Assembly: GCA_017450065.1 (NCBI GenBank)
Contig: JAFSYI010000028.1
Coordinates: 1,172 to 65,171, forward strand
Direction: 5' to 3'
Source of the DNA: Lachnospiraceae bacterium
GTDB taxonomy: Bacteria > Bacillota > Clostridia > Lachnospirales > Lachnospiraceae
DNA length: 64,000 bases
Part shown: positions 1 through 64,000 of the stretch, piece after piece
Numbering within the stretch: position 1 is the first letter of the stretch
How the letters are laid out: every line of letters starts with the position of its first letter
The notes under the pieces: model-generated
What the model was told of the DNA's origin: nothing
What the model saw: only the letters and a program-made list of their open reading frames with translations
Database searches by the model: none
Translations under genes and position numbers: made by a program

Positions 1-1511
1 CTTACAAAGCTCTGCTCAATGCTCCTGTATGAGTAGTCAATAGTTCCGTTCATCTGCGAGAGAACATGCTGTATCTGCTCTATCGTATTCCTGAACTGGT
101 TCTCCACTATCTGAAGATTATTATTTATAATATCGAAGGTATGGCCAACGTCTTCAGGCATGTCACGAGTAGTCTCACGTATCTCACTCAGCATCTGCTT
201 CTGGGCCTTCATTGATGCATCGCTCATCTGAAGGGATCCCTCCAGTGATCTTCTGTACTCTTCTATCTGAGCTATATAACGGTTAATACTGTCGATCACT
301 CTTCTGTCATCTTCCCTCTGTTTATTGAGTATGTCCACATTCGTATTAACCTGTCCCTGAAGCGTCTGCAGACGTTCGGTGTAGATCTTAAGCGCATCCG
401 CAACCTCTCCGGTCTTATCGGCTATGGCATCTATATTATCCGCAGTACTTATATTCTTCTCAAATATATCCTGCATCTGTTTTTCATTGTTGGACTGCAG
501 GACAAGAGTCTTATCTATAGTCTCAGACAGGGCTGTAAACATATTTCCGAACGAACGGTTCAGCTCATTTATGAATGCGTTAACAACCATCGAAAGCTGA
601 TCCATCTGGTTCTTGGTGGCTATGTTGGCAAATCCCGTGATCGTGTTATCAAGTCTGTCAAACTGTGGATCGAGCAGCTCGCTTAACCCGTTTGAAAGCA
701 GATGTGTCATATTCTGCGCCAGGCTTACGACCGCCTCCGTCTGCTGCTGTTGCATCTCCATCAACCGGTTAACACTGTCGGGCATTGCATCCGGCATTAC
801 ATATTTCTTATAGGCCGCGATAAAATCGCTTACAGCACATTCCGCATCATCAAGGACTCTCCTATATATCCAGTTAAACACCAAAGACAGTATCATTCCG
901 TAAATGGATGTATGAAATGCAACCTTGATACCTGCCATCAGGGGATCTATACTGTTTGTTATCTCTGTCGTCGAACCTGTATTAAAGCTCTGAAGACCGA
1001 TGGACAGTCCAATGAAGGTTCCCAGTATTCCAAGACCCGTCATCACACCGGCGACCTGGTTCATCCTGTTCCTGTGGATAACCGTATCAATTAGATTGAA
1101 ATTGATATACTCCTCTATATCACACTTATAATAAGGCCTTTCCATATTGAGGATGCGGTTTAATTCATAACGGTATCCCTTGAACTGCTCCTTCAGTATT
1201 TCGTCCTCAAACAGCTCTTCCTTCTCCTCTTTATATCTTTCCCAGAGAAATCGGTGAGTATGCTTTGCGTCATCATCAATCTTTTCTATGACACGGTTAA
1301 GGTCCCCGGTCATCTTCATGGCAGGCCTCAGACTCCCCGCATAAGCCGAAACAAGGATGGCACCGGCTATGAGAAGCATAATGACATTAACAATAAGATT
1401 GGCCATTCCCCCGGCCTGACCCTCAGAGAAAAGATTTAGCCAGATACAGACGGCAACAACCGCAATATATGTTATAAGGATCCATACCTCATATAATTTT
1501 CCGTTTCGCAT
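1..1511 (-). CDS. MotA/ExbB/TolQ-family proton-channel protein with a long C-terminal coiled coil (3' end cut by the window edge)
   Basis: Absent from the ORF track because no stop codon lies in the window. ATG at 1511 has AAGGAG 8 nt upstream. My translation (MRNGKLYEVWILITYIAVVAV...) stays open for 503 codons to the window edge. It has two N-terminal TM helices, then a MotA_ExbB-like TM pair (GVMTGLGILGTFIGL ... AFHTSIYGMILSLVFNW), then more than 250 aa of Q/E/N/L-rich heptad-like sequence. Confidence 0.6.
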   Translation of the reverse strand, partial: MRNGKLYEVWILITYIAVVAVCIWLNLFSEGQAGGMANLIVNVIMLLIAGAILVSAYAGSLRPAMKMTGDLNRVIEKIDDDAKHTHRFLWERYKEEKEELFEDEILKEQFKGYRYELNRILNMERPYYKCDIEEYINFNLIDTVIHRNRMNQVAGVMTGLGILGTFIGLSIGLQSFNTGSTTEITNSIDPLMAGIKVAFHTSIYGMILSLVFNWIYRRVLDDAECAVSDFIAAYKKYVMPDAMPDSVNRLMEMQQQQTEAVVSLAQNMTHLLSNGLSELLDPQFDRLDNTITGFANIATKNQMDQLSMVVNAFINELNRSFGNMFTALSETIDKTLVLQSNNEKQMQDIFEKNISTADNIDAIADKTGEVADALKIYTERLQTLQGQVNTNVDILNKQREDDRRVIDSINRYIAQIEEYRRSLEGSLQMSDASMKAQKQMLSEIRETTRDMPEDVGHTFDIINNNLQIVENQFRNTIEQIQHVLSQMNGTIDYSYRSIEQSFV

Positions 1512-1649
1512 AACAACTGCTCCTTGTGTGGATTTATTTTCAGACTCACTGTTTTCATTGTAGCAACAATCACCTTATATAACAAGTAAAATATGTATTC
1601 CATCAGGCATATATTACTATGTGATAAAATCTGTTTTTGTCACCATAGC

Positions 1650-1678
1650 TTGACTTTATGACAATCCTATGCTAATAT
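1650..1678 (+). promoter_or_regulatory. Sigma-A-type promoter for the 134-aa ORF
   Basis: TTGACT (1650-1655), 17-nt spacer, TAATAT (1673-1678). AGAGGGA RBS lies before the ATG at 1742. Confidence 0.4.
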
Positions 1679-1741
1679 ACTCCGCGGGAGAGAGCATGAC
1701 GCTGGTCATGTAATAAATAATTATTAGAGGGATTTATTCAT

Positions 1742-2146
1742 ATGTTTACAAGAAAAGAGCTTGCGTATTTCAATGAATGCAGGCATGTTTACCCGTGGAT
1801 AGGTAACTGCGCGGTCTCATCCGGTCTTATCCTGATCACCGATAATATGTTTAATAAGGAATGGCGTTTCTTCAAGTATTCTCTTGAAGGAACGGATTAT
1901 TATGTAATAAAGAACCGCCCTGATGATGACGGACGGTTTATTCTGTGTACTGTGGAATCCTTCGACATGGCAATATATGCCCTGGAAAAAATACTGTGGA
2001 ACAAAGCCTCATCTGAGCAGCCGGATCTTAGCAGGATTCCGCTTGAATATGTGCTGTCGGCACCCGTAAGGCTGAATATGAGAAACATGTCGACCCTGTT
2101 TTTATGCAATATCCTTCCGTTCAAGACATGCGCCGGAGGAATTTAA
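1742..2146 (+). CDS. Hypothetical protein (134 aa)
   Basis: ORF with a good promoter and RBS. I recognise no family. Confidence 0.5.
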   Translation: MFTRKELAYFNECRHVYPWIGNCAVSSGLILITDNMFNKEWRFFKYSLEGTDYYVIKNRPDDDGRFILCTVESFDMAIYALEKILWNKASSEQPDLSRIPLEYVLSAPVRLNMRNMSTLFLCNILPFKTCAGGI

Positions 2147-2153
2147 TCACGGT

Positions 2154-3275
2154 TTAATAACCTGTTCTTCTCTTTTCAAGCCACGGCAGCAGATATGTGC
2201 TGTAGATCAGATCGATTATGGCTACTATGGGAATGGCCAAAAGGATTCCCGTTACGCCGAACATATTGCCGCCCACAACTATTCCGACCAGTACCCACAG
2301 ACCGGATACCCCAAGCGAACTGCCAAACAGCCTGGGCTTGAGTACATATCCGTCAAGCAGCTGTTCCACCGCAAAGAAAATGATGAAAACAAGAGCATGT
2401 GAGGGCTTGACCATAAGCAGCACAAACGCGCCGATAACTGTTCCGATGATGGGACCGACGGTCGGTATGAAATTGGTTATCCCCACAACAAAAGCTACAA
2501 GACCGGCATACTCCATACCGGCTATGCTCATGAATACAGCCGTCACGATACCCACTATAAAGCTGTCTATTATATTAAACACGATATATCTGTTGAAAAT
2601 ATCATCACATTTACGCAGGAACTTTTTTACCTCTTCATAATGATCCTGACGGAAAACCGCCCTAAGCAGCCTGTGTAAGCCCGTCTTTAGCTTTTCCTTT
2701 TCCGCAAGCATGTATATGGACAGGAAAAATGCTATCAGCCAATGTACGATGTTCTTTCCTGCATTGGTGGATATATCCACAATATTAGTCATATTATCGC
2801 TTACGAAATTTACTATATAGCTCATTATGTTTTCAGATGAACCGATAAAATTCTTAAAATCAAGCTTCAGTCCCGGTAACGAAAGCCTGTCAAGCATTGT
2901 ACTTAAAGAATTCACATATTCATCGAAATGACTTGCAAATGTCTGGGCACTTTCAACAAGCTGAGGCGCCAGTACGTAAACAGCAAATGAGATAAACAGA
3001 AGAACACATATAAATGCAAGCGTATTGGCAAGGAGGTTCTTCCTCTGTTCCGATTTAATCTTTTTAAAAACGGTTCTCTTAAACCATTTGGCCAGCGGAT
3101 TGATGACATAGGCTATTATACAGCCGAATAATACGGGTCTGAAAAAACCAAAGAAGGATTTAAGCGCACCAAGAACGCTGCCCAGATTGGAAAGGGCAAC
3201 AAACAGCGTAACCGCAATACATGCAGCTACCGTATACGGATACCATGGTGCATCTTTTATAGATCTCTTCCTCAT
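2154..3275 (-). CDS. AI-2E family transporter (PerM/UPF0118-type permease)
   Basis: 373 aa, multi-TM. The C-terminal stretch GLWVLVGIVVGGNMFGVTGILLAIPIVAII is typical of AI-2E transporters. Confidence 0.85.
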   Translation of the reverse strand: MRKRSIKDAPWYPYTVAACIAVTLFVALSNLGSVLGALKSFFGFFRPVLFGCIIAYVINPLAKWFKRTVFKKIKSEQRKNLLANTLAFICVLLFISFAVYVLAPQLVESAQTFASHFDEYVNSLSTMLDRLSLPGLKLDFKNFIGSSENIMSYIVNFVSDNMTNIVDISTNAGKNIVHWLIAFFLSIYMLAEKEKLKTGLHRLLRAVFRQDHYEEVKKFLRKCDDIFNRYIVFNIIDSFIVGIVTAVFMSIAGMEYAGLVAFVVGITNFIPTVGPIIGTVIGAFVLLMVKPSHALVFIIFFAVEQLLDGYVLKPRLFGSSLGVSGLWVLVGIVVGGNMFGVTGILLAIPIVAIIDLIYSTYLLPWLEKRRTGY

Positions 3276-3311
3276 TTCTTTTTCCTCTTCCGGCTCATGT
3301 CATAAGCCTGC

Positions 3312-4808
3312 TTACTCAATCTTCGGAACTCTGCTGTACAGCTCGGTCAGACCTCTTATACTTGAACACAGCTCATTTGACAGGAAATTGGGACGCAGTC
3401 TCCATTCCCAGTTACCCTCGGCAGTCCCCGGCGTATTGATCCTTGCTTCCTTTCCGAAGCACAGATAATCCTGAAGGGGTATTATACACAGATCGGCAAC
3501 AGAACGGTATGCTTCTCTTATTATATCCCAAACCAGTGCACCGTAATCCGTATTCATCGAATTAACGTATCTTCTGCAGAAATCCCTCTCTCCCTCATTT
3601 ATCTCCTCCACCCAGGCACGTGTCGGAGTATTGTCATGGGTTCCCGTGTATACAACACAGTTATTGATATGCCTGTGGTTCACATAGCAGCTGTCCCAGC
3701 TCGTGAAGCCGTACTGAAGCACCTTCATTCCCGGGAATCCCGATTCCTTAAGAAGAGCCTCATTCTCCTTGGTATTGTTTCCAAGATCCTCCGCTATTAT
3801 CCTAAGCTCTCCGAGCTTTTCCTTAAGCGCGTTGAAAAGATCCATTCCCGGTCCCTTATACAGCTTACCGTTCTCGGCTGTTTTGTCACCGTAGGGTACT
3901 GCATAGTATTCACAGAACCCATGAAAATGGTCTATCCTTATAACATCATAGAATTCGTAATTTCTTCTTATTCTGTCTACCCACCAGTCATATCCGGATT
4001 TCTTCTGCATTGCCCAGTCATAGATGGGATTGCCCCAGAGCTGGCCTGTCCTTGAGAATGCATCGGGTGCACATCCTGCAACAACCTTCGGCTTAAGCTC
4101 CTTATCCATAAGAAATACCTCCGGATGTGCCCAGCAGTCGGCACTGTCTAAGGATACATAGAACGGCAGGTCTCCTATTATCTTAACATTCTTCCCGCCT
4201 GCATATTCGCGCAGCTTATTCCACTGCTTGTCGAACTCATACTGTTCGAAATATACAAGCCCTATCTCATCCTTTAACTCTTTACGTATCTTATCAAGCG
4301 CTGTTTTCTTACGCTTCTTAAGATCATCCTCCCATTCCGTCCATGGTGCACCCTCAAGCTTATGCTTTATTGCGGTAAACAGCGCATAATCCTCAAGCCA
4401 TCCATTTTCCTTCTTAATAAATGACTTCAGCTCCTTATCTTCTTTTCCTGCTTCAGTGAAACGTTCATAAGCCTTCTTCAGCAGCGTACCCCTGTTATTA
4501 TACTGTGCTCCGTAATCCACTTTGGTCTCATCGCTGCCAAAATCCATTGCGTTACATTCATCCCATGTAAGCAGACCTTCCTCTATCAGGGTTTCAAGCG
4601 AAATAAAGTAGGGATTCCCGGCAAAGGCCGAAAAGGGCTGGTACGGTGAATCGCCGTATCCCGTAGGACCTACCGGCAGTATCTGCCAGTACCCCTGTGC
4701 CGCATCATGTAAAAAATCAACAAATTCAAATGCCTCCCTTGAAAAACTTCCGATACCGAACTTTGAAGGGATTGAAAAAACAGGGAATAATACTCCGCTC
4801 TCTCTCAT
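3312..4808 (-). CDS. malQ: 4-alpha-glucanotransferase (amylomaltase, GH77)
   Basis: 498 aa. N-terminus GVLFPVFSIPSKFGIGSF...YWQILPVGPTGYGDSPYQ is the MalQ signature. GAGGTG RBS. Confidence 0.9.
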   Translation of the reverse strand: MRESGVLFPVFSIPSKFGIGSFSREAFEFVDFLHDAAQGYWQILPVGPTGYGDSPYQPFSAFAGNPYFISLETLIEEGLLTWDECNAMDFGSDETKVDYGAQYNNRGTLLKKAYERFTEAGKEDKELKSFIKKENGWLEDYALFTAIKHKLEGAPWTEWEDDLKKRKKTALDKIRKELKDEIGLVYFEQYEFDKQWNKLREYAGGKNVKIIGDLPFYVSLDSADCWAHPEVFLMDKELKPKVVAGCAPDAFSRTGQLWGNPIYDWAMQKKSGYDWWVDRIRRNYEFYDVIRIDHFHGFCEYYAVPYGDKTAENGKLYKGPGMDLFNALKEKLGELRIIAEDLGNNTKENEALLKESGFPGMKVLQYGFTSWDSCYVNHRHINNCVVYTGTHDNTPTRAWVEEINEGERDFCRRYVNSMNTDYGALVWDIIREAYRSVADLCIIPLQDYLCFGKEARINTPGTAEGNWEWRLRPNFLSNELCSSIRGLTELYSRVPKIE

Positions 4809-4866
4809 TACTTATACACCTCAGTTTCATATATTCTGGAATTCCCGTAACTATTCAAAATGAAGA

Positions 4867-6183
4867 TCACAGCTCTTTTTTTTGCTGATATACCAGGTAA
4901 TTTATAAACTGCTGGGCTGTTCTTCCCGAAATGCCTCCATGCGACATTTCCCACCTCATCGCTTCCTTTCTCAATGCTTCCTCATCCATATGAATACCCG
5001 CCCTATCAGCCAGGGTCACAACAATGTTTTCATACTCCTTTGGCATTGGTTTGGAGAATCCTATCGTAATACCGAATCTGTTAACCAGTGACAGTTTCTC
5101 TTCCACGGTATCCGAATGATGGATATCATCCGAATTCGTATGATCATCCTTGTCATTCCATGTTTCTTTGATAAGGTGTCTCCTGTTGGATGTGGCATAG
5201 ATAAGTATATTATCGGGCCTCGTTTCCACTCCGCCTTCGATCACGGCCTTAAGGTACTTATATTCTATCTCATTCTCTTCAAAAGAAAGATCATCCATGT
5301 AGATGATGAATTTATAATTTCTGTTTTTTATCGACGATATGATCGTAGAAAGATATTTAAACTGATGCTTGTAGATCTCTATCATCCGGAGGCCTCTGTC
5401 ATAATACTGATTGATTATAGCCTTGACACTGGTCGATTTACCGGTTCCGCTGTCACCGAAAAGCAATACATTGTTGGCCTTGCTTCCGCTGACGAATGCC
5501 TCGGTATTCTCTGTAAGCTTCTTCTTTTGAATTTCGTAACCCACAAGATCATCAAGCGTTACTACGTCCATGTTGTTGATCGCAATAAAATCGATCCCGC
5601 CGGACGCGTTTTCCGCGATCCTGAAGGCTTTGTTTAATCCGAATAAACCTACTCCGTAATCACGATAGAAATCCGTCACCGCCTTATAGAAGGAATCTTC
5701 ATCCTTAGCCTTCTCCAGCTGCTCTGACAGAGCCTGAACCTTCTCGCTTACATTCCAGTTATATATTTTCTTGTTTTTCTTTACTGCCTGATAATTATTC
5801 AGAATAGAGAAGCAGTTTACTCCAAGCTTATTCTCGACCTCCGAAAAATCATAAAAGAATAATTTCCTGATCCTGGCAAAGTCATCCTTAACGATCGTAG
5901 TAACGGTGCCTTCACTGATCACGCTTTTCTCACATACGAGTGAAAAAGGATTTTCGCTCATCATAAGGAAAAAGGTAATATAATTATGCCACAGATTCTT
6001 ATCAAAGCCGTAATCCGTTGCCAGAACAAGAAGCCTCTTTAACTGTTCTTTTATATCCCTTACAACCTTGGATTTATTATAGTCACCTGTTTCGATTATT
6101 TCAAATATCTCTCCCAATCTGCTCAGGATACTGTTTTCATCCAGTCCTCCATACATGAACAGCTCAGCTATTTCCCGGTTCAT
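4867..6183 (-). CDS. DUF815-family AAA-type ATP-binding protein
   Basis: 438 aa. Walker A is LLFGDSGTGKSTSVKA, followed by FIIYMDDLSF (Walker B-like). Length and layout match DUF815/COG2607. Confidence 0.8.
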   Translation of the reverse strand: MNREIAELFMYGGLDENSILSRLGEIFEIIETGDYNKSKVVRDIKEQLKRLLVLATDYGFDKNLWHNYITFFLMMSENPFSLVCEKSVISEGTVTTIVKDDFARIRKLFFYDFSEVENKLGVNCFSILNNYQAVKKNKKIYNWNVSEKVQALSEQLEKAKDEDSFYKAVTDFYRDYGVGLFGLNKAFRIAENASGGIDFIAINNMDVVTLDDLVGYEIQKKKLTENTEAFVSGSKANNVLLFGDSGTGKSTSVKAIINQYYDRGLRMIEIYKHQFKYLSTIISSIKNRNYKFIIYMDDLSFEENEIEYKYLKAVIEGGVETRPDNILIYATSNRRHLIKETWNDKDDHTNSDDIHHSDTVEEKLSLVNRFGITIGFSKPMPKEYENIVVTLADRAGIHMDEEALRKEAMRWEMSHGGISGRTAQQFINYLVYQQKKEL

Positions 6184-6246
6184 TAACGATCCTCTCTTAT
6201 ACGATATGTATTATTCTCTTTCCGGAAGTGTCCTTTTGGCTTATCC

Positions 6247-7179
6247 CTAAGTAAACGAGATTACCTCCTCCCTGGGTTTTCCCGTTGGTTCGATACTTAT
6301 AGCCTGTAAGACCGGCCCTTCCTTGCCGTAGTCGTCGAAGTACTCGATGTTTACTTTGGCCTTTACCTTTATATACTGCCGGTTGACAAGTTCATCTTCC
6401 TTATCATATTTGCATGCATATCCGAGGAATGCTATATCTTCGGCACAGCAGGTCATTGCCATCCTTCCGGGAACGAAATAACCCTTGGGGAACTGCGGCG
6501 GATGAAGCACCATACCTGTATATTCAATGGTACGTCCCTTATATCTGTCCATGTTATCAAGGGCATCAAGATACCATACTCCGTATCCCGTATCATCAAG
6601 CACTATAGAATCCTTCGTAAGATCGTAAGGCAGATCCTCTTCAAGGGTCACATTCATCTCTCCGTCCTTATTCTCAAAGATGATATCTGCCTGCTGATTC
6701 AGAGCCTTGATATTTCTCTTATATGAAGCGATCTTTTCATCCAGCCCGTCACAACGGTTCATTATTATAAGCTCCGAGCCTCTTATCTGTTCTGCCAGCA
6801 GTGACTTCATATTGGTGAAGTATGATTCGAAGGTAGCGCCGTTTATCATAGTGATCTGCTGTTCAACCTTCCAGGTCCATGGCAGCTTATGGTTCTTAAG
6901 TATCCACATTCCGTTGAACTCGATGACAATACGGCCGGGCTTGTACTTCTTCTCAAGCTCTGAAAGCTTCTTTGTCGTAAAATCATCTTCATCATCGATA
7001 ACTTCCATTATGGTCCGGGTTCTTTCAAGAACCTTAGGCTCATATTCCTTCTCTCCTTCCTCGCAGACGATAAGAAGCGTAGTCTGCCGGCTCTGGAAAT
7101 AGGGCTGTGTTATCGTATAATTTATGAAGTCGGTTTTTCCGCTGTCTAGAAAACCGTTGATTATAAATACTGAGGTCAT
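6247..7179 (-). CDS. CobW-like GTPase domain without the CxCC motif, fused to a C-terminal domain containing CCAED
   Basis: Likely start is the ATG at 7179, with GGGAGG 6 nt upstream; the ORF-track start at 7200 is a TTG. Walker A GFLDSGKT is present. LLIVCEEGE sits where the CxCC motif would be. The C-terminus has MTCCAEDIAFLG. Confidence 0.6.
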   Translation of the reverse strand: MTSVFIINGFLDSGKTDFINYTITQPYFQSRQTTLLIVCEEGEKEYEPKVLERTRTIMEVIDDEDDFTTKKLSELEKKYKPGRIVIEFNGMWILKNHKLPWTWKVEQQITMINGATFESYFTNMKSLLAEQIRGSELIIMNRCDGLDEKIASYKRNIKALNQQADIIFENKDGEMNVTLEEDLPYDLTKDSIVLDDTGYGVWYLDALDNMDRYKGRTIEYTGMVLHPPQFPKGYFVPGRMAMTCCAEDIAFLGYACKYDKEDELVNRQYIKVKAKVNIEYFDDYGKEGPVLQAISIEPTGKPREEVISFT

Positions 7180-7248
7180 ATCTGCCTCCCTGAATTCCAA
7201 AATTCCATGTTATAAGAGCCTTTGATGATCCTTTGATCCCTCCGGCAT

Positions 7249-8373
7249 TTACTTAAACAGCTCTCTGATGGCGTCTTCCTTAAGCTCCGATCCTATTACA
7301 CAGATCTTACCGGTAACCTCTGCCGCTCCGTCCCTTACCTCACACTCACCGGGCACGTAATCAAAGTGGATAAACCTGTCGCCCTCTGTAGGAAGCATAC
7401 CCTTGCAGCGAAGTATGGTTCCGTATTTGGATGTATCGTCAAGCTCTTCAAGACATTCCTCAACCTTATCCTTGGTGTATTTGGTAGATGTCTCAATACC
7501 GATGGATGTAAATACCTCATCCGCATCATGGTGGTGATGGTCGTGATCGTGATGGTGATGATCGTGATCGTCGTGATGATGGTCATGGTCGTGATCGTGA
7601 TCGTCGTGATGATGGTCATGGTCGTGGTCATGATCGTCATGATGATGGTCGTGGTCATGATCGTCATGATGATGGTCGTGGTCATGATCGTCATGATGAT
7701 GGTCGTGGTCATGATGATGATGTTCGTGTTCATCATGCATCTCCATGACTTCTTTCAGGAGCTCTGCCTCAAGATCCTTGGCATCCTCAATGGTCTCCAG
7801 TATCTTGCTTCCCTCAAGCATATCCCAGGGTGTTGTGATTATTGTTGCTTTGGGATTATGCTCCCTTATAAGAGCAACACAGGCATTTACCTTCTCATCC
7901 GTCATATTGCCGGTACGGCTCAGGATTATTGTTCCCGCATGCTCTATCTGATTCTCAAAGAACTCGCCGAAATTACGCAGATACGGCTTGCATTTCTTGG
8001 CATCAACCACTGCTACGGCACTGTTAAGATGAACACCCAAAGCTCCGGTTGATCCTTCAACTGCCTTCATAACATCCGACAGCTTACCTACACCCGAAGG
8101 CTCGATCAGTATCCTGTCAGGACTGTATTTATCAAGTACCTCTTTAAGCGCCGTTCCGAAATCACCGACCAGTGAACAGCAGATACAGCCTGAATTCATC
8201 TCGTTTATAACTATTCCTGCCTCTTTGAGAAAGCCTCCGTCTATACCTATCTCTCCGAACTCATTCTCAATAAGTACCACCTGCTCTCCTGAAAGTGCTT
8301 CTTTAAGAAGCTTCTTGATAAGAGTTGTTTTTCCTGCTCCCAAAAAACCGGATACAATATCAATCTTTGTCAT
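7249..8373 (-). CDS. COG0523/CobW-family GTPase metallochaperone with a His/Asp-rich insert
   Basis: GFLGAGKTT P-loop and GCICCS metal motif. The insert is about 70 aa (HDEHEHHHHDHDHHHDDHDHD...). Likely start is the ATG at 8373, after GAGAGGTGA; the ORF-track start at 8382 is the GTG inside that SD sequence. Confidence 0.85.
   Translation of the reverse strand: MTKIDIVSGFLGAGKTTLIKKLLKEALSGEQVVLIENEFGEIGIDGGFLKEAGIVINEMNSGCICCSLVGDFGTALKEVLDKYSPDRILIEPSGVGKLSDVMKAVEGSTGALGVHLNSAVAVVDAKKCKPYLRNFGEFFENQIEHAGTIILSRTGNMTDEKVNACVALIREHNPKATIITTPWDMLEGSKILETIEDAKDLEAELLKEVMEMHDEHEHHHHDHDHHHDDHDHDHHHDDHDHDHHHDDHDHDHDHHHDDHDHDHDHHHDDHDHHHHDHDHHHHDADEVFTSIGIETSTKYTKDKVEECLEELDDTSKYGTILRCKGMLPTEGDRFIHFDYVPGECEVRDGAAEVTGKICVIGSELKEDAIRELFK
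7525..7737 (-). repeat. In-frame tandem repeat encoding the His/Asp-rich tract
   Basis: The 27-bp unit gtcgtggtcatgatcgtcatgatgatg is repeated perfectly three times (7621-7701). Degenerate 27- and 33-bp variants lie on both sides. Confidence 0.9.
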
Positions 8374-8450
8374 TTCTGTCACCTCTCTATTATCTGTAAC
8401 CTATGTGTAATATACTCAGGGAGCGGGCTTACCCCGTCCTGAATTGAAAC

Positions 8451-8485
8451 TATAGTAAACGAAATAAATAATTTCGTTCACTATA
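8451..8485. promoter_or_regulatory. Palindrome with 15-bp arms upstream of the COG0523 operon (candidate metalloregulator operator, or a hairpin)
   Basis: TATAGTAAACGAAAT-aaata-ATTTCGTTCACTATA; 14 of 15 arm positions are complementary. It lies 78-112 nt upstream of the 8373 start. Confidence 0.45.
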
Positions 8486-8525
8486 AAATAACCGCCTGGT
8501 TTCTCAGACGGGGCGGTTATTTTTC
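8486..8525 (-). terminator. Rho-independent terminator after the aminotransferase gene (possibly bidirectional)
   Basis: 9-bp stem ATAACCGCC (8488-8496) pairs with GGCGGTTAT (8512-8520). T/A runs flank it on both sides. Confidence 0.6.
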
Positions 8526-8653
8526 ATCTTGTAAAATAATGCTGCAATTGCCAATAGCATAAGTGTATATGTAATAGCCGCTCCGTGCATTATCTTATCA
8601 TGTAAATATCTGAATTTCAAGAACAAACTTTCGATTCCGCTTAGGGTTAACCA

Positions 8654-9937
8654 TTATCCTTCTAACAGTTTCTCAACGCTTACAAGCTTCACACACAGTA
8701 CGAACACCCTTGCCGCATCCTTCATCTCCTCAGTCGAGGGGAAAGTCGGAGCTATACGGATGTTTGAATCCCTTGGATCTTTCCCATACGGATATGTTGC
8801 GCCGGCACCGGTGAGTGTAACTCCAAGAGCTTTGCATCTTGCCACTATTTCCTTCGCGCAGCCATCCATTGCATCAAATGAAATGAAATACCCTCCCTTG
8901 GGCTTAACCCAGCTTCCGATATTCAGTCCCGTCAGCTCTTTCTCAAGAGTATCCGTAACTGCTGCAAACTTCGGTCTGAGAAGCTCTCCATGCTTCTTCA
9001 TATGAGCCTTGAGTCCGTCAATATCCTTAAAGAACCTGACATGGCGCAGCTGGTTTATCTTGTCATGACCTATGGTCTGAACGCCCATCATCTTAAGGAT
9101 CCATTGAACATTGTCAATCGAAGAGGCAACCGCTGAAACACCGGAACCCGGGAAGCTTATCTTCGATGTTGACGCAAAGATAAATACCATGTCCGGATTA
9201 CCGGCTTTCTTACACTCATCCAGGATATTAAGTATCTCATCCTGATCGTCATCATAAAGGTGATGAACACAATAAGCATTATCCCAATATATACGGAAAT
9301 CATCCGCAGCGGGCTTAAGATTTGCAAACCTTCTTACGGTTTCATCCGAATAAGAGATGCCTGTGGGGTTACTGTATTTCGGCACACACCATATACCCTT
9401 TACCGCAGGATCATTATTGACATACTCTTCAACCATATCCATATCGGGACCTGTCTCAGACAGAGGTATATTGATCATCTCGATACCGAACTGCTCTGTT
9501 ATCTTAAAATGCCTGTCATATCCCGGAACAGGGCAGAGGAACTTCACCTTGTCAAGCTTATGCCATGGAGTGCCGCCTTTAACTCCGAAACAGAAAGATC
9601 TTGCAATCATATCATACATAAGATTAAGGCTTGAATTACCGCCTACTATGACATTGTCCTTCTCAACCTCCATCATATCAGCCATAAGACGCCTGCATTC
9701 GCCTATGCCGTCAAGATCGCCGTAATTACGTGTATCTGTTCCAAGCAGGGTGTGCATATCAGACCCGCTGTTCATAACATCAAGCATCGGCATGGCGATC
9801 TCAAGCTGTGACAGTCCCGGCTTACCGCGTGCCATATTAAGCTTAAGCCCCTTGGCCTCCTCTTCCTTATACTGTTTTTCAAGCTCTTCCTTTAACGAAA
9901 GCAGCTCTTCTCTGGTCATTTCCCTGTATGCTTTCAT
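8654..9937 (-). CDS. PLP-dependent aminotransferase (class I/II fold, putative aspartate-type, PF12897-like)
   Basis: LNMARGKPGLSQLEI... and STSKISFPGSGV (PLP-lysine region). Probable start is MKAYREM at 9937, 8 nt after AGGAGAG. Confidence 0.75.
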   Translation of the reverse strand: MKAYREMTREELLSLKEELEKQYKEEEAKGLKLNMARGKPGLSQLEIAMPMLDVMNSGSDMHTLLGTDTRNYGDLDGIGECRRLMADMMEVEKDNVIVGGNSSLNLMYDMIARSFCFGVKGGTPWHKLDKVKFLCPVPGYDRHFKITEQFGIEMINIPLSETGPDMDMVEEYVNNDPAVKGIWCVPKYSNPTGISYSDETVRRFANLKPAADDFRIYWDNAYCVHHLYDDDQDEILNILDECKKAGNPDMVFIFASTSKISFPGSGVSAVASSIDNVQWILKMMGVQTIGHDKINQLRHVRFFKDIDGLKAHMKKHGELLRPKFAAVTDTLEKELTGLNIGSWVKPKGGYFISFDAMDGCAKEIVARCKALGVTLTGAGATYPYGKDPRDSNIRIAPTFPSTEEMKDAARVFVLCVKLVSVEKLLEG

Positions 9938-10119
9938 TTTCATCTCTCCTGATGCCGTTTTCTGTTTCATAATCAGCTACACTACCATTTAGGATCTGAT
10001 CTTATCTTAAACTTTATGAATCTTATCACATTTTTTTATGCATATCAACCTTATGTCTGACCCTTATATTCAGGCATCATCACATATTCAGCATCATCCG
10101 TGCTTTATCAGACGTCCGG

Positions 10120-11079
10120 TTACGGATTAACAATACACCTGTCTTCTCCGTTCAGATATGCCTTTATATTAAGATATACCTCCTGCATCAGCCTGTTCCT
10201 TGCTTCTACGGTCGCCCATGCTATATGCGGAGTTACAAGAAGCCTTCGGTCATCGCTCAGCTCTCTTAGCGGGCTGTCCTTCCTCATTGGCTCTCCATCG
10301 ATCACATCCAGAGCCGCTCCGGCTATTTTCCCGCCCTTTATTGCTCTTACCAGTGCCTTTTCATCCACGATCGGACCTCTTCCCATGTTTATAAGATATG
10401 CCGTGTCCTTCATCTTATCGAAGGTCTCATCCGAGAACAGCCCTCTTGTATTGTCATTAAGCGGTGCGTGTATCGATATTATATCCGATTCCTTAAGGAA
10501 ATCATCCCACGAAAGCCTTGTGAATCCTTCTTCATCATGATTCCCGCTTGTGGAATAATAAACCACCCTGCAGCCGAATGCGGAAGCCACACTTGCAATC
10601 CTTCTTCCTATATTTCCAAGGCCGGTGATACCGAAGGTCTTACCGGACAGCTCATTAAAGTGCTCTTCGAAATGGGTAAATACCGGTGAATCACAGTATT
10701 TCCCATCCTTCACATAATCATCATAATACCTTAGCTTCTCATACAGATAGAATAATGATGCAAAGGTATGCTGAACGACACTTTCTGTGGAATATCCTTT
10801 AGCATTGCTAACCTTAATCCCCCGGCTTCTGCAATAGTCAATATCCACATTGTCGTATCCCGTTGCAGTTACACAGACAAGCTTAAGTCTCTTAAGATCT
10901 CCTATTGTGCTTTCGTTGATCGGAAGCTTATTGATTATAAGAATCTCTGTATCTTTTGCTCTTTCCGCTATCTCAGAAACCTTAGTCGTCTGATACGAGG
11001 TAAAATCACCCAGCCCCTCAAACTCGGACAGATCAATGTCCGATCCCACATTCAGTATTTCCAGCGCTGTAATTTTCAT
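10120..11079 (-). CDS. D-isomer-specific 2-hydroxyacid dehydrogenase (glycerate/hydroxypyruvate reductase-like)
   Basis: NAD-binding motif GITGLGNIGRRIA. C-terminus has LLVTPHIAWAT with the catalytic His. Confidence 0.85.
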   Translation of the reverse strand: MKITALEILNVGSDIDLSEFEGLGDFTSYQTTKVSEIAERAKDTEILIINKLPINESTIGDLKRLKLVCVTATGYDNVDIDYCRSRGIKVSNAKGYSTESVVQHTFASLFYLYEKLRYYDDYVKDGKYCDSPVFTHFEEHFNELSGKTFGITGLGNIGRRIASVASAFGCRVVYYSTSGNHDEEGFTRLSWDDFLKESDIISIHAPLNDNTRGLFSDETFDKMKDTAYLINMGRGPIVDEKALVRAIKGGKIAGAALDVIDGEPMRKDSPLRELSDDRRLLVTPHIAWATVEARNRLMQEVYLNIKAYLNGEDRCIVNP

Positions 11080-11158
11080 CTGTTATTCCTCAGCCCTTTC
11101 CGTTATCCGCTTTAATCTGTTTACCTTATCTGCTTATGGACTCATCCGGCGGCTGTCT

Positions 11159-12586
11159 TCAGAAGCCTGTACCCGATGCTGTCATTAAAAAAGCAAACGC
11201 AACCAGCCACCATATGATGAACAGAGGGAAGAGATATCTTACCCACTTGCCAAACGGAACCCTGCAGATCGCAAGAGCAGCCAGTATCTCTCCGCCGGTG
11301 GGAGCCATTATATTGGTAAATGCGTCCCCAAGCTGATATGCAAGAACAGCTGTCTGTCTTGTCATTCCGGCCTTGTCCGCAAGAGCGACCATAAGAGGCG
11401 TGGTTATCGCAGCCTGAGCAGAACCCGAAGGTACTATTACATTAAAGAGTTCATGGAAAATAAACATCCCTATCGGCAGAGCCCGGCCCGGAAGCTCCTG
11501 AAGCGTACCGGTCATCGCATGAAGCACCGTATCCATAACATTGGCCCCGCTCAAAACCACTATTGCGGCATTCGCAAGACCTATCATAATACAGGGAAGC
11601 ATCATATCCTTGCAGCCCCTGATGAAAAACTCACACATATTTTTAGGCCTCAGTCCTCCGACTGCACCGCCTATGATCCCTACCGCAAGAAAGATTCCAG
11701 CAAGCTCATCCACGTAATATCCCCATTTTATCATGCCAAAAACCGAGAAGATCATTCCCAGAAGAAATACGATAAGAGCATATATCTGACGATTTGTAAG
11801 CTTTCCGACATTATCGAGCTTTATTTTCTTTCCTTTATTGAATTCCTCATCATAAAGATAAGATCCGCTGAATTTCGGATTCACCTTAACCATATGTGCA
11901 AGCCACATGACATATGCGATGGATACGGCCTCAAGACAGATGAACATTACTATCCTCAGTCCCATTCCCGAAAACAGCGGGAGACCGGCTATCTTCTGTG
12001 CCGTTCCTTCAGTGAAAGCATTTGTTATCGAGCCTGCATAACCTGCCGTTGCTGCAATGAAAATAATGCCTACGGCAGTGAGCGAATCGAAACCGACCGT
12101 AATACAGCATGCCAGCACAAGCGGAACAAATACAAGAAATTCCTCGAAGTTACCACAGAATGCCGAACCGCATCCGAAAGGAATCATCAATATCGGTATC
12201 AGCAGGATTTCCCTGCCCTTTAGCCGTTTCAGAACATTGGCCATCCCGACGTTAAGTGCACCCGTCCCGTTTATTATCGCAAACATGCCTCCGATGATAA
12301 GAAGGAAAAATATTATGCCTGCTGCCTCCTGCATCCCGAGAGTAAGCGATTCGAGCACAACAAGCAGATTTACCGGTGTTTTCTCGACATAACGGAAGCT
12401 GTCCGGAACAACTATCTCCCTTCCGGTCTCTTCGGATTCCACCCTCTCATACTGACCGGCCGGAATAATAAATGACATAAAAGCACACACAACCACCACT
12501 ATAACCATTAGCAGCATCGGATGAAGTGTGTCTGTTTTCTTAATACTTTCGTTCTCCCTTTCAATATTCTGAAAAAGCTTTAACAC
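11159..12586 (-). CDS. YfcC/DcuC-type anaerobic carrier family membrane transporter
   Basis: 475 aa with more than 10 TM segments. GTG start lies after GGGAGG. Overall resemblance to YfcC-family (PF03606) proteins. Confidence 0.7.
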   Translation of the reverse strand: MLKLFQNIERENESIKKTDTLHPMLLMVIVVVVCAFMSFIIPAGQYERVESEETGREIVVPDSFRYVEKTPVNLLVVLESLTLGMQEAAGIIFFLLIIGGMFAIINGTGALNVGMANVLKRLKGREILLIPILMIPFGCGSAFCGNFEEFLVFVPLVLACCITVGFDSLTAVGIIFIAATAGYAGSITNAFTEGTAQKIAGLPLFSGMGLRIVMFICLEAVSIAYVMWLAHMVKVNPKFSGSYLYDEEFNKGKKIKLDNVGKLTNRQIYALIVFLLGMIFSVFGMIKWGYYVDELAGIFLAVGIIGGAVGGLRPKNMCEFFIRGCKDMMLPCIMIGLANAAIVVLSGANVMDTVLHAMTGTLQELPGRALPIGMFIFHELFNVIVPSGSAQAAITTPLMVALADKAGMTRQTAVLAYQLGDAFTNIMAPTGGEILAALAICRVPFGKWVRYLFPLFIIWWLVAFAFLMTASGTGF

Positions 12587-12673
12587 CCTGATACCTCCCG
12601 TGTAAATGTCATACAGTATATTTTAACCTAAATGCTCCTGTAATTCAACATAGACGGTATGAAGAAATTCGGT

Positions 12674-12716
12674 CAAAAAGAATAACCAGGGGCGTCTTTC
12701 GACGCCCCTGGTTATT
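12674..12716 (-). terminator. Rho-independent terminator of the DUF4867/FucI-family operon
   Basis: Perfect 16-bp stem (12681-12696 pairs with 12701-12716) with a 4-nt loop, followed on the minus strand by CTTTTT. Confidence 0.85.
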
Positions 12717-12799
12717 ACTTCGCGGTACCCCTTATGACGAATACCCACCATCAAGCAAGCTTGTGGTGTTGACAGGCTTTTGACCCTTTAATCATGATA

Positions 12800-14287
12800 T
12801 TACTTAAAAGGGTTCTCGGTAGGATAAGGAAGTGATGCCGGCTGATTGTAACCGATCTCATCAACCTTAACGCCGATGTACTTAAATACCTCGAACAGTG
12901 CCTTTCCGAAATGTCCGAAAGCAACTGCTCCGTGATGAGGATAATTCTTCTCAATAAGAACATGACGGTAGAAACGTCCCATCTCAGGTATAGCGAATAC
13001 ACCGATACCACCGAAGGATCTTGTTGCTACAGGAAGAACCTCGCCTTCTGCCACATATGCGCGAAGGATCGAATCAGCTGTTGACTGCAGTCTGTAGAAG
13101 GTAACAGGTCCGGGAACGATATCGCCTTCAAGTGTTCCGTTTGTAACCTCAACAGGAAGTGAACGTGCCATGATAGCCTGATTCTTCATCTCGCAGCTTG
13201 TAAGCTTCTTGGAGCAGGTATTTCCGCAATGGAAGCCCATGAATGTATCTGTATGCTTGTAATCGAACTTACCCTTGATGCTGTCGTCATACATGCACTT
13301 GGGAACTGAGTTGTTGATATCAAGAAGAGTAACGATATCATCACTTACACAGGTTCCGATATACTCGCTTAAGCAGCCGTAGATATCAACCTCGCAGGAT
13401 ACGGGGATTCCGCGTCCCGTAAGACGTGAATTAACATAGCAGGGAACGAATCCGAACTGGGTCTGGAATGCCGGCCAGCACTTACCTGCGATTGCAACGA
13501 ATTCCTTGGATCCCTTATGTGCTTCGATCCAGTCAACAAGAGTAAGCTCATACTGAGCAAGCTTGTTAAGAACCTCGGGCTTCTTGTTTCCTGCGCCAAG
13601 CTCCTCTGCCATTTCCTTGGCAACATCAGCGATCCTCTTGTCATCTGCATGATTGTTAAATGACTCGAACAGATCAAGCTCTGAATTCTCCTCAATCTCA
13701 ACACCAAGGTTGTAAAGCTGCTTGATAGGTGCATTACAAGCCAGGAAGTTAAGAGGTCTGGGACCGAATGATATGATCTTTAAGTTCTGGAGTGCATATA
13801 CGGCACGTGCGATCGGTACAAAATCATGGATCATGTCAGCGCAATCCTCAGCATCGCCTACGGGATACTCGGGAATATAAGCCTTAACATTACGAAGAGC
13901 CAGATTGTAGCTTGCATTGAGCATACCGCAGTAAGCATCGCCACGTCCGGAAGTCGTTACAGAGTCATAATCCTCCTCTGCGGCTGCACAGAACATCTTG
14001 GGACCGCAGAACTGCTGAGCCAGCATTGTCTCGGAAATCTCGGGACCGAAGTTGCCAAGATATACGCACAGTGCGTTACATCCTGCCTTCTTGATATCCT
14101 CAAGAGCCTGCTGCATATGGATCTCGCTCTCAATGATGGTAACCGGGCACTCATAAATATCAGCTGCATCATACTTCTTAGCGTATGCATCTGCAAGAGC
14201 CTTTCTTCTTCTGATGGTAAGCTCAGCAGGGAAACAGTCACGGCTGACGCCAACGATACCGATCTTCACTTTAGGTGTGTTGTTCAT
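12800..14287 (-). CDS. L-fucose/L-arabinose isomerase family protein (COG2407-like), substrate unknown
   Basis: 495 aa. N-terminus KIGIVGVSRDCFP... and overall composition match the FucI-like family. AAAGGAGAAG RBS. Confidence 0.75.
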   Translation of the reverse strand: MNNTPKVKIGIVGVSRDCFPAELTIRRRKALADAYAKKYDAADIYECPVTIIESEIHMQQALEDIKKAGCNALCVYLGNFGPEISETMLAQQFCGPKMFCAAAEEDYDSVTTSGRGDAYCGMLNASYNLALRNVKAYIPEYPVGDAEDCADMIHDFVPIARAVYALQNLKIISFGPRPLNFLACNAPIKQLYNLGVEIEENSELDLFESFNNHADDKRIADVAKEMAEELGAGNKKPEVLNKLAQYELTLVDWIEAHKGSKEFVAIAGKCWPAFQTQFGFVPCYVNSRLTGRGIPVSCEVDIYGCLSEYIGTCVSDDIVTLLDINNSVPKCMYDDSIKGKFDYKHTDTFMGFHCGNTCSKKLTSCEMKNQAIMARSLPVEVTNGTLEGDIVPGPVTFYRLQSTADSILRAYVAEGEVLPVATRSFGGIGVFAIPEMGRFYRHVLIEKNYPHHGAVAFGHFGKALFEVFKYIGVKVDEIGYNQPASLPYPTENPFK

Positions 14288-14427
14288 TTTTTCTTCTCCT
14301 TTTCATAGTTGGTGTTTTTTCACTGTTAACATCAAAACAGCCTGATATCAATGTTTTGATGCTGGATTTTGTTTAATTGGTAATTCTCTTTATAACTGTC
14401 GGCCATTATCGATATCTGAATGTATTA

Positions 14428-15051
14428 TCATTCATCAACATTTATGTTCTTGCCAACCAGTCCGTTGAACGCTCCGTCTATCTTAGCATCCGGATGACCT
14501 ATAAGCCATTTATTCCTTGCAAACAACAGCTTGTCCTCAGGTGTTGCCTCTGCCTTGAAATCAAGATCCGTATTTGTGCCTTTGGGAAGTACAACCACGC
14601 ATCTGAACTTGTTACCCTCATAATTGCACGGTGCATAGTGAAGAGTAGTCGCATAGCATTCAACAGCCGTACCTGCAGGTATATGGAAAGCTACTATCTT
14701 AGATGTATCATAAGTAAAATCATCTGTTATGTCGGATTCGCTTCCCCATAACATGATCAGATCGGTAACAGCTACGTTTATCTCCGAATCCCTGTGGTAC
14801 TCAACTGCATTAAGCATCACGTTGTCGCCGTTACAGAAGCCGATCTGGACCGGCATCCCGCCATACAGGCTCTCTGCCACCTGCTTAGCCTCAGGTGCTG
14901 CTTCAAGCTCAGGCTGTGAAGGAACATATACAACCTCACCGTCGGGGCATGGCATATTTCCCATTTCCCTGATGATATTTGAGAAATCAATTCCGGTAAT
15001 GACTTTACCGTATTTCCTGAATTCAGGATCGTTAACACTCAGAATTTTCAC
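14428..15051 (-). CDS. DUF4867-family protein (cupin-like)
   Basis: 207 aa starting MKILSVNDPEFRKYGKVI..., recognised from memory as DUF4867. GTG start lies after AAAGGAGA. Confidence 0.55.
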   Translation of the reverse strand: MKILSVNDPEFRKYGKVITGIDFSNIIREMGNMPCPDGEVVYVPSQPELEAAPEAKQVAESLYGGMPVQIGFCNGDNVMLNAVEYHRDSEINVAVTDLIMLWGSESDITDDFTYDTSKIVAFHIPAGTAVECYATTLHYAPCNYEGNKFRCVVVLPKGTNTDLDFKAEATPEDKLLFARNKWLIGHPDAKIDGAFNGLVGKNINVDE

Positions 15052-15102
15052 TTAATTATCTCCTTTCTTCTAAGGAATTCCCCTCTTTTAGGAACCCCTC
15101 CA

Positions 15103-15131
15103 AATATTAGTTTAATAACTAAACTAATTCA
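15103..15131 (-). promoter_or_regulatory. Promoter overlapped by a TTAGTTT...AAACTAA palindrome (XylR-type operator candidate)
   Basis: On the minus strand: TTGAAT (15131-15126), 17-nt spacer, TAATAT (15108-15103). The palindrome ATTAGTTTA-ataac-TAAACTAAT (15105-15127) fills the spacer. Confidence 0.5.
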
Positions 15132-15164
15132 ATAAAATAATGCTAACACCGGTATACGGTGTTA
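15131..15164 (-). terminator. Terminator after the DegT-family gene
   Basis: Stem CTAACACCG (15142-15150) pairs with CGGTGTTAG (15156-15164), followed on the minus strand by ATTATTTTAT. Confidence 0.6.
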
Positions 15165-15171
15165 GTCAATA

Positions 15172-16284
15172 CTAACCACATACACACTCTTTTATTATAC
15201 TGCAGATCCTGTCAACCTCTTTAAGCTCAAGCTCAGGATAAACCGGCAGGGTAAGCACACTTTCACTGATATATCTTGCCACCGGCGTATCATTATTGTC
15301 AAAGCGGCCTTTATAGCAGGTAAAATCATTGGTCGCAGGATAGAAATACTTACGCGCCATTATACCGTTTTCATACAGCTTTTCAAACACCTGGTCTCTG
15401 TCGGTCCCAAAGCTCTTTTTGTCAAACACTACCGGATAATAAGCGTAATTGCTCTTCACTTCCTTAGGAATCCTGTTAAGCTTAAGTCCCTTTATCCCTT
15501 CAAGATTCTCATCATATCTAACGCATACCTTCTTACGGGCACTGATATATTCTTCAATATGGCGCAGATTGCACAGCCCCATTGCCGCACAGAATTCATT
15601 CATCTTGGCATTGGCTCCGATGGCACTTACCTCTTCCGGTCCGTGAATACCGAAATCCTTAAGGTCGTATATCCTTTCACCCACTTCATCATCCCTGTAG
15701 CACACACAGCCGCCCTCTATCGAATTAAATACCTTGGTGGCATGGAATGAAAAGCAGGAAGCATCACCAAAGCAGGCCACTCCCCTGCCTTTATAGGTCT
15801 CGCCAAAGGTATGGGCTGCATCATATATAACCTTAAGGCCATGTCTTTTGGCAAAATCGTCTATAGCCTCTATATTGCATATATTTCCATACACATGAAC
15901 AGGAAGGATTGCACAGGTTTTTGATGTCAGCAGCGACGCAAGCCGGTCCGGATCGATGGTATAGTCATCCGGATTGATATCGCAAAAAACAGGCATGAGG
16001 CCGCTCCTTACTATTGCATGGGTAGTCGACGCAAAGGTAAAAGGCGTAGTAATGACCTCTCCCCTTAAGCCCATGGCCTGAAGAGTCATCTCAATAGCCA
16101 TATGCCCGTTAACAACCAGCTCGACATTGTCCGTCTTAAGATACCTGACAAGCTCTTTTTGGAGAAGATTGTGCTTCGGTCCCATGTTTGTAAGCCAGTG
16201 TGAATCCCACATTGACTTTATCTCCTCCATATATTCTTCCATCGGGGGCATACTGGCCCGTGTTACCATTATTTTACTCTTCAT
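15172..16284 (-). CDS. DegT/DnrJ/EryC1/StrS-family PLP-dependent sugar aminotransferase
   Basis: About 370 aa. Contains FSFHATKVF (PLP-lysine motif), and the N-terminus is typical of the family. The ATG at 16284 has better AAGGGA spacing than the one at 16290. Confidence 0.85.
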   Translation of the reverse strand: MKSKIMVTRASMPPMEEYMEEIKSMWDSHWLTNMGPKHNLLQKELVRYLKTDNVELVVNGHMAIEMTLQAMGLRGEVITTPFTFASTTHAIVRSGLMPVFCDINPDDYTIDPDRLASLLTSKTCAILPVHVYGNICNIEAIDDFAKRHGLKVIYDAAHTFGETYKGRGVACFGDASCFSFHATKVFNSIEGGCVCYRDDEVGERIYDLKDFGIHGPEEVSAIGANAKMNEFCAAMGLCNLRHIEEYISARKKVCVRYDENLEGIKGLKLNRIPKEVKSNYAYYPVVFDKKSFGTDRDQVFEKLYENGIMARKYFYPATNDFTCYKGRFDNNDTPVARYISESVLTLPVYPELELKEVDRICSIIKECVCG

Positions 16285-16429
16285 AAACATTCCCTTACTT
16301 ATTCCGGCCGCGGATTTTCTTATAATATATCCTTCCCCTGCAGGAAGGTTGTATCTGAATCATTATAATACTTATCTATTATTTTATAAAGAGGCCGGAG
16401 CATAAGGATATTTTTTTGTCCCGTCCCAA

Positions 16430-16454
16430 TTAGTTTACTTATTAAACAAATTAG
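16430..16454. promoter_or_regulatory. 25-bp XylR-type operator overlapping the promoter of the ROK regulator gene
   Basis: TTAGTTTACTTATTAAACAAATTAG matches 19 of 25 positions of the B. subtilis xylO as I remember it (TTAGTTTATTGGATAAACAAACTAA). It overlaps TTTACT (16434-16439), a 17-nt spacer and TATACT (16457-16462). Confidence 0.5.
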
Positions 16455-16497
16455 TATATACTGTTTATATTCTATATGCAGAGAAAGGGATTCCCTC

Positions 16498-17703
16498 ATG
16501 GTTACCGGAAGCAAGGAAATGATAAGGGATATTAATTCACATCTGGTATTGGAGACCGTTCTTAATGACGGTCCCATATCACGTGCCGCCATTTCCGCAA
16601 AGCTCGGGCTGACCAAGGCAACCATCTCTGCGATAGTTGCCGATCTGATAGACAAGAAGCTTATAAGGGAAATAGGATCTGACGATACATCTCTCGGGCG
16701 CAAGCCGATACTGCTTGAATTCTGTAAAGAAAACGGCCATATAGTAAGCATTGATCTCGGTGTGGATTCCATCTCTGCCTTTACTTCCGATCTTAAGGGC
16801 AACGACTGCGGTCTTAAGCTGTTTCCCAACAATTACTCACGGGAAAACATCATAAGCGGTCTCATATACATAATAAACACCCGGATGGATGAGCTCAGTG
16901 AAACACCCTTTGGCGTCGTCGGTATCTGCATAGGCATACACGGAGTAACATTTAATGACGAAATAACCTTTGCGCCCTACTATGACTACGTGGGGCTGCC
17001 GATAGCAAAGCGCCTGTCTGAGCATTTCGGAATCCCGGTAATACTTGAGAATGAAGCCAACCTGTCTGTCATAGGCGAAAAAAGCTTCTGCTTCAATGTA
17101 CCCAATATGATCGGCTTAAGCGTACACGCCGGAGTAGGAGTCGGTATACTTATTGACAATAAGCTGTACAAAGGCTTCAACGGAAATGCCGGCGAATTCG
17201 GCCATACCATTATAAATACCAACGGACGCCCATGCCCCTGCGGCAATTGCGGATGCCTTGAACAGTATGCTTCGGAGCGTGCCATTTTAAATACATACTC
17301 ACAGCTCAAACGCTCATATACCACAGGTGCTTCGGACTCCGGAACAGGAGCGGAAAAACTGACGATCGACGATTTTATCGCCGCATATAATTCAGGGGAC
17401 TCCCTTGCCGTAAGCATGGTGGATGAATTCGTAAAATACATATCCATCGCGATAAATAACATCTTAAATATCTTCAACCCCGATGTGATAGTCATCAACT
17501 CTTCATTTACAATGTACATTCCGGATCTGCATGTAAGGATAACCGAACAGATAAAGAACCGTATGAACAAGTACTGTACCCTGGTCCCTTCCGGTCTCCA
17601 GGATATCTCCATCCTTCTTGGCGGAGCATGCCTTATAATAAAGAATTTCCTTGGCGTAACCTATCTTGCGGAGCACAGTGACGGTTCCTTTATCCCGACA
17701 TAG
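16498..17703 (+). CDS. ROK-family transcriptional repressor (XylR-like: N-terminal wHTH plus sugar-kinase-like domain)
   Basis: N-terminus has ISRAAISAKLGLTKATISAIVADLI (HTH). ROK zinc motif is GHTIINTNGRPCPCGNCGCLE. It sits next to xylB. Confidence 0.85.
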   Translation: MVTGSKEMIRDINSHLVLETVLNDGPISRAAISAKLGLTKATISAIVADLIDKKLIREIGSDDTSLGRKPILLEFCKENGHIVSIDLGVDSISAFTSDLKGNDCGLKLFPNNYSRENIISGLIYIINTRMDELSETPFGVVGICIGIHGVTFNDEITFAPYYDYVGLPIAKRLSEHFGIPVILENEANLSVIGEKSFCFNVPNMIGLSVHAGVGVGILIDNKLYKGFNGNAGEFGHTIINTNGRPCPCGNCGCLEQYASERAILNTYSQLKRSYTTGASDSGTGAEKLTIDDFIAAYNSGDSLAVSMVDEFVKYISIAINNILNIFNPDVIVINSSFTMYIPDLHVRITEQIKNRMNKYCTLVPSGLQDISILLGGACLIIKNFLGVTYLAEHSDGSFIPT

Positions 17704-17750
17704 GTACAGCATATCCTTCGGATGTCTCTAAACCGGCGGATTGAGCAGAA

Positions 17751-17777
17751 ACAGGGACGGGTTTTACCCGTCCCTGT
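17751..17777. terminator. Bidirectional terminator between the ROK regulator gene and xylB
   Basis: ACAGGGACGGG-tttta-CCCGTCCCTGT forms an 11-bp stem. T-rich sequence follows on the plus strand. Confidence 0.75.
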
Positions 17778-17801
17778 ATGTTTTCATTCTTTTTCTGCAG
17801 C

Positions 17802-19265
17802 TTAGAACAGTGACTTCATTGTCGGATAGAGCTGCTTAAAGTACTGATATTTCTTCTCGTATTTAGCGGTAAGCTCTGCATCAGGCTTAACCACGTCAAT
17901 AACCTTCACCAGCTTGTCGGCTGCTTCTTCAACAGATGCATACTCGCCGCAGCCTACTGCCGCAAGGATCGCACCGCCGTAGCCCGGTCCTTCCTCCGAT
18001 TCAATAACCTCAACCGGAATACCCAGTACATTGGCCATCATCTTCTTCCACAGAGGTGACTTGGCGCCGCCGCCGCAGATCCTGGTACTTTCGATCTTAA
18101 TTCCCTGTGACCTTGCCACTTCGAAGGAATCGCGGATTCCGAAGCATACACCCTCAAGTACCGCCTGTGTCATATCAGCTCTTGTCGAATCCATGGACAT
18201 TCCGATGAATACCGCCCTGGCATCGGGATTGTTGTGAGGCGAACGCTCTCCCATAAGGTAAGGCATGAAGAATACATTATTCTCTCCGAGCTTATCGTCA
18301 GTTATAGGCTCCTGCTCCTTCTTGAAATCACTCGTTCCGATGATATCCTCCATCCACCATTTATTGCATGATGCAGCCGAAAGCATACAGCCCATAAGAT
18401 GGAAATGACCGTCGGAATGAGCAAACGCATGAAGCGCATTCTGATCATCAACCACGAAATCCTTGCTGGAAATGAAGATCGTTCCGCTGGTTCCGAGTGA
18501 AATATTACACTTACCGTCTCCGACCGTTCCGGTTCCCACTGCAGCTGCCGCATTATCGCCGGCGCCTGCGATTATCTTGACTTCCTTCGGGAATCCGAGT
18601 TCATCTGCGATCTCAGGCTTGATATTTCCCACAACCTCGTAACTTTCGAATATCTTTGCAAGCTGCGATTCCTTAATACCGCAGATATCCATCATTTCCT
18701 TGCTCCAGCATTTGTTCTTAACATCAAACACAAGCATTCCGGAAGCATCCGATACATCGGTACAGTGTACGCCCGAAAGCTTATAAGCAAGGTAATCCTT
18801 GGGAAGCATTATCTTCTCGATCTTTTCAAAATTATCAGGCTCATTCTCCTTCATCCACAGGATCTTTGGAGCAGTAAAGCCGGCAAACGCAATGTTGGCG
18901 GTATATTCGGACAGCTTGTCCTTACCGATCACGTTATTAAGATATTCGGTTTCCTTCGTAGTCCTGCCGTCATTCCACAGAATAGCCGGTCGGATCACAT
19001 TGTCATCCTTATCAAGAACAACCAGTCCGTGCATCTGTCCGCCGAAGCTTATTCCTGCGATCCGGCTCTTGTCACATTCGCTCGTAAGCTCCTTAAGTCC
19101 TGCCATAGACTGTTCCCACCAGTCCTCCGGCTTCTGTTCAGACCAGCCGGGATGCGGAAAGCTTAACGGATATTCCTTCGACACGATCTTCTCGATCTTG
19201 CCGTCTCCGCTCATAAGAAGCATCTTAACCGCACTTGTTCCTAAATCCACACCAATATACAACAT
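17802..19265 (-). CDS. xylB: Xylulokinase
   Basis: MLYIGVDLGTSAVK..., FGGQMHGLV and GGGAKSPLW are FGGY-family xylulokinase signatures. AAGGAGGAG RBS. Confidence 0.9.
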   Translation of the reverse strand: MLYIGVDLGTSAVKMLLMSGDGKIEKIVSKEYPLSFPHPGWSEQKPEDWWEQSMAGLKELTSECDKSRIAGISFGGQMHGLVVLDKDDNVIRPAILWNDGRTTKETEYLNNVIGKDKLSEYTANIAFAGFTAPKILWMKENEPDNFEKIEKIMLPKDYLAYKLSGVHCTDVSDASGMLVFDVKNKCWSKEMMDICGIKESQLAKIFESYEVVGNIKPEIADELGFPKEVKIIAGAGDNAAAAVGTGTVGDGKCNISLGTSGTIFISSKDFVVDDQNALHAFAHSDGHFHLMGCMLSAASCNKWWMEDIIGTSDFKKEQEPITDDKLGENNVFFMPYLMGERSPHNNPDARAVFIGMSMDSTRADMTQAVLEGVCFGIRDSFEVARSQGIKIESTRICGGGAKSPLWKKMMANVLGIPVEVIESEEGPGYGGAILAAVGCGEYASVEEAADKLVKVIDVVKPDAELTAKYEKKYQYFKQLYPTMKSLF

Positions 19266-19292
19266 ACCTTCTCCTCCTTTATATTAAATGAG

Positions 19293-21476
19293 TTAATTCT
19301 CATTTTTCATCTGGTCGGGAACCATAGAACCGTCCCCCGGTCCCACTTCAACCTTTACGGGTTCAACGCCGCACAGGCTGACACTGCGTTCATCAGGCTG
19401 GCTTACGCCCGCATACAGGGTGAAGCTCTTTGAGTCAAGCACCCTTACACCCTCTTCGTTATATTCCATGAAAGCCTTTCCCGGAACACCAAGCGATACG
19501 CTTAACTCTTCACCTGCCTTAAGCTCCACTCTCTTAAATGCACACAGACTGTGGTTCCTGACGGCAAGCGGAGACTCATTATCCTTTATATACACCTGGA
19601 TAACCTCCTCTATAGTACCGGTACTCTCATTTCTTATGGTAACATCCATATTAACGGAAGTCATCTCAAGAACATCCGGATCAGCGGCAGCCTTCTTAAA
19701 TGCTTCTGTATCAAGCCTTGCCGCCTTCATCATAACCCTGCCGTAGGTAAGACCGTAACCGAAGGGATACTGGGCCTCATTCTCCATATATCTGTAGGTT
19801 CTTCCCTTCATGGAGTAATCTGTGAACTCCGGCAGTTCATCAAGTGAATTATATAATGTTATCGGGAGCTTACCCGAAGGCGATACCTTACCGAAAAGTA
19901 TATTTGCGAAGGCTTTTCCTCCCTCTGCACCGGGATACCATGCCTGGATGATCGCCTTAACATTGTCCGCATCCATAGCAAATGACAGATCCATTGCCGA
20001 TCCTGTCATAACCGCCAATACTACCGGCTTACCCGTAGCGATAACGGCTCTGGCCATTATCATCTGGGATTCCGGGAAATCAAGGCTTGTTTTATCACCT
20101 GAAGCATAGCTGTTTCCGGTATCTCCTTCTTCACCCTCCAGCGTTTCGTCAAGCCCGACAACCAGCACCACTACATCCGAATGCTTTGCTACCGTCTTGG
20201 CCTCTGCCAGCCTGTCGTTTTCAACCGCAAGAGCCTCAACCCTGTCCTTATACAGATGAGAGCCCTCTGAAAACAGTACATTTATATTGGGACCTGCTTC
20301 ATCCTGAATGCCTTCAAATATCGTGGTATATCTTGATGCCGTTCCATGATAATTTCCGATAAGAGCAACCCTGCTGTTAGCATCCGGTCCTATAACTCCT
20401 ATGGTCTTAACCCCGCCCTTGTTAAGCGGCAGGAATCCGTCATTCTTAAGAAGAACCATTGCCTTTTCGGCCACGCTTACCGCATAATCCCTGTGCTCGC
20501 GGCACTCAACCTTCTCATAGGGTATGCTGTCATATTCGCTTCCGTCAAACAGTCCCAGCATAAACCTTGTGGTATACAGCCTTACACATGCTCTTGTTAT
20601 CTCTTCCTCTGTTACCAGACCATCTTTAAATGCCTTCATTAAATGTATATATGTATTTCCACAGTTAACGTCACAGCCCTTTTTAAGAGCCAGAGCAGCC
20701 GACTCTTCAACAGTCTTTGTCACCATATGATGTTCGTGGAAATCCCTTATTGCCCAGCAGTCCGATACAAAGTGTCCCTCAAAGCCCCATTCACCCCGGA
20801 GAATATTCTCCATAAGCTCTGTATGGGCACAGCAGGGTTCACCGTTTGTACGGTTATAAGCTCCCATGACTGCCTCTACGCCTGCTTCCTTAACACACTC
20901 CTCAAATGCCGGAAGATATGTCTCGCGCATATCCTTTTTGGAAGCCTTGGCATCAAACTCATGTCTTAGAGCCTCGGGACCCGAATGCACCGCAAAATGC
21001 TTGGCGCAGGCCGCTGTCCTTAAGGTCTCCCCGTCTCCCTGAAGTCCTTTTACATAGGCGGCTCCGAGTCTGGAGGTAAGTAACGGATCCTCTCCCAGTG
21101 TCTCATGTCCTCTTCCCCATCTTGGATCACGGAAGATATTAACATTGGGAGACCACATGGTAAGACCCTTATATATATCCCTGTCACCCTCTTTGGAAAC
21201 CGCATTGTACTTGGCTCTTGCCTCGGTTGATACTATTTCTCCGGCTTTCCTCACCGTTTCCTCATCAAAGGTGGCGGCCATCGCGATCGCCTGTGGAAAT
21301 ACGGTTGCCTGACCTGATCTTGCCACTCCGTGAAGAGCTTCATTCCACCAGTTATAAGCCGGGATACCCAGTCTTTCTATTGCCGGAGAATCATATTTTA
21401 ACTGACTCGCCTTCTCTTCAACAGTCATTTTGCCTACAATTTCTTCAGCTTTTCTTCTTGCCTCTTCTCTGTTCAT
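19293..21476 (-). CDS. Glycoside hydrolase family 3 (beta-glucosidase/beta-xylosidase type)
   Basis: Contains MTVEEKASQL, NWWNEALHG, RDPRWGRGHETLGEDP and GHFVSDCWA (GH3 nucleophile region). Likely start is the ATG at 21476, after AGAAGGAAA. It lies 27 nt upstream of xylB. Confidence 0.85.
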   Translation of the reverse strand: MNREEARRKAEEIVGKMTVEEKASQLKYDSPAIERLGIPAYNWWNEALHGVARSGQATVFPQAIAMAATFDEETVRKAGEIVSTEARAKYNAVSKEGDRDIYKGLTMWSPNVNIFRDPRWGRGHETLGEDPLLTSRLGAAYVKGLQGDGETLRTAACAKHFAVHSGPEALRHEFDAKASKKDMRETYLPAFEECVKEAGVEAVMGAYNRTNGEPCCAHTELMENILRGEWGFEGHFVSDCWAIRDFHEHHMVTKTVEESAALALKKGCDVNCGNTYIHLMKAFKDGLVTEEEITRACVRLYTTRFMLGLFDGSEYDSIPYEKVECREHRDYAVSVAEKAMVLLKNDGFLPLNKGGVKTIGVIGPDANSRVALIGNYHGTASRYTTIFEGIQDEAGPNINVLFSEGSHLYKDRVEALAVENDRLAEAKTVAKHSDVVVLVVGLDETLEGEEGDTGNSYASGDKTSLDFPESQMIMARAVIATGKPVVLAVMTGSAMDLSFAMDADNVKAIIQAWYPGAEGGKAFANILFGKVSPSGKLPITLYNSLDELPEFTDYSMKGRTYRYMENEAQYPFGYGLTYGRVMMKAARLDTEAFKKAAADPDVLEMTSVNMDVTIRNESTGTIEEVIQVYIKDNESPLAVRNHSLCAFKRVELKAGEELSVSLGVPGKAFMEYNEEGVRVLDSKSFTLYAGVSQPDERSVSLCGVEPVKVEVGPGDGSMVPDQMKNEN

Positions 21477-21553
21477 ACTGTTTCCTTCTGCTATATTGTC
21501 ATATAATCCTGCCAACGTAATAATCATAACTTATTTTTCTGGTATGTACAAGG

Positions 21554-21586
21554 AAAAAAACGGCCTGCCCTTTAAGAGCAGACCGT
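21554..21586 (-). terminator. Terminator after the aquaporin gene
   Basis: Stem ACGGTCTGC/GCAGGCCGT with one mismatch, followed on the minus strand by T7. Confidence 0.75.
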
Positions 21587-21610
21587 CTGTATCATTATGT
21601 CAGTTTATAT

Positions 21611-22312
21611 TCAGGCTTCAGCCTTTTCTACGGTATCATCTTTCTCAAGGAACTTATATACCAGTGCTGCCAGTGCGGCGCCTGCAAGAGGACCTACGAT
21701 AAATACCCAAAGCTGCGCCAAAGCGCTTCCGCCTGCGAAGATAGCAGGGCCAAGGCTCCTTGCGGGATTAACTGAAGTACCGGTAAGACCGATACCGAGG
21801 ATATGTACAAGCACAAGCGTGAAACCGATAACAATGCCGCCGAATGAACCGTGAGAAGCCTTCTTGGAGGTAACTCCGAGTATGGTTATCACGAAAATGA
21901 AGGTAAGAATGCACTCAACCAGAAGACCTGCCATAGCCGAGTCATTAACACCGCCAAGACCATTAGCTCCGTATCCTCCCGTCATGTCGGCTACTCCGCC
22001 CAAACCGAATACCGCTGCAAGAAGAGCTGTTCCGACAACAGAACCGAGACACTGCGACACAACATAACATCCGAAATCCTTACCGCTTATTCCGCCTGTC
22101 ATAAATACTCCCAGCGAAACAGCAGGATTGATATGACATCCGGAGATATTGCCAATGCAGTATGCCATTCCCACTATAACAAGACCGAAGGCAAGTGCCG
22201 TATCCAGATATCCGGAACCATATCCGCTTTCGCAGCCTAACAGCATTGCGGTACCGCAGCCCATAAATACAAGAACCAGCGTACCAATAAATTCAGCAAC
22301 ATATTTCTTCAT
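21611..22312 (-). CDS. aqpZ: MIP-family channel, aquaporin Z-like
   Basis: Two NPA boxes (HINPAVS and SVNPARS). About 233 aa counting from MKKYVAEFIGT at 22312, which has GGAGGG upstream. Confidence 0.8.
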   Translation of the reverse strand: MKKYVAEFIGTLVLVFMGCGTAMLLGCESGYGSGYLDTALAFGLVIVGMAYCIGNISGCHINPAVSLGVFMTGGISGKDFGCYVVSQCLGSVVGTALLAAVFGLGGVADMTGGYGANGLGGVNDSAMAGLLVECILTFIFVITILGVTSKKASHGSFGGIVIGFTLVLVHILGIGLTGTSVNPARSLGPAIFAGGSALAQLWVFIVGPLAGAALAALVYKFLEKDDTVEKAEA

Positions 22313-22476
22313 TCTACTTCTCCCTCCTGTATCAATACAATAATACATTATAACTATTCCCAAAACAGTTTAATGATATTCTGTTCCGAATAGATACATC
22401 ACATAAGACTATACCATAATAAAGTATATATATACAATATATTTATTAAAAAAACTGAATGGCACCATATATTGTG

Positions 22477-23364
22477 TTATCTGTTTCCGATTTTTCTTGC
22501 AACTAGAGCAAATCTCCCGTTCTCTTCCTGATATGAACAGGTAACAAGCGTAATGAGCTTATCTCCGTACTCAGCCTTCACTCCCGTTTCATACAGCGAC
22601 TTTGCAATAAGTCTTTCCACGGATCTGTCATAATCTTCCTTATCTTCCGCATCTATGAAATCATAGAATCTGAACGCACTCTCATCAGTATAATACACTC
22701 TGTCATAGAAGGCCGCCATTACCTCATACTCATTTCTTCCTTCCGGTGTATCAAAGTATATTACAGGATGTTCCTCACAGTATTTCTTGTCTTTATATGC
22801 ATCCAGTGTTCCGAACATGCTTCCGTCACGCATATTATGTCCGAATATTATGATATTGTCGCTTTGCGGCTTAACGGAACATCTTGCATCAATAAACGGC
22901 AGTCCTTCATTGCAGTCCTTACCGTTTATATCCTTATGAAGATATCTTTCAGGCTCCTCGGGGGAATACATCACAGGATAATCGATCTTCGTTCCCTCTA
23001 TGCTCAGGTACCCCGCAAAATCAGGATAATCCCTCTGCATTTTTTCATACACGCCGGAAAGAGTGTCTTCCTTGGAGGGCCCGGATTCCTCAAGCCGTTC
23101 AAGTGCCGTTTCGGGCATTTCATATGTCTTAAGCTCGGTATCCTTAAAGGAATAATAATCTTTGGTAAGTATATCTCCCTCAGATACCGTTTCGGCTTCC
23201 TGCCCTGAGCTTTTCCCTTTTACATGGCTTATGATAAGGATAATACCCACTACCAGCCCTATTATAAGCACCAGCAGGATAAGGATAAGCCTTATGAGCT
23301 TCTTCATATCTACTTTTCTTAATTCACCGTCAAATTTAACGTATATTTCCATAGAATTCTTCAA
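22477..23364 (-). CDS. srtB: Class B sortase
   Basis: N-terminal TM helix; FGHNMRDGSMFG and LITLVTCSY (catalytic Cys). The start is uncertain: TTG 23364, ATG 23352 or ATG 23307. Confidence 0.85.
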   Translation of the reverse strand: MKNSMEIYVKFDGELRKVDMKKLIRLILILLVLIIGLVVGIILIISHVKGKSSGQEAETVSEGDILTKDYYSFKDTELKTYEMPETALERLEESGPSKEDTLSGVYEKMQRDYPDFAGYLSIEGTKIDYPVMYSPEEPERYLHKDINGKDCNEGLPFIDARCSVKPQSDNIIIFGHNMRDGSMFGTLDAYKDKKYCEEHPVIYFDTPEGRNEYEVMAAFYDRVYYTDESAFRFYDFIDAEDKEDYDRSVERLIAKSLYETGVKAEYGDKLITLVTCSYQEENGRFALVARKIGNR

Positions 23365-26300
23365 TATTCCTCATGAATTTACCGGGGTATTCCCTTATTT
23401 CCCGCATTTCTCCCGTTTTAGGCACGTTATCCAGTATCCTTGGAATAACCTGCGGTACTGCAACAGGCACTGTCTGTGCAGGTGCATTCTGATAAACAGT
23501 CCTTGTCTCCGTTCTGTACTGCACCACAGGCACATCTCGGTAGATTATCTGCGTGCTGCCCTTATCTTCATTTTTCTTATAAAGGATCGCATATTCGGTA
23601 AAATGAGTGGTAGTAAAGGTCACATAGTTCACCCCGTCCATGACTCCGGTTGCCGAAGCAACAGATTTGTCCAGTCGGTTATCGAGCAGGGTCACAACGG
23701 TAACGGTCCCTTTTCTTATATCCATATCATCGGGAAGAGGTATGCGGACGGTGCATTTCCCGAAATCGTTCTTGGCATATCCTCCGACATCAGTGATGAA
23801 CATATCATAAAACAGTATCTTATCATACTTAAGTGTGCTGTCACCGTTTATAAGGGGCTTAAGCACTGCTCCGTCCGAATCCCGGATTATAAGATACCTG
23901 TCACCCTCAAGGCGCTCAACCATCCCACGTACAAGGTCCTTGCGATAACCGCTGCTTCTTGTGTCTACAATATAAAGGTTATAAACCGCCGGTTCAGGTG
24001 CAGGATTCTCTTTTACGGTCACCTTACACTCTGCCGTATGACCTCCGTCATTTGTCGTTGCGGTTATTACAGCCTCACCCTTCTTTATTCCGGTGACCCT
24101 TCCGCGAGCATCAACTGTTGCGATATTCTCGTTGCTGCTTGACCACGTAACGGTTTTATCATCCGCATTCTCGGGGTATATCTCAGCGTCAATGTCGAAC
24201 CACTGTCCCTCATATATCTCCTTGAACATCGGCATCAGCACAATGTCCTCAACAGGAACATGCATTGAGCTTACCGTAACCACACATATACCGGTTCTTC
24301 CGCCTGCCCCCGTGGCTGTTATCACTGCCACGCCTTTGGCCCTTCCTTTTATGTTGGCATTAAGCCCGTTTCCGCTTACAGTGGCTACCGATGTATTGTT
24401 GCTCTTCCAGGTAACCTTCTTATTTGTTGTGTTATCCGGTTTAATAACAGCTGTCGCATTAAAGTCCTGACCGATCACTATGCTGTTCTCGGAAGGAGTT
24501 ACGGTTATTGATTCAACAGGTATTTCCTCTCTGAGTACATGAACAATGCATGTGGCTTCCTTACCGCCGTCGTTCGTTCTTACGGTAACGATGGTTGTTC
24601 CTTCACTGACTCCCGTAACCTCTCCGTTGTCACCCACTGTGGCAATTAAGGGATCGGCACTGTTCCAGGATACGCTCTTATCACTGGCATCCTCAGGATA
24701 AACATGCTCCCTGAGCTGTTTCTTCTCCCCTTCATAGATAGTTATCTCATCAGTGTTAAGCACTACATCCGTTACGCTTATCCAGTCCTCCTTAACCTTA
24801 ACAACGCATATAGCGCTCTTTCCTCCTGCAGTTGTTGCAGTAATGACGGCCACTCCCTCTGATAATCCCTTTATAACCGCATTAAGTCCGTTTCCGCTTA
24901 CAGAGGCTACGGATGGATTGTTACACTCCCAGCTTATACTCTTATCTGTTGCATCCTCCGGCAGCACTATGGCTTCTGCACTGAATTCCTCACCGATGGA
25001 TATCGTATTCTCAGAAGGATTTACCGTTATGGATTCAACCGGTATTCCCTTCTTTATTACATGAACCGTACAGTAATCTTCCTTGCCTCCGTCATTCGTC
25101 CGGACGGTAACGATGGTTGTACCTTCCTTTACACCGGTAACTTCACCGTTCTCATCAACAGTTGCGGTGGCAGTATCCGCACTGTTCCAGGATACGCTCC
25201 TGTCATCCGCCTCTTCGGGATAAACACGTGCCTTTAGCTGTCGCTTCTCCCCTTCATAAAGCGTGATCTCTTCGGTATTAAGGATAACACCCTGAACCGG
25301 TGTCCACTCTACCGTAACATTACAGGTCTTACTGTATTTACCGTCTACGGTTGTAACAACGACCCCGGCTTGTCCTACAGATAAGCCCGTGACCGTTCCG
25401 TCGTTGGTAACTGATATCACTTCGGGATTGTTATTGCTTAAGCTTACTTCCTTAATATCCGCATCCTCGGGCAATACTTTCCAGGTTAAGTCGAATTTCT
25501 CACCCACTTTGATGGTTTTGCTTTCCGGATCTATTTCAAGACCGCTTACCGATCTCTTTACAGTAACCTTACAGACGGCACTTACCACCTGAGGATCGTC
25601 CTCTTCATCCTCCGTTACGGTAACCGTGACATTGGCCGTTCCGGATTCAAGACCCGTAACGGTGCAATTAAGCCCGTTTCCGCTTACCTCTGCGATCGTT
25701 CCGTCATCCACGCTCCATTGAATATCCTTGTATTTAACGGTTGACGGACCCACTGTGGCTTTCAGGGTGCTGACAGTGCCTGCCTCGATCGTAACGGCAG
25801 ATTTATCAAGTGTAACTGTCATCTCTACGGGAGTAACTATTATGTCAGAGTACGCCACTATCTTCTCGTCGGCAGCGGATTTCGCTATAAGCCTTGTCCT
25901 GCCTTTCTTAAGCCCCCTTATACTGCAGGCGCTGTTGGACCTTGATGCTATTGAAGCTATCGTGGTATCCTCAATATCCCATGTTACATTCTTATTTGTC
26001 GCATTTTGGGGTTCAACTGTTGCATATACAGATTTTGTTGATCCGTTAACTGTCAATGTTAACGGGTCCGGACTTAGTGTTATTCCCGTAACCGCCACCG
26101 GCGGCGTAACGATCACCCTGCATTCCTTCGTATACCCACCGTCATCCGACTTTGCGACAAGGGTGGTCTCTCCGGCTTTAACTCCTGTGATACTCACATA
26201 AGATCCGGAAGATGTATAGGAAGGAGACACCGTAGCGATCGAAGTATCCTTGATGCTCCAGTTAATTCTCTTATTTGTGGCATTCGAAGGAATCACCGTA

Positions 26301-27886
26301 GCTCTTGGACCTGTAACGGTATATCCCTGCGCAACCGTTATTTCAGCAGGACTGACATCTATTCCTTCAACAGGCACCGGAATCACCTCAATGGTGCAGG
26401 AACCTTTAACATTGGGATTTGATTTTAAGGCAGCTGTAATAGTAACCGTACCCTGAGCTCTGCCTGTTACCTGCTGACTGGCCGTGTATACAGACGCAAC
26501 ACTGCTTCCGGATGGTGTCCAGCTCCATGTCAGCTCCTTATCATTTGCATTGGTTGGCAAAACAGTTACGCTGTAGCCGGTAGTCTCCCCTATATATATT
26601 CTGCTTTTCTGAGGTGTCAGCGTGATCTGGGTAGCGGGAATACGCTGCTTTACTACCACCTCACATCTTGCCGTAACCTTTGGATAATTCTTTAACTTTG
26701 CATTTATCCATGTTGTTCCCGGACTTTTGCCTGTTACCTCGTTGGTACGATTGGTCGAATACTTAAGAGAGGCAATTGATGAGCTGTCAATAGTCCACTC
26801 AGCTACCTGGTCATCACTTTCAACACCTCTTGGAGTTATTGTAGGTACTATGGATTTTGTTTCATTAACGAATAGTTCTATTCTGTTATTAAGATACAAT
26901 GAGATTGTCTCGGGCACTGGTGCCTTTACGTTTATGGTACATCTTGCTGTTACTCCGTTCGGTGCCGTTACTGTAAGTACAAGTCCTTCTCCCTTTTGTT
27001 TTCCGGTCACGTTACCGTCATTGTCAACAGTAGCATTTCCGGTTCCCAGGCTTGTGAACTTCCATGTCAATCCTGAAGTTGATGCATCGCTTGGCGTTAT
27101 TATCAGCTTAGGACGCAGGGATTGGCCTACCGTCACGGAAAATGGCTCTCCGTTGTCCTCAAACCTCATGGAGATTATCGGCCCGTCTCCCTCAGCCTCA
27201 ACTAACGGACCCTTTGATCCCTTCTGAACGGAATTATCTGATGTGCCCGTCTTTGCTTTATCTTCGGAAAGAGATGCCTTCGCATTACCTTCGCTGACTG
27301 TTTTACCGGGTCCACCCTTGGTATATCGTGAAATGGCGCTGTCACTGACAGAGCCGGGTATAACAACCGGCTTCTGTTCCACGGATGCCTTGGGTTTCTG
27401 CTCTGCAGATGTCTGAGGCTTCTGTTCCACAGGCTTTTGGGGACTCTGCTCTACAGGCTTTTGAGGAGTCTGCAGTGCAGGTGCTGCCGGGTATTGGGGG
27501 TTTGTTAATCCCTGATTTAATAATGGATTTGCCAGCTGGCTCAGCAGTGCCTGAAGATCAACTACAGGCTGGACTTCAGCCGGTGCGAACGGTACCGGAA
27601 AAGGCACAGGGCTGTTATCACCCTGCGGAGTCTCTGTCTGCTGTGCCGCAGGATCAGATGCAGTATTATTCGGTATATTTTCAGTTGTTTCAAAAGGATT
27701 GTTTGAAGATAAAAGCTTCTGAAGATCCACCTCGGGTTCGTGGACATTTGGTGATGCGTTACCGGTAGTACCTGCTCCTTCAGAATACGGTATTTGTGCA
27801 GCATAGGATACTACCCTGCATTCCGAGATCAGCAAGGCTGTTATAAGAACAGCGATAAGTCGATTGATTTTTCCCCTGTTTTGCAT
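23336..27886 (-). CDS. Large secreted surface protein with at least 12 Big_2 (bacterial Ig-like group 2) domains
   Basis: Signal peptide MQNRGKINRLIAVLITALLIS.... A P/Q-rich linker follows (PQKPVEQ repeats, about 27385-27480). Reiterated ...VTGxxxGxxxITAT... Ig-like units make up most of the protein. GGGGAG RBS. Confidence 0.85.
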   Translation of the reverse strand: MQNRGKINRLIAVLITALLISECRVVSYAAQIPYSEGAGTTGNASPNVHEPEVDLQKLLSSNNPFETTENIPNNTASDPAAQQTETPQGDNSPVPFPVPFAPAEVQPVVDLQALLSQLANPLLNQGLTNPQYPAAPALQTPQKPVEQSPQKPVEQKPQTSAEQKPKASVEQKPVVIPGSVSDSAISRYTKGGPGKTVSEGNAKASLSEDKAKTGTSDNSVQKGSKGPLVEAEGDGPIISMRFEDNGEPFSVTVGQSLRPKLIITPSDASTSGLTWKFTSLGTGNATVDNDGNVTGKQKGEGLVLTVTAPNGVTARCTINVKAPVPETISLYLNNRIELFVNETKSIVPTITPRGVESDDQVAEWTIDSSSIASLKYSTNRTNEVTGKSPGTTWINAKLKNYPKVTARCEVVVKQRIPATQITLTPQKSRIYIGETTGYSVTVLPTNANDKELTWSWTPSGSSVASVYTASQQVTGRAQGTVTITAALKSNPNVKGSCTIEVIPVPVEGIDVSPAEITVAQGYTVTGPRATVIPSNATNKRINWSIKDTSIATVSPSYTSSGSYVSITGVKAGETTLVAKSDDGGYTKECRVIVTPPVAVTGITLSPDPLTLTVNGSTKSVYATVEPQNATNKNVTWDIEDTTIASIASRSNSACSIRGLKKGRTRLIAKSAADEKIVAYSDIIVTPVEMTVTLDKSAVTIEAGTVSTLKATVGPSTVKYKDIQWSVDDGTIAEVSGNGLNCTVTGLESGTANVTVTVTEDEEDDPQVVSAVCKVTVKRSVSGLEIDPESKTIKVGEKFDLTWKVLPEDADIKEVSLSNNNPEVISVTNDGTVTGLSVGQAGVVVTTVDGKYSKTCNVTVEWTPVQGVILNTEEITLYEGEKRQLKARVYPEEADDRSVSWNSADTATATVDENGEVTGVKEGTTIVTVRTNDGGKEDYCTVHVIKKGIPVESITVNPSENTISIGEEFSAEAIVLPEDATDKSISWECNNPSVASVSGNGLNAVIKGLSEGVAVITATTAGGKSAICVVKVKEDWISVTDVVLNTDEITIYEGEKKQLREHVYPEDASDKSVSWNSADPLIATVGDNGEVTGVSEGTTIVTVRTNDGGKEATCIVHVLREEIPVESITVTPSENSIVIGQDFNATAVIKPDNTTNKKVTWKSNNTSVATVSGNGLNANIKGRAKGVAVITATGAGGRTGICVVTVSSMHVPVEDIVLMPMFKEIYEGQWFDIDAEIYPENADDKTVTWSSSNENIATVDARGRVTGIKKGEAVITATTNDGGHTAECKVTVKENPAPEPAVYNLYIVDTRSSGYRKDLVRGMVERLEGDRYLIIRDSDGAVLKPLINGDSTLKYDKILFYDMFITDVGGYAKNDFGKCTVRIPLPDDMDIRKGTVTVVTLLDNRLDKSVASATGVMDGVNYVTFTTTHFTEYAILYKKNEDKGSTQIIYRDVPVVQYRTETRTVYQNAPAQTVPVAVPQVIPRILDNVPKTGEMREIREYPGKFMRNIEEFYGNIR
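24262..25300 (-). repeat. Diverged tandem duplication of a two-Big_2-domain unit (period about 522 bp)
   Basis: Copy 1 (about 24782-25300) and copy 2 (about 24262-24781) align colinearly at protein and DNA level, for example TTIVTVRTNDGGKE and IPVESITV in both. Confidence 0.75.
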
Positions 27887-27977
27887 TTTCTCCCCTGTCT
27901 TGCCAGATTTACATAACTATCCCCATCACAAAAAATATAGCGTACTTTAATAAATTCGTCAATAGTAAAAAGTACAT

Positions 27978-28011
27978 AAGAAAACCCCGGAGGTCATTTA
28001 AATCTCCGGGG
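27978..28011 (-). terminator. Terminator after the RACo-like gene
   Basis: CCCCGGAG (27985-27992) pairs with CTCCGGGG (28004-28011), followed on the minus strand by TTTTCTTAT. Confidence 0.75.
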
Positions 28012-28030
28012 AATATCTGTCCTGCAGCCG

Positions 28031-29476
28031 TCAGAACTGCATATATTCATAATAAAGCTCAGAGAATTCCTTCTCTTCGCTCAGTCTGATCTCTTCACTT
28101 ATGGATATTATTTCCTCAATATCCGCATCGTTGAAGTTATTATCGCCGTATTTTATGGCTCCCGCCAATGATGTATTGCCTGCAGGCGTTACCTTTGATT
28201 CAAGCTCTCTCGGGATCAGTCCGATCTCAACGGCACTCTTTATATCAAGGCCGTGTCCCATCCCGCCTGATATATATACCTTGCCGATGTTCTTCATCGA
28301 TACTCCGTAGAGCCTCATAAGCAGCTCTATCCCTGCCCTTATGGCTGACTTGGCGATCTGTACATCCCTTATATCTCTCTGGGTAACCGTTACATATTTA
28401 TCGGTACCGGGAACCCGGTACTCATAACCGCTCTCAAAATATGCATCCTTTAATGCACCGTTCTCATCAAATATCCCGTTTCTCCTTAAGTCTGCCATGC
28501 ATCTGATGACATCGGTTGCGACATTAAGCTTCTTTCCCTCAAATGCCGGTCCCGCTGCTGCGGATGCGGTAAGGATATGCTCCCTGTTTCCAAGAGCGAT
28601 CTCTGCATTCGTACCAAGATCAATAAACAGATTTACCTTGTCTGTCTCGGTAAAATCACAATAATACAGTCCCGCAATTATGTCCCCTCCGATAAACGCG
28701 GAAAGATTGGGAAAGATCGTCCATGGTATTACCTTACCGGAATCCATCATGATGTTCTTCTTATGCCACCCAGTATAATACGGCCTGAATGGATAGTTGA
28801 CCATTTCTGCGACAGGATACTCCATAAGCAGGTGGATCATGGTGGTATTTCCTGTAATTATCACATTGGAAGGAGTCTCGGGAAGCTCATCTATGATACT
28901 GTTTATATCATCCATAAGACATTCGCTGAGCTGTTCCGAGTTACCCTTTATCGCTTCCTCGCACCTTGATACGATATCTGCCCCGTAACTGCACTGTGAA
29001 TTTATCCTTGTTCCGGTATATATTACCTCTCCGGCACGTATCATCTTAGCTGCGATCGTCGTGGTTCCGATATCTATCGCCACAAAGGATATATCCCCCA
29101 TACTGAAGGACATTGACAGCTCATCCGTACCTGTAAGGATAGGGGCTTCGCTCTCAAGCATGTCAAGGATCGTTACCCTGAGGTTCTCAACATCATCCGA
29201 CTTGGGTTTAACAAAGCACGCAAGCCTTGCACCCATGGCATTCTCCTCATCGGTAAGGAGATACATCTCCTCATATGCCGGTTCACTCATGTTTTCTTCA
29301 TCGAGCATGATACGACATTTCCCGCATGTATGCCTTCCGTTACAGAAAGCCCTTATCATAATGCCCTGCCGTCTGAGTGCCTCAAGAACCGTTTCATCTT
29401 TTTTGCAGTTGATAATATATTCTTTATCCATATGCCCTCTTGTCGCAAGTCTTCTGCAGCGAAACAGTTCATTCAC
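28031..29476 (-). CDS. 2Fe-2S ferredoxin domain fused to a DUF4445/ASKHA ATPase (RACo-like corrinoid reductive activase family)
   Basis: Plant-type 2Fe-2S motif CNGRHTCGKCRI...ACF, then an ASKHA-like DIGTTTIAA...DLGTNAEIA. An alternative start is MDKEY at 29431. Confidence 0.7.
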   Translation of the reverse strand: MNELFRCRRLATRGHMDKEYIINCKKDETVLEALRRQGIMIRAFCNGRHTCGKCRIMLDEENMSEPAYEEMYLLTDEENAMGARLACFVKPKSDDVENLRVTILDMLESEAPILTGTDELSMSFSMGDISFVAIDIGTTTIAAKMIRAGEVIYTGTRINSQCSYGADIVSRCEEAIKGNSEQLSECLMDDINSIIDELPETPSNVIITGNTTMIHLLMEYPVAEMVNYPFRPYYTGWHKKNIMMDSGKVIPWTIFPNLSAFIGGDIIAGLYYCDFTETDKVNLFIDLGTNAEIALGNREHILTASAAAGPAFEGKKLNVATDVIRCMADLRRNGIFDENGALKDAYFESGYEYRVPGTDKYVTVTQRDIRDVQIAKSAIRAGIELLMRLYGVSMKNIGKVYISGGMGHGLDIKSAVEIGLIPRELESKVTPAGNTSLAGAIKYGDNNFNDADIEEIISISEEIRLSEEKEFSELYYEYMQF

Positions 29477-29498
29477 TGATACCGTCTCATAACAGATT

Positions 29499-29609
29499 TC
29501 AGTCCTCTATATCATCTTCGGCTGCAACTGCCGATATTACAGATGTAACTGCGGACACCACCACCGCTACCACGATAACAATAAACACGATTCCAACAAA
29601 TAAGATCAT
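29499..29609 (-). CDS. Unannotated 36-aa hydrophobic micro-protein
   Basis: ATG at 29609 with GAGAGG 8 nt upstream, overlapping the stop codon of the upstream gene. Sequence is MILFVGIVFIVIVVAVVVSAVTSVISAVAAEDDIED: one TM helix plus an acidic tail. It is below the ORF-track size cutoff. Confidence 0.4.
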   Translation of the reverse strand: MILFVGIVFIVIVVAVVVSAVTSVISAVAAEDDIED

Positions 29610-29621
29610 AATCCCAACCTC

Positions 29622-30812
29622 TCAATCCGTAAAATTATCAAAATAACCCTGAATAAGTATGAACGGTGTTCCCTTGTCCCCGGATCCGCTGGTAAGATCG
29701 CAAAGAGAACCGATCAGATCCGTAAGCTGTCTGGGTGTAGTACCCTGAGAAGCCATATCACCCTTTAAATCCTTGTTCTTCTCTTTGATGCTTCTTGTTA
29801 TAGCGTCCTTTAACTCCTGACCCGACAGATGCTTAAAATCATTATCCGCAAGATATTTAAGCTTAAGCTCGTTGGGTGTTCCCACAAGGCCGTCCGTGTA
29901 AGCGGGCGAAACAACGGGATCCGCGAGTTCCCAGATCTTGCCCTTGGGATCCTTGAAGGCTCCGTCACCGTATACCATTACCTCAACATGCTTACCTGTA
30001 AGAGAAAGCATCTGCTTCTGTATATCTTCAACCAGACTCTGGCAGTCTCTTGGGAACAGCTTAACCTTATCCTCCGTGGATTTATTTGAACCCAAAAGGC
30101 CGTATTTCTCATTATATCCACTGTCACCGACAGGTGAGTTCAATATGTCGTCAAGTCCCAGAACCGTCTTTGCCCCGGCTTTCGCAAGTATCCTCTTCGT
30201 CCTTGCCCTGGAATGAATATCGCATGTTATTACGCAGTCGGTATAATCAAGTACCGTCTTTGCCTGATTGGCAAATACTATTTCAACATCCGCACCGGCT
30301 TCGCGTATGATATTTGAATAATAATCAACATAATCCACTCCGGTGAATTCGTGCTTGTTATCACCGAACAGCTCCCTGTATTTCTCAAGGCTTAATACGT
30401 CGCTGTACGGATTGATCCCCGCTTCATCCAGCTGGTCATAGGTAAGCAGCGCATTTCCCACCTCGTCACTGGGATAGCTTAACATCAGTATAACCTTGCG
30501 GCATCCCATTGCTATACCCTTAAGGCAGATGGCGAAACGGTTACGTGACAGTATCGGGAATATAACTCCGACTGTACCTCCGCCCGTTTTCTTCCTGACA
30601 TCATCTGCTATATCTGCAACAGTGGCATAATTACCCTGGGCTCTTGCCACGATGGATTCGGTAAGAGCTATAATATCCCTGTCCCTTATCTTGATATTCT
30701 CACTTGCGGCCGCATCCATGATACAGCTTACCGCTATATCAACAAGATCGTCTCCCTGACGTATTATCGGCCCCCTGATTCCTCTTGATACTGTTCCTAT
30801 TAATCGTTCCAT
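29622..30812 (-). CDS. F420-0:gamma-glutamyl ligase-like (CofE/PF01996-like) family protein, long form
   Basis: N-terminus GPIIRQGDDLVDIA...DIIALTESIVARAQG resembles the CofE fold. Start is the ATG at 30812, after AAGAAGGTG. Recognised from memory only. Confidence 0.5.
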   Translation of the reverse strand: MERLIGTVSRGIRGPIIRQGDDLVDIAVSCIMDAAASENIKIRDRDIIALTESIVARAQGNYATVADIADDVRKKTGGGTVGVIFPILSRNRFAICLKGIAMGCRKVILMLSYPSDEVGNALLTYDQLDEAGINPYSDVLSLEKYRELFGDNKHEFTGVDYVDYYSNIIREAGADVEIVFANQAKTVLDYTDCVITCDIHSRARTKRILAKAGAKTVLGLDDILNSPVGDSGYNEKYGLLGSNKSTEDKVKLFPRDCQSLVEDIQKQMLSLTGKHVEVMVYGDGAFKDPKGKIWELADPVVSPAYTDGLVGTPNELKLKYLADNDFKHLSGQELKDAITRSIKEKNKDLKGDMASQGTTPRQLTDLIGSLCDLTSGSGDKGTPFILIQGYFDNFTD

Positions 30813-30934
30813 AACAACACCTTCTTTTCGCATATCCTAAGAGTCAATACCCTGTACCCCCACGGATTAAAGTCCGCTATTACGATTATACAATATACCT
30901 TATAATATTTACAATAGAGTAGTATAATAATCCT

Positions 30935-30977
30935 CAAAAAATGCGGCAGCCTGATATGAGCTGCCGCACGATTTTTT
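30935..30977 (-). terminator. Terminator after metK (bidirectional shape)
   Basis: TGCGGCAGC (30942-30950) pairs with GCTGCCGCA (30960-30968). A6 and T6 runs flank it. Confidence 0.8.
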
Positions 30978-30999
30978 AATTCTGCCGGTAAACGCAGGA

Positions 31000-32181
31000 T
31001 TATAAGTACTTCTTCAGGTCATCAACCTTGTTAAGGGCTTCCCATGGAAGATCAAGGTCATTACGTCCGAAATGTCCGTATGCCGCTGTCTGCTTATAGA
31101 TGGGACGGCGAAGATCAAGCATCTTTATTATACCTGCAGGACGAAGATCGAAGTTCTCACGTACTATCTTAACAAGCTCATCGTCAGATACCTTACCTGT
31201 TCCGAAGGTGTCTATCATGATGGAAGTAGGCTGCGCAACGCCGATAGCATAAGAAAGCTGGATCTCACATTTGTCGGCAAGCCCTGCCGCTACTATATTC
31301 TTGGCAACATATCTTGCAGCATATGCAGCCGAACGGTCAACCTTGGTGCAATCCTTACCGGAGAATGCCCCGCCGCCGTGACGGGCATATCCGCCGTAGG
31401 TATCAACTATTATCTTACGTCCGGTAAGTCCGGCGTCTCCGTGAGGCCCTCCTATGACGAAGCGTCCCGTGGGATTTATAAAAAACTTGGTATTGTCATC
31501 AATGAGCTCTGCGGGAAGCACGGGATCGAAAACATATTTCTTAATATCCTTATGTATCTGTTCCTGGGTAACGTCATCATCATGCTGGGTAGACAGTACG
31601 ACAGCTTCCAGCCTTAAAGGCTTGCCGTTCTCATCATATTCAACCGATACCTGACTCTTTCCGTCCGGTCTTAAATACTTAAGTGTCCCGTCCTTACGAA
31701 CCTCTGTGAGCTTCTTGGCAAGCTTGTGGGCAAGTGAGATCGGATAGGGCATATACTCTTCCGTCTCATTGGTCGCATAACCGAACATCATTCCCTGATC
31801 GCCCGCTCCCGTATCAAGATCATCGGTAAGCTTTCCTTCCTTTGCTTCAAGCGCCTTGTCAACGCCCATAGCGATATCGTCCGACTGCTCGTCAATTGCT
31901 ACGAGAACCGCACAGGTATTGCCGTCAAAGCCGTATTCCGACTTGGTATAGCCTATCTCCTTTACAGTATCGCGGACTATCTTCTGCATGTCTACATAAG
32001 CCTTGGTCGTTATCTCACCCGTGATCAGCACAAAGCCTGTACAGCAGGCCGATTCACATGCAACGCGGCTCATCGGATCCTGCTCCATGCATGCATCAAG
32101 TATCGCATCCGAAATAGCGTCGCAGACCTTGTCCGGATGTCCTTCCGTCACAGATTCGGAAGTAAATAAGTATTTTTCCAT
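31000..32181 (-). CDS. metK: S-adenosylmethionine synthetase
   Basis: [25 protein letters not shown] and GGGAFSGKD are canonical MetK motifs. Confidence 0.95.
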
Positions 32182-32220
32182 ATTATCTCCTTTCTTTAGT
32201 TAAAACGAAGTTTAATTAAA

Positions 32221-32372
32221 TCAAAAAATCCGCTTATATAAGCGGATCCGTTACTCTATGATAATCAAATCCTCTTATTGCTCGATTACTCGCTCAGGTT
32301 GGCACCTTCCTTACGGGGTTGCCGTGGCTTCACAGATCCTATGTATCTCCACCACTCTGAATAAGAGATTTT
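32221..32372 (-). promoter_or_regulatory. SAM-I (S-box) riboswitch with terminator expression platform
   Basis: The minus strand reads CTCTTATTCAGAGTGGTGGAGATAC...GATCTGTGAAGCCACGGCAACC...GGTGCCAACCTGAGC...AATAAGAGG. A hairpin ATCCGCTTATATAAGCGGAT plus T6 follows (32222-32247). It lies directly upstream of metK. Confidence 0.85.
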
Positions 32373-32536
32373 CTTACAATATTCAATTTGTTATCATAGC
32401 TTAGACTAACATCTTTATATAGCAAAGTCAAGGTGTTTTTCGTTGACTTTTCCCGGGAATATTTTTATACTTATTTTGAGCAGTTATGCAGTTTGATCTG
32501 CAATACTTAATACAGTAACTCCAAACAGGTGATCCA

Positions 32537-33619
32537 ATGAGAAGAATAAGAACCTCGGATCTGGTTCCGGGAATGACTACCGCTGAGGATGTCTATTCCT
32601 ACAATAACCAGCTGGTCGTCCCCAACAACACAGTGCTTACAGACAAGATGATCACCCGTCTTGAGTTCTATTCCGTTCTGGCCGTAAGGGTGAAGGACGA
32701 AGAGGTTAAGCATACGGATGAGATCTCTCCCTTTGACCTGCCTTCTTATTCGGAGAGGATCAAGGCAAGCAAGGAGTTCAAGGAATTCGAAAGGACCTTT
32801 ATCGCGACCACCGAGAATTTCAAACAGAATTTAAGATCCATAGTCGATGAAAGAGCTCCCATAAATACCGAGGAGCTGTTTGACCACATATCCAGTCTTA
32901 TGACTGCACAGTCAAGTACGATCTCCATCTTCGACATGCTGCATAATATGCGGCAGTATGATGACATGACCTATGCACATTCAATTAATGTAGGCCTTAT
33001 CTGCAATGTTTTTGCCAAATGGCTTAAGCTCCCGCCTTCAGAAGTGGAGAAGCTGACTCTGTGCGGGCTTATGCATGATATCGGAAAGCTGGTCGTGCCC
33101 GATAAGATAATAAGAAAACCGGATAAGCTGACACCCAACGAGTATAATATAATCAAGACACATACTCTTCAGGGGTATAAAATACTCAAAGAATACGAGA
33201 ACATTAATGACGATGTCAAGGAAGCCGCTCTGATGCATCATGAAAGATGCGACGGAACCGGATATCCGCTGGGGCTTACCGGGGATAAGATAAACAAATA
33301 TGCCAAGATCGTTGCGATAGCAGATGTATATGATGCCATGACTGCAGCGAGGGTATACCGCGGACCCCTGTGTCCGTTCAAGGTTATAGGCATATTCGAA
33401 TCGGAAGGACTGAATAAATACGACAGTCATTTCATACTTATCTTCCTTGAGCACATAGCAAGTACATATATCAAAAATCGTGTGCGATTAAGCAACGGAA
33501 TGGAGGGTGAAGTGGTGTTCATGAACAAGACTGCCCTTTCCCGTCCGATGATCCAGTGCAGAAACCGTTTTGTCGATCTGAGTAAGGAAACTGATATTTA
33601 CATAGAAACCTTCGTATAA
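32537..33619 (+). CDS. HD-GYP domain protein (c-di-GMP phosphodiesterase family)
   Basis: HDIGKLVVPDKIIRKP..., HHERCDGTGYPLGL and ADVYDAMT. Confidence 0.85.
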   Translation: MRRIRTSDLVPGMTTAEDVYSYNNQLVVPNNTVLTDKMITRLEFYSVLAVRVKDEEVKHTDEISPFDLPSYSERIKASKEFKEFERTFIATTENFKQNLRSIVDERAPINTEELFDHISSLMTAQSSTISIFDMLHNMRQYDDMTYAHSINVGLICNVFAKWLKLPPSEVEKLTLCGLMHDIGKLVVPDKIIRKPDKLTPNEYNIIKTHTLQGYKILKEYENINDDVKEAALMHHERCDGTGYPLGLTGDKINKYAKIVAIADVYDAMTAARVYRGPLCPFKVIGIFESEGLNKYDSHFILIFLEHIASTYIKNRVRLSNGMEGEVVFMNKTALSRPMIQCRNRFVDLSKETDIYIETFV

Positions 33620-33620
33620 T

Positions 33621-33662
33621 AAGTAAAACCGCAGGAGCATATTCCTGCGGTTTTACTTATTT
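33621..33662. terminator. Bidirectional terminator between the HD-GYP gene and murA
   Basis: 16-bp stem AAGTAAAACCGCAGGA (33621-33636) pairs with TCCTGCGGTTTTACTT (33643-33658). Confidence 0.8.
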
Positions 33663-33676
33663 ATACCTGACGATCC

Positions 33677-34969
33677 TCAACCCGTCTTCAGCCTGAACTT
33701 CTGTATTTCCCTGTCTGTGTTTACCTTCTCTATCTGGGCTCCAAGACTCCTCAGCTTTTCCGGAAAATCCTCATAACCCCTTTCAATATAGAAGATGTCA
33801 TCAACCGTTGACACACCGTCTGCGGCCAGAGCCGCCATAACGAGCGCTGCACCCGCACGCAGATCAGGTGCCGTTATCGGCGCACCCGACAGTCTGCTTA
33901 CACCCTCTACTATTGCCGTATTACCTTCAACCTTTATATTTGCTCCCATTTTAAGGAGCTCATCAACATATTTAAATCTGTTTTCAAAAATGCTTTCCGT
34001 TACCACACAGGTACCGTCGGATACCGACAGAGCCGTTGCTATCTGCGGCTGCATATCCGTGGGAAATCCCGGATATGGAAGAGTCTTTACATGTGTATGT
34101 TTTAAGGTTTTTGATGCCACTATCCTTAACTGGTCATCAAATTCCTCTACTTCGCAGCCCATCTCTATAAGCTTGGCCGTTATTGATTCAAGGTGCTTGG
34201 GTATAACATTTTTGATCGTTATATCACCCTTGGTTATCGCTGCCGCGAACATAAAGGTTCCTGCCTCTATCTGATCCGGTATTATGGAATATGTGGTTCC
34301 GTGAAGCTTCTCAACGCCTCTTATCCTTATAACATCTGTACCGGCACCCTTAATATTGGCACCCATACTGTTAAGGAAGTTCGCCACATCTACGACATGA
34401 GGTTCCTTGGCCGCATTCTCGATAATGGTCTTTCCCTCTGCAAGGGCTGCAGCCATCATGATGTTTATCGTGGCACCGACCGTTACTACATCCAGATATA
34501 TATGATTTCCGACAAGACGGTCAGCCGATGCACTTACAAGACCTCTTGCTATCCTCACATCAGCTCCCAGAGCCTTGAATCCTTTGGTATGCTGGTCTAT
34601 GGGACGACTTCCTATATTACATCCGCCGGGAAGCGCCACTTCCGCATCCTTGTACTTTCCGAGCAGGGCACCAAGCATATAGTAACCTGCACGTATCTTC
34701 TTAATATAGGAATCATCAATAGTATGATCCGTTATCATGGAAGCATTGATCTTAACAGTATGTCTGTCCAGATGCTCAACGATAACGCCGATGCTTTCCA
34801 TCGCTTTAATAAGTACTTTGGTATCCCTTACATCGGGGAGATTCTCGATAATGACGGTTTCATCTGTCATTACGGCCGTAGCCAGTATTGCCAGTGCCGC
34901 ATTCTTTGCTCCGCCTATCTCTACCTCACCTACCAGGGGATTACCGCCCCTTACAACGTATTGTTCCAC
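33677..34969 (-). CDS. murA: UDP-N-acetylglucosamine 1-carboxyvinyltransferase
   Basis: VRGGNPLVGEVEIGGAKNAAL, GGCNIGSRPID (active-site Cys) and PGFPTDMQ. GTG start lies after AGGGGA. Confidence 0.95.
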   Translation of the reverse strand: MEQYVVRGGNPLVGEVEIGGAKNAALAILATAVMTDETVIIENLPDVRDTKVLIKAMESIGVIVEHLDRHTVKINASMITDHTIDDSYIKKIRAGYYMLGALLGKYKDAEVALPGGCNIGSRPIDQHTKGFKALGADVRIARGLVSASADRLVGNHIYLDVVTVGATINIMMAAALAEGKTIIENAAKEPHVVDVANFLNSMGANIKGAGTDVIRIRGVEKLHGTTYSIIPDQIEAGTFMFAAAITKGDITIKNVIPKHLESITAKLIEMGCEVEEFDDQLRIVASKTLKHTHVKTLPYPGFPTDMQPQIATALSVSDGTCVVTESIFENRFKYVDELLKMGANIKVEGNTAIVEGVSRLSGAPITAPDLRAGAALVMAALAADGVSTVDDIFYIERGYEDFPEKLRSLGAQIEKVNTDREIQKFRLKTG

Positions 34970-35158
34970 TGTTTTCCCCTAACCGCTCATCCGTTAGCTA
35001 TTAAAATCAATTAATTATTTTACTCTATTTATCCCTTATTGTAAATGCGAACAGACTTTCTGTTAATTGTTACAGAATTATTACTTCAATGTCTTTTTAA
35101 TATTCTACACCTCTTACAAACCAAACCGTTATCATGAGAAAAACTGTAGGCATATCTG

Positions 35159-36721
35159 TCAATTAAGATACTTCATCGGATTAACCTGGACACCGTTAAC
35201 AAGTATCTCGAAATGGATATGCGGCCCTGTACTTACACCTGTATTTCCCGACAGCGCGATCTTCTGCCCCTGTTTAACCGTCTGTCCCGTCTTACATAAT
35301 ATCTTGCTCAGATGTCCGTATCTTGTCTGTCTACCATCCGGATGCTGGATCATAACAACATAACCATATCCACTTCCCCATCCCGCTCTTATAACAGTTC
35401 CGCCTGAGGATGCACAGACAGCCGTACCTACGGGAGTTGCCCAGTCTATGCCCTTATGATAGGTGGATGCACCCCTCTTTGGTGCCTTCCTCCTTCCGAA
35501 ACCGGAAGTCAGACGTCCGCCTGATATAGGCTTAAGATAAGTGGGCAGCGGCTTGGTACCCCTTTCAACAACCTTGGCGACAGCGTCCACCACTACATCT
35601 TCATATATGATCTCTCTTGATTCCTCGGCATCATTCCGGTATGTGACATCCGCCACAACCTTTCTGAAGCCCTCAACAGGCTCGGTGAGCACCCTGCTCT
35701 CATTCGTGAACCACTGGTCATTATCTATGTATTCAATCGGTTTATTGTAATTCTCCTCATAATACACTTCCTCGGTACGTATGACAGACAGCTCAGGCTC
35801 CGGGGAATTAACCCTGATCTCATCACCCACCCTTATCGTTGCATTGATATTAGGCAGCGTTTCCGTATTAAGAGCCAGTATGTCATCAACGGACATATGG
35901 TTCTTCTGGGCTATAACAGACAGTGAATCTCCCGCAACGACCTCATAGATCTTGCTCTTTTCCTGCTCCTTCGTTACCAGATCAACGGCTTCTTCAAGCG
36001 TACTTATCCTTGAAGGGTCTGCATATGTCTTTACAACCTCAACATTTTCCCCGAAATCAAGGCTCTTTACGCCAAAATGGAACTCAGATACATCCTGTCT
36101 GAGCGCTTCTTTGAAGAATTTGTCTACCTTGGCCGACGCACCCGCAATCGGAAGCAGAACATCTTCCTCCGCTTCTTCTTCACCCGATCTTGTGACCAGG
36201 GCTGTGAGCACATTCAGCTCTCTTGTCGGATCCAGTACCAGATCAACATTATAATCACCGTTCTCATCGTACTGACTCTTGGCCCTGATAAGCAGATTAA
36301 GTACCTCTCCCGCAGTACGGAGATTAACGGTAAACTGGTTTATTTTAACCTCATATACCGGTTCTTTTGTCTTAAAAACATTATTGCTGAAAACATTATA
36401 TATGTTCGTGATAACGGTCTCTTCATCATCCGGCTTCGTGAATACGTCTGTCCGTGCATTGGTTCTTATATCACAGTTTATAAGAACCAGCTCATCAGAC
36501 TGTGAAGCAAGCCTTCTCCTGGCTTCACGTATCATGCCTTCCACATCTGCAGTATCCGAAACCACCCCCACGGCGTTGCCGTTTACAAAGATGGTTATCT
36601 GGCTTCCTGCATCCGTCACCTTACCGACCGTTCCGAAATCGACCACAAATGCCAGTATCCCCATTACCAGCATGGTGATGACATGCTTATATTTGATTAT
36701 CCTTATTAATTGTCTCCCCAT
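35159..36721 (-). CDS. LysM plus M23 family peptidoglycan metalloendopeptidase
   Basis: N-terminal TM helix. LysM domain: YEVVAGDSLSVIAQKNHMSVDDILALN. M23 motifs: HKGIDWA, YGHLS and GPHIHFE. Confidence 0.85.
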   Translation of the reverse strand: MGRQLIRIIKYKHVITMLVMGILAFVVDFGTVGKVTDAGSQITIFVNGNAVGVVSDTADVEGMIREARRRLASQSDELVLINCDIRTNARTDVFTKPDDEETVITNIYNVFSNNVFKTKEPVYEVKINQFTVNLRTAGEVLNLLIRAKSQYDENGDYNVDLVLDPTRELNVLTALVTRSGEEEAEEDVLLPIAGASAKVDKFFKEALRQDVSEFHFGVKSLDFGENVEVVKTYADPSRISTLEEAVDLVTKEQEKSKIYEVVAGDSLSVIAQKNHMSVDDILALNTETLPNINATIRVGDEIRVNSPEPELSVIRTEEVYYEENYNKPIEYIDNDQWFTNESRVLTEPVEGFRKVVADVTYRNDAEESREIIYEDVVVDAVAKVVERGTKPLPTYLKPISGGRLTSGFGRRKAPKRGASTYHKGIDWATPVGTAVCASSGGTVIRAGWGSGYGYVVMIQHPDGRQTRYGHLSKILCKTGQTVKQGQKIALSGNTGVSTGPHIHFEILVNGVQVNPMKYLN

Positions 36722-36742
36722 ATTTAAAACTATTTCTACTTA

Positions 36743-37540
36743 TCATATGATCCTTAAATACCAGCACAGCATAAATGCAAGATCCGCAACACCGAACACA
36801 AGTGCCGCGATAACAAGTCCCTTAAGTCTTGAGAATTCCTTATTTATCCTGCCAAAGGTCTGGGCATCCTGCTCTGCCAGCGCATTCTGCACATTCCTGT
36901 AGCATTTCACGTTTTCCTTATGAACATGATCCTCAAGATCTATAAATGCCTTTTCGGCAGTCGCCTTATCGAAGGTATTATCCTCTTTTTCCTGCTCTGC
37001 CTCTGCATTCTTCTCTATTATCTCTTCCTTAATAAGTGTGACTATTTCGGCATTTCCTGCTTCAAGCTTTTCTCTTATCATCGAGATTACTTCCGTATTG
37101 TCGAGCACCTTCTTAAGAATATCCGTATTGGATAATACAGCCTTTAATATCTCTTCCTTGTTTTCCTCTGACAGACTCTTTATATCAATCCTTTCCTCGC
37201 TGTCCATATCTGTCTTTATATCATTCAGAAGGCGGTAGTTCTTATTAAGAAGCTTGGAATTACCGTCAACTGCGCGGAGTATTTCCTTATCGGCCGAATC
37301 TCTCTCGATACGGGCATCGTAGAACATATCCTGGATTGATTCAAGCTGCTCTTCATTGCTGTTTATCACCAAATCCTTAATCTGCTCGGGAGTCACGGAA
37401 TTCTGCATCATTCTCCTGCGCTCGTAATCTCTTTCCCTCTCTGCTCTTAACCTGTCCTGATTCTCCCTTGAAGCCTGGTTCCTGTTTAAATTAAGATTCT
37501 TCTCAAATCTGCTTGCTATCCTGCTGATACTGCTTTCCAT
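36743..37540 (-). CDS. Hypothetical coiled-coil protein with a C-terminal TM anchor
   Basis: ATG at 37540 lies after GGGAGAGGA. The body is charged and helical; the C-terminus is LVIAALVFGVADLAFMLCWYL. Confidence 0.5.
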   Translation of the reverse strand: MESSISRIASRFEKNLNLNRNQASRENQDRLRAERERDYERRRMMQNSVTPEQIKDLVINSNEEQLESIQDMFYDARIERDSADKEILRAVDGNSKLLNKNYRLLNDIKTDMDSEERIDIKSLSEENKEEILKAVLSNTDILKKVLDNTEVISMIREKLEAGNAEIVTLIKEEIIEKNAEAEQEKEDNTFDKATAEKAFIDLEDHVHKENVKCYRNVQNALAEQDAQTFGRINKEFSRLKGLVIAALVFGVADLAFMLCWYLRII

Positions 37541-37840
37541 AATAATCCTCTCCCTGTTACATCCCTGACAAATTCTTACTATCCCTTCCAAAGCACATAG
37601 ATATATAGATATTATCATCTTTAAATGAGAAAAACAAGGATTTCTGTTTTTGGTAAAATCTTATATAAAAGTTCCTTTGTTTTATTCATTTTTGTGCGTT
37701 TTAACTATCTGTTAAAAATTCGTTCATTATTTGTTCATAAAATATTGCTAATATTTTACTTGAGCAGAAGAGAGAAGAAGAGAAAAGTTGATAGATTTTT
37801 TCATAATATTGCCCAGGTGATTCTCATCCACCTGGGCACT

Positions 37841-37958
37841 CCTCATATAATACAGGATATCAGAAATAATAAAACTGACTCCTCAAGCTTGCTTGAAAGG
37901 AGGCAGTTTTTATTTCTGCAAAATTTTTGATTTTGTTTATATCCTGTATTATATGAGG
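37841..37958. repeat. Nested inverted-repeat element (20-bp perfect outer stem)
   Basis: CCTCATATAATACAGGATAT (37841-37860) is the exact reverse complement of 37939-37958. An inner imperfect hairpin spans 37861-37919. A separate hairpin, GCCCAGGTG...CACCTGGGC, lies at 37811-37837. Confidence 0.7.
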
Positions 37959-37988
37959 CGTATATCCCGGATGATGCCTAATCCCAAT

Positions 37989-38020
37989 ACAAGCCGGAAC
38001 AAGAGATTGTTCCGGCTTGT
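37989..38020 (-). terminator. Hairpin after the small alarmone synthetase gene
   Basis: ACAAGCCGGAAC pairs with GTTCCGGCTTGT (12 bp). The trailing T-run is weak. Confidence 0.5.
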
Positions 38021-38030
38021 ATAAGCCTCC

Positions 38031-38684
38031 TTAAGCCTGCTTCACATCCCCATTCTTCTTGGCTTCCCGGATCTCTTCATTAAGCTGGAGCATCCTCTCA
38101 TCAAGTGCCGACACCATCTGAGCACACTCATAGAGCTCCTTCTTAATCTCTTCAGGAGCATTCATATCGAACTTATAATTCATCTTATGCTCAAGGCTTG
38201 CCCAGAAATCCATGGCAACCGTTCTGATCTGGACCTCTACCTTCGTATCGATCACGCTGTCCGACAGATATATCGGAACACTGACTATCATATGATAGCT
38301 CTTATATCCGCTCTCTTTGGGATTCTTGATATAATCCTTTATATACAGAACCTTAACATCGCTCTGGTTGGCCAGCATGTCGGCAACCCTGTAAATATCC
38401 GACGTAAATGAACAGATAACCCTTATCCCGGCAATATCATTTACGTACTTCTGCATATTCTCAAGAGTAGACTCATAGCCTCTCTTCTTAAGCTTCCTTA
38501 CAATGCTTTCCGATGTCTTAACACGCGATTTGATATGTTCTATCGGATTATACTGATGAATGTGCTGGAACTCATCATTAAGTATCTCCAGCTTGGTTCC
38601 TACTTCCTTAAGTGCCGAATTATATAAAAGGATCATGGTCTGCCAGTCATCTACCTGATCCACTCCGTTAGGTTTGTACTCCAC
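38031..38684 (-). CDS. Small alarmone synthetase (RelQ/RelP-type GTP pyrophosphokinase)
   Basis: YNPIEHIKSRVKTSESI, DIAGIRVICSF, GYKSYHMIV and VEVQIRTVAMDFWASLEHK. GTG start lies after GGTGAGG. Confidence 0.85.
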   Translation of the reverse strand: MEYKPNGVDQVDDWQTMILLYNSALKEVGTKLEILNDEFQHIHQYNPIEHIKSRVKTSESIVRKLKKRGYESTLENMQKYVNDIAGIRVICSFTSDIYRVADMLANQSDVKVLYIKDYIKNPKESGYKSYHMIVSVPIYLSDSVIDTKVEVQIRTVAMDFWASLEHKMNYKFDMNAPEEIKKELYECAQMVSALDERMLQLNEEIREAKKNGDVKQA

Positions 38685-38903
38685 CCCTGTTACCTCACCA
38701 TTATTTCATTTTTAATATATGCCGTTATGAATAGTTACGTATGGACAAATCTACATGGTTTAGTATAACATAGTTTGTGAAAAAATGCACGAGTATTTAT
38801 GTAATTTTACTATAATTTCACAATTTTTTCACATAAATATGTAAATCTTTGACAAAGATAACAATGACGACATTTCTTTTTTGTCATCTGAAAGGAAACA
38901 GGT

Positions 38904-39167
38904 ATGCGTACATGGGGTAAAGTCATAAAAGACAACCGTATACTTAAGGATATCGTGATAGAGAACTATGAAGATGACACCCGCACCCACAAGGTCTTCA
39001 GTGCCCTTGACAGCATATGCCGCGAGTTCGATCTGAGCGTTCCCATCTGGCTTGATGCCACCGTTGCCGAATTCAGGCGTCACGCCAAATGCCGTTTCTA
39101 TGCCGACAATTTCATTGAAGAGACAGAATTCGATTATCTGGAGCTTCAGGTTCTTGAAGAGGATTAG
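38904..39167 (+). CDS. Hypothetical protein (87 aa)
   Basis: ORF with an AAAGGAAAC RBS. I recognise no family. Confidence 0.5.
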   Translation: MRTWGKVIKDNRILKDIVIENYEDDTRTHKVFSALDSICREFDLSVPIWLDATVAEFRRHAKCRFYADNFIEETEFDYLELQVLEED

Positions 39168-39237
39168 ATCTGTAACCTCTCTTCAGGTAATATCGCATAG
39201 CAGGAGTATTGCGGGTATTCTTTTATCACATCCGGGG

Positions 39238-39264
39238 TTAAGTGTAACCACAAATGTCCGATAT
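39238..39264 (+). promoter_or_regulatory. Possible sigma-28 (SigD/FliA)-type promoter
   Basis: TTAAG, about 15 nt, then TCCGATAT, compared with the TAAA-N15-GCCGATAT consensus. It lies about 190 nt upstream of the 39458 start. Confidence 0.3.
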
Positions 39265-39457
39265 ACTATTTAGATCGATCGACTAACATTCCATGGAGTG
39301 TTTACAGAACAGACAACAGTGTATCGACCACGGAGGGCAGGCAATAAGCAGAACGGATACTGCTTTTAGTCATGCTCTTTTTGATTTGTAAACACGGACG
39401 TAAGCATTGAGATAGTGGCGGTACCCTCATAATCATAATCTAAAAGGGGGTTACTTA

Positions 39458-40525
39458 TTGATCATTCAAAGCAGTACGGTAGGAATGGAATCCGTGAGGA
39501 GATACTCCTCATTGCGCATGGATGCCTACGGGACCGGCAGCAGCATAATGGCTGTGACAGCGCCCGGTAATAATGCAACGGGAGGCTTAACATTAAACGA
39601 AAGCAACAGCAGGCAGATTGGCAACGAGGCACATGGCAGCTTCCGTAACTCACTGGAGAACCTTAAGAAGCGGTTCGAAACGATGGGAACCTCGCGTATT
39701 ACCCATAATCACGATGAAGAAAGTGCCATGAACAGGATAAAAACCGAATGTATCATCTATCTTCTGCGTCTTTTGTTCGGGCGGGAGACAGATGATGATG
39801 TTGATACGAAGAGTTTTAATGAAACCTTCAATGATACTTCCGGCAGTAAAGGATCCGGCGTCTTAAAAAATTATGAGGCGCATTACTTTGCGGAAAGTGA
39901 AGAGTTAAGTTATCACACAGCCGGTACAGTGGTAACCGCAGACGGAAGAGAACTGGATTTTAACTTAAGCTTTGAGATGAGCAGAAGCTTCGAGAAATAT
40001 TACGGGAAGGAGCATACATTCAATACAGGAAAGCTGTGCGATCCTCTTGTTATCAATCTTGATACGGATATTGCAGGTGTTTCGGATCAGAAATTTATGT
40101 TCGATATAGACAGCGACGGAGTAAAGGACAATATCTCCATGCTTAATAAAAGCAGTGGATTTCTGGCTCTTGACAGAAACGGCGACGGAAAGATAAATGA
40201 CGGAAGCGAGCTGTTCGGAACAAAATCCGGAGATGGTTTCAGGGATCTTGCTGCCTATGATTCCGACGGTAACGGCTGGATTGACGAAGCCGACTCCATT
40301 TGGAATAAACTTCTTATATATTCAATGAATGAAGACGGGAGTTCTTCCGTGTACGGACTGTCAGAAAAGGGAGTAGGCGCAATATACCTCGGGAGCGTTT
40401 CCACCAACTATTCGCTTAATAACAGTATGACCAATAATGTTAACGCGGTAATACGTAAAACAGGCATGTTTTTATATGAAAACGGACAAGCCGGCACTAT
40501 TCAGCACTTAGACGTAGCAAGCTGA
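39458..40525 (+). CDS. Hypothetical protein with DxDxDG-type calcium-binding motifs and no signal peptide
   Basis: TTG start 8 nt after AAAAGGGGG. Motifs are DIDSDGVKD, DRNGDGKINDGSELFG and DSDGNGWIDEAD. Confidence 0.55.
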   Translation: MIIQSSTVGMESVRRYSSLRMDAYGTGSSIMAVTAPGNNATGGLTLNESNSRQIGNEAHGSFRNSLENLKKRFETMGTSRITHNHDEESAMNRIKTECIIYLLRLLFGRETDDDVDTKSFNETFNDTSGSKGSGVLKNYEAHYFAESEELSYHTAGTVVTADGRELDFNLSFEMSRSFEKYYGKEHTFNTGKLCDPLVINLDTDIAGVSDQKFMFDIDSDGVKDNISMLNKSSGFLALDRNGDGKINDGSELFGTKSGDGFRDLAAYDSDGNGWIDEADSIWNKLLIYSMNEDGSSSVYGLSEKGVGAIYLGSVSTNYSLNNSMTNNVNAVIRKTGMFLYENGQAGTIQHLDVAS

Positions 40526-40529
40526 AGAA

Positions 40530-40565
40530 GAGCCACCGGACATATAGTGTCCGGTGGCTCTTTAT
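40530..40565. terminator. Bidirectional terminator
   Basis: Perfect 13-bp stem GAGCCACCGGACA (40530-40542) pairs with TGTCCGGTGGCTC (40548-40560), followed by TTTAT. Confidence 0.8.
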
Positions 40566-40592
40566 GATCATATCCATGACCGGTTGTCTAAA

Positions 40593-41966
40593 TCAGAGAA
40601 AACTCAATGCCGCAAAGACAGCTGCCATTACAAAAAATATCAGTATAAGTGACAGAATCCATGCTGCAAGACTTACATAAGCGGCTGTCTTCTTCTGTCC
40701 GATGGCATCTGCTTTCTTAAACAGATACGCAGGAGGGAAAAGCAGTACGGCGAGTATTTTCCATCCGATTCCCACTTCGGCCCCTAACTGTCTCATATAA
40801 TTACTGTCTAATGCCATTATCACTATATAAACGACAATTGCAAAAACACTGCCAATCTGTATCCCGATCTTTGAAAGGATCAGATTTATTACGCCCATGA
40901 TAAACGGTGCCAGTCCAAATGCCCATGACAAAATATCCAGCATCTTCATAGCCGGATCATCATCAAAGGTTCCGGCAGAACTAAAGGATGATGGGACGGA
41001 TTTCGGACCGCTGTACATTGTCCCGCCTGTTACCGCAGGCTTCTCATCATATGCTCCCGATGAAGCTGAATTCATATTATCATAGAGTGGCTCACTGCCC
41101 GTACCGGCTGAGACGCCTGAATCCGTTCCGCCAAAGAAGCTTGAACCTGAATCGCCGGTAGAACCTGAGCTTACAGTGATTCCCTTATCAACACCCATAC
41201 TGCCAAAGAACGAGAATCCACCGCTGTCTGAGCCTGAATCCTGACTGCTTGCGGATCCACCAGGAAAACCCGGGCCCGGTTCAGAACCCTGAGTCTGCGA
41301 CGGCTGCTCTTTGTGATCCCCCTTATTGTCCGGTTCTTCATCAAATCCAAATAGCTGGTCATAATCATCATCCATACCGTAATCGGAACCCGAATCAAGC
41401 TTCTTCTCGTTGGAAGACGACGCACCTGCGCCACTGCCCTTATCGGATGCAATACCCGGTGTACTTATTCCCTCATCCTGATTCTCAAAGAAGAAGTCCA
41501 GATCCCCATCGAAATCGGAACCGGAATCAAGTCCCGTATCATCCTGACCATAGTTGTCATCTGTCGCTGTATCCTGTACTGACTCAGTCTTCGGTTCACT
41601 ATCTGTTTCTGACATTACACTGCTGAACAGGCTGCTCCCCGAACCGGCAAACAATGTATCAGGCTCTGATGATTCCGTCTCCAATCCTGGCATAACTGAA
41701 GACTGATCATGCAGATTACTCTTCTCATCAATCTTATCAGTCCTCCGGCTTAATGCATCGGTTTCAGCTTCATCCCGGGTATTATCTACCACGGTCCACA
41801 TTTTCAATACTTCTTTTTCATCAGGGCTTAATGCCTCATAATCCGATGAGGTGATCTCAAGATCCTTCAGCATAGCACCGCACTTGGTACATTTAACCTT
41901 CTTCCCTTTATTGCTGAGCTTGAACAGTTTATCACAGTTTTCACAATAATACAGGTATTTATCCAT
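40593..41966 (-). CDS. Zinc-ribbon, acidic low-complexity, multi-TM membrane protein (hypothetical)
   Basis: CENCDKLF...CTKCGAM (CxxC...CxxC). A D/S/G-rich region of about 250 aa follows, then 4 C-terminal TM helices. The ATG at 41966 lies after GGAGA. Confidence 0.55.
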   Translation of the reverse strand: MDKYLYYCENCDKLFKLSNKGKKVKCTKCGAMLKDLEITSSDYEALSPDEKEVLKMWTVVDNTRDEAETDALSRRTDKIDEKSNLHDQSSVMPGLETESSEPDTLFAGSGSSLFSSVMSETDSEPKTESVQDTATDDNYGQDDTGLDSGSDFDGDLDFFFENQDEGISTPGIASDKGSGAGASSSNEKKLDSGSDYGMDDDYDQLFGFDEEPDNKGDHKEQPSQTQGSEPGPGFPGGSASSQDSGSDSGGFSFFGSMGVDKGITVSSGSTGDSGSSFFGGTDSGVSAGTGSEPLYDNMNSASSGAYDEKPAVTGGTMYSGPKSVPSSFSSAGTFDDDPAMKMLDILSWAFGLAPFIMGVINLILSKIGIQIGSVFAIVVYIVIMALDSNYMRQLGAEVGIGWKILAVLLFPPAYLFKKADAIGQKKTAAYVSLAAWILSLILIFFVMAAVFAALSFL

Positions 41967-41990
41967 GTCTGTCTCCATAATCAGCTGATT

Positions 41991-44282
41991 TTATCCGGCG
42001 TAGTAATTTATAAGGCATCCCTTGAGGATTATTTCCCTTTCATCATCCGTAAGATCGCCAAGCCTTACAACGAATTCCTTCAGTTCATCTCCGACAACGT
42101 ATCCCTTTATTTCCGAAGCCTTCTCCTCAACCGCCTTACGTATTCCCGGGAAGAAGAGATAATCCTTATTCTTAAACGGAAGTTCTCCCTCTTCGATAAG
42201 GAAGGGAAGCATACCCCAGTTGATAAGATTGCTGCGATACCTCTTGGTGGCATACTCATTGGCAATATTAGCCCAGCCTCCAAGTACCTTCTGACATGAA
42301 GCTGCCTGTTCTCTTGCAGAACCGTCACCCGGCTTTACGGCAAAGATCGTACTTCCAAAGCCTGTGTTTGTCCTGTCTGCATCAGAGAACTTCTTCTTAA
42401 TATTATCCATCACACCCTTAATATCCGGATTGGCTTCACACGGATGCCCACCGCTTATCCTTGCATCCTCAGCCTTCTTGATCTCCTTTGCAAGACCTAC
42501 ATAATCAGGATCCTTCCTCGAAAGAGTGAACTCTGCAAGGCCAAGAGGATTGGAACGGAATGAAGAAGTCTCACCCGATGGGATGAGCTCATCCGTTGTC
42601 GTAACCGGATCATGGATCTCCGATACACAGCGAAGCACCAGATTCTCGGGCAGTGCGCTCATCTTCGGCCAATCCTTTATGTTGGGACCGAACCTGATCT
42701 CCTCATCCGGGTCAGCAATGCCATGAGAATCAAATACACGGTTTTCATAGATCGTCTTATCAAAATGATACTTATATTTCTTAAGAGTACCTTCTTCAAT
42801 AAACCTGTCTGCACCGGTAAGGTATCCCTTATTCGCAGCCGTTGCGGCAATAGAGCGCGCATCCATGAGAGCAACCGATGAAATCTGACCGTTCTGTAGC
42901 TTCGAGCCCTCGCGGTTCGGGAAGTTACGTGTTGAATGTCTTATTGAAAATGCATTATTGGCCGGTGTATCTCCGGCTCCGAAGCACGGTCCGCAGAAAG
43001 CTGTCTTAAGCACCGCTCCCGTCTCCATTATCTTAGCAGCACATCCATTCCTTATCAGCTCCATATATACAGGCATTGATGCAGGATAAACACTTAACGT
43101 GAACTCATCATATCCTATGCTTGCACCGTCGAGTATATCGGCTGCCGCACAGATATTTTCGAAACCACCGCCCGCACAGCCTGCGATTATACCCTGATCA
43201 ACATACAGTTTTCCATCCCTTACCTTGTTTTTAAGGGTATACTCAACCTGTCCGTCAAGGCTGACAAGCGCTCTCTTCTCAACATCATCAAGGATATCCA
43301 GAAGATTGTCATTGAGTTCATCAATAGTATAGGTATTACTCGGATGGAACGGCATGGCGATCATCGGCTTAACGGTACTCAGATCTATCTCTATCAGTCC
43401 GTCGTAATAAGCCACATCACCCGGATTAAGCTCCTTATATTCTTCTTTTCTTCCGTGTATATCATAGAATTCCTCTATCTGCCCATCTGTTCTCCAGATT
43501 GATGACAGACATGTGGTCTCAGTGGTCATAACATCGATCCCGATCCTGAAGTCGGCACTTAATGATGCCACACCCGGTCCCACGAATTCCATTACCTTAT
43601 TCTTAACATAACCGTTCTTAAATACAGCTCCTATTATTGCCAGCGCAACGTCCTGCGGACCGACACCCGGATTCGGAGCACCCGTAAGATATACTCCTAC
43701 AACGCCCGGCCTGTCTATATCATAGGTTCTGTTAAGAAGCTGCTTAACCAGCTCCGGACCGCCTTCACCGACCGCCATTGTTCCCAGAGCGCCGTATCTT
43801 GTATGTGAATCGGAACCAAGTATCATCCTGCCGCAGCCTGCGAGCATCTCGCGGGCGAACTGATGGATGACTGCCTGATGCGGAGGAACATATACTCCGC
43901 CATACTTCTTGGCACATGATAGTCCGAACATATGGTCATCTTCATTTATAGTACCACCGACTGCACATAAGCTGTTATGACAGTTCGTCAGCACATACGG
44001 CATCGGGAACTTCTCCAGTCCCGAAGCTCTTGCCGTCTGGATAATTCCTACAAAAGTTATATCATGAGAGGTAAGCTTATCGAACCGTATCTTAAGCTTA
44101 TCCATTGTATCCGATGTGTTATGTTCCTTAAGAATACCATATGCGATCGTATTCTCTGCTGCCTCTTCCCTGGTTATCTGCCTGCCTGCTGCCGCCTGTA
44201 CCTTTGACAGAGCATCCTCATTATCCGGGATGATATCCCTCCCGTTGATAAGCCATGCTCCGCCTTCCGTTAATGTGACCAT
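41991..44282 (-). CDS. Aconitase-family hydratase (763 aa)
   Basis: [30 protein letters not shown] and CGPCFGAGD are aconitase Fe-S ligand regions. A C-terminal swivel domain is present. GCAGGAGG RBS. Confidence 0.75.
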
Positions 44283-44485
44283 GAAAACCTCCTGCTGTAT
44301 TTATTTCTTTAAAAATCGTAACTATTCAGAACAGGCTCAAAATACTACGTATTTTTCGCTGTTTTGGATATTTACTAAAAATCATACTATCCTAAAATAT
44401 TATTGTATCCCAGCAACCCTTATACTGCAAGCATTATTCTTATAAAACACGTCAGATGGCCTTAATAAGGACTGAACTCAATAAC

Positions 44486-44514
44486 TTGATTTTGGATTTC
44501 TCCTAAAATATAAT
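44486..44514 (+). promoter_or_regulatory. Sigma-A promoter of the MATE gene
   Basis: TTGATT (44486-44491), 17-nt spacer, TATAAT (44509-44514). Confidence 0.55.
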
Positions 44515-44574
44515 GTACCTGTTCAGAACAGATACATTAAAGGTACATTAGACACAACACAGGAATATTTAACA

Positions 44575-45936
44575 ATGGCAGCTGACAGCAAACAGACCGA
44601 ACAGTTTAAGAAAATGACGGAAACCCCCATTCCGAAGCTGATAATCTCTCTTTCGATACCTACGGTAATCAACATGCTGGTAACGAATATATATAATCTG
44701 GTAGATACAGCTTTTGTAGGCAGGCTGGGAAATTCAGCCAGCGGAGCCGTGGGAATCGTATTCGGTTACATGGCAATAGTGCAGGCTGTGGGATTTATGT
44801 TCGGACAGGGCGGAGGAAGCATAGCTTCAAGACTTCTCGGTGCCAAAAATGCCGGTAAAGCTTCCGAGACCGCATCTACGGCTTTCTTCTTTGCCATGGG
44901 TGCCGGAGGTCTGATCGCGATACTTTCATTTATCTTTCTCGATCCTCTCATCATGGCTTTGGGAAGTACTGTAACGATTGCTCCTTATGCAAGGCAGTAT
45001 ATTACCTACGTTCTGATTGCAACACCCTTCATGACTGCCAGCTTTACGATGAATAATGTGCTCAGATATGAAGGTAAGGCAGCCATAGGAATGATCGGAC
45101 TGCTGACCGGTTCAATACTCAATATGATCGGTGATCCGATACTTATGTTTGGACTGAAAATGGGTGTGGCGGGTGCAGGACTGTCGACCTGTATAAGCCA
45201 GATAACCAGCTTCTTCATCCTTCTGTCAATGTTTTTAAGAGGCAGAACTACCTGCAGGCTTTCAGTAAACAATGTACAGCCCGGCAACGATCTGTTATTA
45301 AGAATATGTGCTGCCGGCCTGCCATCGCTGCTGCGTCAGGGTCTTGGAAGTATCGCGACCATAATATTAAACAGCAATGCCGGTGTATATGGTGATGAGG
45401 CTGTAGCCGCCATGAGCATTGTATCCAGGATATCCTTTTTCATATTTTCGGTCGCGCTCGGCGTAGGGCAGGGCTTTCAGCCGGTAAGTGCGTTTAATTA
45501 CGGTGCCGGGAAATACGACCGTGTGAAAAAGGGCTTTAATTTCACGCTTGCCATAGGCGAGGTCATGATGGGCATCGCCATAATAGCGATGTTTATCCAT
45601 TCCGGAAATGTCATAGGCATGTTCAGGGATGATCCGAGAGTTATAGAAATAGGTACAAGAGCATTAAGGCTCAACCTTGCGGCGCTTCTGTTCCTTCCTC
45701 TTTCCATGGTCACTGAAATGCTGTTCCAGAGTACCGGTCACAGTGCCGGAGCTTCAATACTGTCATCTTTAAGAAGCGGGATATTCTTCATACCTGCACT
45801 GATCATACTTTCCCGTTTAAGAGGACTAAGCGGAATACAGGAGGCTCAGCCCCTTGCTTATGTCCTGACTTTTTTCCCTTCTCTTGCCTTCTGTATATGG
45901 CTGATGAAGAAAATAAGCAGTGCGGAGAATCAATAA
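44575..45936 (+). CDS. MATE family efflux transporter
   Basis: 453 aa, 12 TM segments. The N-terminus (PIPKLIISLSIPTVINMLVTNIYNLVDTAFVGRLG) is typical of MATE transporters. Confidence 0.9.
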   Translation: MAADSKQTEQFKKMTETPIPKLIISLSIPTVINMLVTNIYNLVDTAFVGRLGNSASGAVGIVFGYMAIVQAVGFMFGQGGGSIASRLLGAKNAGKASETASTAFFFAMGAGGLIAILSFIFLDPLIMALGSTVTIAPYARQYITYVLIATPFMTASFTMNNVLRYEGKAAIGMIGLLTGSILNMIGDPILMFGLKMGVAGAGLSTCISQITSFFILLSMFLRGRTTCRLSVNNVQPGNDLLLRICAAGLPSLLRQGLGSIATIILNSNAGVYGDEAVAAMSIVSRISFFIFSVALGVGQGFQPVSAFNYGAGKYDRVKKGFNFTLAIGEVMMGIAIIAMFIHSGNVIGMFRDDPRVIEIGTRALRLNLAALLFLPLSMVTEMLFQSTGHSAGASILSSLRSGIFFIPALIILSRLRGLSGIQEAQPLAYVLTFFPSLAFCIWLMKKISSAENQ

Positions 45937-45995
45937 AGTAATTACTCTAACTATTCGGAACAGGATCAAAATACATTTTATTTATAAAGGAACTT

Positions 45996-47306
45996 ATGTA
46001 CATAGACAAAGAAACAGACAATCAAATACAGGATGCCCTTATTCCGGTGGTCCTTGTCTGTCTTCGGACGACAGAGGATGACGAAGAATTCGATCACGCG
46101 GTTAATGAGCTTAAGAATCTCTGCGAAGCATGTGACCTTGAGACGAAGGAAATCATTACCCAGTCTCTTCCCCATCCCGATAATGCCACCTGGATCGGTT
46201 CGGGAAAGGCAGAGGAGCTTACTTACGTTATCCGCGGAACGGAAGCCGAATATGCAGTATGCCTCGGAAACCTCTCACCCACACAGATGAAGAATCTGCA
46301 GAAGATCATCGGTATTCCCGTATGGGACAGGACCAACCTTATTCTTGAGATATTTTCGCGCAGGGCTCGTACAAGAGAGGCCAGACTGCAGGTAGAATCA
46401 GCTTATCTTCACTATATGCTGCCCCGGCTTACCGGAATGTGGAAGCATCTTGGCCGTCAGAGCGGCGGTGGCGGAAGCCGTGCAAACAAGGGTATCGGTG
46501 AGAAGCAGATTGAGCTTGACAGACGCCAGATATCGCACCGTATAACAGAGCTTAAGAAGGAACTTAAACAGATAGAGCTCACCCGTGAAGTACAGCGCAG
46601 GGGAAGGATCAGGAACGGCTATCCCCTTGTTGCTTTAGTCGGATATACAAATGCCGGCAAATCATCTTTAATGAACCGCCTGATAGAATCCTCTGTTTCA
46701 TCATACACTGAAGATTCGGAGAAAAAGGTGTTTGAGAAAGACATGCTTTTTGCTACTCTTGATACATCTGTAAGAAAGATTGCAATTCCCGGAAGAAGGC
46801 CGTTTCTTTTGTCTGATACGGTTGGATTTATAGAGAATATACCTCATGACCTTATTAAGGCCTTCCGATCTACCCTTGCGGAAGTAAAATATGCAGATGT
46901 GCTGTTGATCGTAATGGATTCATCCGATCCTCATTATACCATGCATAGGCGGATCACGGAGGATACCCTGAGAGAACTGGATGTATCGGGAATTCCTCGA
47001 ATCTATGTATACAACAAGGCAGATATAAGGGATAAAGAGCTGACTATAAAAAACAGCGCCGGAAGTGATTCAATATTTATTTCCGCACGTACAGGCTACG
47101 GAATGGATGATCTTCTTGACGCTCTGCGTGAAATCCTTCAAAGAGGAAGCCGGCTGGTCGATTTAATCCTTCCTTACAGCGCCGGAAGCATCTTAAGCCG
47201 GATACACAATGAAGGAGAAGTATTGGAGGAAAGCTTCGAACCGGAGGGCACACATATAAGGGCTTTATGTCCTGCTGCCCTTGCAGATTACCTCGGAACA
47301 ATATGA
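45996..47306 (+). CDS. hflX: GTPase HflX
   Basis: LEIFSRRARTREARLQVE, VALVGYTNAGKSSLMN and LSDTVGFI. Confidence 0.9.
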   Translation: MYIDKETDNQIQDALIPVVLVCLRTTEDDEEFDHAVNELKNLCEACDLETKEIITQSLPHPDNATWIGSGKAEELTYVIRGTEAEYAVCLGNLSPTQMKNLQKIIGIPVWDRTNLILEIFSRRARTREARLQVESAYLHYMLPRLTGMWKHLGRQSGGGGSRANKGIGEKQIELDRRQISHRITELKKELKQIELTREVQRRGRIRNGYPLVALVGYTNAGKSSLMNRLIESSVSSYTEDSEKKVFEKDMLFATLDTSVRKIAIPGRRPFLLSDTVGFIENIPHDLIKAFRSTLAEVKYADVLLIVMDSSDPHYTMHRRITEDTLRELDVSGIPRIYVYNKADIRDKELTIKNSAGSDSIFISARTGYGMDDLLDALREILQRGSRLVDLILPYSAGSILSRIHNEGEVLEESFEPEGTHIRALCPAALADYLGTI

Positions 47307-47316
47307 TAATACACGA

Positions 47317-48255
47317 TCAGTCCGGATAGAACTCCTTAATCTTCTCATCCGGTATCTCGAAATGCTGATAATCCTTACTGTTTTTCCATTCTCCTCCCCA
47401 TGTAAAGCCATGTCCTGTGAACAGATTATAGCAAAGATCTCCTTTTTCGATCTTATAATCAAAATCCGCATCCCTGTCCACATATGGCTCAGCATTAACG
47501 GGATCAACATTTCTCCTGCCGTTAACGGTTGTAATATAGGGATTATACAGCGTGTTTATATCGACCGCCATACCCATGCCATGCTTTGATATCTTTTTGG
47601 TTCTCGGAATGAATCTGAAGTTAAAGCAGGAAGAATTGTTATCCTCCATTGAAAGCTCATCATCTGCCCCGTATTCATCCACCAGCCTTATCTTCTCTAT
47701 AGGATAATCATTTTCGTAAAGTTCCTTAAGGATATCCAGCACATCTTCGGCTATATGCCTGTTTACGATCATTTCACCCTCATGCTCTTCTCCGTTTATA
47801 TCCTTGTGAAGCACATGGAGATATCTAAGCTCCTCACGTGGCAGTGTGCAGTCTTCCTTAAATGACTTGCCGTATATCCGGTCAAATATGTCATCTGTTA
47901 TCTCTGTTATATAAAAGTCGCCGGCCATATGATTTACTTCTTCCCCCGGGATATTATCTTCGGCAAGGCTGTCACTCTGCACCTCAGCACTGATGTCTGT
48001 CTTCCTTAAGTCTTCCGGTTCACTTCCGTTCTCCGGATCACCCGCATCATCATAATCTTTCAGTTGTATAACCGGCTCCTGTTTCTCTGTTACATCTACG
48101 TGTTCGGCATCCTTACCGGACACCTTATTCCCCGTATTACCCCCATTGCATCCTAAGATCATCAAAGCTGTGATGAACATCGATAAAATACAGCCTGCAG
48201 TAAATGCTGTATTAACCTTCCTGCTTTTATTGCTATCGTATAATCTTTTTTCCAA
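47317..48255 (-). CDS. M15-family (VanY / D-Ala-D-Ala peptidase-like) lipoprotein
   Basis: Lipobox LMILGC. Metal motifs HGMGMAVDI and DYQHFE. TTG start lies after GGAGAA. Confidence 0.75.
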   Translation of the reverse strand: MEKRLYDSNKSRKVNTAFTAGCILSMFITALMILGCNGGNTGNKVSGKDAEHVDVTEKQEPVIQLKDYDDAGDPENGSEPEDLRKTDISAEVQSDSLAEDNIPGEEVNHMAGDFYITEITDDIFDRIYGKSFKEDCTLPREELRYLHVLHKDINGEEHEGEMIVNRHIAEDVLDILKELYENDYPIEKIRLVDEYGADDELSMEDNNSSCFNFRFIPRTKKISKHGMGMAVDINTLYNPYITTVNGRRNVDPVNAEPYVDRDADFDYKIEKGDLCYNLFTGHGFTWGGEWKNSKDYQHFEIPDEKIKEFYPD

Positions 48256-48279
48256 GCTTCATTCTCCAAAAGTTACTCT

Positions 48280-49212
48280 TTATGATCGGTTCTTCTTATG
48301 CTTTCCCTCAAATGGAATAAATACCCATCCAAACAAACCCATTAATACCGCTTTGACCAGGGTACAATATGACTTCCTGATATCTGCCCTCACAACTGCC
48401 TCCGATTCTGCCGGAGTGAAGTAATACAGACAGCTTGTATATGCCCACGGCCTGTGCCAGGAACGGTTCAGCTTACCATATGGCACTGTTGCAACACGCC
48501 CCCAGGTCGTAAGCTTTATAAGCGGTTCATCTCCCTTATTCCCATTCTCACCATCCACAATTCCGGTTATCGTCATAAAATGCGACTTTACGCCTTTTTT
48601 ACTGTCATATCCCTGATTAAGCTCTCCGCTCCTGCCGGAATAAAGCCTGAGCGGATGCCTGTTCATCGATGTAAGCATCACTACCGAACCAGCCTTATCA
48701 AGACCTTCTTTTATAAAATCAAGCCCCTTATCATATGAACAGAAGGCTGTGGGAATGGCATGCGCATGCAGTAAAAGTCCCTGCTTCCTGCAGTATTTAA
48801 GCGTACCACGTATAAACCCGTTAAGACTCATTCCGAAGCTTGGAGGAACTACCTTAAACACCTTGTTTCCACGCTTTACCGCATCATATATCCGCCTTAT
48901 TAAAGGAATCTCAAATACAAACATTGACTTATATATCCTTCCCATAAATCCGGTAAAATCATCCTTATAATACGATTCGTCCGTTAATGTCCTAAGATCT
49001 TTGGAAACCTTCTCATCCACAAACACCGATGGATATCTGTGCGCAAGGATTCTCAGCATATTTGCACAGGCAACCGATCCACAGCCTGCAAAAGCCATGG
49101 TATTTGACTTATACCATCCCTGATCCCCGCCATAATATGTAGATCCCGTATCTCTGTCGGTAAGAGTCAGAGGATCATATTCCGTTGGATTTATGTTTAT
49201 ATCATCATTCAT
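48280..49212 (-). CDS. Hypothetical protein, possible papain-like/C39-like cysteine peptidase fold
   Basis: AFAGCGSVACANML is a candidate nucleophile region and SHFMTITG a candidate His. A C-terminal TM helix is present. The ATG at 49212 lies after GGTGAT. Confidence 0.4.
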   Translation of the reverse strand: MNDDININPTEYDPLTLTDRDTGSTYYGGDQGWYKSNTMAFAGCGSVACANMLRILAHRYPSVFVDEKVSKDLRTLTDESYYKDDFTGFMGRIYKSMFVFEIPLIRRIYDAVKRGNKVFKVVPPSFGMSLNGFIRGTLKYCRKQGLLLHAHAIPTAFCSYDKGLDFIKEGLDKAGSVVMLTSMNRHPLRLYSGRSGELNQGYDSKKGVKSHFMTITGIVDGENGNKGDEPLIKLTTWGRVATVPYGKLNRSWHRPWAYTSCLYYFTPAESEAVVRADIRKSYCTLVKAVLMGLFGWVFIPFEGKHKKNRS

Positions 49213-49299
49213 AAAGATCACCGTAAGCGTTTATTAAATCATAGAATAGTGAATTTCATCAGAAATTCACTATTCTATAATACCATAAAGGTGATAATA

Positions 49300-49344
49300 A
49301 TAAAAGAAAGCGGGCACCGTTACTTAATCTACGGCGTCCGCTTC
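49300..49344 (-). terminator. Terminator after glgP
   Basis: Long imperfect stem GAAGCGGACGCCGT...ACGGTGCCCGCTTTC, followed on the minus strand by TTTTATTATT. Confidence 0.7.
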
Positions 49345-49408
49345 TTTATCTTCTTATTAGTTTATCCTTGTTTTTGTTTTATAACCCCGGAATCCATGCT
49401 TCCTGAGT

Positions 49409-51880
49409 TTACTTCCTTAAGGTCACCTTGTCAAGATGCCATATCTCATCTACATACTGCTGGATGGTACGGTCTGATGTGAACTTACCGGAGCATGCGG
49501 TATTAAGTATTGCCATCCTTGCCCATCTCTTCTCATCCCTGTATGCTTCCTCAACCCTCTTCTGAGCTTCTGCATAGGACTTGAAATCCTTAAGGATGAA
49601 GTAGGTATCGGCTCTCGATGAAACCTGGGTGTTAAGCAGTGAGTTATACAGATCTCTGAATCTCTCGGGATCGTCCGGGCAGTAATATCCGTTTATAAGC
49701 TGCATGAGCACCTTGCGGATATCGGGATCGTTGTTGAATATCTCCTGAGGATTGTAGCCGCCCTTGTTCTCGTAATTGATAACCTCTTCCGATGAAAGAC
49801 CGAAGATAAATGCATTCTCCTCTCCGACTTCTTCTACTATCTCAACATTGGCTCCGTCCATGGTTCCGAGAGTAACCGCGCCGTTAAGCATGAACTTCAT
49901 GTTACCTGTACCGGATGCCTCCTTGCTGGCTGTTGATATCTGCTCGGATACATCGGCTGCCGCAAAGATAAGCTCGGCATTAGATACCCTGTAGTCCTCT
50001 ATAAATACAACCTTGATCTTACCGTCTAATGAAGCATCATTGTTAATTACATCCGCAACAGTATTTATAAGCTTGATGGTAAGCTTTGCAGTCCTGTAGC
50101 CTGCTGCCGCCTTGGCACCGAAAATGAATGTCCTCGGGAAGAATTCCATCTCGGGATGCTCCTTAAGCTCATTGTACAGATACATGATGTGAAGGATGTT
50201 AAGCAGCTGTCTCTTGTACTCATGAAGCCTCTTTACCTGAACATCGAAGATCGATCTGGGATCAACCTCAATACCGTTATTTTCAAGAATGTACCTGGCA
50301 AGACGAACCTTATTCTGGTACTTGATGTTCATAAACTCCTGCTGAGCCTTGGGATCATCTGCAAATACCTTGATCTTATTGATCTTAGGCAGATTGGTTA
50401 TCCAGTCATCACCTACTCTTCCGGTTACCCAGTCGGCAAGAAGCGGATTACCGTGTAAGAGGAAACGTCTCTGAGTGATGCCGTTTGTCTTATTATTGAA
50501 CTTCTCGGGCATCATCTCGTAGAAGTCCCTAAGCTCCTGATTCTTAAGGATCTCCGTATGCAGCCTTGCAACACCGTTAACCGAGAATCCGGCACAGATA
50601 GCAAGATGTGCCATCTTAACCTGTCCGTCATAGATGATAGCCATCTTGCGAACCTTCTCCTCATTTCCAGGATACTTGGCCCTTATCTGATCGATAAACC
50701 TTCTGTTTATCTCCTCTATTATCTGGTATATTCTGGGAAGCAGTCTTGAGAACAGCTCGATAGGCCATTTCTCCAATGCTTCCGACATGATCGTATGGTT
50801 GGTATATGCACAGCACTTCGTGGTCACTGCCCACGCCGCATCCCAACCGAGATTGTACTCATCCATAAGTATACGCATAAGCTCTGCAACTGTTACCGTG
50901 GGATGGGTATCATTAAGCTGGAAGACAACCTTCTCATGAAGCTTCTTAACATCATCATGTGTGCGCATGTATTTCTCAACGGCTTCCTGAATGCTTGCCG
51001 AGATGAAGAAATACTGCTGTTTAAGCCTTAATTCCTTACCGGCATAGTGATTATCGTTGGGATAGAGCACCTCACAGATGTTCTTGGCAAGGTTCTCCTG
51101 CTCTACTGCCATCTTATAATCACCCTTGTCGAAGGAATCAAGCTGGAAGCACTCGATTGGCTGTGCATCCCAGATCCTTAAGGTATTTACTATTCTGTTG
51201 CCGTATCCCACAACCGGAAGATCATAGGGAATGGCCTGTACCGACTGATATCCTTCCTGTGAGAAATGACTCTCGCCGTTCTCATCAACATCTACCTTAA
51301 CATATCCGCCGAACTTAACTATCTTGGCATACTCGGGGCGGCGAAGCTCGAAGGGATTGCCGTCCTTAAGCCAGTTATCCGGTACCTCAAGCTGATATCC
51401 GTCTCTTATCTCCTGTTTAAAGAAACCGTAACGGTATCTTATTCCGCAGCCGTATGCACTGTATCCGAGAGTGGCAAGTGAATCAAGGAAGCAGGCAGCC
51501 AGACGTCCGAGGCCTCCGTTTCCGAGAGCCGCATCCCTCTCCTGATCCTCAACTGCATTAAGGTCTATTCCCAGCTCATCAAGAGCCTCTGCAACCTCAC
51601 CGTATTCTCTTAAGTTAATAAGGCTGTTTCCGAGAGCACGTCCCATGAGGAATTCCATCGACAGATAATAAACAGTCTTCGGATCCTTCTTTTCATATGC
51701 CTTCTGGGTATCCATCCAGTTATCAATGATCGTATCCTTAACCGCATAGCATACTGCCTGGAATATCTGCTGATCCGTAGCTTCTTCCAGGGTCTTTCTG
51801 TACAGAGTCTTTACGTTGTCCTTGACAACCTTCTTAAATGCTTCTTTGTCGAATTTCTGCTGCTGTTGCTTCTTAACCAA
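49409..51880 (-). CDS. glgP: Glycogen/maltodextrin phosphorylase
   Basis: 823 aa. Contains YYLSMEFLMGR, LGNGGLGRLAACF and EASGTGNMKFMLNG (PLP site). Confidence 0.95.
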   Translation of the reverse strand: MVKKQQQQKFDKEAFKKVVKDNVKTLYRKTLEEATDQQIFQAVCYAVKDTIIDNWMDTQKAYEKKDPKTVYYLSMEFLMGRALGNSLINLREYGEVAEALDELGIDLNAVEDQERDAALGNGGLGRLAACFLDSLATLGYSAYGCGIRYRYGFFKQEIRDGYQLEVPDNWLKDGNPFELRRPEYAKIVKFGGYVKVDVDENGESHFSQEGYQSVQAIPYDLPVVGYGNRIVNTLRIWDAQPIECFQLDSFDKGDYKMAVEQENLAKNICEVLYPNDNHYAGKELRLKQQYFFISASIQEAVEKYMRTHDDVKKLHEKVVFQLNDTHPTVTVAELMRILMDEYNLGWDAAWAVTTKCCAYTNHTIMSEALEKWPIELFSRLLPRIYQIIEEINRRFIDQIRAKYPGNEEKVRKMAIIYDGQVKMAHLAICAGFSVNGVARLHTEILKNQELRDFYEMMPEKFNNKTNGITQRRFLLHGNPLLADWVTGRVGDDWITNLPKINKIKVFADDPKAQQEFMNIKYQNKVRLARYILENNGIEVDPRSIFDVQVKRLHEYKRQLLNILHIMYLYNELKEHPEMEFFPRTFIFGAKAAAGYRTAKLTIKLINTVADVINNDASLDGKIKVVFIEDYRVSNAELIFAAADVSEQISTASKEASGTGNMKFMLNGAVTLGTMDGANVEIVEEVGEENAFIFGLSSEEVINYENKGGYNPQEIFNNDPDIRKVLMQLINGYYCPDDPERFRDLYNSLLNTQVSSRADTYFILKDFKSYAEAQKRVEEAYRDEKRWARMAILNTACSGKFTSDRTIQQYVDEIWHLDKVTLRK

Positions 51881-51916
51881 AACCCTTAACCTCCTATTTG
51901 TTTGATCATAGATACT

Positions 51917-54900
51917 TTAAGCTTCTATTTTCTTAACGCCGAGAGTAACCTTCTCACCGTTAATATCCCAATCCTTCACATAGCCGTCGGATGTATCATA
52001 TTTGATATCATCAGCCATTACATCCCTTATTATGTCAGCCTTGTTTGCTTCCATTATACCATTAATCTTATCATTGTCCTTTGCATAGACAATGATCTTA
52101 TCCATAACCTCGAAGCCGGCTTCCTTACGCATTGTCTGTATCTTACTGATAAGCTCGCGCACAAAGCCTTCCTCTATAAGCTCGGGAGTAAGATTAGTAT
52201 CAAGCACTACGGTTACCTGGTTGTCATTCTCAGATACGTAACCGTCCTTCTGAACAGGCTCGATAAGGAGATCTTCTTTTGATAGTACAACCTCTGTGCC
52301 GCCGATGTCAAACTTAAGGTCTTCACCCATATTAAGCTTACTCATGGCCTCATTTCCGTCTGTCTGAGCCAGGGTCTGTTTGATCGCACCTATGAGCTTG
52401 CCGTATTTGGGTCCCAGTGTTTTAAGCTGAGGCTTTAATGAATAGGAAGTAAAATCACTGACATCATCCCTGAATTCAACCGATTTTATGTTAAGCTCAT
52501 CCTCAATAATCTCTTTATAGAACTCGGAGAGCTCAAACGGCGCCTTGACAAGCATCTTGCCTATGGGCTGTCTGTTCTTTATACTGCAGGCATTCCTACA
52601 GGCACGTCCCATGACAACCGTCTTTAGCACAGCGTCCATGTTCTTCTCAAGCCCGGCATCTATGAATGCCTCGTTAACCTTCGGGAAGTCACACAGATGT
52701 ATACTCTCGGGTGCAGACTTATCAATATTTCGTACAAGATTCTGATATATCTGCTCTGTCATAAAGGGTATCATCGGGGCAGCTGCCTTGCTTATGGTAA
52801 CAAGCGAGGTATACAGTGTCATGTAGGCATTTATCTTATCCTGTTCCATACCCTTTGCCCAGAACCTCTCGCGGCAGCGTCTTACATACCAGTTGGAAAG
52901 ATCATCAACAAATTCGGATAATGCCCTTGCCGCCTCGGGTATCCTGTAATTAAAGAGATTATCATCAACCTCTCCCACAACCGTGTTAAGCTTGCTTAAT
53001 ATCCACTTATCCATTACAGAAAGCATATCATATCTGACACCGACCTTTGCGCCGGAGTCGCCCGCCGGCTTTGAAGCATCAGAGGAATCCATAGGGATTC
53101 CTTCATTATCTTCAAGCTGATATTTGCTTGCATCAAAGTCATCTATATTGGCATAGAGCACAAAGAAAGCATAGGTATTCCACAGAGTTCCCATGAACTT
53201 CCTCTGTCCTTCCATAACCGCCTTGTCATGGAAACGGTTGGGAAGCCACGGTGCCGAATTAATGTAGAAATACCAGCGGATCGCATCCGCACCCATAGTC
53301 TTAAGAGCTTCGAAGGGATCTACCGCATTACCCTTTGATTTACTCATCTTCTCGCCGTTTTCATCAAGCACAAGCCCGAGAACTATAACATTCTCATAGG
53401 GCGACTTATTAAACAGGATCGTCGATTCCGCCATAAGTGAGTAGAACCATCCTCTTGTCTGATCCACAGCTTCTGATATGAACTGCGCAGGGAACTGACT
53501 TTCAAACAGCTCCTTATTCTCAAACGGATAATGATGCTGTGCGAATGGCATGGCACCCGAATCAAACCAGCAGTCGATAACCTCGGGAACACGCTTCATC
53601 TCTTTACCGCAGTCCGGACACTTACAGGTTATCTCATCTATATAAGGTCTGTGAAGCTCAACGTTTAAAGCATCCTCTCTTCCGCTTGCTTCCTTAAGCT
53701 CTTCTCTTGATCCTATGCATATCTGTTTGCCGCAGTCCGGACACTCCCAGATATTAAGAGGAGTTCCCCAGTAACGGTTACGGGATACGCCCCAGTCCTG
53801 AATATTCTCAAGCCAGTTTCCGAAACGCCCCTCGCCTATTGAAGGCGGGATCCAGTTTACCGTCTTATTGTTGGCAACAAGGTCATCCCTTACCGCCGTC
53901 ATCTTTATAAACCAGCTTTCCCTTGCATAGTAAAGCAGAGGTGTATCACATCTCCAGCAGTGCGGATAATCATGCTCTACCTTGGGAGCGCTGAACAGCT
54001 GACCTCTCTTATCAAGCTCGATAAGCACATTCTTATCACAATCAACCGCTCCGTTTTCAAGTTCTTCCTTCGTAGGTTTACACCTCATACCCGCAAAGGG
54101 AGTAACATCCTTCATTATACCGTTTTCATCCACCATCTGTACAAACGGAGCATCGTATTTACGTCCGACCCTTGCATCATCCTCACCGAAAGCAGGTGCT
54201 ATATGTACGATTCCGGTACCGTCAGACATTGTTACGTAATCATCAACATATATGAAGAATGCCTTCTTATGCTGCTTCTTGGCCTCATCGGCAGCACACT
54301 GATACAGAGGCTCATATTCCTTGTATTCAAGATCCTTACCGATATAGGTCTCAAGAATCTCATAAGCCGGAGTTCCTTCCTCCCTCTCAATAGTTCCGAG
54401 TACCTGATCCGCCAGCGCCTGAGCCAGTATATATATATTCCCGTCCGCTGCTTTAACTCTTACATATGCTTCATCGGGATTTACGCACAGAGCAATATTT
54501 GATGCAAGTGTCCATGGTGTTGTCGTCCATGCAAGGAAATAAGCATTCTCCTCACCCTTTATCTTAAACCTGACAATTGCCGTACGTTCCTTTAATGTCT
54601 TATAACCCTGTGCAACCTCATGTGAAGAAAGAGGTGTGCCGCAACGCGGGCAGTATGGAACTATCTTAAAGCCCTTATACAGCAGACCTTTATTCCATAT
54701 CTGTTTAAGAGCCCACCATTCCGATTCGATAAAATCATCATGATAGGTAACATAGGGATTATCCATGTCAGCCCAGAAACCGACTGTTCCGGAGAAATCC
54801 TCCCACATCCCTTTATATTTCCATACGGATTCCTTACATTCCTTTATAAACGGATCAAGTCCATATTCTTCGATCTGTTCCTTGCCGTCAAGTCCGAGGC

Positions 54901-55195
54901 GTACTTCAACTTCAAGCTCCACAGGAAGCCCGTGAGTATCCCAGCCTGCCTTACGCGGAACATAATATCCTTTCATTGTACGGTATCTGGGTATCATATC
55001 CTTAATGACACGTGTAAGCACATGACCTATATGCGGCTTACCGTTAGCCGTCGGGGGGCCGTCATAGAAGGTATAAGTCTCCCCTTCTTTCCTGTTCTCC
55101 ATGCTTTTCTTAAAAATGTCATTATCAGACCAGAACTTCTCTATTTCTTTCTCTCTCTCAACGAAGCTTAAGTCTGTCGATACCTTGTTGTACAT
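51917..55195 (-). CDS. ileS: Isoleucine--tRNA ligase (long form, 1092 aa)
   Basis: PPTANGKPHIGH (HIGH motif) and KMSKSKGN (KMSKS motif). The N-terminus is typical of IleRS. Confidence 0.95.
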   Translation of the reverse strand: MYNKVSTDLSFVEREKEIEKFWSDNDIFKKSMENRKEGETYTFYDGPPTANGKPHIGHVLTRVIKDMIPRYRTMKGYYVPRKAGWDTHGLPVELEVEVRLGLDGKEQIEEYGLDPFIKECKESVWKYKGMWEDFSGTVGFWADMDNPYVTYHDDFIESEWWALKQIWNKGLLYKGFKIVPYCPRCGTPLSSHEVAQGYKTLKERTAIVRFKIKGEENAYFLAWTTTPWTLASNIALCVNPDEAYVRVKAADGNIYILAQALADQVLGTIEREEGTPAYEILETYIGKDLEYKEYEPLYQCAADEAKKQHKKAFFIYVDDYVTMSDGTGIVHIAPAFGEDDARVGRKYDAPFVQMVDENGIMKDVTPFAGMRCKPTKEELENGAVDCDKNVLIELDKRGQLFSAPKVEHDYPHCWRCDTPLLYYARESWFIKMTAVRDDLVANNKTVNWIPPSIGEGRFGNWLENIQDWGVSRNRYWGTPLNIWECPDCGKQICIGSREELKEASGREDALNVELHRPYIDEITCKCPDCGKEMKRVPEVIDCWFDSGAMPFAQHHYPFENKELFESQFPAQFISEAVDQTRGWFYSLMAESTILFNKSPYENVIVLGLVLDENGEKMSKSKGNAVDPFEALKTMGADAIRWYFYINSAPWLPNRFHDKAVMEGQRKFMGTLWNTYAFFVLYANIDDFDASKYQLEDNEGIPMDSSDASKPAGDSGAKVGVRYDMLSVMDKWILSKLNTVVGEVDDNLFNYRIPEAARALSEFVDDLSNWYVRRCRERFWAKGMEQDKINAYMTLYTSLVTISKAAAPMIPFMTEQIYQNLVRNIDKSAPESIHLCDFPKVNEAFIDAGLEKNMDAVLKTVVMGRACRNACSIKNRQPIGKMLVKAPFELSEFYKEIIEDELNIKSVEFRDDVSDFTSYSLKPQLKTLGPKYGKLIGAIKQTLAQTDGNEAMSKLNMGEDLKFDIGGTEVVLSKEDLLIEPVQKDGYVSENDNQVTVVLDTNLTPELIEEGFVRELISKIQTMRKEAGFEVMDKIIVYAKDNDKINGIMEANKADIIRDVMADDIKYDTSDGYVKDWDINGEKVTLGVKKIEA

Positions 55196-55247
55196 ATTTC
55201 TGTCCTTTCCACTGTGACTTTAATCCTGTCCACACTGTAACTACAAT

Positions 55248-55276
55248 ATTATATAGGACAATTTGCGGTTTGTAAA
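55248..55276 (-). promoter_or_regulatory. Sigma-A promoter of ileS
   Basis: On the minus strand: TTTACA (55276-55271), 17-nt spacer, TATAAT (55253-55248). The leader is about 50 nt with a GGAAAGGA RBS. Confidence 0.45.
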
Positions 55277-55334
55277 GGCAACATTGATGTGTGTCACATT
55301 TGAAAATCTTTATGATTTATGATAGATTATTTTT

Positions 55335-56438
55335 ATGGCGAAACGTAAACTTGTAAGCACCAGTACCCTTAAGCGCGGAATGAAGATCGAGCAGGCAATA
55401 GTAGATGCTCACGGTCATGAAATGATCGCACGCGGAATGGTGCTGGATGACTTTCAAATAGAATACTTAAGAGATCACGGAGTGGCGGTCTATATCAATG
55501 ATGGTGAATCCGATGATGTGGATATATCCGAGCTCGAACGCAATCTGCCCGTAGAGACGAAGAAGATGATAGAAGAAGTCAGGGAAGAGGATCCTGCCAA
55601 GGTTGAGCTGAACGAAGAAGTCTGCAAACGCGTCGGAGAAGGTATACAATACCTGTTTAACAATACCGACTCCGATAACTTCATGGAGACAACCACCAAT
55701 ATCTCCAATGAGCTGATAAATGCCATCACAAGCAGCAATGCCGTAGCTATCGATATCAATATGATCAAGGTAAGTGATGAATATACCTTTAAACACAGTG
55801 TGGATGTGGCGACGATGGCAATGGTCATCGGTCAGGGATGCGGACTTACCCAGGATCAGTTAAGAGAACTCGGTATATCCGGACTGCTGCATGATCTGGG
55901 TAAATCACAGATACCGCTTGAAGTGCTTAACAAGCCCGGACGCCTTGACGATAAGGAATTCGAGCTTATGAAGCAGCATTCCCTGTTTGGTTTCAAGATC
56001 CTTAAGGAGAAGAATCAGCTCCCGAATCCCATTATGATGGGTGTGCTTCAGCACCACGAAAAGATCAGCGGTAAGGGATATCCTCTGGGAACAGCCGGCG
56101 ATTCCATCCATAAGTACGCAAAAATAATCGCTGTTGCAGATGTATATGATGCTCTGGTTACGGAACGCCCGTATAAAAAGGCCTTCCCGAAAAGGGAAGC
56201 CGTTGAAATGATCCTCGCAATGACACAGGATCTTGACATGGAAGCAATGCAGAGCTTCTTTAACTGTGTGATACTTTTCCCTGTTGACAGCATAGTGACG
56301 CTGTCCTCGGGAGAGCCTGCCAAGGTGGTCAAAAATAACCGTAATAACTGTCTCAGACCCACCGTAGTGGGTCTGAAAACAGGAAGACTTTATGATCTGT
56401 ATAATGATTTCAGCTGTGCCAGCCTGGTAATCGTTTAA
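55335..56438 (+). CDS. HD-GYP domain protein (second paralog)
   Basis: HDLGKSQIPLEVLNKP, HHEKISGKGYPLG and ADVYDALV. Confidence 0.85.
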   Translation: MAKRKLVSTSTLKRGMKIEQAIVDAHGHEMIARGMVLDDFQIEYLRDHGVAVYINDGESDDVDISELERNLPVETKKMIEEVREEDPAKVELNEEVCKRVGEGIQYLFNNTDSDNFMETTTNISNELINAITSSNAVAIDINMIKVSDEYTFKHSVDVATMAMVIGQGCGLTQDQLRELGISGLLHDLGKSQIPLEVLNKPGRLDDKEFELMKQHSLFGFKILKEKNQLPNPIMMGVLQHHEKISGKGYPLGTAGDSIHKYAKIIAVADVYDALVTERPYKKAFPKREAVEMILAMTQDLDMEAMQSFFNCVILFPVDSIVTLSSGEPAKVVKNNRNNCLRPTVVGLKTGRLYDLYNDFSCASLVIV

Positions 56439-57662
56439 TTATCTTATCACGCCGGTTTCATGTTCCATGCGCCAGTCGATGCATCTCTTAAGATAATGTA
56501 TGTAGTCAGGGTTCTTACACATTCCCTTGCCTTCAATATCCGATATCTTGGCAACATCCATCCCGTTGCAGGCTGTTGTTTTCATTACTATATTAAGTGC
56601 TTCAACTTCAGTATCGTTGGCAAGATAGGTTCCTATTCCGAACGCCGTCTTAACCCTGCCTTTAAAATATCTGTTGATCTTTGTCGCCCTTTCGAAATCA
56701 AGGCTGTCGGAGAACAGCAGAGTCTTTGTTTTAGGATCGATGCCCAGCTCCTCATAATGCTTTATCATCTTCTCTCCCCACTCATACGGATCGCCGCTGT
56801 CATGTCTCACGCCCGAGAACAGCGTAGAATAGGTGAGTCTGAAGTCCCTTAAGAAGCAGTCTGTTGTTATAGCGTCGGTAAGAGCGGTTCCGTTCAGCAC
56901 TCCGTATTCCTTTACCCATGCATCCAATGCATACCAGTTCGAATATGCGGGATTGTGCTTATGATTACCCTGGCCCACACACATGATCCATTCATGCGCC
57001 ATGGTTCCGACAGGTGTGATCCCATATTTCTTCGCAAGATAGACATTTGAGGTTCCGACGAAGAATGAGCCTTCATATTTACCTTCCTTCAGAGCCTTTA
57101 CCGCAAGCTCCTGAGCTTCCGATGACAGGCGGCGCCTCATTCCGAACTCAGAGAAGGCATTAAGCTCATATTCGCCGTTTTCAAGCTTTGCAACCTTATC
57201 ACGGAGACGTTCCTTAAAGCTCTTTATAAGCACATCATAGTCATAAGCCATCCGGAAATATACCTCATTTACAATGGCGAGGGTCGGTATCTCATACATA
57301 GAGGTATTAAGCCATGTGCCCTTTGTTTCTATTGACAGCCCGCACTCGGCATCCGTACCTATTTCGAAATCATCAAACCTTGGCTTCCAAAGCCTCAGAA
57401 AATCAACGTATGATCCTCTTAACCACTTTATCTTATTAAGATATTCAAGTTCATCCTCATTAAACCGCAGATTACAGTACATGCGGATCTGATCTTTTAT
57501 TTCTTCAACCATCTCCCTGGTAAAGTGAACATCCTCATTCCTGCATTTAAAACTCCATGTTGTCTTATAATCACTGAACTGATGGTAGATTGCCTGTCCC
57601 ATGGAAAACTTATATGCATCAGTCTCCAGAAGGCTTGTGATGATCTGTTTTATTTCCTTCAT
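56439..57662 (-). CDS. pncB: Nicotinate phosphoribosyltransferase
   Basis: [21 protein letters not shown] and LFSDSLD. AAGGAGGAA RBS. Confidence 0.9.
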
Positions 57663-57897
57663 TGATAAGTTCCTCCTTCTTCTCTTTAGTCAGTCTCTTA
57701 ATATGCCATTCGCGGCTCATGGCCTCTTCCTTTGTCTTATATACTTCTGAATAGACAAGCTCTACCGGTCCCCTGCTCCTTGTATATTTGGCACCCTTTC
57801 CTGAATTATGTGCCAAAAGCCGCCTCTCTATATCCGTTGTATATCCGGTGTACAGCGTTCCGTCCCGGCATCTTACTATATACGTATAATATGTCAT
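57619..57897 (-). CDS. GIY-YIG nuclease family protein (UPF0213/YhbQ-like)
   Basis: [38 protein letters not shown] is a GIY-YIG motif. The ATG at 57897 is the first in-frame start before the domain. The 3' end overlaps the pncB start by 44 nt. Confidence 0.8.
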
Positions 57898-57904
57898 AGA
57901 TGCT

Positions 57905-57933
57905 ATTATAGAGGATTTTTCTGAATTACTCAA
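57905..57933 (-). promoter_or_regulatory. Promoter placed for a leaderless GIY-YIG transcript
   Basis: On the minus strand: TTGAGT (57933-57928), 17-nt spacer, TATAAT (57910-57905), then 7 nt to the ATG at 57897. There is no SD sequence. Confidence 0.4.
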
Positions 57934-58078
57934 TAAAACTATTTTTCCCGATAATAAACTGCTATCTGTTTTTCTTCCCAATAACACTTACAGACTGTAT
58001 AATTGTTATCATAAACCTGTTTAGTATCTGTTACAAAATAGATTTATTTATGAACAGCTATAAAAGGAGATTCGGATT

Positions 58079-58717
58079 GTGATACGTGATATAAACATGG
58101 AAGAAATATCGGACGGAAAGCGTTACCGATCTGCGGACATGGTTAAGATAGGTTGTGCGGAATGTAAGGGTTGCAGCGAATGCTGCCGCCTGACGGATGA
58201 TACCATCATACTTGATCCATATGATATATATGAGCTGTGCAGAGGACTTAATACTACCTTTGACTCCCTGCTTAACAATTCAATGATAGAGCTGGGAATT
58301 GCCGACGGGCTTATGCTGCCGCATCTTAAGGTAGATACGGATGGACACGGCTGCACTTTTCTGAGTCCCGAAGGCAGATGCACCATTCACAGCTTCCGCC
58401 CGGGCTTCTGCCGGCTGTATCCTCTCGGACGTATATACGAGAACGGTTCATTCTCATATTTCCTGCAAATAAACGAATGCCCTTATCCCAATAAGACAAA
58501 GGTAAAGATTAAGAAGTGGCTCGGAATAGAGAATCTGTCAGAATATGAAGCCTATATAATGAAATGGCATAAAATACATGCAAAAGCCAGGGAAGAAGCA
58601 GCTTTGATCCACGATCACCGTGAGCTTTCCGGGTATCTGGCAGCTTTTTTGAGACGATATTTTCAGATTCCGTATGATCTTACAAGACCATTCCATGAGC
58701 AGTTTACACAGCGCTAA
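58079..58717 (+). CDS. YkgJ-family cysteine-cluster protein (CxxCxxCC zinc/iron-chelating domain)
   Basis: GCAECKGCSECCRL. GTG start lies 8 nt after AAAGGAGA. Confidence 0.75.
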   Translation: MIRDINMEEISDGKRYRSADMVKIGCAECKGCSECCRLTDDTIILDPYDIYELCRGLNTTFDSLLNNSMIELGIADGLMLPHLKVDTDGHGCTFLSPEGRCTIHSFRPGFCRLYPLGRIYENGSFSYFLQINECPYPNKTKVKIKKWLGIENLSEYEAYIMKWHKIHAKAREEAALIHDHRELSGYLAAFLRRYFQIPYDLTRPFHEQFTQR

Positions 58718-58860
58718 AATAAACAATTTCTGCAATATAGCTTGATTTTTTCACACTTATTATTTAGATTATATCTATACTACTAACGGAATCATGAGAA
58801 ACCTCCGATATAATATATACCCTTTTTATTGTTTTGACCATTCGGAACAGACGTGAACAT

Positions 58861-61455
58861 ATGATATCAAAAGGTCTTGTCTATACAAATGAAAACTGTG
58901 TCGGATGCAATAAGTGTATTACAGCCTGCAGCTGCATTGGCGCCTGTGTACCTGTCGAAGACCCGCAGTCCGGCAAATTCCGCATCGAGGTTGACGGTGA
59001 AAGATGTATCGCCTGCGGTGCCTGTTTTGATGCCTGTGTACACAATGCAAGAGAATATACAGATGATACAGATGCTTTCTTTGAAGCTCTTGAGCGCGGT
59101 GAAGAGTTTTCTATGCTTATTGCCCCTTCATTTCCCGCCAACTATCCGGACGAATACGAGGCAGTTCTCGGAGAGCTGAGTACCCTTGGTGTAAACCGCT
59201 TCATTAACATAGCCTTTGGCGCAGATATAGCAACCTGGTGTTACGTTAATTATATGCAGCAGAATGATTTTGTCGGGGGGATATCCCAGCCCTGCCCTGT
59301 TGTTGTCAGCTATATCGAAAAATATGAGCCGAAGCTTATAAACAGGCTGTTTCCCATTCAGAGCCCTCTTATGTGCGCTGCGATCTATGCCCGTAAGCAT
59401 CTGAAGATAAAGGATAAGCTTGCTTTTCTTAGTCCATGTATCGCCAAAAAGACGGAGATAAACGATCCCAATACACATGGCCTTATATCATACAATGTAA
59501 CCTTTTCACATCTTATGAAAAGGATGCGCAGCAAAGATCTTAACAAAAAGCAGTCCTTTGACCGTATGGAATACGGGCTTGGCGGAATATGGCCCATGCC
59601 CGGAGGATTAAAGGAAAACATAGCATGGCTTCTCGGTGAGGATGTCTTTATCCGTCAGGTTGAGGGTGAAAAACATCTGTATAACTATCTTAAGCACAAC
59701 GCAGAGAAAATATCGGACGGAAGTACGGGCTTTTCCCTTATTGACGTACTTAACTGTAAGAACGGATGCCTGTGCGGAACGGCTGCGGAACCGGAAATAG
59801 CGGAAAATGAGGATCCTCTCATTTGGCTTCTGAAAGCAAGATCCTCCATCAAGAGCTCTCCCGTCGATAAGGCATGGCGCAGTGAACTGTCTCCAAAGAA
59901 GAGGCTGGAAGCCCTTAATAAAAGATATGAGTATCTTAAGCTGTCGGATTTCGAAAGAAAATATACAGATAAATCATCTCATGTTCCCGTAAGATATCCG
60001 GATGAAGATGAACTTAAAGATGTCTTTGCCGATATGCGGAAATATACCCATGAAACACAGCATATCAACTGTACCGCCTGCGGAAATGAAACCTGTTATG
60101 ACATGGCCGTTTCCATTTTTAACGGTTTTAACAACAAGCATAACTGTGTCTATTATGTAAAAAACATCGTGGATGAGGAAGAAGCCAAGCTCCGTTTCCT
60201 TGCAGAACACGATCAGTCACTGCTCATATACAACAGAAGAGCCATAACAGAGAAGCTTGAATCGGATTTCTCCGATGACGATACCTTCAGTGTAATACTT
60301 GCGGATCTAAATAATTTCAAGGGCATAAACGCCACCTACGGAAATAACGGCGGTGATATGATCCTTCGTAATATTTCATCCGCACTTGAGAATCTCTGCT
60401 CAAAAAAGAACTGGATATGCGGAAGATTCGGGGGCGACGAATTCATGATAATTGTTCCGGGTTCAAATATATTGCCCAACGATCCTGTCATAGAAGAGCT
60501 TATAACCGCATTTTCCACCCCCACACCTCTTGGCGGGGAATGGATATCCGCCACCGTAAGCATAGGTATCTCCAATTCTGACGGTGTAACTCATGTCAAG
60601 GAGCACATCGCCTGTGCGGAAAATGCCATGTATCTCGCCAAAAGCAAGGGCAAGAACTGTGTTATCGAGTATTCAGCAGAGCAGAAGGCCAAGCAGAAAG
60701 AAGAGAGCGAGATCAAGGCAAAGGTACTGTATGCACTTGAAAATGACGGATTCTTTATGGTTTATCAGCCTCAGGTAGATGCCGCAACAAGAAGCGTAAA
60801 CGGATATGAGGCTCTGGTTCGTATGAAGACACCGGGCGTCTATCCGGGTCAGTTCATCCCGATAGCGGAGAAGAACGGCTGGATATGGCGTATAGGCCGT
60901 ATAACAACAGAGCTTGTCGTAAAACAGCTTGCCGAATGGATCGGGAAAGGTTACACCCCTCATCCCGTTTCGATCAACTTTTCATCAAACCAGCTGAGTG
61001 ATGAAAGCTATGTGGATTTCCTTGAAGACCTTCTTAAGACCTACAACATTCCGTCATCACTTGTTGAGATAGAAATAACCGAGGGGCTGTTCCTTGAGAA
61101 ATCCTCACAGGCCCAGGATCTGTTTGATCGTTTTAAGAAGCTTGGCATCCGTCTTCTCATGGATGATTTCGGAACAGGTTACTCGTCCCTCGGATATCTA
61201 ACCTATATACCGGTGGATGTGATCAAGCTCGATAAATCTTTGGTGGATACCTATCTTGTTGAAGGAAAGGACAGCTTTATCCATAATGTCATCCGTCTTA
61301 TGCATGATCTTGACAAGGAAATGCTTATAGAGGGTGTTGAAGAGAAGTGGCAGTATGACCGGCTGCGTGAAATGGGCGCAGATACAATACAGGGCTACTA
61401 TTTCAGCAAGCCAATCCCGCCGGATGAAGCGATAGTTTTCAGGATATCCTCATAA
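58861..61455 (+). CDS. [FeFe]-hydrogenase-like sensory domain (2x[4Fe-4S] ferredoxin, H-domain-like region, Cx2Cx4Cx16C) fused to GGDEF and EAL domains
   Basis: CVGCNKCITAC and CIACGACFDAC are ferredoxin motifs. SQPCP, SPCIAKKTE and NCKNGCLCG are H-cluster-like motifs. CTACGNETC-x16-C follows. GGDEF and EAL motifs are RFGGDEF, YEALVR and DDFGTGYSS. The start is ATG 58861 (or TTG 58834), with a weak SD. Confidence 0.8.
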   Translation: MISKGLVYTNENCVGCNKCITACSCIGACVPVEDPQSGKFRIEVDGERCIACGACFDACVHNAREYTDDTDAFFEALERGEEFSMLIAPSFPANYPDEYEAVLGELSTLGVNRFINIAFGADIATWCYVNYMQQNDFVGGISQPCPVVVSYIEKYEPKLINRLFPIQSPLMCAAIYARKHLKIKDKLAFLSPCIAKKTEINDPNTHGLISYNVTFSHLMKRMRSKDLNKKQSFDRMEYGLGGIWPMPGGLKENIAWLLGEDVFIRQVEGEKHLYNYLKHNAEKISDGSTGFSLIDVLNCKNGCLCGTAAEPEIAENEDPLIWLLKARSSIKSSPVDKAWRSELSPKKRLEALNKRYEYLKLSDFERKYTDKSSHVPVRYPDEDELKDVFADMRKYTHETQHINCTACGNETCYDMAVSIFNGFNNKHNCVYYVKNIVDEEEAKLRFLAEHDQSLLIYNRRAITEKLESDFSDDDTFSVILADLNNFKGINATYGNNGGDMILRNISSALENLCSKKNWICGRFGGDEFMIIVPGSNILPNDPVIEELITAFSTPTPLGGEWISATVSIGISNSDGVTHVKEHIACAENAMYLAKSKGKNCVIEYSAEQKAKQKEESEIKAKVLYALENDGFFMVYQPQVDAATRSVNGYEALVRMKTPGVYPGQFIPIAEKNGWIWRIGRITTELVVKQLAEWIGKGYTPHPVSINFSSNQLSDESYVDFLEDLLKTYNIPSSLVEIEITEGLFLEKSSQAQDLFDRFKKLGIRLLMDDFGTGYSSLGYLTYIPVDVIKLDKSLVDTYLVEGKDSFIHNVIRLMHDLDKEMLIEGVEEKWQYDRLREMGADTIQGYYFSKPIPPDEAIVFRISS

Positions 61456-61461
61456 ATAAGA

Positions 61462-61494
61462 GTGTGAGTCACGGGATACATCCATGACTCACAC
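61462..61494. terminator. Bidirectional hairpin between the GGDEF-EAL gene and the CapA-family gene
   Basis: GTGTGAGTCA (61462-61471) pairs with TGACTCACAC (61485-61494). Confidence 0.65.
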
Positions 61495-61498
61495 CGCC

Positions 61499-62752
61499 TC
61501 ACATTATCTGGTCTGTAATATACTTCTTGACTTTCTCAAGCCCGCTCTTCTCCCATTCCCTGTCTTCTTCCTTAAGGGACAATGGATACATTATCTGCAT
61601 GTCGAGCACTTCACCCGGAACCCGCCCGCTTCTAAGCGGTTCATAGAAATTATCTATATAATCCTGTTCCGATGCATCCCTGAATTTATCGGGATACAGG
61701 TATTTAAGCTGCTTTTTCGTATTTACGATAAACATCTTTGCCGCAAGAGGAATAAGCCGCTTATACTCTTCCTCATTAACATCCTCAAATATAAGAGGAA
61801 GCTCACTGCTTATTATCCTCTCACTTTCCCTGTCGATCCTTATCCCGTAAGGCTTAAAGCCATATGCTTCTTCGGTAAAATCGATCTTTATAAACAGTCC
61901 CAGCTCTGTATTAAACTGCGAACGCTGATAATCCGTATCAAATATAAAATTGCCAAGTGAATAGAAGATCACCTTATTTCCGACTGTTTCATAATTCATC
62001 GGAACATGGGGATGATGCGATATTACAATATCCGCACCCATTTTTAAGTATTCATGGTATCTGTCTCTTGTATACGGAGACGGAAGTGCCGTGAATTCCT
62101 CACCGCCGTGTGCAACCACTATACACCACCTGCAGTCTGATTTAATAAGCTCTATCTGCTCCCGTATCGTATCCATGTCGCTCCAGCTTAAGCAGCCGGG
62201 GATATCTTCCGATGCCTTTCTGCATGCGCGCTGATATCCGGCACCTATCATGCCGATGCCTCCGGCCTCTTTTAGGATCACCGGCCTCTTTGCCTCATCA
62301 ATGTTCATTCCGGCGCCCAGTGTCACAGCTCCATGCTCCCTTGCAACCGCGAGCGTTGAAGCCATTCCGTCGGGGCCGTCATCCATAATATGATTATTAC
62401 ATATATTCCAGATATCGGCGCCAAGCCTTCCCTTTAGGAAATCCGCCACTTTGGGATCCATACTGTGCTTAAGCGTCGCTGCAAGCCCTGCCGCTCCGGA
62501 TTTTTCGTCTTTGGTGGATGTATCTGATCCTCCGCCTTTATCCGCCGCAGCTTCAGGATTTCTCATTCCGGTTCCATCGGCCGGTTTGTTCCCTGCCGAC
62601 AGCGGACCTTCGACATTTACGATCAGATGATCCGTATTCCTTAGGAATTTAAGCACTTCAGGCGCAATGAGCTCTTCATCCTCCCACCTGCCTGCCATAT
62701 ATTTATCAAATCCTATATCCCCTGTAAATATGAGGGATGTTTCCTTTTTCAT
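61499..62752 (-). CDS. CapA-family (PGA_cap metallophosphatase-like) protein
   Basis: LIFTGDIGFD, NNHIMD, VVAHGGEE and ISHHPHV are metallophosphoesterase-like motifs. A G/S/D/K-rich insert lies near aa 55-95. Confidence 0.75.
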   Translation of the reverse strand: MKKETSLIFTGDIGFDKYMAGRWEDEELIAPEVLKFLRNTDHLIVNVEGPLSAGNKPADGTGMRNPEAAADKGGGSDTSTKDEKSGAAGLAATLKHSMDPKVADFLKGRLGADIWNICNNHIMDDGPDGMASTLAVAREHGAVTLGAGMNIDEAKRPVILKEAGGIGMIGAGYQRACRKASEDIPGCLSWSDMDTIREQIELIKSDCRWCIVVAHGGEEFTALPSPYTRDRYHEYLKMGADIVISHHPHVPMNYETVGNKVIFYSLGNFIFDTDYQRSQFNTELGLFIKIDFTEEAYGFKPYGIRIDRESERIISSELPLIFEDVNEEEYKRLIPLAAKMFIVNTKKQLKYLYPDKFRDASEQDYIDNFYEPLRSGRVPGEVLDMQIMYPLSLKEEDREWEKSGLEKVKKYITDQIM

Positions 62753-62753
62753 A

Positions 62754-63608
62754 TTATTGCTCCAGATATTTCTTTACTCTTTCAACCTCTGCAAGCCCGG
62801 TCCTTTTGCCTATATCGTATACTCTCTGCAGCTCATCCGGTTTATTTGATACCTTTATATTAAGGGATTTCTCCGGCCTTATCACAAGAAGCTCACCCTT
62901 TAATTCCTTATCTCTTATATAACCGTAAATCTCATTGTACCTGTCATGCCTGTCAAGCATGGCTTCTGTAAGCTTGGGATATCCATGATACATAGCCTTG
63001 GCAGCCGGTCCATATTTGATCTTCTTCTTTACATAATCAAGAGGCTGTGTAAGAATGACCACATTCCTGTCATATCCTATTTCCTCGAAATATTTTATCG
63101 GAACCGAATCGGCCACTCCTCCGTCCAAAAGCCTGATACCGTCTATCTCAACTATCTGTTCTACCATCGGCATGGCGCACGAAGCTCTTATCCATTCAAG
63201 AAATGTATTAAAATCATCCAGTTCACTGTCATACTTATGATGTACGGCCAGACCTGTTTCTATATTTGTACAGGTGACATAGAACTCCATCGGATTGGAT
63301 TTAAAGGTATCCCAGTCAAACTTGTCAAGGCTTTCCGGTATCTCGTGGTAACAAAAATCCTCAGAATAAAGATTACCCGTTCTTAGCAGACCTCTTATGC
63401 TTATATATCTCTTATCATCACAGTATGCCTTATTGTACCTTAATGCCCTGCCTATCTGCTTTGATTTATAATTACAGCCGAAAGCGGCGCCTGCACTCGT
63501 TCCTATACCTCCGTCGAATTCTATTCCGTTTTCCATAAAAACATCTGTAACTCCGGCAGTGAACAGACCTCTCATTGCTCCACCTTCCATTACAAGCCCT
63601 TTCTTCAT
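62754..63608 (-). CDS. Patatin-like phospholipase family protein
   Basis: LVMEGGAMRGLFTAGV (oxyanion GGxR), GTSAGA (GxSxG) and LDGGVADSVP (catalytic DGG). Confidence 0.85.
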   Translation of the reverse strand: MKKGLVMEGGAMRGLFTAGVTDVFMENGIEFDGGIGTSAGAAFGCNYKSKQIGRALRYNKAYCDDKRYISIRGLLRTGNLYSEDFCYHEIPESLDKFDWDTFKSNPMEFYVTCTNIETGLAVHHKYDSELDDFNTFLEWIRASCAMPMVEQIVEIDGIRLLDGGVADSVPIKYFEEIGYDRNVVILTQPLDYVKKKIKYGPAAKAMYHGYPKLTEAMLDRHDRYNEIYGYIRDKELKGELLVIRPEKSLNIKVSNKPDELQRVYDIGKRTGLAEVERVKKYLEQ

Positions 63609-64000
63609 TTCCTCTTCTCTCCTTTATGTACTGATCTTATATAAGACTTATTATTTTTCTTATCATCCATACTTCCTGATCTGTCACGAGGCATTGTATT
63701 CTTCCTTGACTGTTGATCGTGTCTTTTTGAATGTGTGCCTTTTTCAAGTGTTTCTGCGGATGCTTTACCCGGTTTATTCTGACTTTTTCTTCTGTCTTTA
63801 CCGGCAGCCGTGTTCCCCGGCCCGGTAAAGGGTCTCGGAGGTATCAGACATCCCTTACCATATCCGATAAGGTCTGTACGTCCGCATTCAAGCAGAGCCT
63901 CTTTAACCAGTTCATAGTTTTCCGGATCCCGGTACTGAATAAGCGCCCTCTGCATTGCCTTGCGGTGCGGACTTCTCTCGACATATACTTTCTCCGCACC
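63605..64000 (-). CDS. YgiQ-family radical SAM protein, C-terminal part (5' end outside the window)
   Basis: The frame is open to the window edge (...GAEKVYVERSPHRKAMQRALIQYRDPENYELVKEAL...). The basic C-terminal tail is typical of YgiQ/UPF0313. Its stop overlaps the patatin gene start (ATGA). Confidence 0.7.
   Translation of the reverse strand, partial: GAEKVYVERSPHRKAMQRALIQYRDPENYELVKEALLECGRTDLIGYGKGCLIPPRPFTGPGNTAAGKDRRKSQNKPGKASAETLEKGTHSKRHDQQSRKNTMPRDRSGSMDDKKNNKSYIRSVHKGEKRK

Follow-up and report, generated by a model that had tools for sequence, protein, structure and literature searches.

Gu et al. showed in 2010 that CAC2610 of C. acetobutylicum is a non-orthologous xylose isomerase, named XylA-II, by means of a gene knockout, the complementation of an E. 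coli delta-xylA strain, and an enzyme assay in vitro (1.9 U/mg; PMC2873477). The gene is cotranscribed with CAC2611 behind a XylR site, with XylR binding upstream of both, in a genome without classical XylA. Another xylA-II gene, Cphy_0200, belongs to C. phytofermentans, also a Lachnospiraceae, for which we rely on the published description (PMC2873477, Additional file 2): its operator is of the same 23-bp type (cATAGTTTtaTGACTAAACTAAT) as those found here, xylR is autoregulated, and xylA-II is listed as a gene separate from the classical XylA (Cphy_1219) that this species also has. The classical enzyme (TIGR02630, a TIM barrel) catalyzes the same reaction at the same place of the pathway and is regulated by XylR in Firmicutes, but it is unrelated to XylA-II in fold and sequence.

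A FucI-family aldose-ketose isomerase accompanied by a DUF4867 cupin is also found in the sulfo-SFT pathway (SftI with SftX/SqvB; PMC11968277; PDB 9GYY), which differs in its substrate and in the composition of its cluster (sulfoquinovosidase, transaldolase). The only published tests of a DUF4867 protein examined SftX for mutarotation of sulfoquinovose and sulfofructose, with negative results, and DUF4867 appears occasionally fused to FGGY kinases (PMC11968277).

The two-gene operon and its isomerase

The window analyzed here, a stretch of 64,000 nt from a Lachnospiraceae bacterium, carries on its minus strand a two-gene operon composed of a DUF4867 gene (Pfam PF16161, E 6e-88, 294 bits) and a gene for a FucI-family isomerase (Fucose_iso_C, the C-terminal domain PF02952, E 3e-33), the latter being the sole PF02952 protein of its genome (Table 1). 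The extent given in the original prediction, from the GTG at 15051 to the stop at 12800, was recovered as two open reading frames, and the strong terminator proposed behind them was borne out. Two features speak for the GTG start, an AGGAG located 8 nt upstream and an alignment with CAC2611 that runs from residue 1 to residue 1. The spacer between both genes contains a 12-bp hairpin (fold of -15.7 kcal/mol) without a T tract; the corresponding gap varies from 18 to 340 nt in 51 other genomes. No Rfam match was obtained in this spacer or in the 5' UTR of the operon.

Table 1. Coordinates of the features at the xylA-II locus, as positions in the window.
Feature	Position	Strand	Description
Intrinsic terminator of the operon	12681..12716	-	Terminator scan: 16-bp stem, 9 GC pairs, T run
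xylA-II	12800..14287	-	FucI-family D-xylose isomerase (predicted), 495 aa; PF02952, CAC2610 orthology
Intergenic spacer	14288..14427	-	Between DUF4867 and xylA-II; treated as intra-operon
DUF4867 gene	14428..15051	-	Cupin metalloprotein, operon gene 1; 207 aa, GTG start; PF16161
XylR operator (predicted)	15106..15128	.	23-bp perfect 9+9 palindrome, ATTAGTTTAATAACTAAACTAAT
Sigma-70 promoter (probable)	15140..15169	-	TTGACT-18-TAGCAT, TG-extended -10; promoter scan, 9/12
Second XylR operator (predicted)	16429..16451	.	ATTAGTTTACTTATTAAACAAAT; over the xylR promoter
xylR	16498..17703	+	ROK-family repressor with N-terminal winged helix; Pfam ROK + MarR_2/HTH_24
xylB	17802..19265	-	Xylulokinase; TIGR01312, 581 bits, cut-off 380
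GH3 gene	19293..21527	-	Upstream of xylB; nearest beta-xylosidase Xyl3A, below model cut-off

The same two genes occur in the same order in C. acetobutylicum, and their products are orthologous over their full lengths to CAC2610 (71% identity, 82% positives, residues 1-495) and CAC2611 (58% identity). The locus used for this comparison, on a contig of 3,940,880 bp, was reached by searching at genus level with the 3' primer of CAC2610; the 5' primer matched only C. hydrogenum in the genome contig scan, and among the homologues retrieved for the Clostridium protein none bore the name CAC2610. Its identity was verified with the primers of PMC2873477, all eight of which map exactly onto it, as do both XylR sites of that work. 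The window protein is close to the ~490 aa expected for XylA-II and bears PF02952 at its C-terminus, a predicted operator precedes the operon, with xylR and xylB less than 4 kb away. Three differences separate the two loci: the intergenic gap is 15 nt in C. acetobutylicum and 140 nt in the window; xylB (CAC2612) lies immediately upstream of the operon there, whereas in the window it is 2.7 kb off, behind the GH3 gene; and the XylR motif of C. acetobutylicum is of 25 bp (ACTTattAAA-N5-TTTaaAAAgt). Judging from these alignments, the operon is very likely the orthologue of CAC2611-xylA-II and the 495-aa protein is XylA-II, which would have D-xylose isomerase activity in this Lachnospiraceae bacterium. 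The earlier suggestion that a FucI-family enzyme could provide an alternative aldose-ketose step feeding XylB is supported by this match to the XylA-II system, although the idea of such an alternative xylose isomerase has been known since its publication in 2010 (PMC2873477).

The xylose context could nevertheless be a coincidence, with the isomerase acting on L-arabinose, L-fucose, D-arabinose, or sulfoquinovose, as its Pfam domain is common to L-fucose isomerase, its sole NCBIfam match is the sulfoquinovose isomerase SftI (NF048012), and DUF4867 proteins are also found in sulfoglycolysis clusters (PMC11968277). However, the score against SftI was of 69 bits for a cut-off of 700, and this assignment was discarded. 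L-fucose isomerase proper was rejected too, as Pfam gave the C-terminal PF02952 domain but none of the FucI N-terminal ones, and NCBIfam gave no FucI match; E. coli FucI, for which Gu et al. gave only ~14% similarity (PMC2873477), differs from the window isomerase also in size and genomic context. A search of PDB sequences with the isomerase gave no match. The 71% identity to an experimentally proven xylose isomerase, the presence of xylB next to the gene in 22 of 29 related loci, and the XylR-type operators common to xylR, xylB, and tkt make a different sugar substrate most improbable.

The original prediction had noted that no canonical xylA lies in the window, and none was found there; a check of the whole assembly likewise detected no classical XylA (TIGR02630), this assembly being 88% complete, so that an unassembled xylA could exist. 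In spite of this absence, the organism is predicted to have every step that leads from xylose into the pentose phosphate pathway: XylA-II would take the role of the classical TIM-barrel XylA and form D-xylulose from D-xylose, the nearby XylB would next phosphorylate xylulose, and a split transketolase under XylR control would pass the product on into that pathway. For annotation, the "L-fucose/L-arabinose isomerase family protein" would become xylose isomerase XylA-II, and the ROK gene would become xylR.

Regulator, operators, and promoter

The neighbors of the operon are those described originally, a ROK repressor gene, xylB, and a GH3 gene. The repressor shows MarR_2/HTH_24 at residues 11-60 and ROK at residues 83-381 (Pfam), and homologues with 46-49% identity, divergent from xylA-II operons and with the same operator, were found in two other genera. 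A co-occurrence with xylB was also seen: its homologues (59-78% identity) lie directly beside xylA-II in the 22 loci mentioned above, and tkt adjoins xylA-II in 4 of the 29. The ATG at 21476 is probably where the GH3 gene really starts. GH3-xylB lacks a recognizable XylR site upstream, which leaves the regulon incomplete here.

Regarding the operators, the palindrome reported at 15105-15127 is present, reading ATTAGTTTA-ataac-TAAACTAAT, but its coordinates had to be moved by 1 nt, to 15106-15128. Similarly, the second copy close to the ROK gene proved to be real, but instead of a canonical 25-bp form at 16430-16454 it repeats the 23-bp geometry of the first one (Table 1). As the canonical TAGTTTA-N5-TAAAC geometry of published 23-bp motifs is found in both window sites, the reservation expressed about the short inner spacing of the first site falls away. 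This predicted operator fits the published XylR motifs, including the xylA-II site of C. phytofermentans, and 23-bp palindromes of the TTAGTTTA-N5-TAAACTAA type were found both at xyl genes and at the promoter of xylR itself, a position that would imply autoregulation of the latter. A third predicted site lies before tkt on another contig (C80).

The proposed genome-wide search, done here with a pattern, placed its best copies before the operon, xylR, and transketolase. Exact TAGTTTA-N5-TAAACTA occurs twice in the 3.22-Mb genome, whereas 60 composition-matched permuted palindromes averaged 0.08 matches and never exceeded 1. Allowing up to one mismatch there are three sites, not unusual as a count because 25% of the permutations reach it, but all three of them lie in promoters of pentose genes (the xylA-II operon, xylR, and tktAB). 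In four other genera, the same operator was found directly upstream of DUF4867-xylA-II(-xylB) or xylA-II-xylB, in two of them within a divergent region common to a ROK gene, and in a fifth genus it precedes xylB. Could the palindrome have arisen by chance as an AT-rich repeat, or might it serve some regulator different from the neighboring ROK protein? The one-mismatch counts would allow it, many of the foreign sites adjoin genes with no identity assigned in the survey, and the family-wide number of exact operators is not enriched (19 sites vs. ~31 for the reversed control). This last result indicates that the motif in its exact form is used by only some genera, and that the argument rests on the location of the sites, not on their number. 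The enrichment of exact matches in the own genome, the placement of its three best sites before xylA-II, xylR, and tkt, the 4 of 17 foreign exact sites that precede xylA-II operons by ~100 bp or less (two of these adjoin ROK genes), and the agreement with published XylR sites leave very little room for a fortuitous repeat or for another regulator.

The promoter assigned originally to the operon, TTGAAT-17-TAATAT, is probably a misassignment, as it scores only 8/12, is missing from the output of the promoter scan, and has no conserved counterpart in four orthologous loci. Each of these four loci has a good promoter whose end lies 7-12 nt before the operator. In the window this position is held by TTGACT-18-TAGCAT, which overlaps the DegT terminator hairpin and leaves 11 nt between its -10 and the operator downstream. 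By its sequence and placement, this is probably the true promoter of the operon. The reassignment leaves the repression logic unchanged. Without xylose, XylR would bind the 23-bp palindrome, just downstream of the promoter or overlapping it, and would bind its own promoter and that of tkt too. The analogy with Bacillus XylR suggests that xylose would release it. As for catabolite control, a cre scan gave one perfect consensus match (TTGTAACCGATCTCA) at 12846-12860, within the final 60 nt of xylA-II, and none in the operon promoter; with the site in such a position, control of the operon through it is implausible.

DUF4867 and the distribution of XylA-II

A survey of one genome from each of 201 Lachnospiraceae genera detected XylA-II in 129 of them and classical XylA in 20, the former being approximately six times more common. 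Given this difference, metabolic models and marker-gene screens based only on xylA would under-call xylose use among gut and rumen Lachnospiraceae. In the same set, 87 of the 89 genomes with DUF4867 also carry XylA-II. Both genes are adjacent and on the same strand in 51 genomes, with DUF4867 first in 49 of these; of the 129 XylA-II genomes, 42 lack DUF4867 and 36 more encode it elsewhere in the genome.

The DUF4867 protein of the window matches the crystal structure 9GYY (E 3e-54), and the 2His-2Glu metal site is common to both, its ligands being conserved as E84, H86, E90, and H138 according to the residue numbering of PMC11968277. The tight co-occurrence (87/89) and the conserved gene order (49/51) might suggest an obligate isomerase of two subunits, DUF4867 and the FucI-like protein. 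Against this, CAC2610 needs no partner for its activity in vitro or for the complementation of E. coli delta-xylA (PMC2873477), on which ground an obligate heteromer was rejected, and DUF4867 is absent or distant in the XylA-II genomes counted above, so that we give such an enzyme scant probability. DUF4867 would rather be a conserved but dispensable cupin metalloprotein partner of XylA-II.

What this partner does can be proposed only tentatively: it may be a metal-dependent ring-opening enzyme or anomerase acting on a 2-ketose (D-xylulose here, sulfofructose in sulfoglycolysis), which would speed ring-opening or anomer interconversion of D-xylulose in the hand-off from isomerase to kinase. 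We hold this to be a possible but rather unlikely function, even though it would explain that DUF4867 accompanies FucI-family isomerases across different sugars, that it almost never occurs without XylA-II in Lachnospiraceae, and that it is occasionally fused to FGGY kinases. Due to its near-exclusive co-occurrence with XylA-II, the xylose system offers a simpler test bed for the role of DUF4867 than sulfoglycolysis.

Two minor observations concern the rest of the genome and the end of the operon. One GalM is encoded in the own genome, on contig C34. Finally, the operon terminator sits within a weak Clostridiales-1 RNA-like match at 12641-12794 (Rfam RF01699), which with 29 bits falls below the gathering score of 48.

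The operon and its published counterpart

The original prediction of a discrete two-gene unit was borne out; both minus-strand ORFs carry Pfam domains and are followed by their own terminator, and the ROK regulator, xylB and GH3 genes proposed as neighbours were all recovered by profile matches (see the table). The sole NCBIfam match of the isomerase ORF was sulfoquinovose isomerase, at 69 bits versus a cut-off of 700. The GH3 ORF shows no ribosome-binding site at its called start (21527), and an ATG at 21476, with GAAGGAAA just 5' of it, is the likelier start.

Features of the xylA-II region and XylR-type sites (window coordinates, except for contig C80 of the same genome)
Feature	Position	Strand	Remarks
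Operon terminator	12716-12681		16-bp stem, 3' of xylA-II
FucI-family isomerase (xylA-II)	12800-14287	-	495 aa; PF02952 (L-fucose isomerase C-terminal domain), E 3e-33
DUF4867	14428-15051	-	207 aa, GTG start; PF16161, E 6e-88
Operator	15106-15128		ATTAGTTTA-ataac-TAAACTAAT, perfect palindrome upstream of operon
DegT-type aminotransferase (DegT/DesI-like)	15172-16290	-	Between operon and ROK gene
Second XylR-type site	16429-16451		ATTAGTTTACTTATTAAACAAAT, before xylR
ROK regulator (xylR)	16498-17703	+	With winged helix
XylB	17802-19265	-	TIGR01312, 581 bits
GH3 protein	19293-21527	-	Best NCBIfam match beta-xylosidase Xyl3A, under that model's cut-off
Third XylR-type site	C80:16133-16155		GTTAGTTTATTCATTAAACTATC, ~150 bp upstream of split transketolase (tktN/tktC)

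The Clostridium acetobutylicum protein CAC2610 carries the annotation "fucose isomerase related" and was shown to be a non-orthologous xylose isomerase, named XylA-II (Gu et al. 2010, PMC2873477). Its disruption abolished growth on xylose, it complemented an E. coli delta-xylA strain, the purified enzyme showed 1.9 U/mg of xylose isomerase activity, and XylR shifted DNA from the region preceding the CAC2611-xylA-II operon (PMC2873477). We obtained this locus through the primers given in that work, and 8 of 8 primers as well as both published XylR sites mapped exactly to a 3,940,880-bp contig. The window isomerase aligned over its whole length with CAC2610 at 71% identity, and the DUF4867 protein aligned from residue 1 with CAC2611, the "hypothetical protein" of that operon, at 58% identity; identity between XylB and CAC2612 was 37%. 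As gene order is also identical in both operons, the two higher identities identify the window operon as the orthologue of the published one. The proposed alternative xylose isomerisation by a FucI-family enzyme under XylR thus finds support in this orthology, and corresponds to a system published since 2010; from the 71% identity and the genomic context we infer xylose isomerase activity in the source organism. Later publications on clostridia and Lachnospiraceae already treat XylA-II as their xylose route.

Operators, probable promoter and predicted XylR regulon

Published XylR sites are 23-mers of the form nTTAGTTTA-N5-TAAACTAAn in Bacillus, Geobacillus, Caldicellulosiruptor and C. phytofermentans, the last of these belonging to the Lachnospiraceae and having cATAGTTTtaTGACTAAACTAAT as its xylA-II site (PMC2873477, Additional file 2). 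Both window sites share this geometry, so the concern raised about a shortened spacing does not apply. The predicted palindrome is present and perfect, but shifted by one base; likewise, the second copy is real, but in a different register from that proposed and with the same 23-bp geometry.

Each of the four orthologous loci has a good sigma-70 promoter whose end lies 7-12 nt before the operator. The window counterpart is TTGACT-18-TAGCAT (15169-15140), a probable promoter whose spacer is overlapped by the DegT terminator hairpin (15165-15143). The promoter originally proposed, TTGAAT-17-TAATAT, was rejected on account of its 8/12 score and its lack of conserved hexamers, which puts the operator at roughly +1 to +25 and not in the promoter spacer. 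Repression would be expected under either placement.

A search of the 3.22-Mb assembly with the 14 specified operator bases gave two exact sites and one with a single mismatch, versus a mean of 0.08 exact sites (maximum 1) for 60 composition-matched permutations of the palindrome; with up to one mismatch allowed, the number of sites is in itself not unusual. These three sites precede the window operon, xylR and the split transketolase genes, and the last would bring the pentose phosphate pathway into the predicted XylR regulon; transketolase is among the XylR targets in C. beijerinckii too (PMC2873477, Additional file 2). No XylR-type site was found before GH3-xylB, whose own short promoter region follows the terminator of a MIP (major intrinsic protein, aquaporin-type) gene.

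Across 201 genera of the family (Lachnospiraceae, by the names of close homologues; one genome each), the exact operator pattern was not commoner than its reversed control (19 vs ~31 sites); it is the placement of sites, not their number, that counts for conservation. Of the 17 foreign sites, four are located no more than ~100 bp upstream of DUF4867-xylA-II(-xylB) or xylA-II-xylB, two of them common to a divergent ROK gene 46-49% identical to that of the window, and further sites were found before xylB (one) and near tkt (one or two). Two other genera have xylR and the xylA-II operon in direct divergent orientation around a single shared operator; in the window, the DegT/DesI-like gene separates them, with one operator per side. 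This arrangement (15140-16497) looks like an insertion having split a divergent gene pair.

Xylose isomerases and DUF4867 across genera

The source assembly (88% complete) contains no classical XylA (TIGR02630) and a single PF02952 protein, in line with the absence of xylA noted in the window. In the survey, own genome included, XylA-II orthologues (E <= 1e-100) were found in 129 of the 201 genomes and classical XylA in 20, ten having both. Among the 29 closest loci, xylA-II is directly adjoined in 22 by a homologue of the window xylB (59-78% identity), and by split transketolase genes in four. Separately, paired XylF-like periplasmic binding protein genes on other contigs of the source genome (C83:72088-74388 and C28:18274-23319; 271 and 205 bits, under the xylF cut-off) are similar to the C. 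beijerinckii xylF pairs of sensor plus transporter and are candidate xylose-uptake genes.

Of the 201 genomes, 89 encode DUF4867, and 87 of these also encode XylA-II; in 51 genomes the two genes lie side by side on one strand, with DUF4867 first in 49, and 42 XylA-II genomes lack it. The window protein matches the DUF4867 crystal structure 9GYY (E 3e-54) and keeps its 2His-2Glu metal ligands as E84, H86, E90 and H138 (9GYY; PMC11968277). A role as isomerase subunit was discarded because CAC2610 is active alone (PMC2873477), which argues for an accessory protein. In work on sulfoglycolysis, the largest DUF4867 cluster of a sequence-similarity network adjoins PF02952 isomerases and FGGY kinases, DUF4867-FGGY kinase fusions were reported, and mutarotation tests on sulfoquinovose and sulfofructose were negative (PMC11968277). 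Because a 2-ketose intermediate is common to all DUF4867 contexts, and given these fusions and the relatedness to ureidoglycolate lyase, we very tentatively suggest that the protein might catalyse ketose ring-opening or anomerisation, a step between isomerase and kinase.

The 3' end of xylA-II

The final 60 nt of xylA-II contain a sequence (TTGTAACCGATCTCA, 12846-12860, plus strand) that matches the CcpA cre consensus perfectly, an odd place for catabolite control of this operon; chance would give about 0.06 such matches over the 4 kb scanned. In addition, the region downstream of xylA-II including the terminator hairpin (12641-12794, minus strand) gave a weak full-length match to the Clostridiales-1 RNA (Rfam RF01699; 29 bits vs a gathering score of 48). 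As 17 copies over the gathering score (up to 132 bits) occur in the same genome, on contigs C24, C10, C22, C95 and others and several at contig ends, the motif behaves there like an interspersed multi-copy element, of which the xyl terminator may represent a degraded copy.

Follow-up and report, generated by a model that had tools for sequence, protein, structure and literature searches.

The 64-kb window (the whole stretch of DNA analysed here) derives from a Lachnospiraceae bacterium of gut or rumen and carries a gene in which a sensor-type [FeFe]-hydrogenase module is joined to a GGDEF-EAL output. Its product is best read as a cytoplasmic one-component protein in which the H2 or redox state, perceived via a HydS-like module, would set c-di-GMP turnover; we give this reading a probability of roughly 60%.

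The gene and its surroundings

The open reading frame (+ strand) may start at TTG 58834 or ATG 58861, and ends at 61455. The N-termini of homologues begin at the ATG position (MxxxxxLVYTNENC in the alignment), and the product is therefore taken to be a protein of 864 aa. In the sequence-only reading of this DNA the residues had been counted from the TTG, so that its nucleotide coordinates were exact, but its residue numbers were 9 higher than those based on the ATG start. The protein is soluble, with zero transmembrane segments, and comprises, in order, two [4Fe-4S] ferredoxin motifs, an [FeFe]-hydrogenase H-domain, a Cx2Cx4Cx16C motif, a helix, a GGDEF domain and an EAL domain (Table 1). The Pfam families expected from the sequence alone (Fe_hyd_lg_C, Fer4, GGDEF and EAL) were all matched. 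Origin of the ORF by chance or in a wrong frame was ruled out by the domain E-values and by a full-length alignment of 118 members.

Table 1. Features of the hydrogenase-GGDEF-EAL gene and its flanks (window coordinates)
Feature	Position	Strand	Residues	Basis
AT-rich intergenic region, probable own promoter	58718..58860	+		143-nt gap; matches to consensus weak
CDS, sensor-type [FeFe]-hydrogenase module with GGDEF-EAL	58861..61455	+	864 aa + stop, complete	ORF list, Pfam, homologue alignment
F-domain, two CxxCxxCxxxC for two accessory [4Fe-4S] clusters	58888..59049	+	10-63	Fer4_7 match, aa 12-63
H-domain, Fe_hyd_lg_C (PF02906)	59113..59778	+	85-306	Pfam; alignment to CpI and HydA; fold
C-terminal accessory-cluster motif, PF04060-like	60070..60147	+	C404-x2-C407-x4-C412-x16-C429	motif, Pfam
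Signalling helix	60148..60207	+	430-449	AF2 model; junction alignment
GGDEF domain (PF00990)	60205..60657	+	449-599	Pfam 1.1e-26; residue analysis
EAL domain (PF00563)	60724..61413	+	622-851	Pfam 1.1e-60, 205 bits
Hairpin, 14-bp stem, between convergent genes; likely bidirectional terminator	61461..61495	.		sequence

The 143-nt gap separates the CDS from an unrelated upstream CxxCxxCC gene. A 98%-identical copy of the locus (L001) is present in the MAG GCA_024691125.1, while the relatives among the matches listed in a scan of species-representative genomes are at most 59% identical. The CxxCxxCC gene and a nearby HD-GYP gene recur solely in the near-identical MAG. A conserved operon partner was rejected, since the neighbours differ at every GGDEF-EAL-type locus inspected, and no c-di-GMP riboswitch or other RNA element was found near the gene with Rfam. 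The fusion gene appears to stand alone, without an operon partner.

The hydrogenase-like module and its putative H-cluster

The N-terminal 440 aa had been described from the letters alone as having the layout of an [FeFe]-hydrogenase, and an F-domain plus H-domain was indeed recovered by Pfam, NCBIfam and Foldseek. The Fe_hyd_lg_C profile was matched over positions 5-244 of 245 (E = 8.7e-23; 81.7 bits, the cutoff being 22.1). All 50 best PDB matches of an AF2 model of aa 1-445 (pLDDT 88.9, pTM 0.90) were [FeFe]-hydrogenases, with TMq values of 0.54-0.67 in Foldseek. In the model of the full-length protein (pTM 0.60) the placement of the input relative to the output domains is uncertain.

Both of the ferredoxin motifs that had been proposed were found, CVGCNKCITAC at aa 13-23 and CIACGACFDAC at aa 49-59 (Fer4_7, E = 7e-5 in Pfam). 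Their ligands, C13/16/19/23 and C49/52/55/59, are kept in 113-117 of the 117 GGDEF-EAL relatives and in 113-114 of the 114 relatives with an MCP output. The three proposed H-cluster motifs are likewise present: L1, SQPCP (aa 142-146, nt 59284-59298); L2, SPCIAKKTE (aa 191-199, nt 59431-59457); and L3, LNCKNGCLCG (nt 59749-59778), of which NCKNGCLCG corresponds to aa 298-306. C145, C193, C299 and C303 align with C300, C355, C499 and C503 of CpI, and in the same way with T. maritima HydA and T. kivui HydA1; the four Cys thus occupy the H-cluster ligand columns, a placement on which the functional proposal had been staked beforehand. The column of CpI C503 is that of the Cys bridging to the diiron site. 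The proposed mapping of L3 onto the canonical MxCxxGC holds for the Cys columns but not for the register, which is shifted by one residue: L297 stands at CpI M497 and N298 at A498, and further upstream S191 stands at M353.

Among 231 relatives (117 GGDEF-EAL and 114 MCP-type), the four H-cluster Cys are invariant except in one, which has Tyr at C303. The residues lining the pocket in CpI also have their counterparts in the alignment, namely K196 (K358), E199 (E361), A88-P89-S90 (A230-P231-S232) and S168-P169 (S323-P324). P89, E199 and P169 are invariant in the same relatives, and A88, K196 and S168 are found in at least 90% of them.

The proton relay, on the other hand, is lost. The relay Cys, C299 of CpI, is replaced by P144, as had been noted from the sequence alone, S319 is replaced by F164, and the segment containing E279, E282 and R286 is deleted. 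The proton-transfer pathway of group A is absent, so that the protein cannot be counted among the prototypical catalytic hydrogenases; the NCBIfam models for group A and B1 hydrogenases score far under their cutoffs. The Pro at the C299 position adjoins the bridgehead amine of the diiron site and differs from the Ala found there in both characterised putative sensory hydrogenases, TmHydS and TamHydS (PMC10407848). After the conserved GG comes an invariant Leu (L250), which hints that the glutamate of group D (the E252/E289 pathway of TamHydS) may be absent.

The sequence-only reading had placed a C-x2-C-x4-C-x16-C motif at nt 60070-60147 and read it as an accessory-cluster signature. Its position proved exact, and it matches the accessory-cluster motif published for the putative sensory M2e/M2f hydrogenases (PMC8163306). 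All four Cys are kept in 229-231 of the 231 relatives. The corresponding Pfam match (FeS, PF04060; E = 1.4e-4) scores 22.0 bits, slightly below the cutoff of 23, and many homologues score above it. No PAS family was detected after this cluster at E<=0.1 in Pfam; instead, in the AF2 model, a helix (aa 430-449) begins at C429, the last of the cluster ligands, and leads straight into the GGDEF domain. Loss of the proton relay, the Cys and Met substitutions and the exact Cx2Cx4Cx16C agree with the features published for the putative sensory hydrogenases of groups C/D (PMC8163306, PMC10407848).

The 64-kb window contains no hydE, hydF or hydG and no other hydrogenase, as judged by Pfam and by tblastn with verified HydE/G/F. 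The Pfam scan comprised ORFs of >=150 aa judged to be genes at 2-49 kb together with the CxxCxxCC and HD-GYP genes, while for 49-64 kb use was made of the Pfam annotation computed beforehand for the 98%-identical L001. Neither a hydrogenase nor hydEFG lies within 10 kb of the GGDEF-EAL-type relatives examined, whose neighbourhoods are not conserved. These gene contexts, which are unrelated to H2 metabolism, and the unusual Pro next to the bridgehead amine (cf. PMC10407848) would suit an Fe-S-only sensor of redox, O2 or NO, which would hold [4Fe-4S] clusters without a diiron subsite, as in eukaryotic Nar1/NARFL; H2 would not be its ligand, and the output would report ferredoxin/redox poise or oxidants. 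We consider this unlikely, given that the residues expected to hold a diiron site (equivalents of K358, E361, A230-P231, S323-P324 and C503) are invariant or at least 90% conserved in the 231 relatives, and that TmHydS and TamHydS, which have the same features, do form an H-cluster and show reactivity towards H2 (PMC8163306).

The sister proteins with an MCP output speak against an Fe-S-only sensor as well. Their sensor module is 57-61% identical to that of the query, with identical SQPCP, SPCIAKK.E, LNC..GC and Cx2Cx4Cx16C motifs, and in five loci (L038, L050, L055, L057 and L078), where the module identity is 57-60%, the MCP-type gene is directly adjoined by hydE, hydG and hydF. One of these, L050, is from an isolate, Lachnospiraceae bacterium AD3010. 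Against the NCBIfam equivalogs TIGR03956/03955/03918, whose cutoffs are 255-326, the three maturase genes at the five loci reach 524-919 bits. As the module is common to both types of protein, this linkage lends indirect support to a real H-cluster in the HydS-like module.

Output domains and proposed mechanism

As had been read from the sequence, GGDEF and EAL domains follow the accessory motif via the helix, with their catalytic residues intact in the residue analysis. In the GGDEF domain these are the RFGGDEF motif (aa 522-528; 60430-60444), D482, K487 and the GTP-binding N490/D499. The RxxD I-site, expected five residues before GGDEF, is absent, the sequence there being KKNW; this site is optional in the GGDEF family. 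In the EAL domain YEALVR starts at aa 649 and DDFGTGYSS at aa 768, and each residue of the catalytic set (E650, R654, N706, E738, E741, D768, D769, K789, E824 and Q844) is present in 117-118 of the 118 sequences.

The two domains differ in their conservation across the family. EAL has a median identity of 72% to the query, as against 36% for GGDEF, which is the least conserved part within the family. The catalytic Glu at the fourth position of GGDEF is found in only 47/118 sequences and lost in 71/118, among them P0122, which is 77% identical to the query and has GGDKF; N490, D499 and R522 are present in 117-118. The EAL residues are invariant and the GGDEF domain is often degenerate, and the conserved output of the family is therefore probably c-di-GMP hydrolysis.

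The main output could instead be c-di-GMP synthesis, with GGDEF acting as a regulated diguanylate cyclase or as one half of a truly bifunctional switch. The query and its closest clade retain R[FY]GGDEF, D482, K487, N490 and D499, absence of the I-site would mean no product inhibition, and many clusters have the sensor module joined to a lone GGDEF domain with a canonical GG[DE]EF. Set against the weak conservation of GGDEF, the frequent loss of its Glu and the invariance of every EAL catalytic residue, this alternative seems improbable. Still less credible is an inert receptor or scaffold that binds c-di-GMP without turnover, like LapD or FimX, in which the Fe-S domain would be either structural or a metabolic hydrogenase that works slowly. 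Degeneracy is frequent in tandem GGDEF-EAL proteins, and the GGDEF-EAL part of LapD is among the best structural matches, but here, unlike in LapD and FimX, the metal-binding and catalytic residues of EAL are all present and invariant, and metabolic turnover of hydrogen would require a proton-transfer pathway that is absent here.

For the regulated c-di-GMP enzyme favoured here, the layout of the domains, the conserved ligands, the fold, the place in the family and the linkage of sister proteins to maturases are observed; we infer that the putative H-cluster is occupied, that H2 is the signal, which way regulation runs and what phenotype follows. The input (aa 1-430) would be a non-catalytic HydS-like [FeFe]-hydrogenase with an H-cluster site and three [4Fe-4S] clusters, two acting as relays and the third lying C-terminal; the H-cluster site would hold all Cys ligands and diiron pocket residues without the proton relay needed for fast turnover. 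The conformation of the module may shift when H2 is bound or oxidised at the H-cluster, or with the equivalent electron poise via the F-clusters, and this shift would travel along the C429 helix to a dimeric GGDEF-EAL output. The EAL domain would hydrolyse c-di-GMP as the conserved enzymatic output, with GGDEF serving as its GTP-dependent allosteric partner or as a second, opposing activity. In this way a fermenting rumen bacterium may have its c-di-GMP level, and through it a motile or attached lifestyle, set by its H2/redox state; the choice between swimming and settling is probably controlled by H2 or redox state through the fusion protein.

The family and its relation to known systems

The sequence-only reading had raised the question of whether this fusion is already catalogued. 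HydDB divides [FeFe] group C into kinase-linked (C1), chemotaxis-linked (C2) and phosphatase-linked (C3) subgroups and has no c-di-GMP-linked [FeFe] class (PMC5037454). The fusion is not unique, however, but belongs to a populous family already in databases: full-length GGDEF-EAL relatives form at least 117 clusters, mostly from rumen and herbivore-gut MAGs, and their entries bear generic names only. The combination of an [FeFe] hydrogenase with GGDEF/EAL was not found in the full-text literature searched, although it may have been mentioned earlier elsewhere. The query is thus a candidate for a further, c-di-GMP-linked form of [FeFe] sensor beside the kinase-, chemotaxis- and phosphatase-linked forms already known from HydDB.

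The outputs joined to the module were counted in the 60 nearest 50%-identity cluster representatives: MCP in 18, histidine kinase in 17-18, GGDEF in 17 (7 of them with EAL as well) and HD-GYP in 1. The sequences nearest to the query module are MCP-linked, and in a neighbour-joining tree of the module (without support values) the GGDEF-EAL and MCP clades are interleaved. Judged by these partners, the hydrogenase-like module is a promiscuous input domain, and a scheme of group C confined to kinase, chemotaxis and phosphatase omits a sizeable class. We tentatively suggest, at somewhat less than even odds, that the SQPCP-type module defines an unrecognised c-di-GMP-linked sensory [FeFe] branch (GGDEF-EAL, GGDEF-only and HD-GYP) beside the kinase and MCP forms, which would turn ambient H2 partial pressure directly into a motile-or-sessile decision in rumen and gut Lachnospiraceae.

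Rumen and gut microbiomes are rich in putative H2-sensing [FeFe]-hydrogenases, which are thought to govern electron partitioning in fermenters, and this bears on methane emission. If the suggested branch is real, fibre-degrading Lachnospiraceae would have H2 linked to c-di-GMP, which is the chief signal by which bacteria switch between motility and attachment. An enzymatic output fused in cis would also make signal transduction from a HydS-type H-cluster readable for the first time by simple biochemistry, since the same module is covalently joined to a phosphodiesterase or cyclase and transduction could be assayed directly in vitro.

It counts against the reading favoured here that the sensory role of group C/D [FeFe] hydrogenases is called putative in reviews, none having experimental H2 sensing (PMC8924675). 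Two have been characterised, TmHydS of Thermotoga maritima (group C/M2f) and TamHydS of Thermoanaerobacter mathranii (group D/M2e) (PMC8163306); H2 does not reduce the C-terminal cluster in TamHydS (PMC13104023). Compared by published features rather than by sequence, both share with the query the two N-terminal [4Fe-4S] motifs, the Cys ligands of the H-domain, the C-terminal Cx2Cx4Cx16C and the loss of C299 and of the group A proton pathway (PMC8163306). At positions 353/497 the query has the Ser/Leu pair of TamHydS, whereas TmHydS has Gly/Ser (PMC8163306). TmHydS, a classical group C (M2f) protein, contains a PAS domain, which the query lacks, and TamHydS has no fused output, whereas the query carries an enzymatic one in cis.

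The closest known counterpart is the HydDB [FeFe] C2 subgroup, 'chemotactic (putative)', to which we infer from the published HydDB table that the Lachnospiraceae MCP fusions of ~650 aa belong (e.g. P0001, P0029, Roseburia hominis L056 and L050). These have the whole 440-aa sensor module in common with the query and occur in the same taxa and habitats. The fusion point is also the same, the GGDEF-EAL and MCP paralogues parting ways within the helix directly after C429 in the junction alignment. The output of C2 is an MCP hairpin (chemotaxis), that of the query GGDEF-EAL (c-di-GMP turnover), and hydEGF adjoin five of the MCP-type genes but none of the GGDEF-EAL genes examined.

On the output side, the GGDEF-EAL tandem resembles E. 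coli DosP (haem-PAS, O2) and P. aeruginosa RbdA/PA0861, MorA and PA0575 (structural E 1e-33 to 1e-24, 26-31% identity), and its EAL domain structurally matches those of MorA, PA0575 and DosP. The layout of sensor, helix and GGDEF-EAL is common to the query and the DosP-like enzymes, but where the latter have a PAS/haem sensor, the former has a hydrogenase-like Fe-S/H-cluster module. The NCBIfam DosP and PRK10060 models are matched with scores far under the equivalog cutoffs, and the query is therefore not an orthologue of these enzymes. The same logic, a hydrogenase that senses H2 and acts on c-di-GMP, has been proposed for [NiFe] group 2c, 'diguanylate cyclase-linked (putative)' (PMC5037454). 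The two superfamilies are unrelated, and group 2c is linked to a separate diguanylate cyclase, whereas the query unites its sensor module with a conserved phosphodiesterase in one polypeptide.

Candidate sensor gene and its predicted H-cluster site

The sensor gene is a single long ORF with two candidate start codons. Its homologues begin at the ATG position (consensus MxxxxxLVYTNENC), and the product is therefore taken to be 864 aa long. All motifs of the sequence-only reading, which had proposed a sensory-type [FeFe]-hydrogenase module fused to GGDEF and EAL domains, were found in this ORF at the nucleotide coordinates claimed; its residue numbers, counted from the TTG, are 9 higher than the ATG-based numbers used here. 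The proposed domain layout was recovered by Pfam profiles (Fer4_7, Fe_hyd_lg_C, GGDEF and EAL), and the pattern is confirmed as not due to chance. No 19-residue window of the protein was sufficiently hydrophobic for a membrane helix.

Coordinates of the sensor gene and its features, with CpI (Clostridium pasteurianum [FeFe]-hydrogenase) equivalents from the alignment (in these rows the feature names the role of the residue in CpI), and of maturase-linked sensor loci (L, loci fetched around relatives)
Feature	Position	Strand	Basis or detail
Sensor ORF	58834 (TTG) or 58861 (ATG) to 61455	+	single long ORF
Hairpin	61461-61495		14-bp stem, between sensor gene and convergent downstream gene
CxxCxxCxxxC, two copies	aa 13-23 and aa 49-59		motif check
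SQPCP	aa 142-146		motif check
SPCIAKKTE	aa 191-199		motif check
NCKNGCLCG	aa 298-306		motif check
C404-x2-C407-x4-C412-x16-C429	nt 60070-60147		motif check
RFGGDEF	aa 522-528		motif check
YEALVR and DDFGTGYSS			motif check, both present
Fer4_7	aa 12-63		Pfam, E 7e-5
Fe_hyd_lg_C	aa 85-306		Pfam, E 8.7e-23, profile covered almost completely
FeS (PF04060)	aa 401-430		Pfam, E 1.4e-4, 1 bit below cutoff
GGDEF	aa 449-599		Pfam, E 1.1e-26
EAL	aa 622-851		Pfam, E 1.1e-60
Diiron pocket	A88-P89-S90		CpI A230-P231-S232
Proton relay	P144		CpI C299
[4Fe-4S]H ligand	C145		CpI C300
Proton pathway	F164		CpI S319
Diiron pocket	S168-P169		CpI S323-P324
Frames diiron site	S191		CpI M353
[4Fe-4S]H ligand	C193		CpI C355
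Diiron pocket	K196		CpI K358
Diiron pocket	E199		CpI E361
Frames diiron site	L297		CpI M497
[4Fe-4S]H ligand	C299		CpI C499
Ligand bridging to diiron site	C303		CpI C503
L038	288-6345		hydE-hydG-hydF-sensor; sensor P0001, top match to query module (60%)
L050	9956-15682		sensor-hydE-hydG-hydF; cultured isolate Lachnospiraceae bacterium AD3010
L055	10001-13418		sensor-hydG
L057	1848-8026		sensor-hydG, hydF farther downstream
L078	9977-15619		sensor-hydE-hydG-hydF

The gene is probably monocistronic; an AT-rich gap of 143 nt separates it from the gene directly upstream (58079-58717, +), which encodes a CxxCxxCC (PF03692, YkgJ-like) putative Zn/Fe-chelating protein. A copy of the latter (42% identity) lies 6 kb from the sensor homologue in L004/L018, and because it is missing from the other loci, the two genes are probably unrelated. 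Elsewhere in the window, a SAM riboswitch (RF00162, 68.6 bits; 32272-32367, -) precedes an S-adenosylmethionine synthetase gene (31000-32181, -), an ordinary arrangement, and a 1516-aa protein with about ten Big_2 Ig-like repeats (22477-27886, -), overlapping the start of a sortase gene, is likely a sortase-anchored surface adhesin. A RACo-like protein (Fer2, RACo middle and C-terminal ASKHA domains) is encoded beside a 403-aa F420-0:gamma-glutamyl ligase-family protein (28031-30833, -), a pairing unexpected in Lachnospiraceae. Six sizeable window ORFs had no Pfam match at E<=1e-5: 36743-37618 (-), 39458-40525 (+), 40593-41978 (-), 48280-49221 (-), 16320-16832 (-) and 16986-17612 (-).

A phmmer search of the sensor module against PDB sequences matched only [FeFe]-hydrogenases and ferredoxin-like subunits (top match T. 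maritima HydA, 2.8e-15; CpI ~1e-7). Likewise, the best 50 Foldseek PDB matches of an AlphaFold2 model of aa 1-445 (pLDDT 88.9, pTM 0.90) were all [FeFe]-hydrogenases (E 8e-18 to 2e-13, TMq 0.54-0.67). In the CpI alignment, the four cysteines claimed as H-cluster ligands occupied the corresponding ligand columns, and the sensor is therefore predicted to keep these ligands and the pocket of the diiron subsite. The claimed replacement of the relay Cys by Pro also held. The CpI segment with E279, E282 and R286 is deleted, and the group A proton-transfer pathway is missing entirely; judged by its residues, the window sensor falls outside the catalytic enzymes of group A.

Two N-terminal [4Fe-4S] motifs and a C-terminal Cx2Cx4Cx16C characterise the putative sensory enzymes of types M2f (group C) and M2e (group D), which lack C299 and the proton-pathway residues and in which M353 and M497 are replaced (PMC8163306). 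By sequence, the N-terminal module carries this published signature. The Cx2Cx4Cx16C motif had thus been correctly named as the HydS accessory signature, and the view of the protein as a sensor rather than a catalyst is supported by the signature and the lost proton pathway. The window sensor differs from the characterised putative sensors TmHydS (Thermotoga maritima) and TamHydS (Thermoanaerobacter mathranii) at position 299, which is Pro instead of Ala (PMC10407848). As had been read, GGDEF-EAL takes the place of a PAS domain after the accessory motif; no PAS match was found with Pfam, so the protein falls outside classical group C as defined by PAS.

Conservation was examined in 231 relatives, 117 of them GGDEF-EAL and 114 MCP-type. 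Apart from one Tyr at C303, no variation occurs at the four H-cluster Cys, P89, E199, P169, G248-G249 and C172; K196, A88, S168 and P247 are conserved in at least 90%. The four C-terminal-cluster Cys are present in 229-231 of the 231, and the position of P144 is Pro in 222. Cys172 (nt 59374-59376) aligns three residues past the CpI pocket motif S323-P324, at a position occupied by Ile in the group A enzymes. It does not serve as an H-cluster ligand in any known enzyme, but might stand in for the relay Cys that has been lost.

Relatives of the module and linkage to maturases

Thousands of proteins matched the 440-aa sensor module. The top-scoring matches (56-61% identity) are almost all from Lachnospiraceae, ~650 aa long and fused to an MCP signalling domain; MCP-linked [FeFe] sensors constitute HydDB 'group C2, chemotactic (putative)' (PMC5037454). 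The full-length query retrieved at least 117 clusters (90% identity level) of ~865-aa proteins with the order Fer4, Fe_hyd_lg_C, FeS, GGDEF, EAL, at identities from 98% down to 42%, named in databases only 'EAL domain-containing protein' or 'diguanylate cyclase (GGDEF)-like protein'. The 98%-identical copy belongs to the Lachnospiraceae MAG GCA_024691125.1, in which the genes are ordered as in the window. Among species-representative genomes, at least about 30 loci (L007-L036) aligned over at least 790 of the 864 residues. Among the matches listed, all of these are MAGs from the gut of sheep, yak, buffalo, deer, goat, cattle or horse, mostly Lachnospiraceae, with a few bins labelled Oscillospiraceae, Ruminococcus, Treponema or Acidaminococcaceae.

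In a 50%-identity cluster library, 636 clusters matched the module at E<=1e-30 (protein lengths 434-1693 aa). A Pfam scan of the best 60 of these identified MCPsignal in 18, HisKA in 18, HATPase_c in 17, receiver domains in 19, GGDEF in 17 (with EAL too in 7), PAS in 5-7, and HD-GYP and an AraC-type HTH in one each. This variety of fused outputs indicates that the module serves bacterial signal transduction as a general input domain; more than a quarter of these nearest representatives have c-di-GMP outputs. Among relatives P0241-P0389 (60 sampled), the module is fused to hybrid histidine kinases with receivers, GGDEF alone, HD-GYP or AraC-type HTH; a further HD-GYP fusion is P0076, P0067 and P0284 are stand-alone modules of ~445 aa, and in P0241 (1495 aa) the module begins at residue 775, and so is not N-terminal.

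Every fetched locus was screened for maturase motifs and then scanned with NCBIfam models (cutoffs 255-326 bits). No other hydrogenase and no maturase genes were found in the window or near the gene at any GGDEF-EAL-type locus examined, and the loci compared showed no conserved neighbourhood. At five loci, maturase genes adjoin MCP-type genes bearing the same sensor module, contiguously and on the same strand (HydE, TIGR03956, 533-540 bits; HydG, TIGR03955, 873-919; HydF, TIGR03918, 524). These five sensors, each with an MCP domain attached, are 57-60% identical to the window module and share with it SQPCP, SPCIAKK.E, LNC..GC and Cx2Cx4Cx16C. Their position within maturase clusters suggests co-regulation of sensor and maturation. 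This linkage in sister genes is the strongest available evidence, indirect for the window gene, that the module would be a real H-cluster protein; it speaks against an Fe-S-only relic, and a window protein sensing redox through Fe-S clusters alone is considered unlikely.

Output domains and proposed signal transfer

The C-terminal half resembles the tandem GGDEF-EAL enzymes PA0575, MorA, DosP and RbdA in structure (E 1e-33 to 1e-24) and by NCBIfam, with scores so far under every equivalog cutoff that it is no orthologue of any named enzyme. Both domains had been described as intact, and their catalytic residues were indeed found: D482, K487, N490, D499 and the RFGGDEF signature in GGDEF, and E650, R654, N706, E738, E741, D768-D769, K789, E824 and Q844 in EAL. 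Both active sites thus look competent; residue analysis detected no RxxD I-site in the GGDEF domain.

Across the family, the EAL catalytic residues are all conserved in 117-118 of 118 sequences, as are the guanine-binding N490 and D499, and R522. The GGDEF signature varies at its fourth residue (Glu in 47 of 118, Gln in 37, Val in 13, Arg in 9), and GGDEF-only fusions of the same module retain canonical GG[DE]EF. Compared with the query, the EAL domain has a median identity of 72%, the F- and H-domains 63%, the FeS motif 60% and the GGDEF domain 36%. Since the EAL residues are invariant and the GGDEF Glu is often lost, the conserved output of the family is probably c-di-GMP hydrolysis. GTP-binding regulatory GGDEF domains are known in other tandem GGDEF-EAL proteins, and by analogy the GGDEF domain is most likely such a partner of EAL, although the clade of the window protein may keep cyclase activity too.

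The window holds other second-messenger genes. Two HD-GYP-type (HD_5/HD) genes with 28% mutual identity (32537-33619, +, and 55335-56438, +) encode further candidate c-di-GMP phosphodiesterases; the second, located 2.4 kb upstream of the sensor gene, is its neighbour only in the near-identical MAG. A 217-aa RelA_SpoT-domain protein (38031-38684, -) is a likely small alarmone ((p)ppGpp) synthetase.

GGDEF-EAL and MCP paralogues can be aligned up to ~residue 440 and diverge beyond. The AlphaFold2 model has a single helix (430-449) that runs from just past C429, the last of the cluster ligands, into the GGDEF domain; the full-length model has pTM 0.60, with uncertain domain arrangement. A redox- or ligand-dependent change could arise in the unit formed by the H-domain and C-terminal cluster and travel via this helix, which probably forms a coiled coil within a dimer, to the attached output, whatever its type. 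In TamHydS, H2 alters secondary structure but does not reduce the C-terminal cluster (PMC13104023). As a guess whose direction is pure speculation, high H2 might raise phosphodiesterase activity and favour motility.

Relation to putative sensory hydrogenases

We consider the window protein a candidate sensor of H2/redox state that would use an H-cluster and control the turnover of c-di-GMP, chiefly its hydrolysis, with a probability of roughly 0.6. With an enzyme fused as output, the long-standing question of HydS signalling becomes accessible to direct assay. A search of the searchable full-text literature found no paper combining an [FeFe] hydrogenase domain with GGDEF or EAL, an earlier mention being possible. 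With its sequences plentiful in public databases under generic names, this is not a new protein.

By its motifs, the protein belongs with the putative sensory [FeFe]-hydrogenases, for which published schemes list kinase-, chemotaxis- and phosphatase-linked classes; a diguanylate-cyclase-linked class appears only among [NiFe] enzymes, as group 2c (PMC5037454). The sequence-only reading had asked whether this fusion is already catalogued; the published HydDB scheme contains no c-di-GMP-linked [FeFe] class (PMC5037454). The window protein, whose module has its closest relatives among MCP-linked (C2-type) proteins, thus represents a known type of sensor in an output variant not yet classified.
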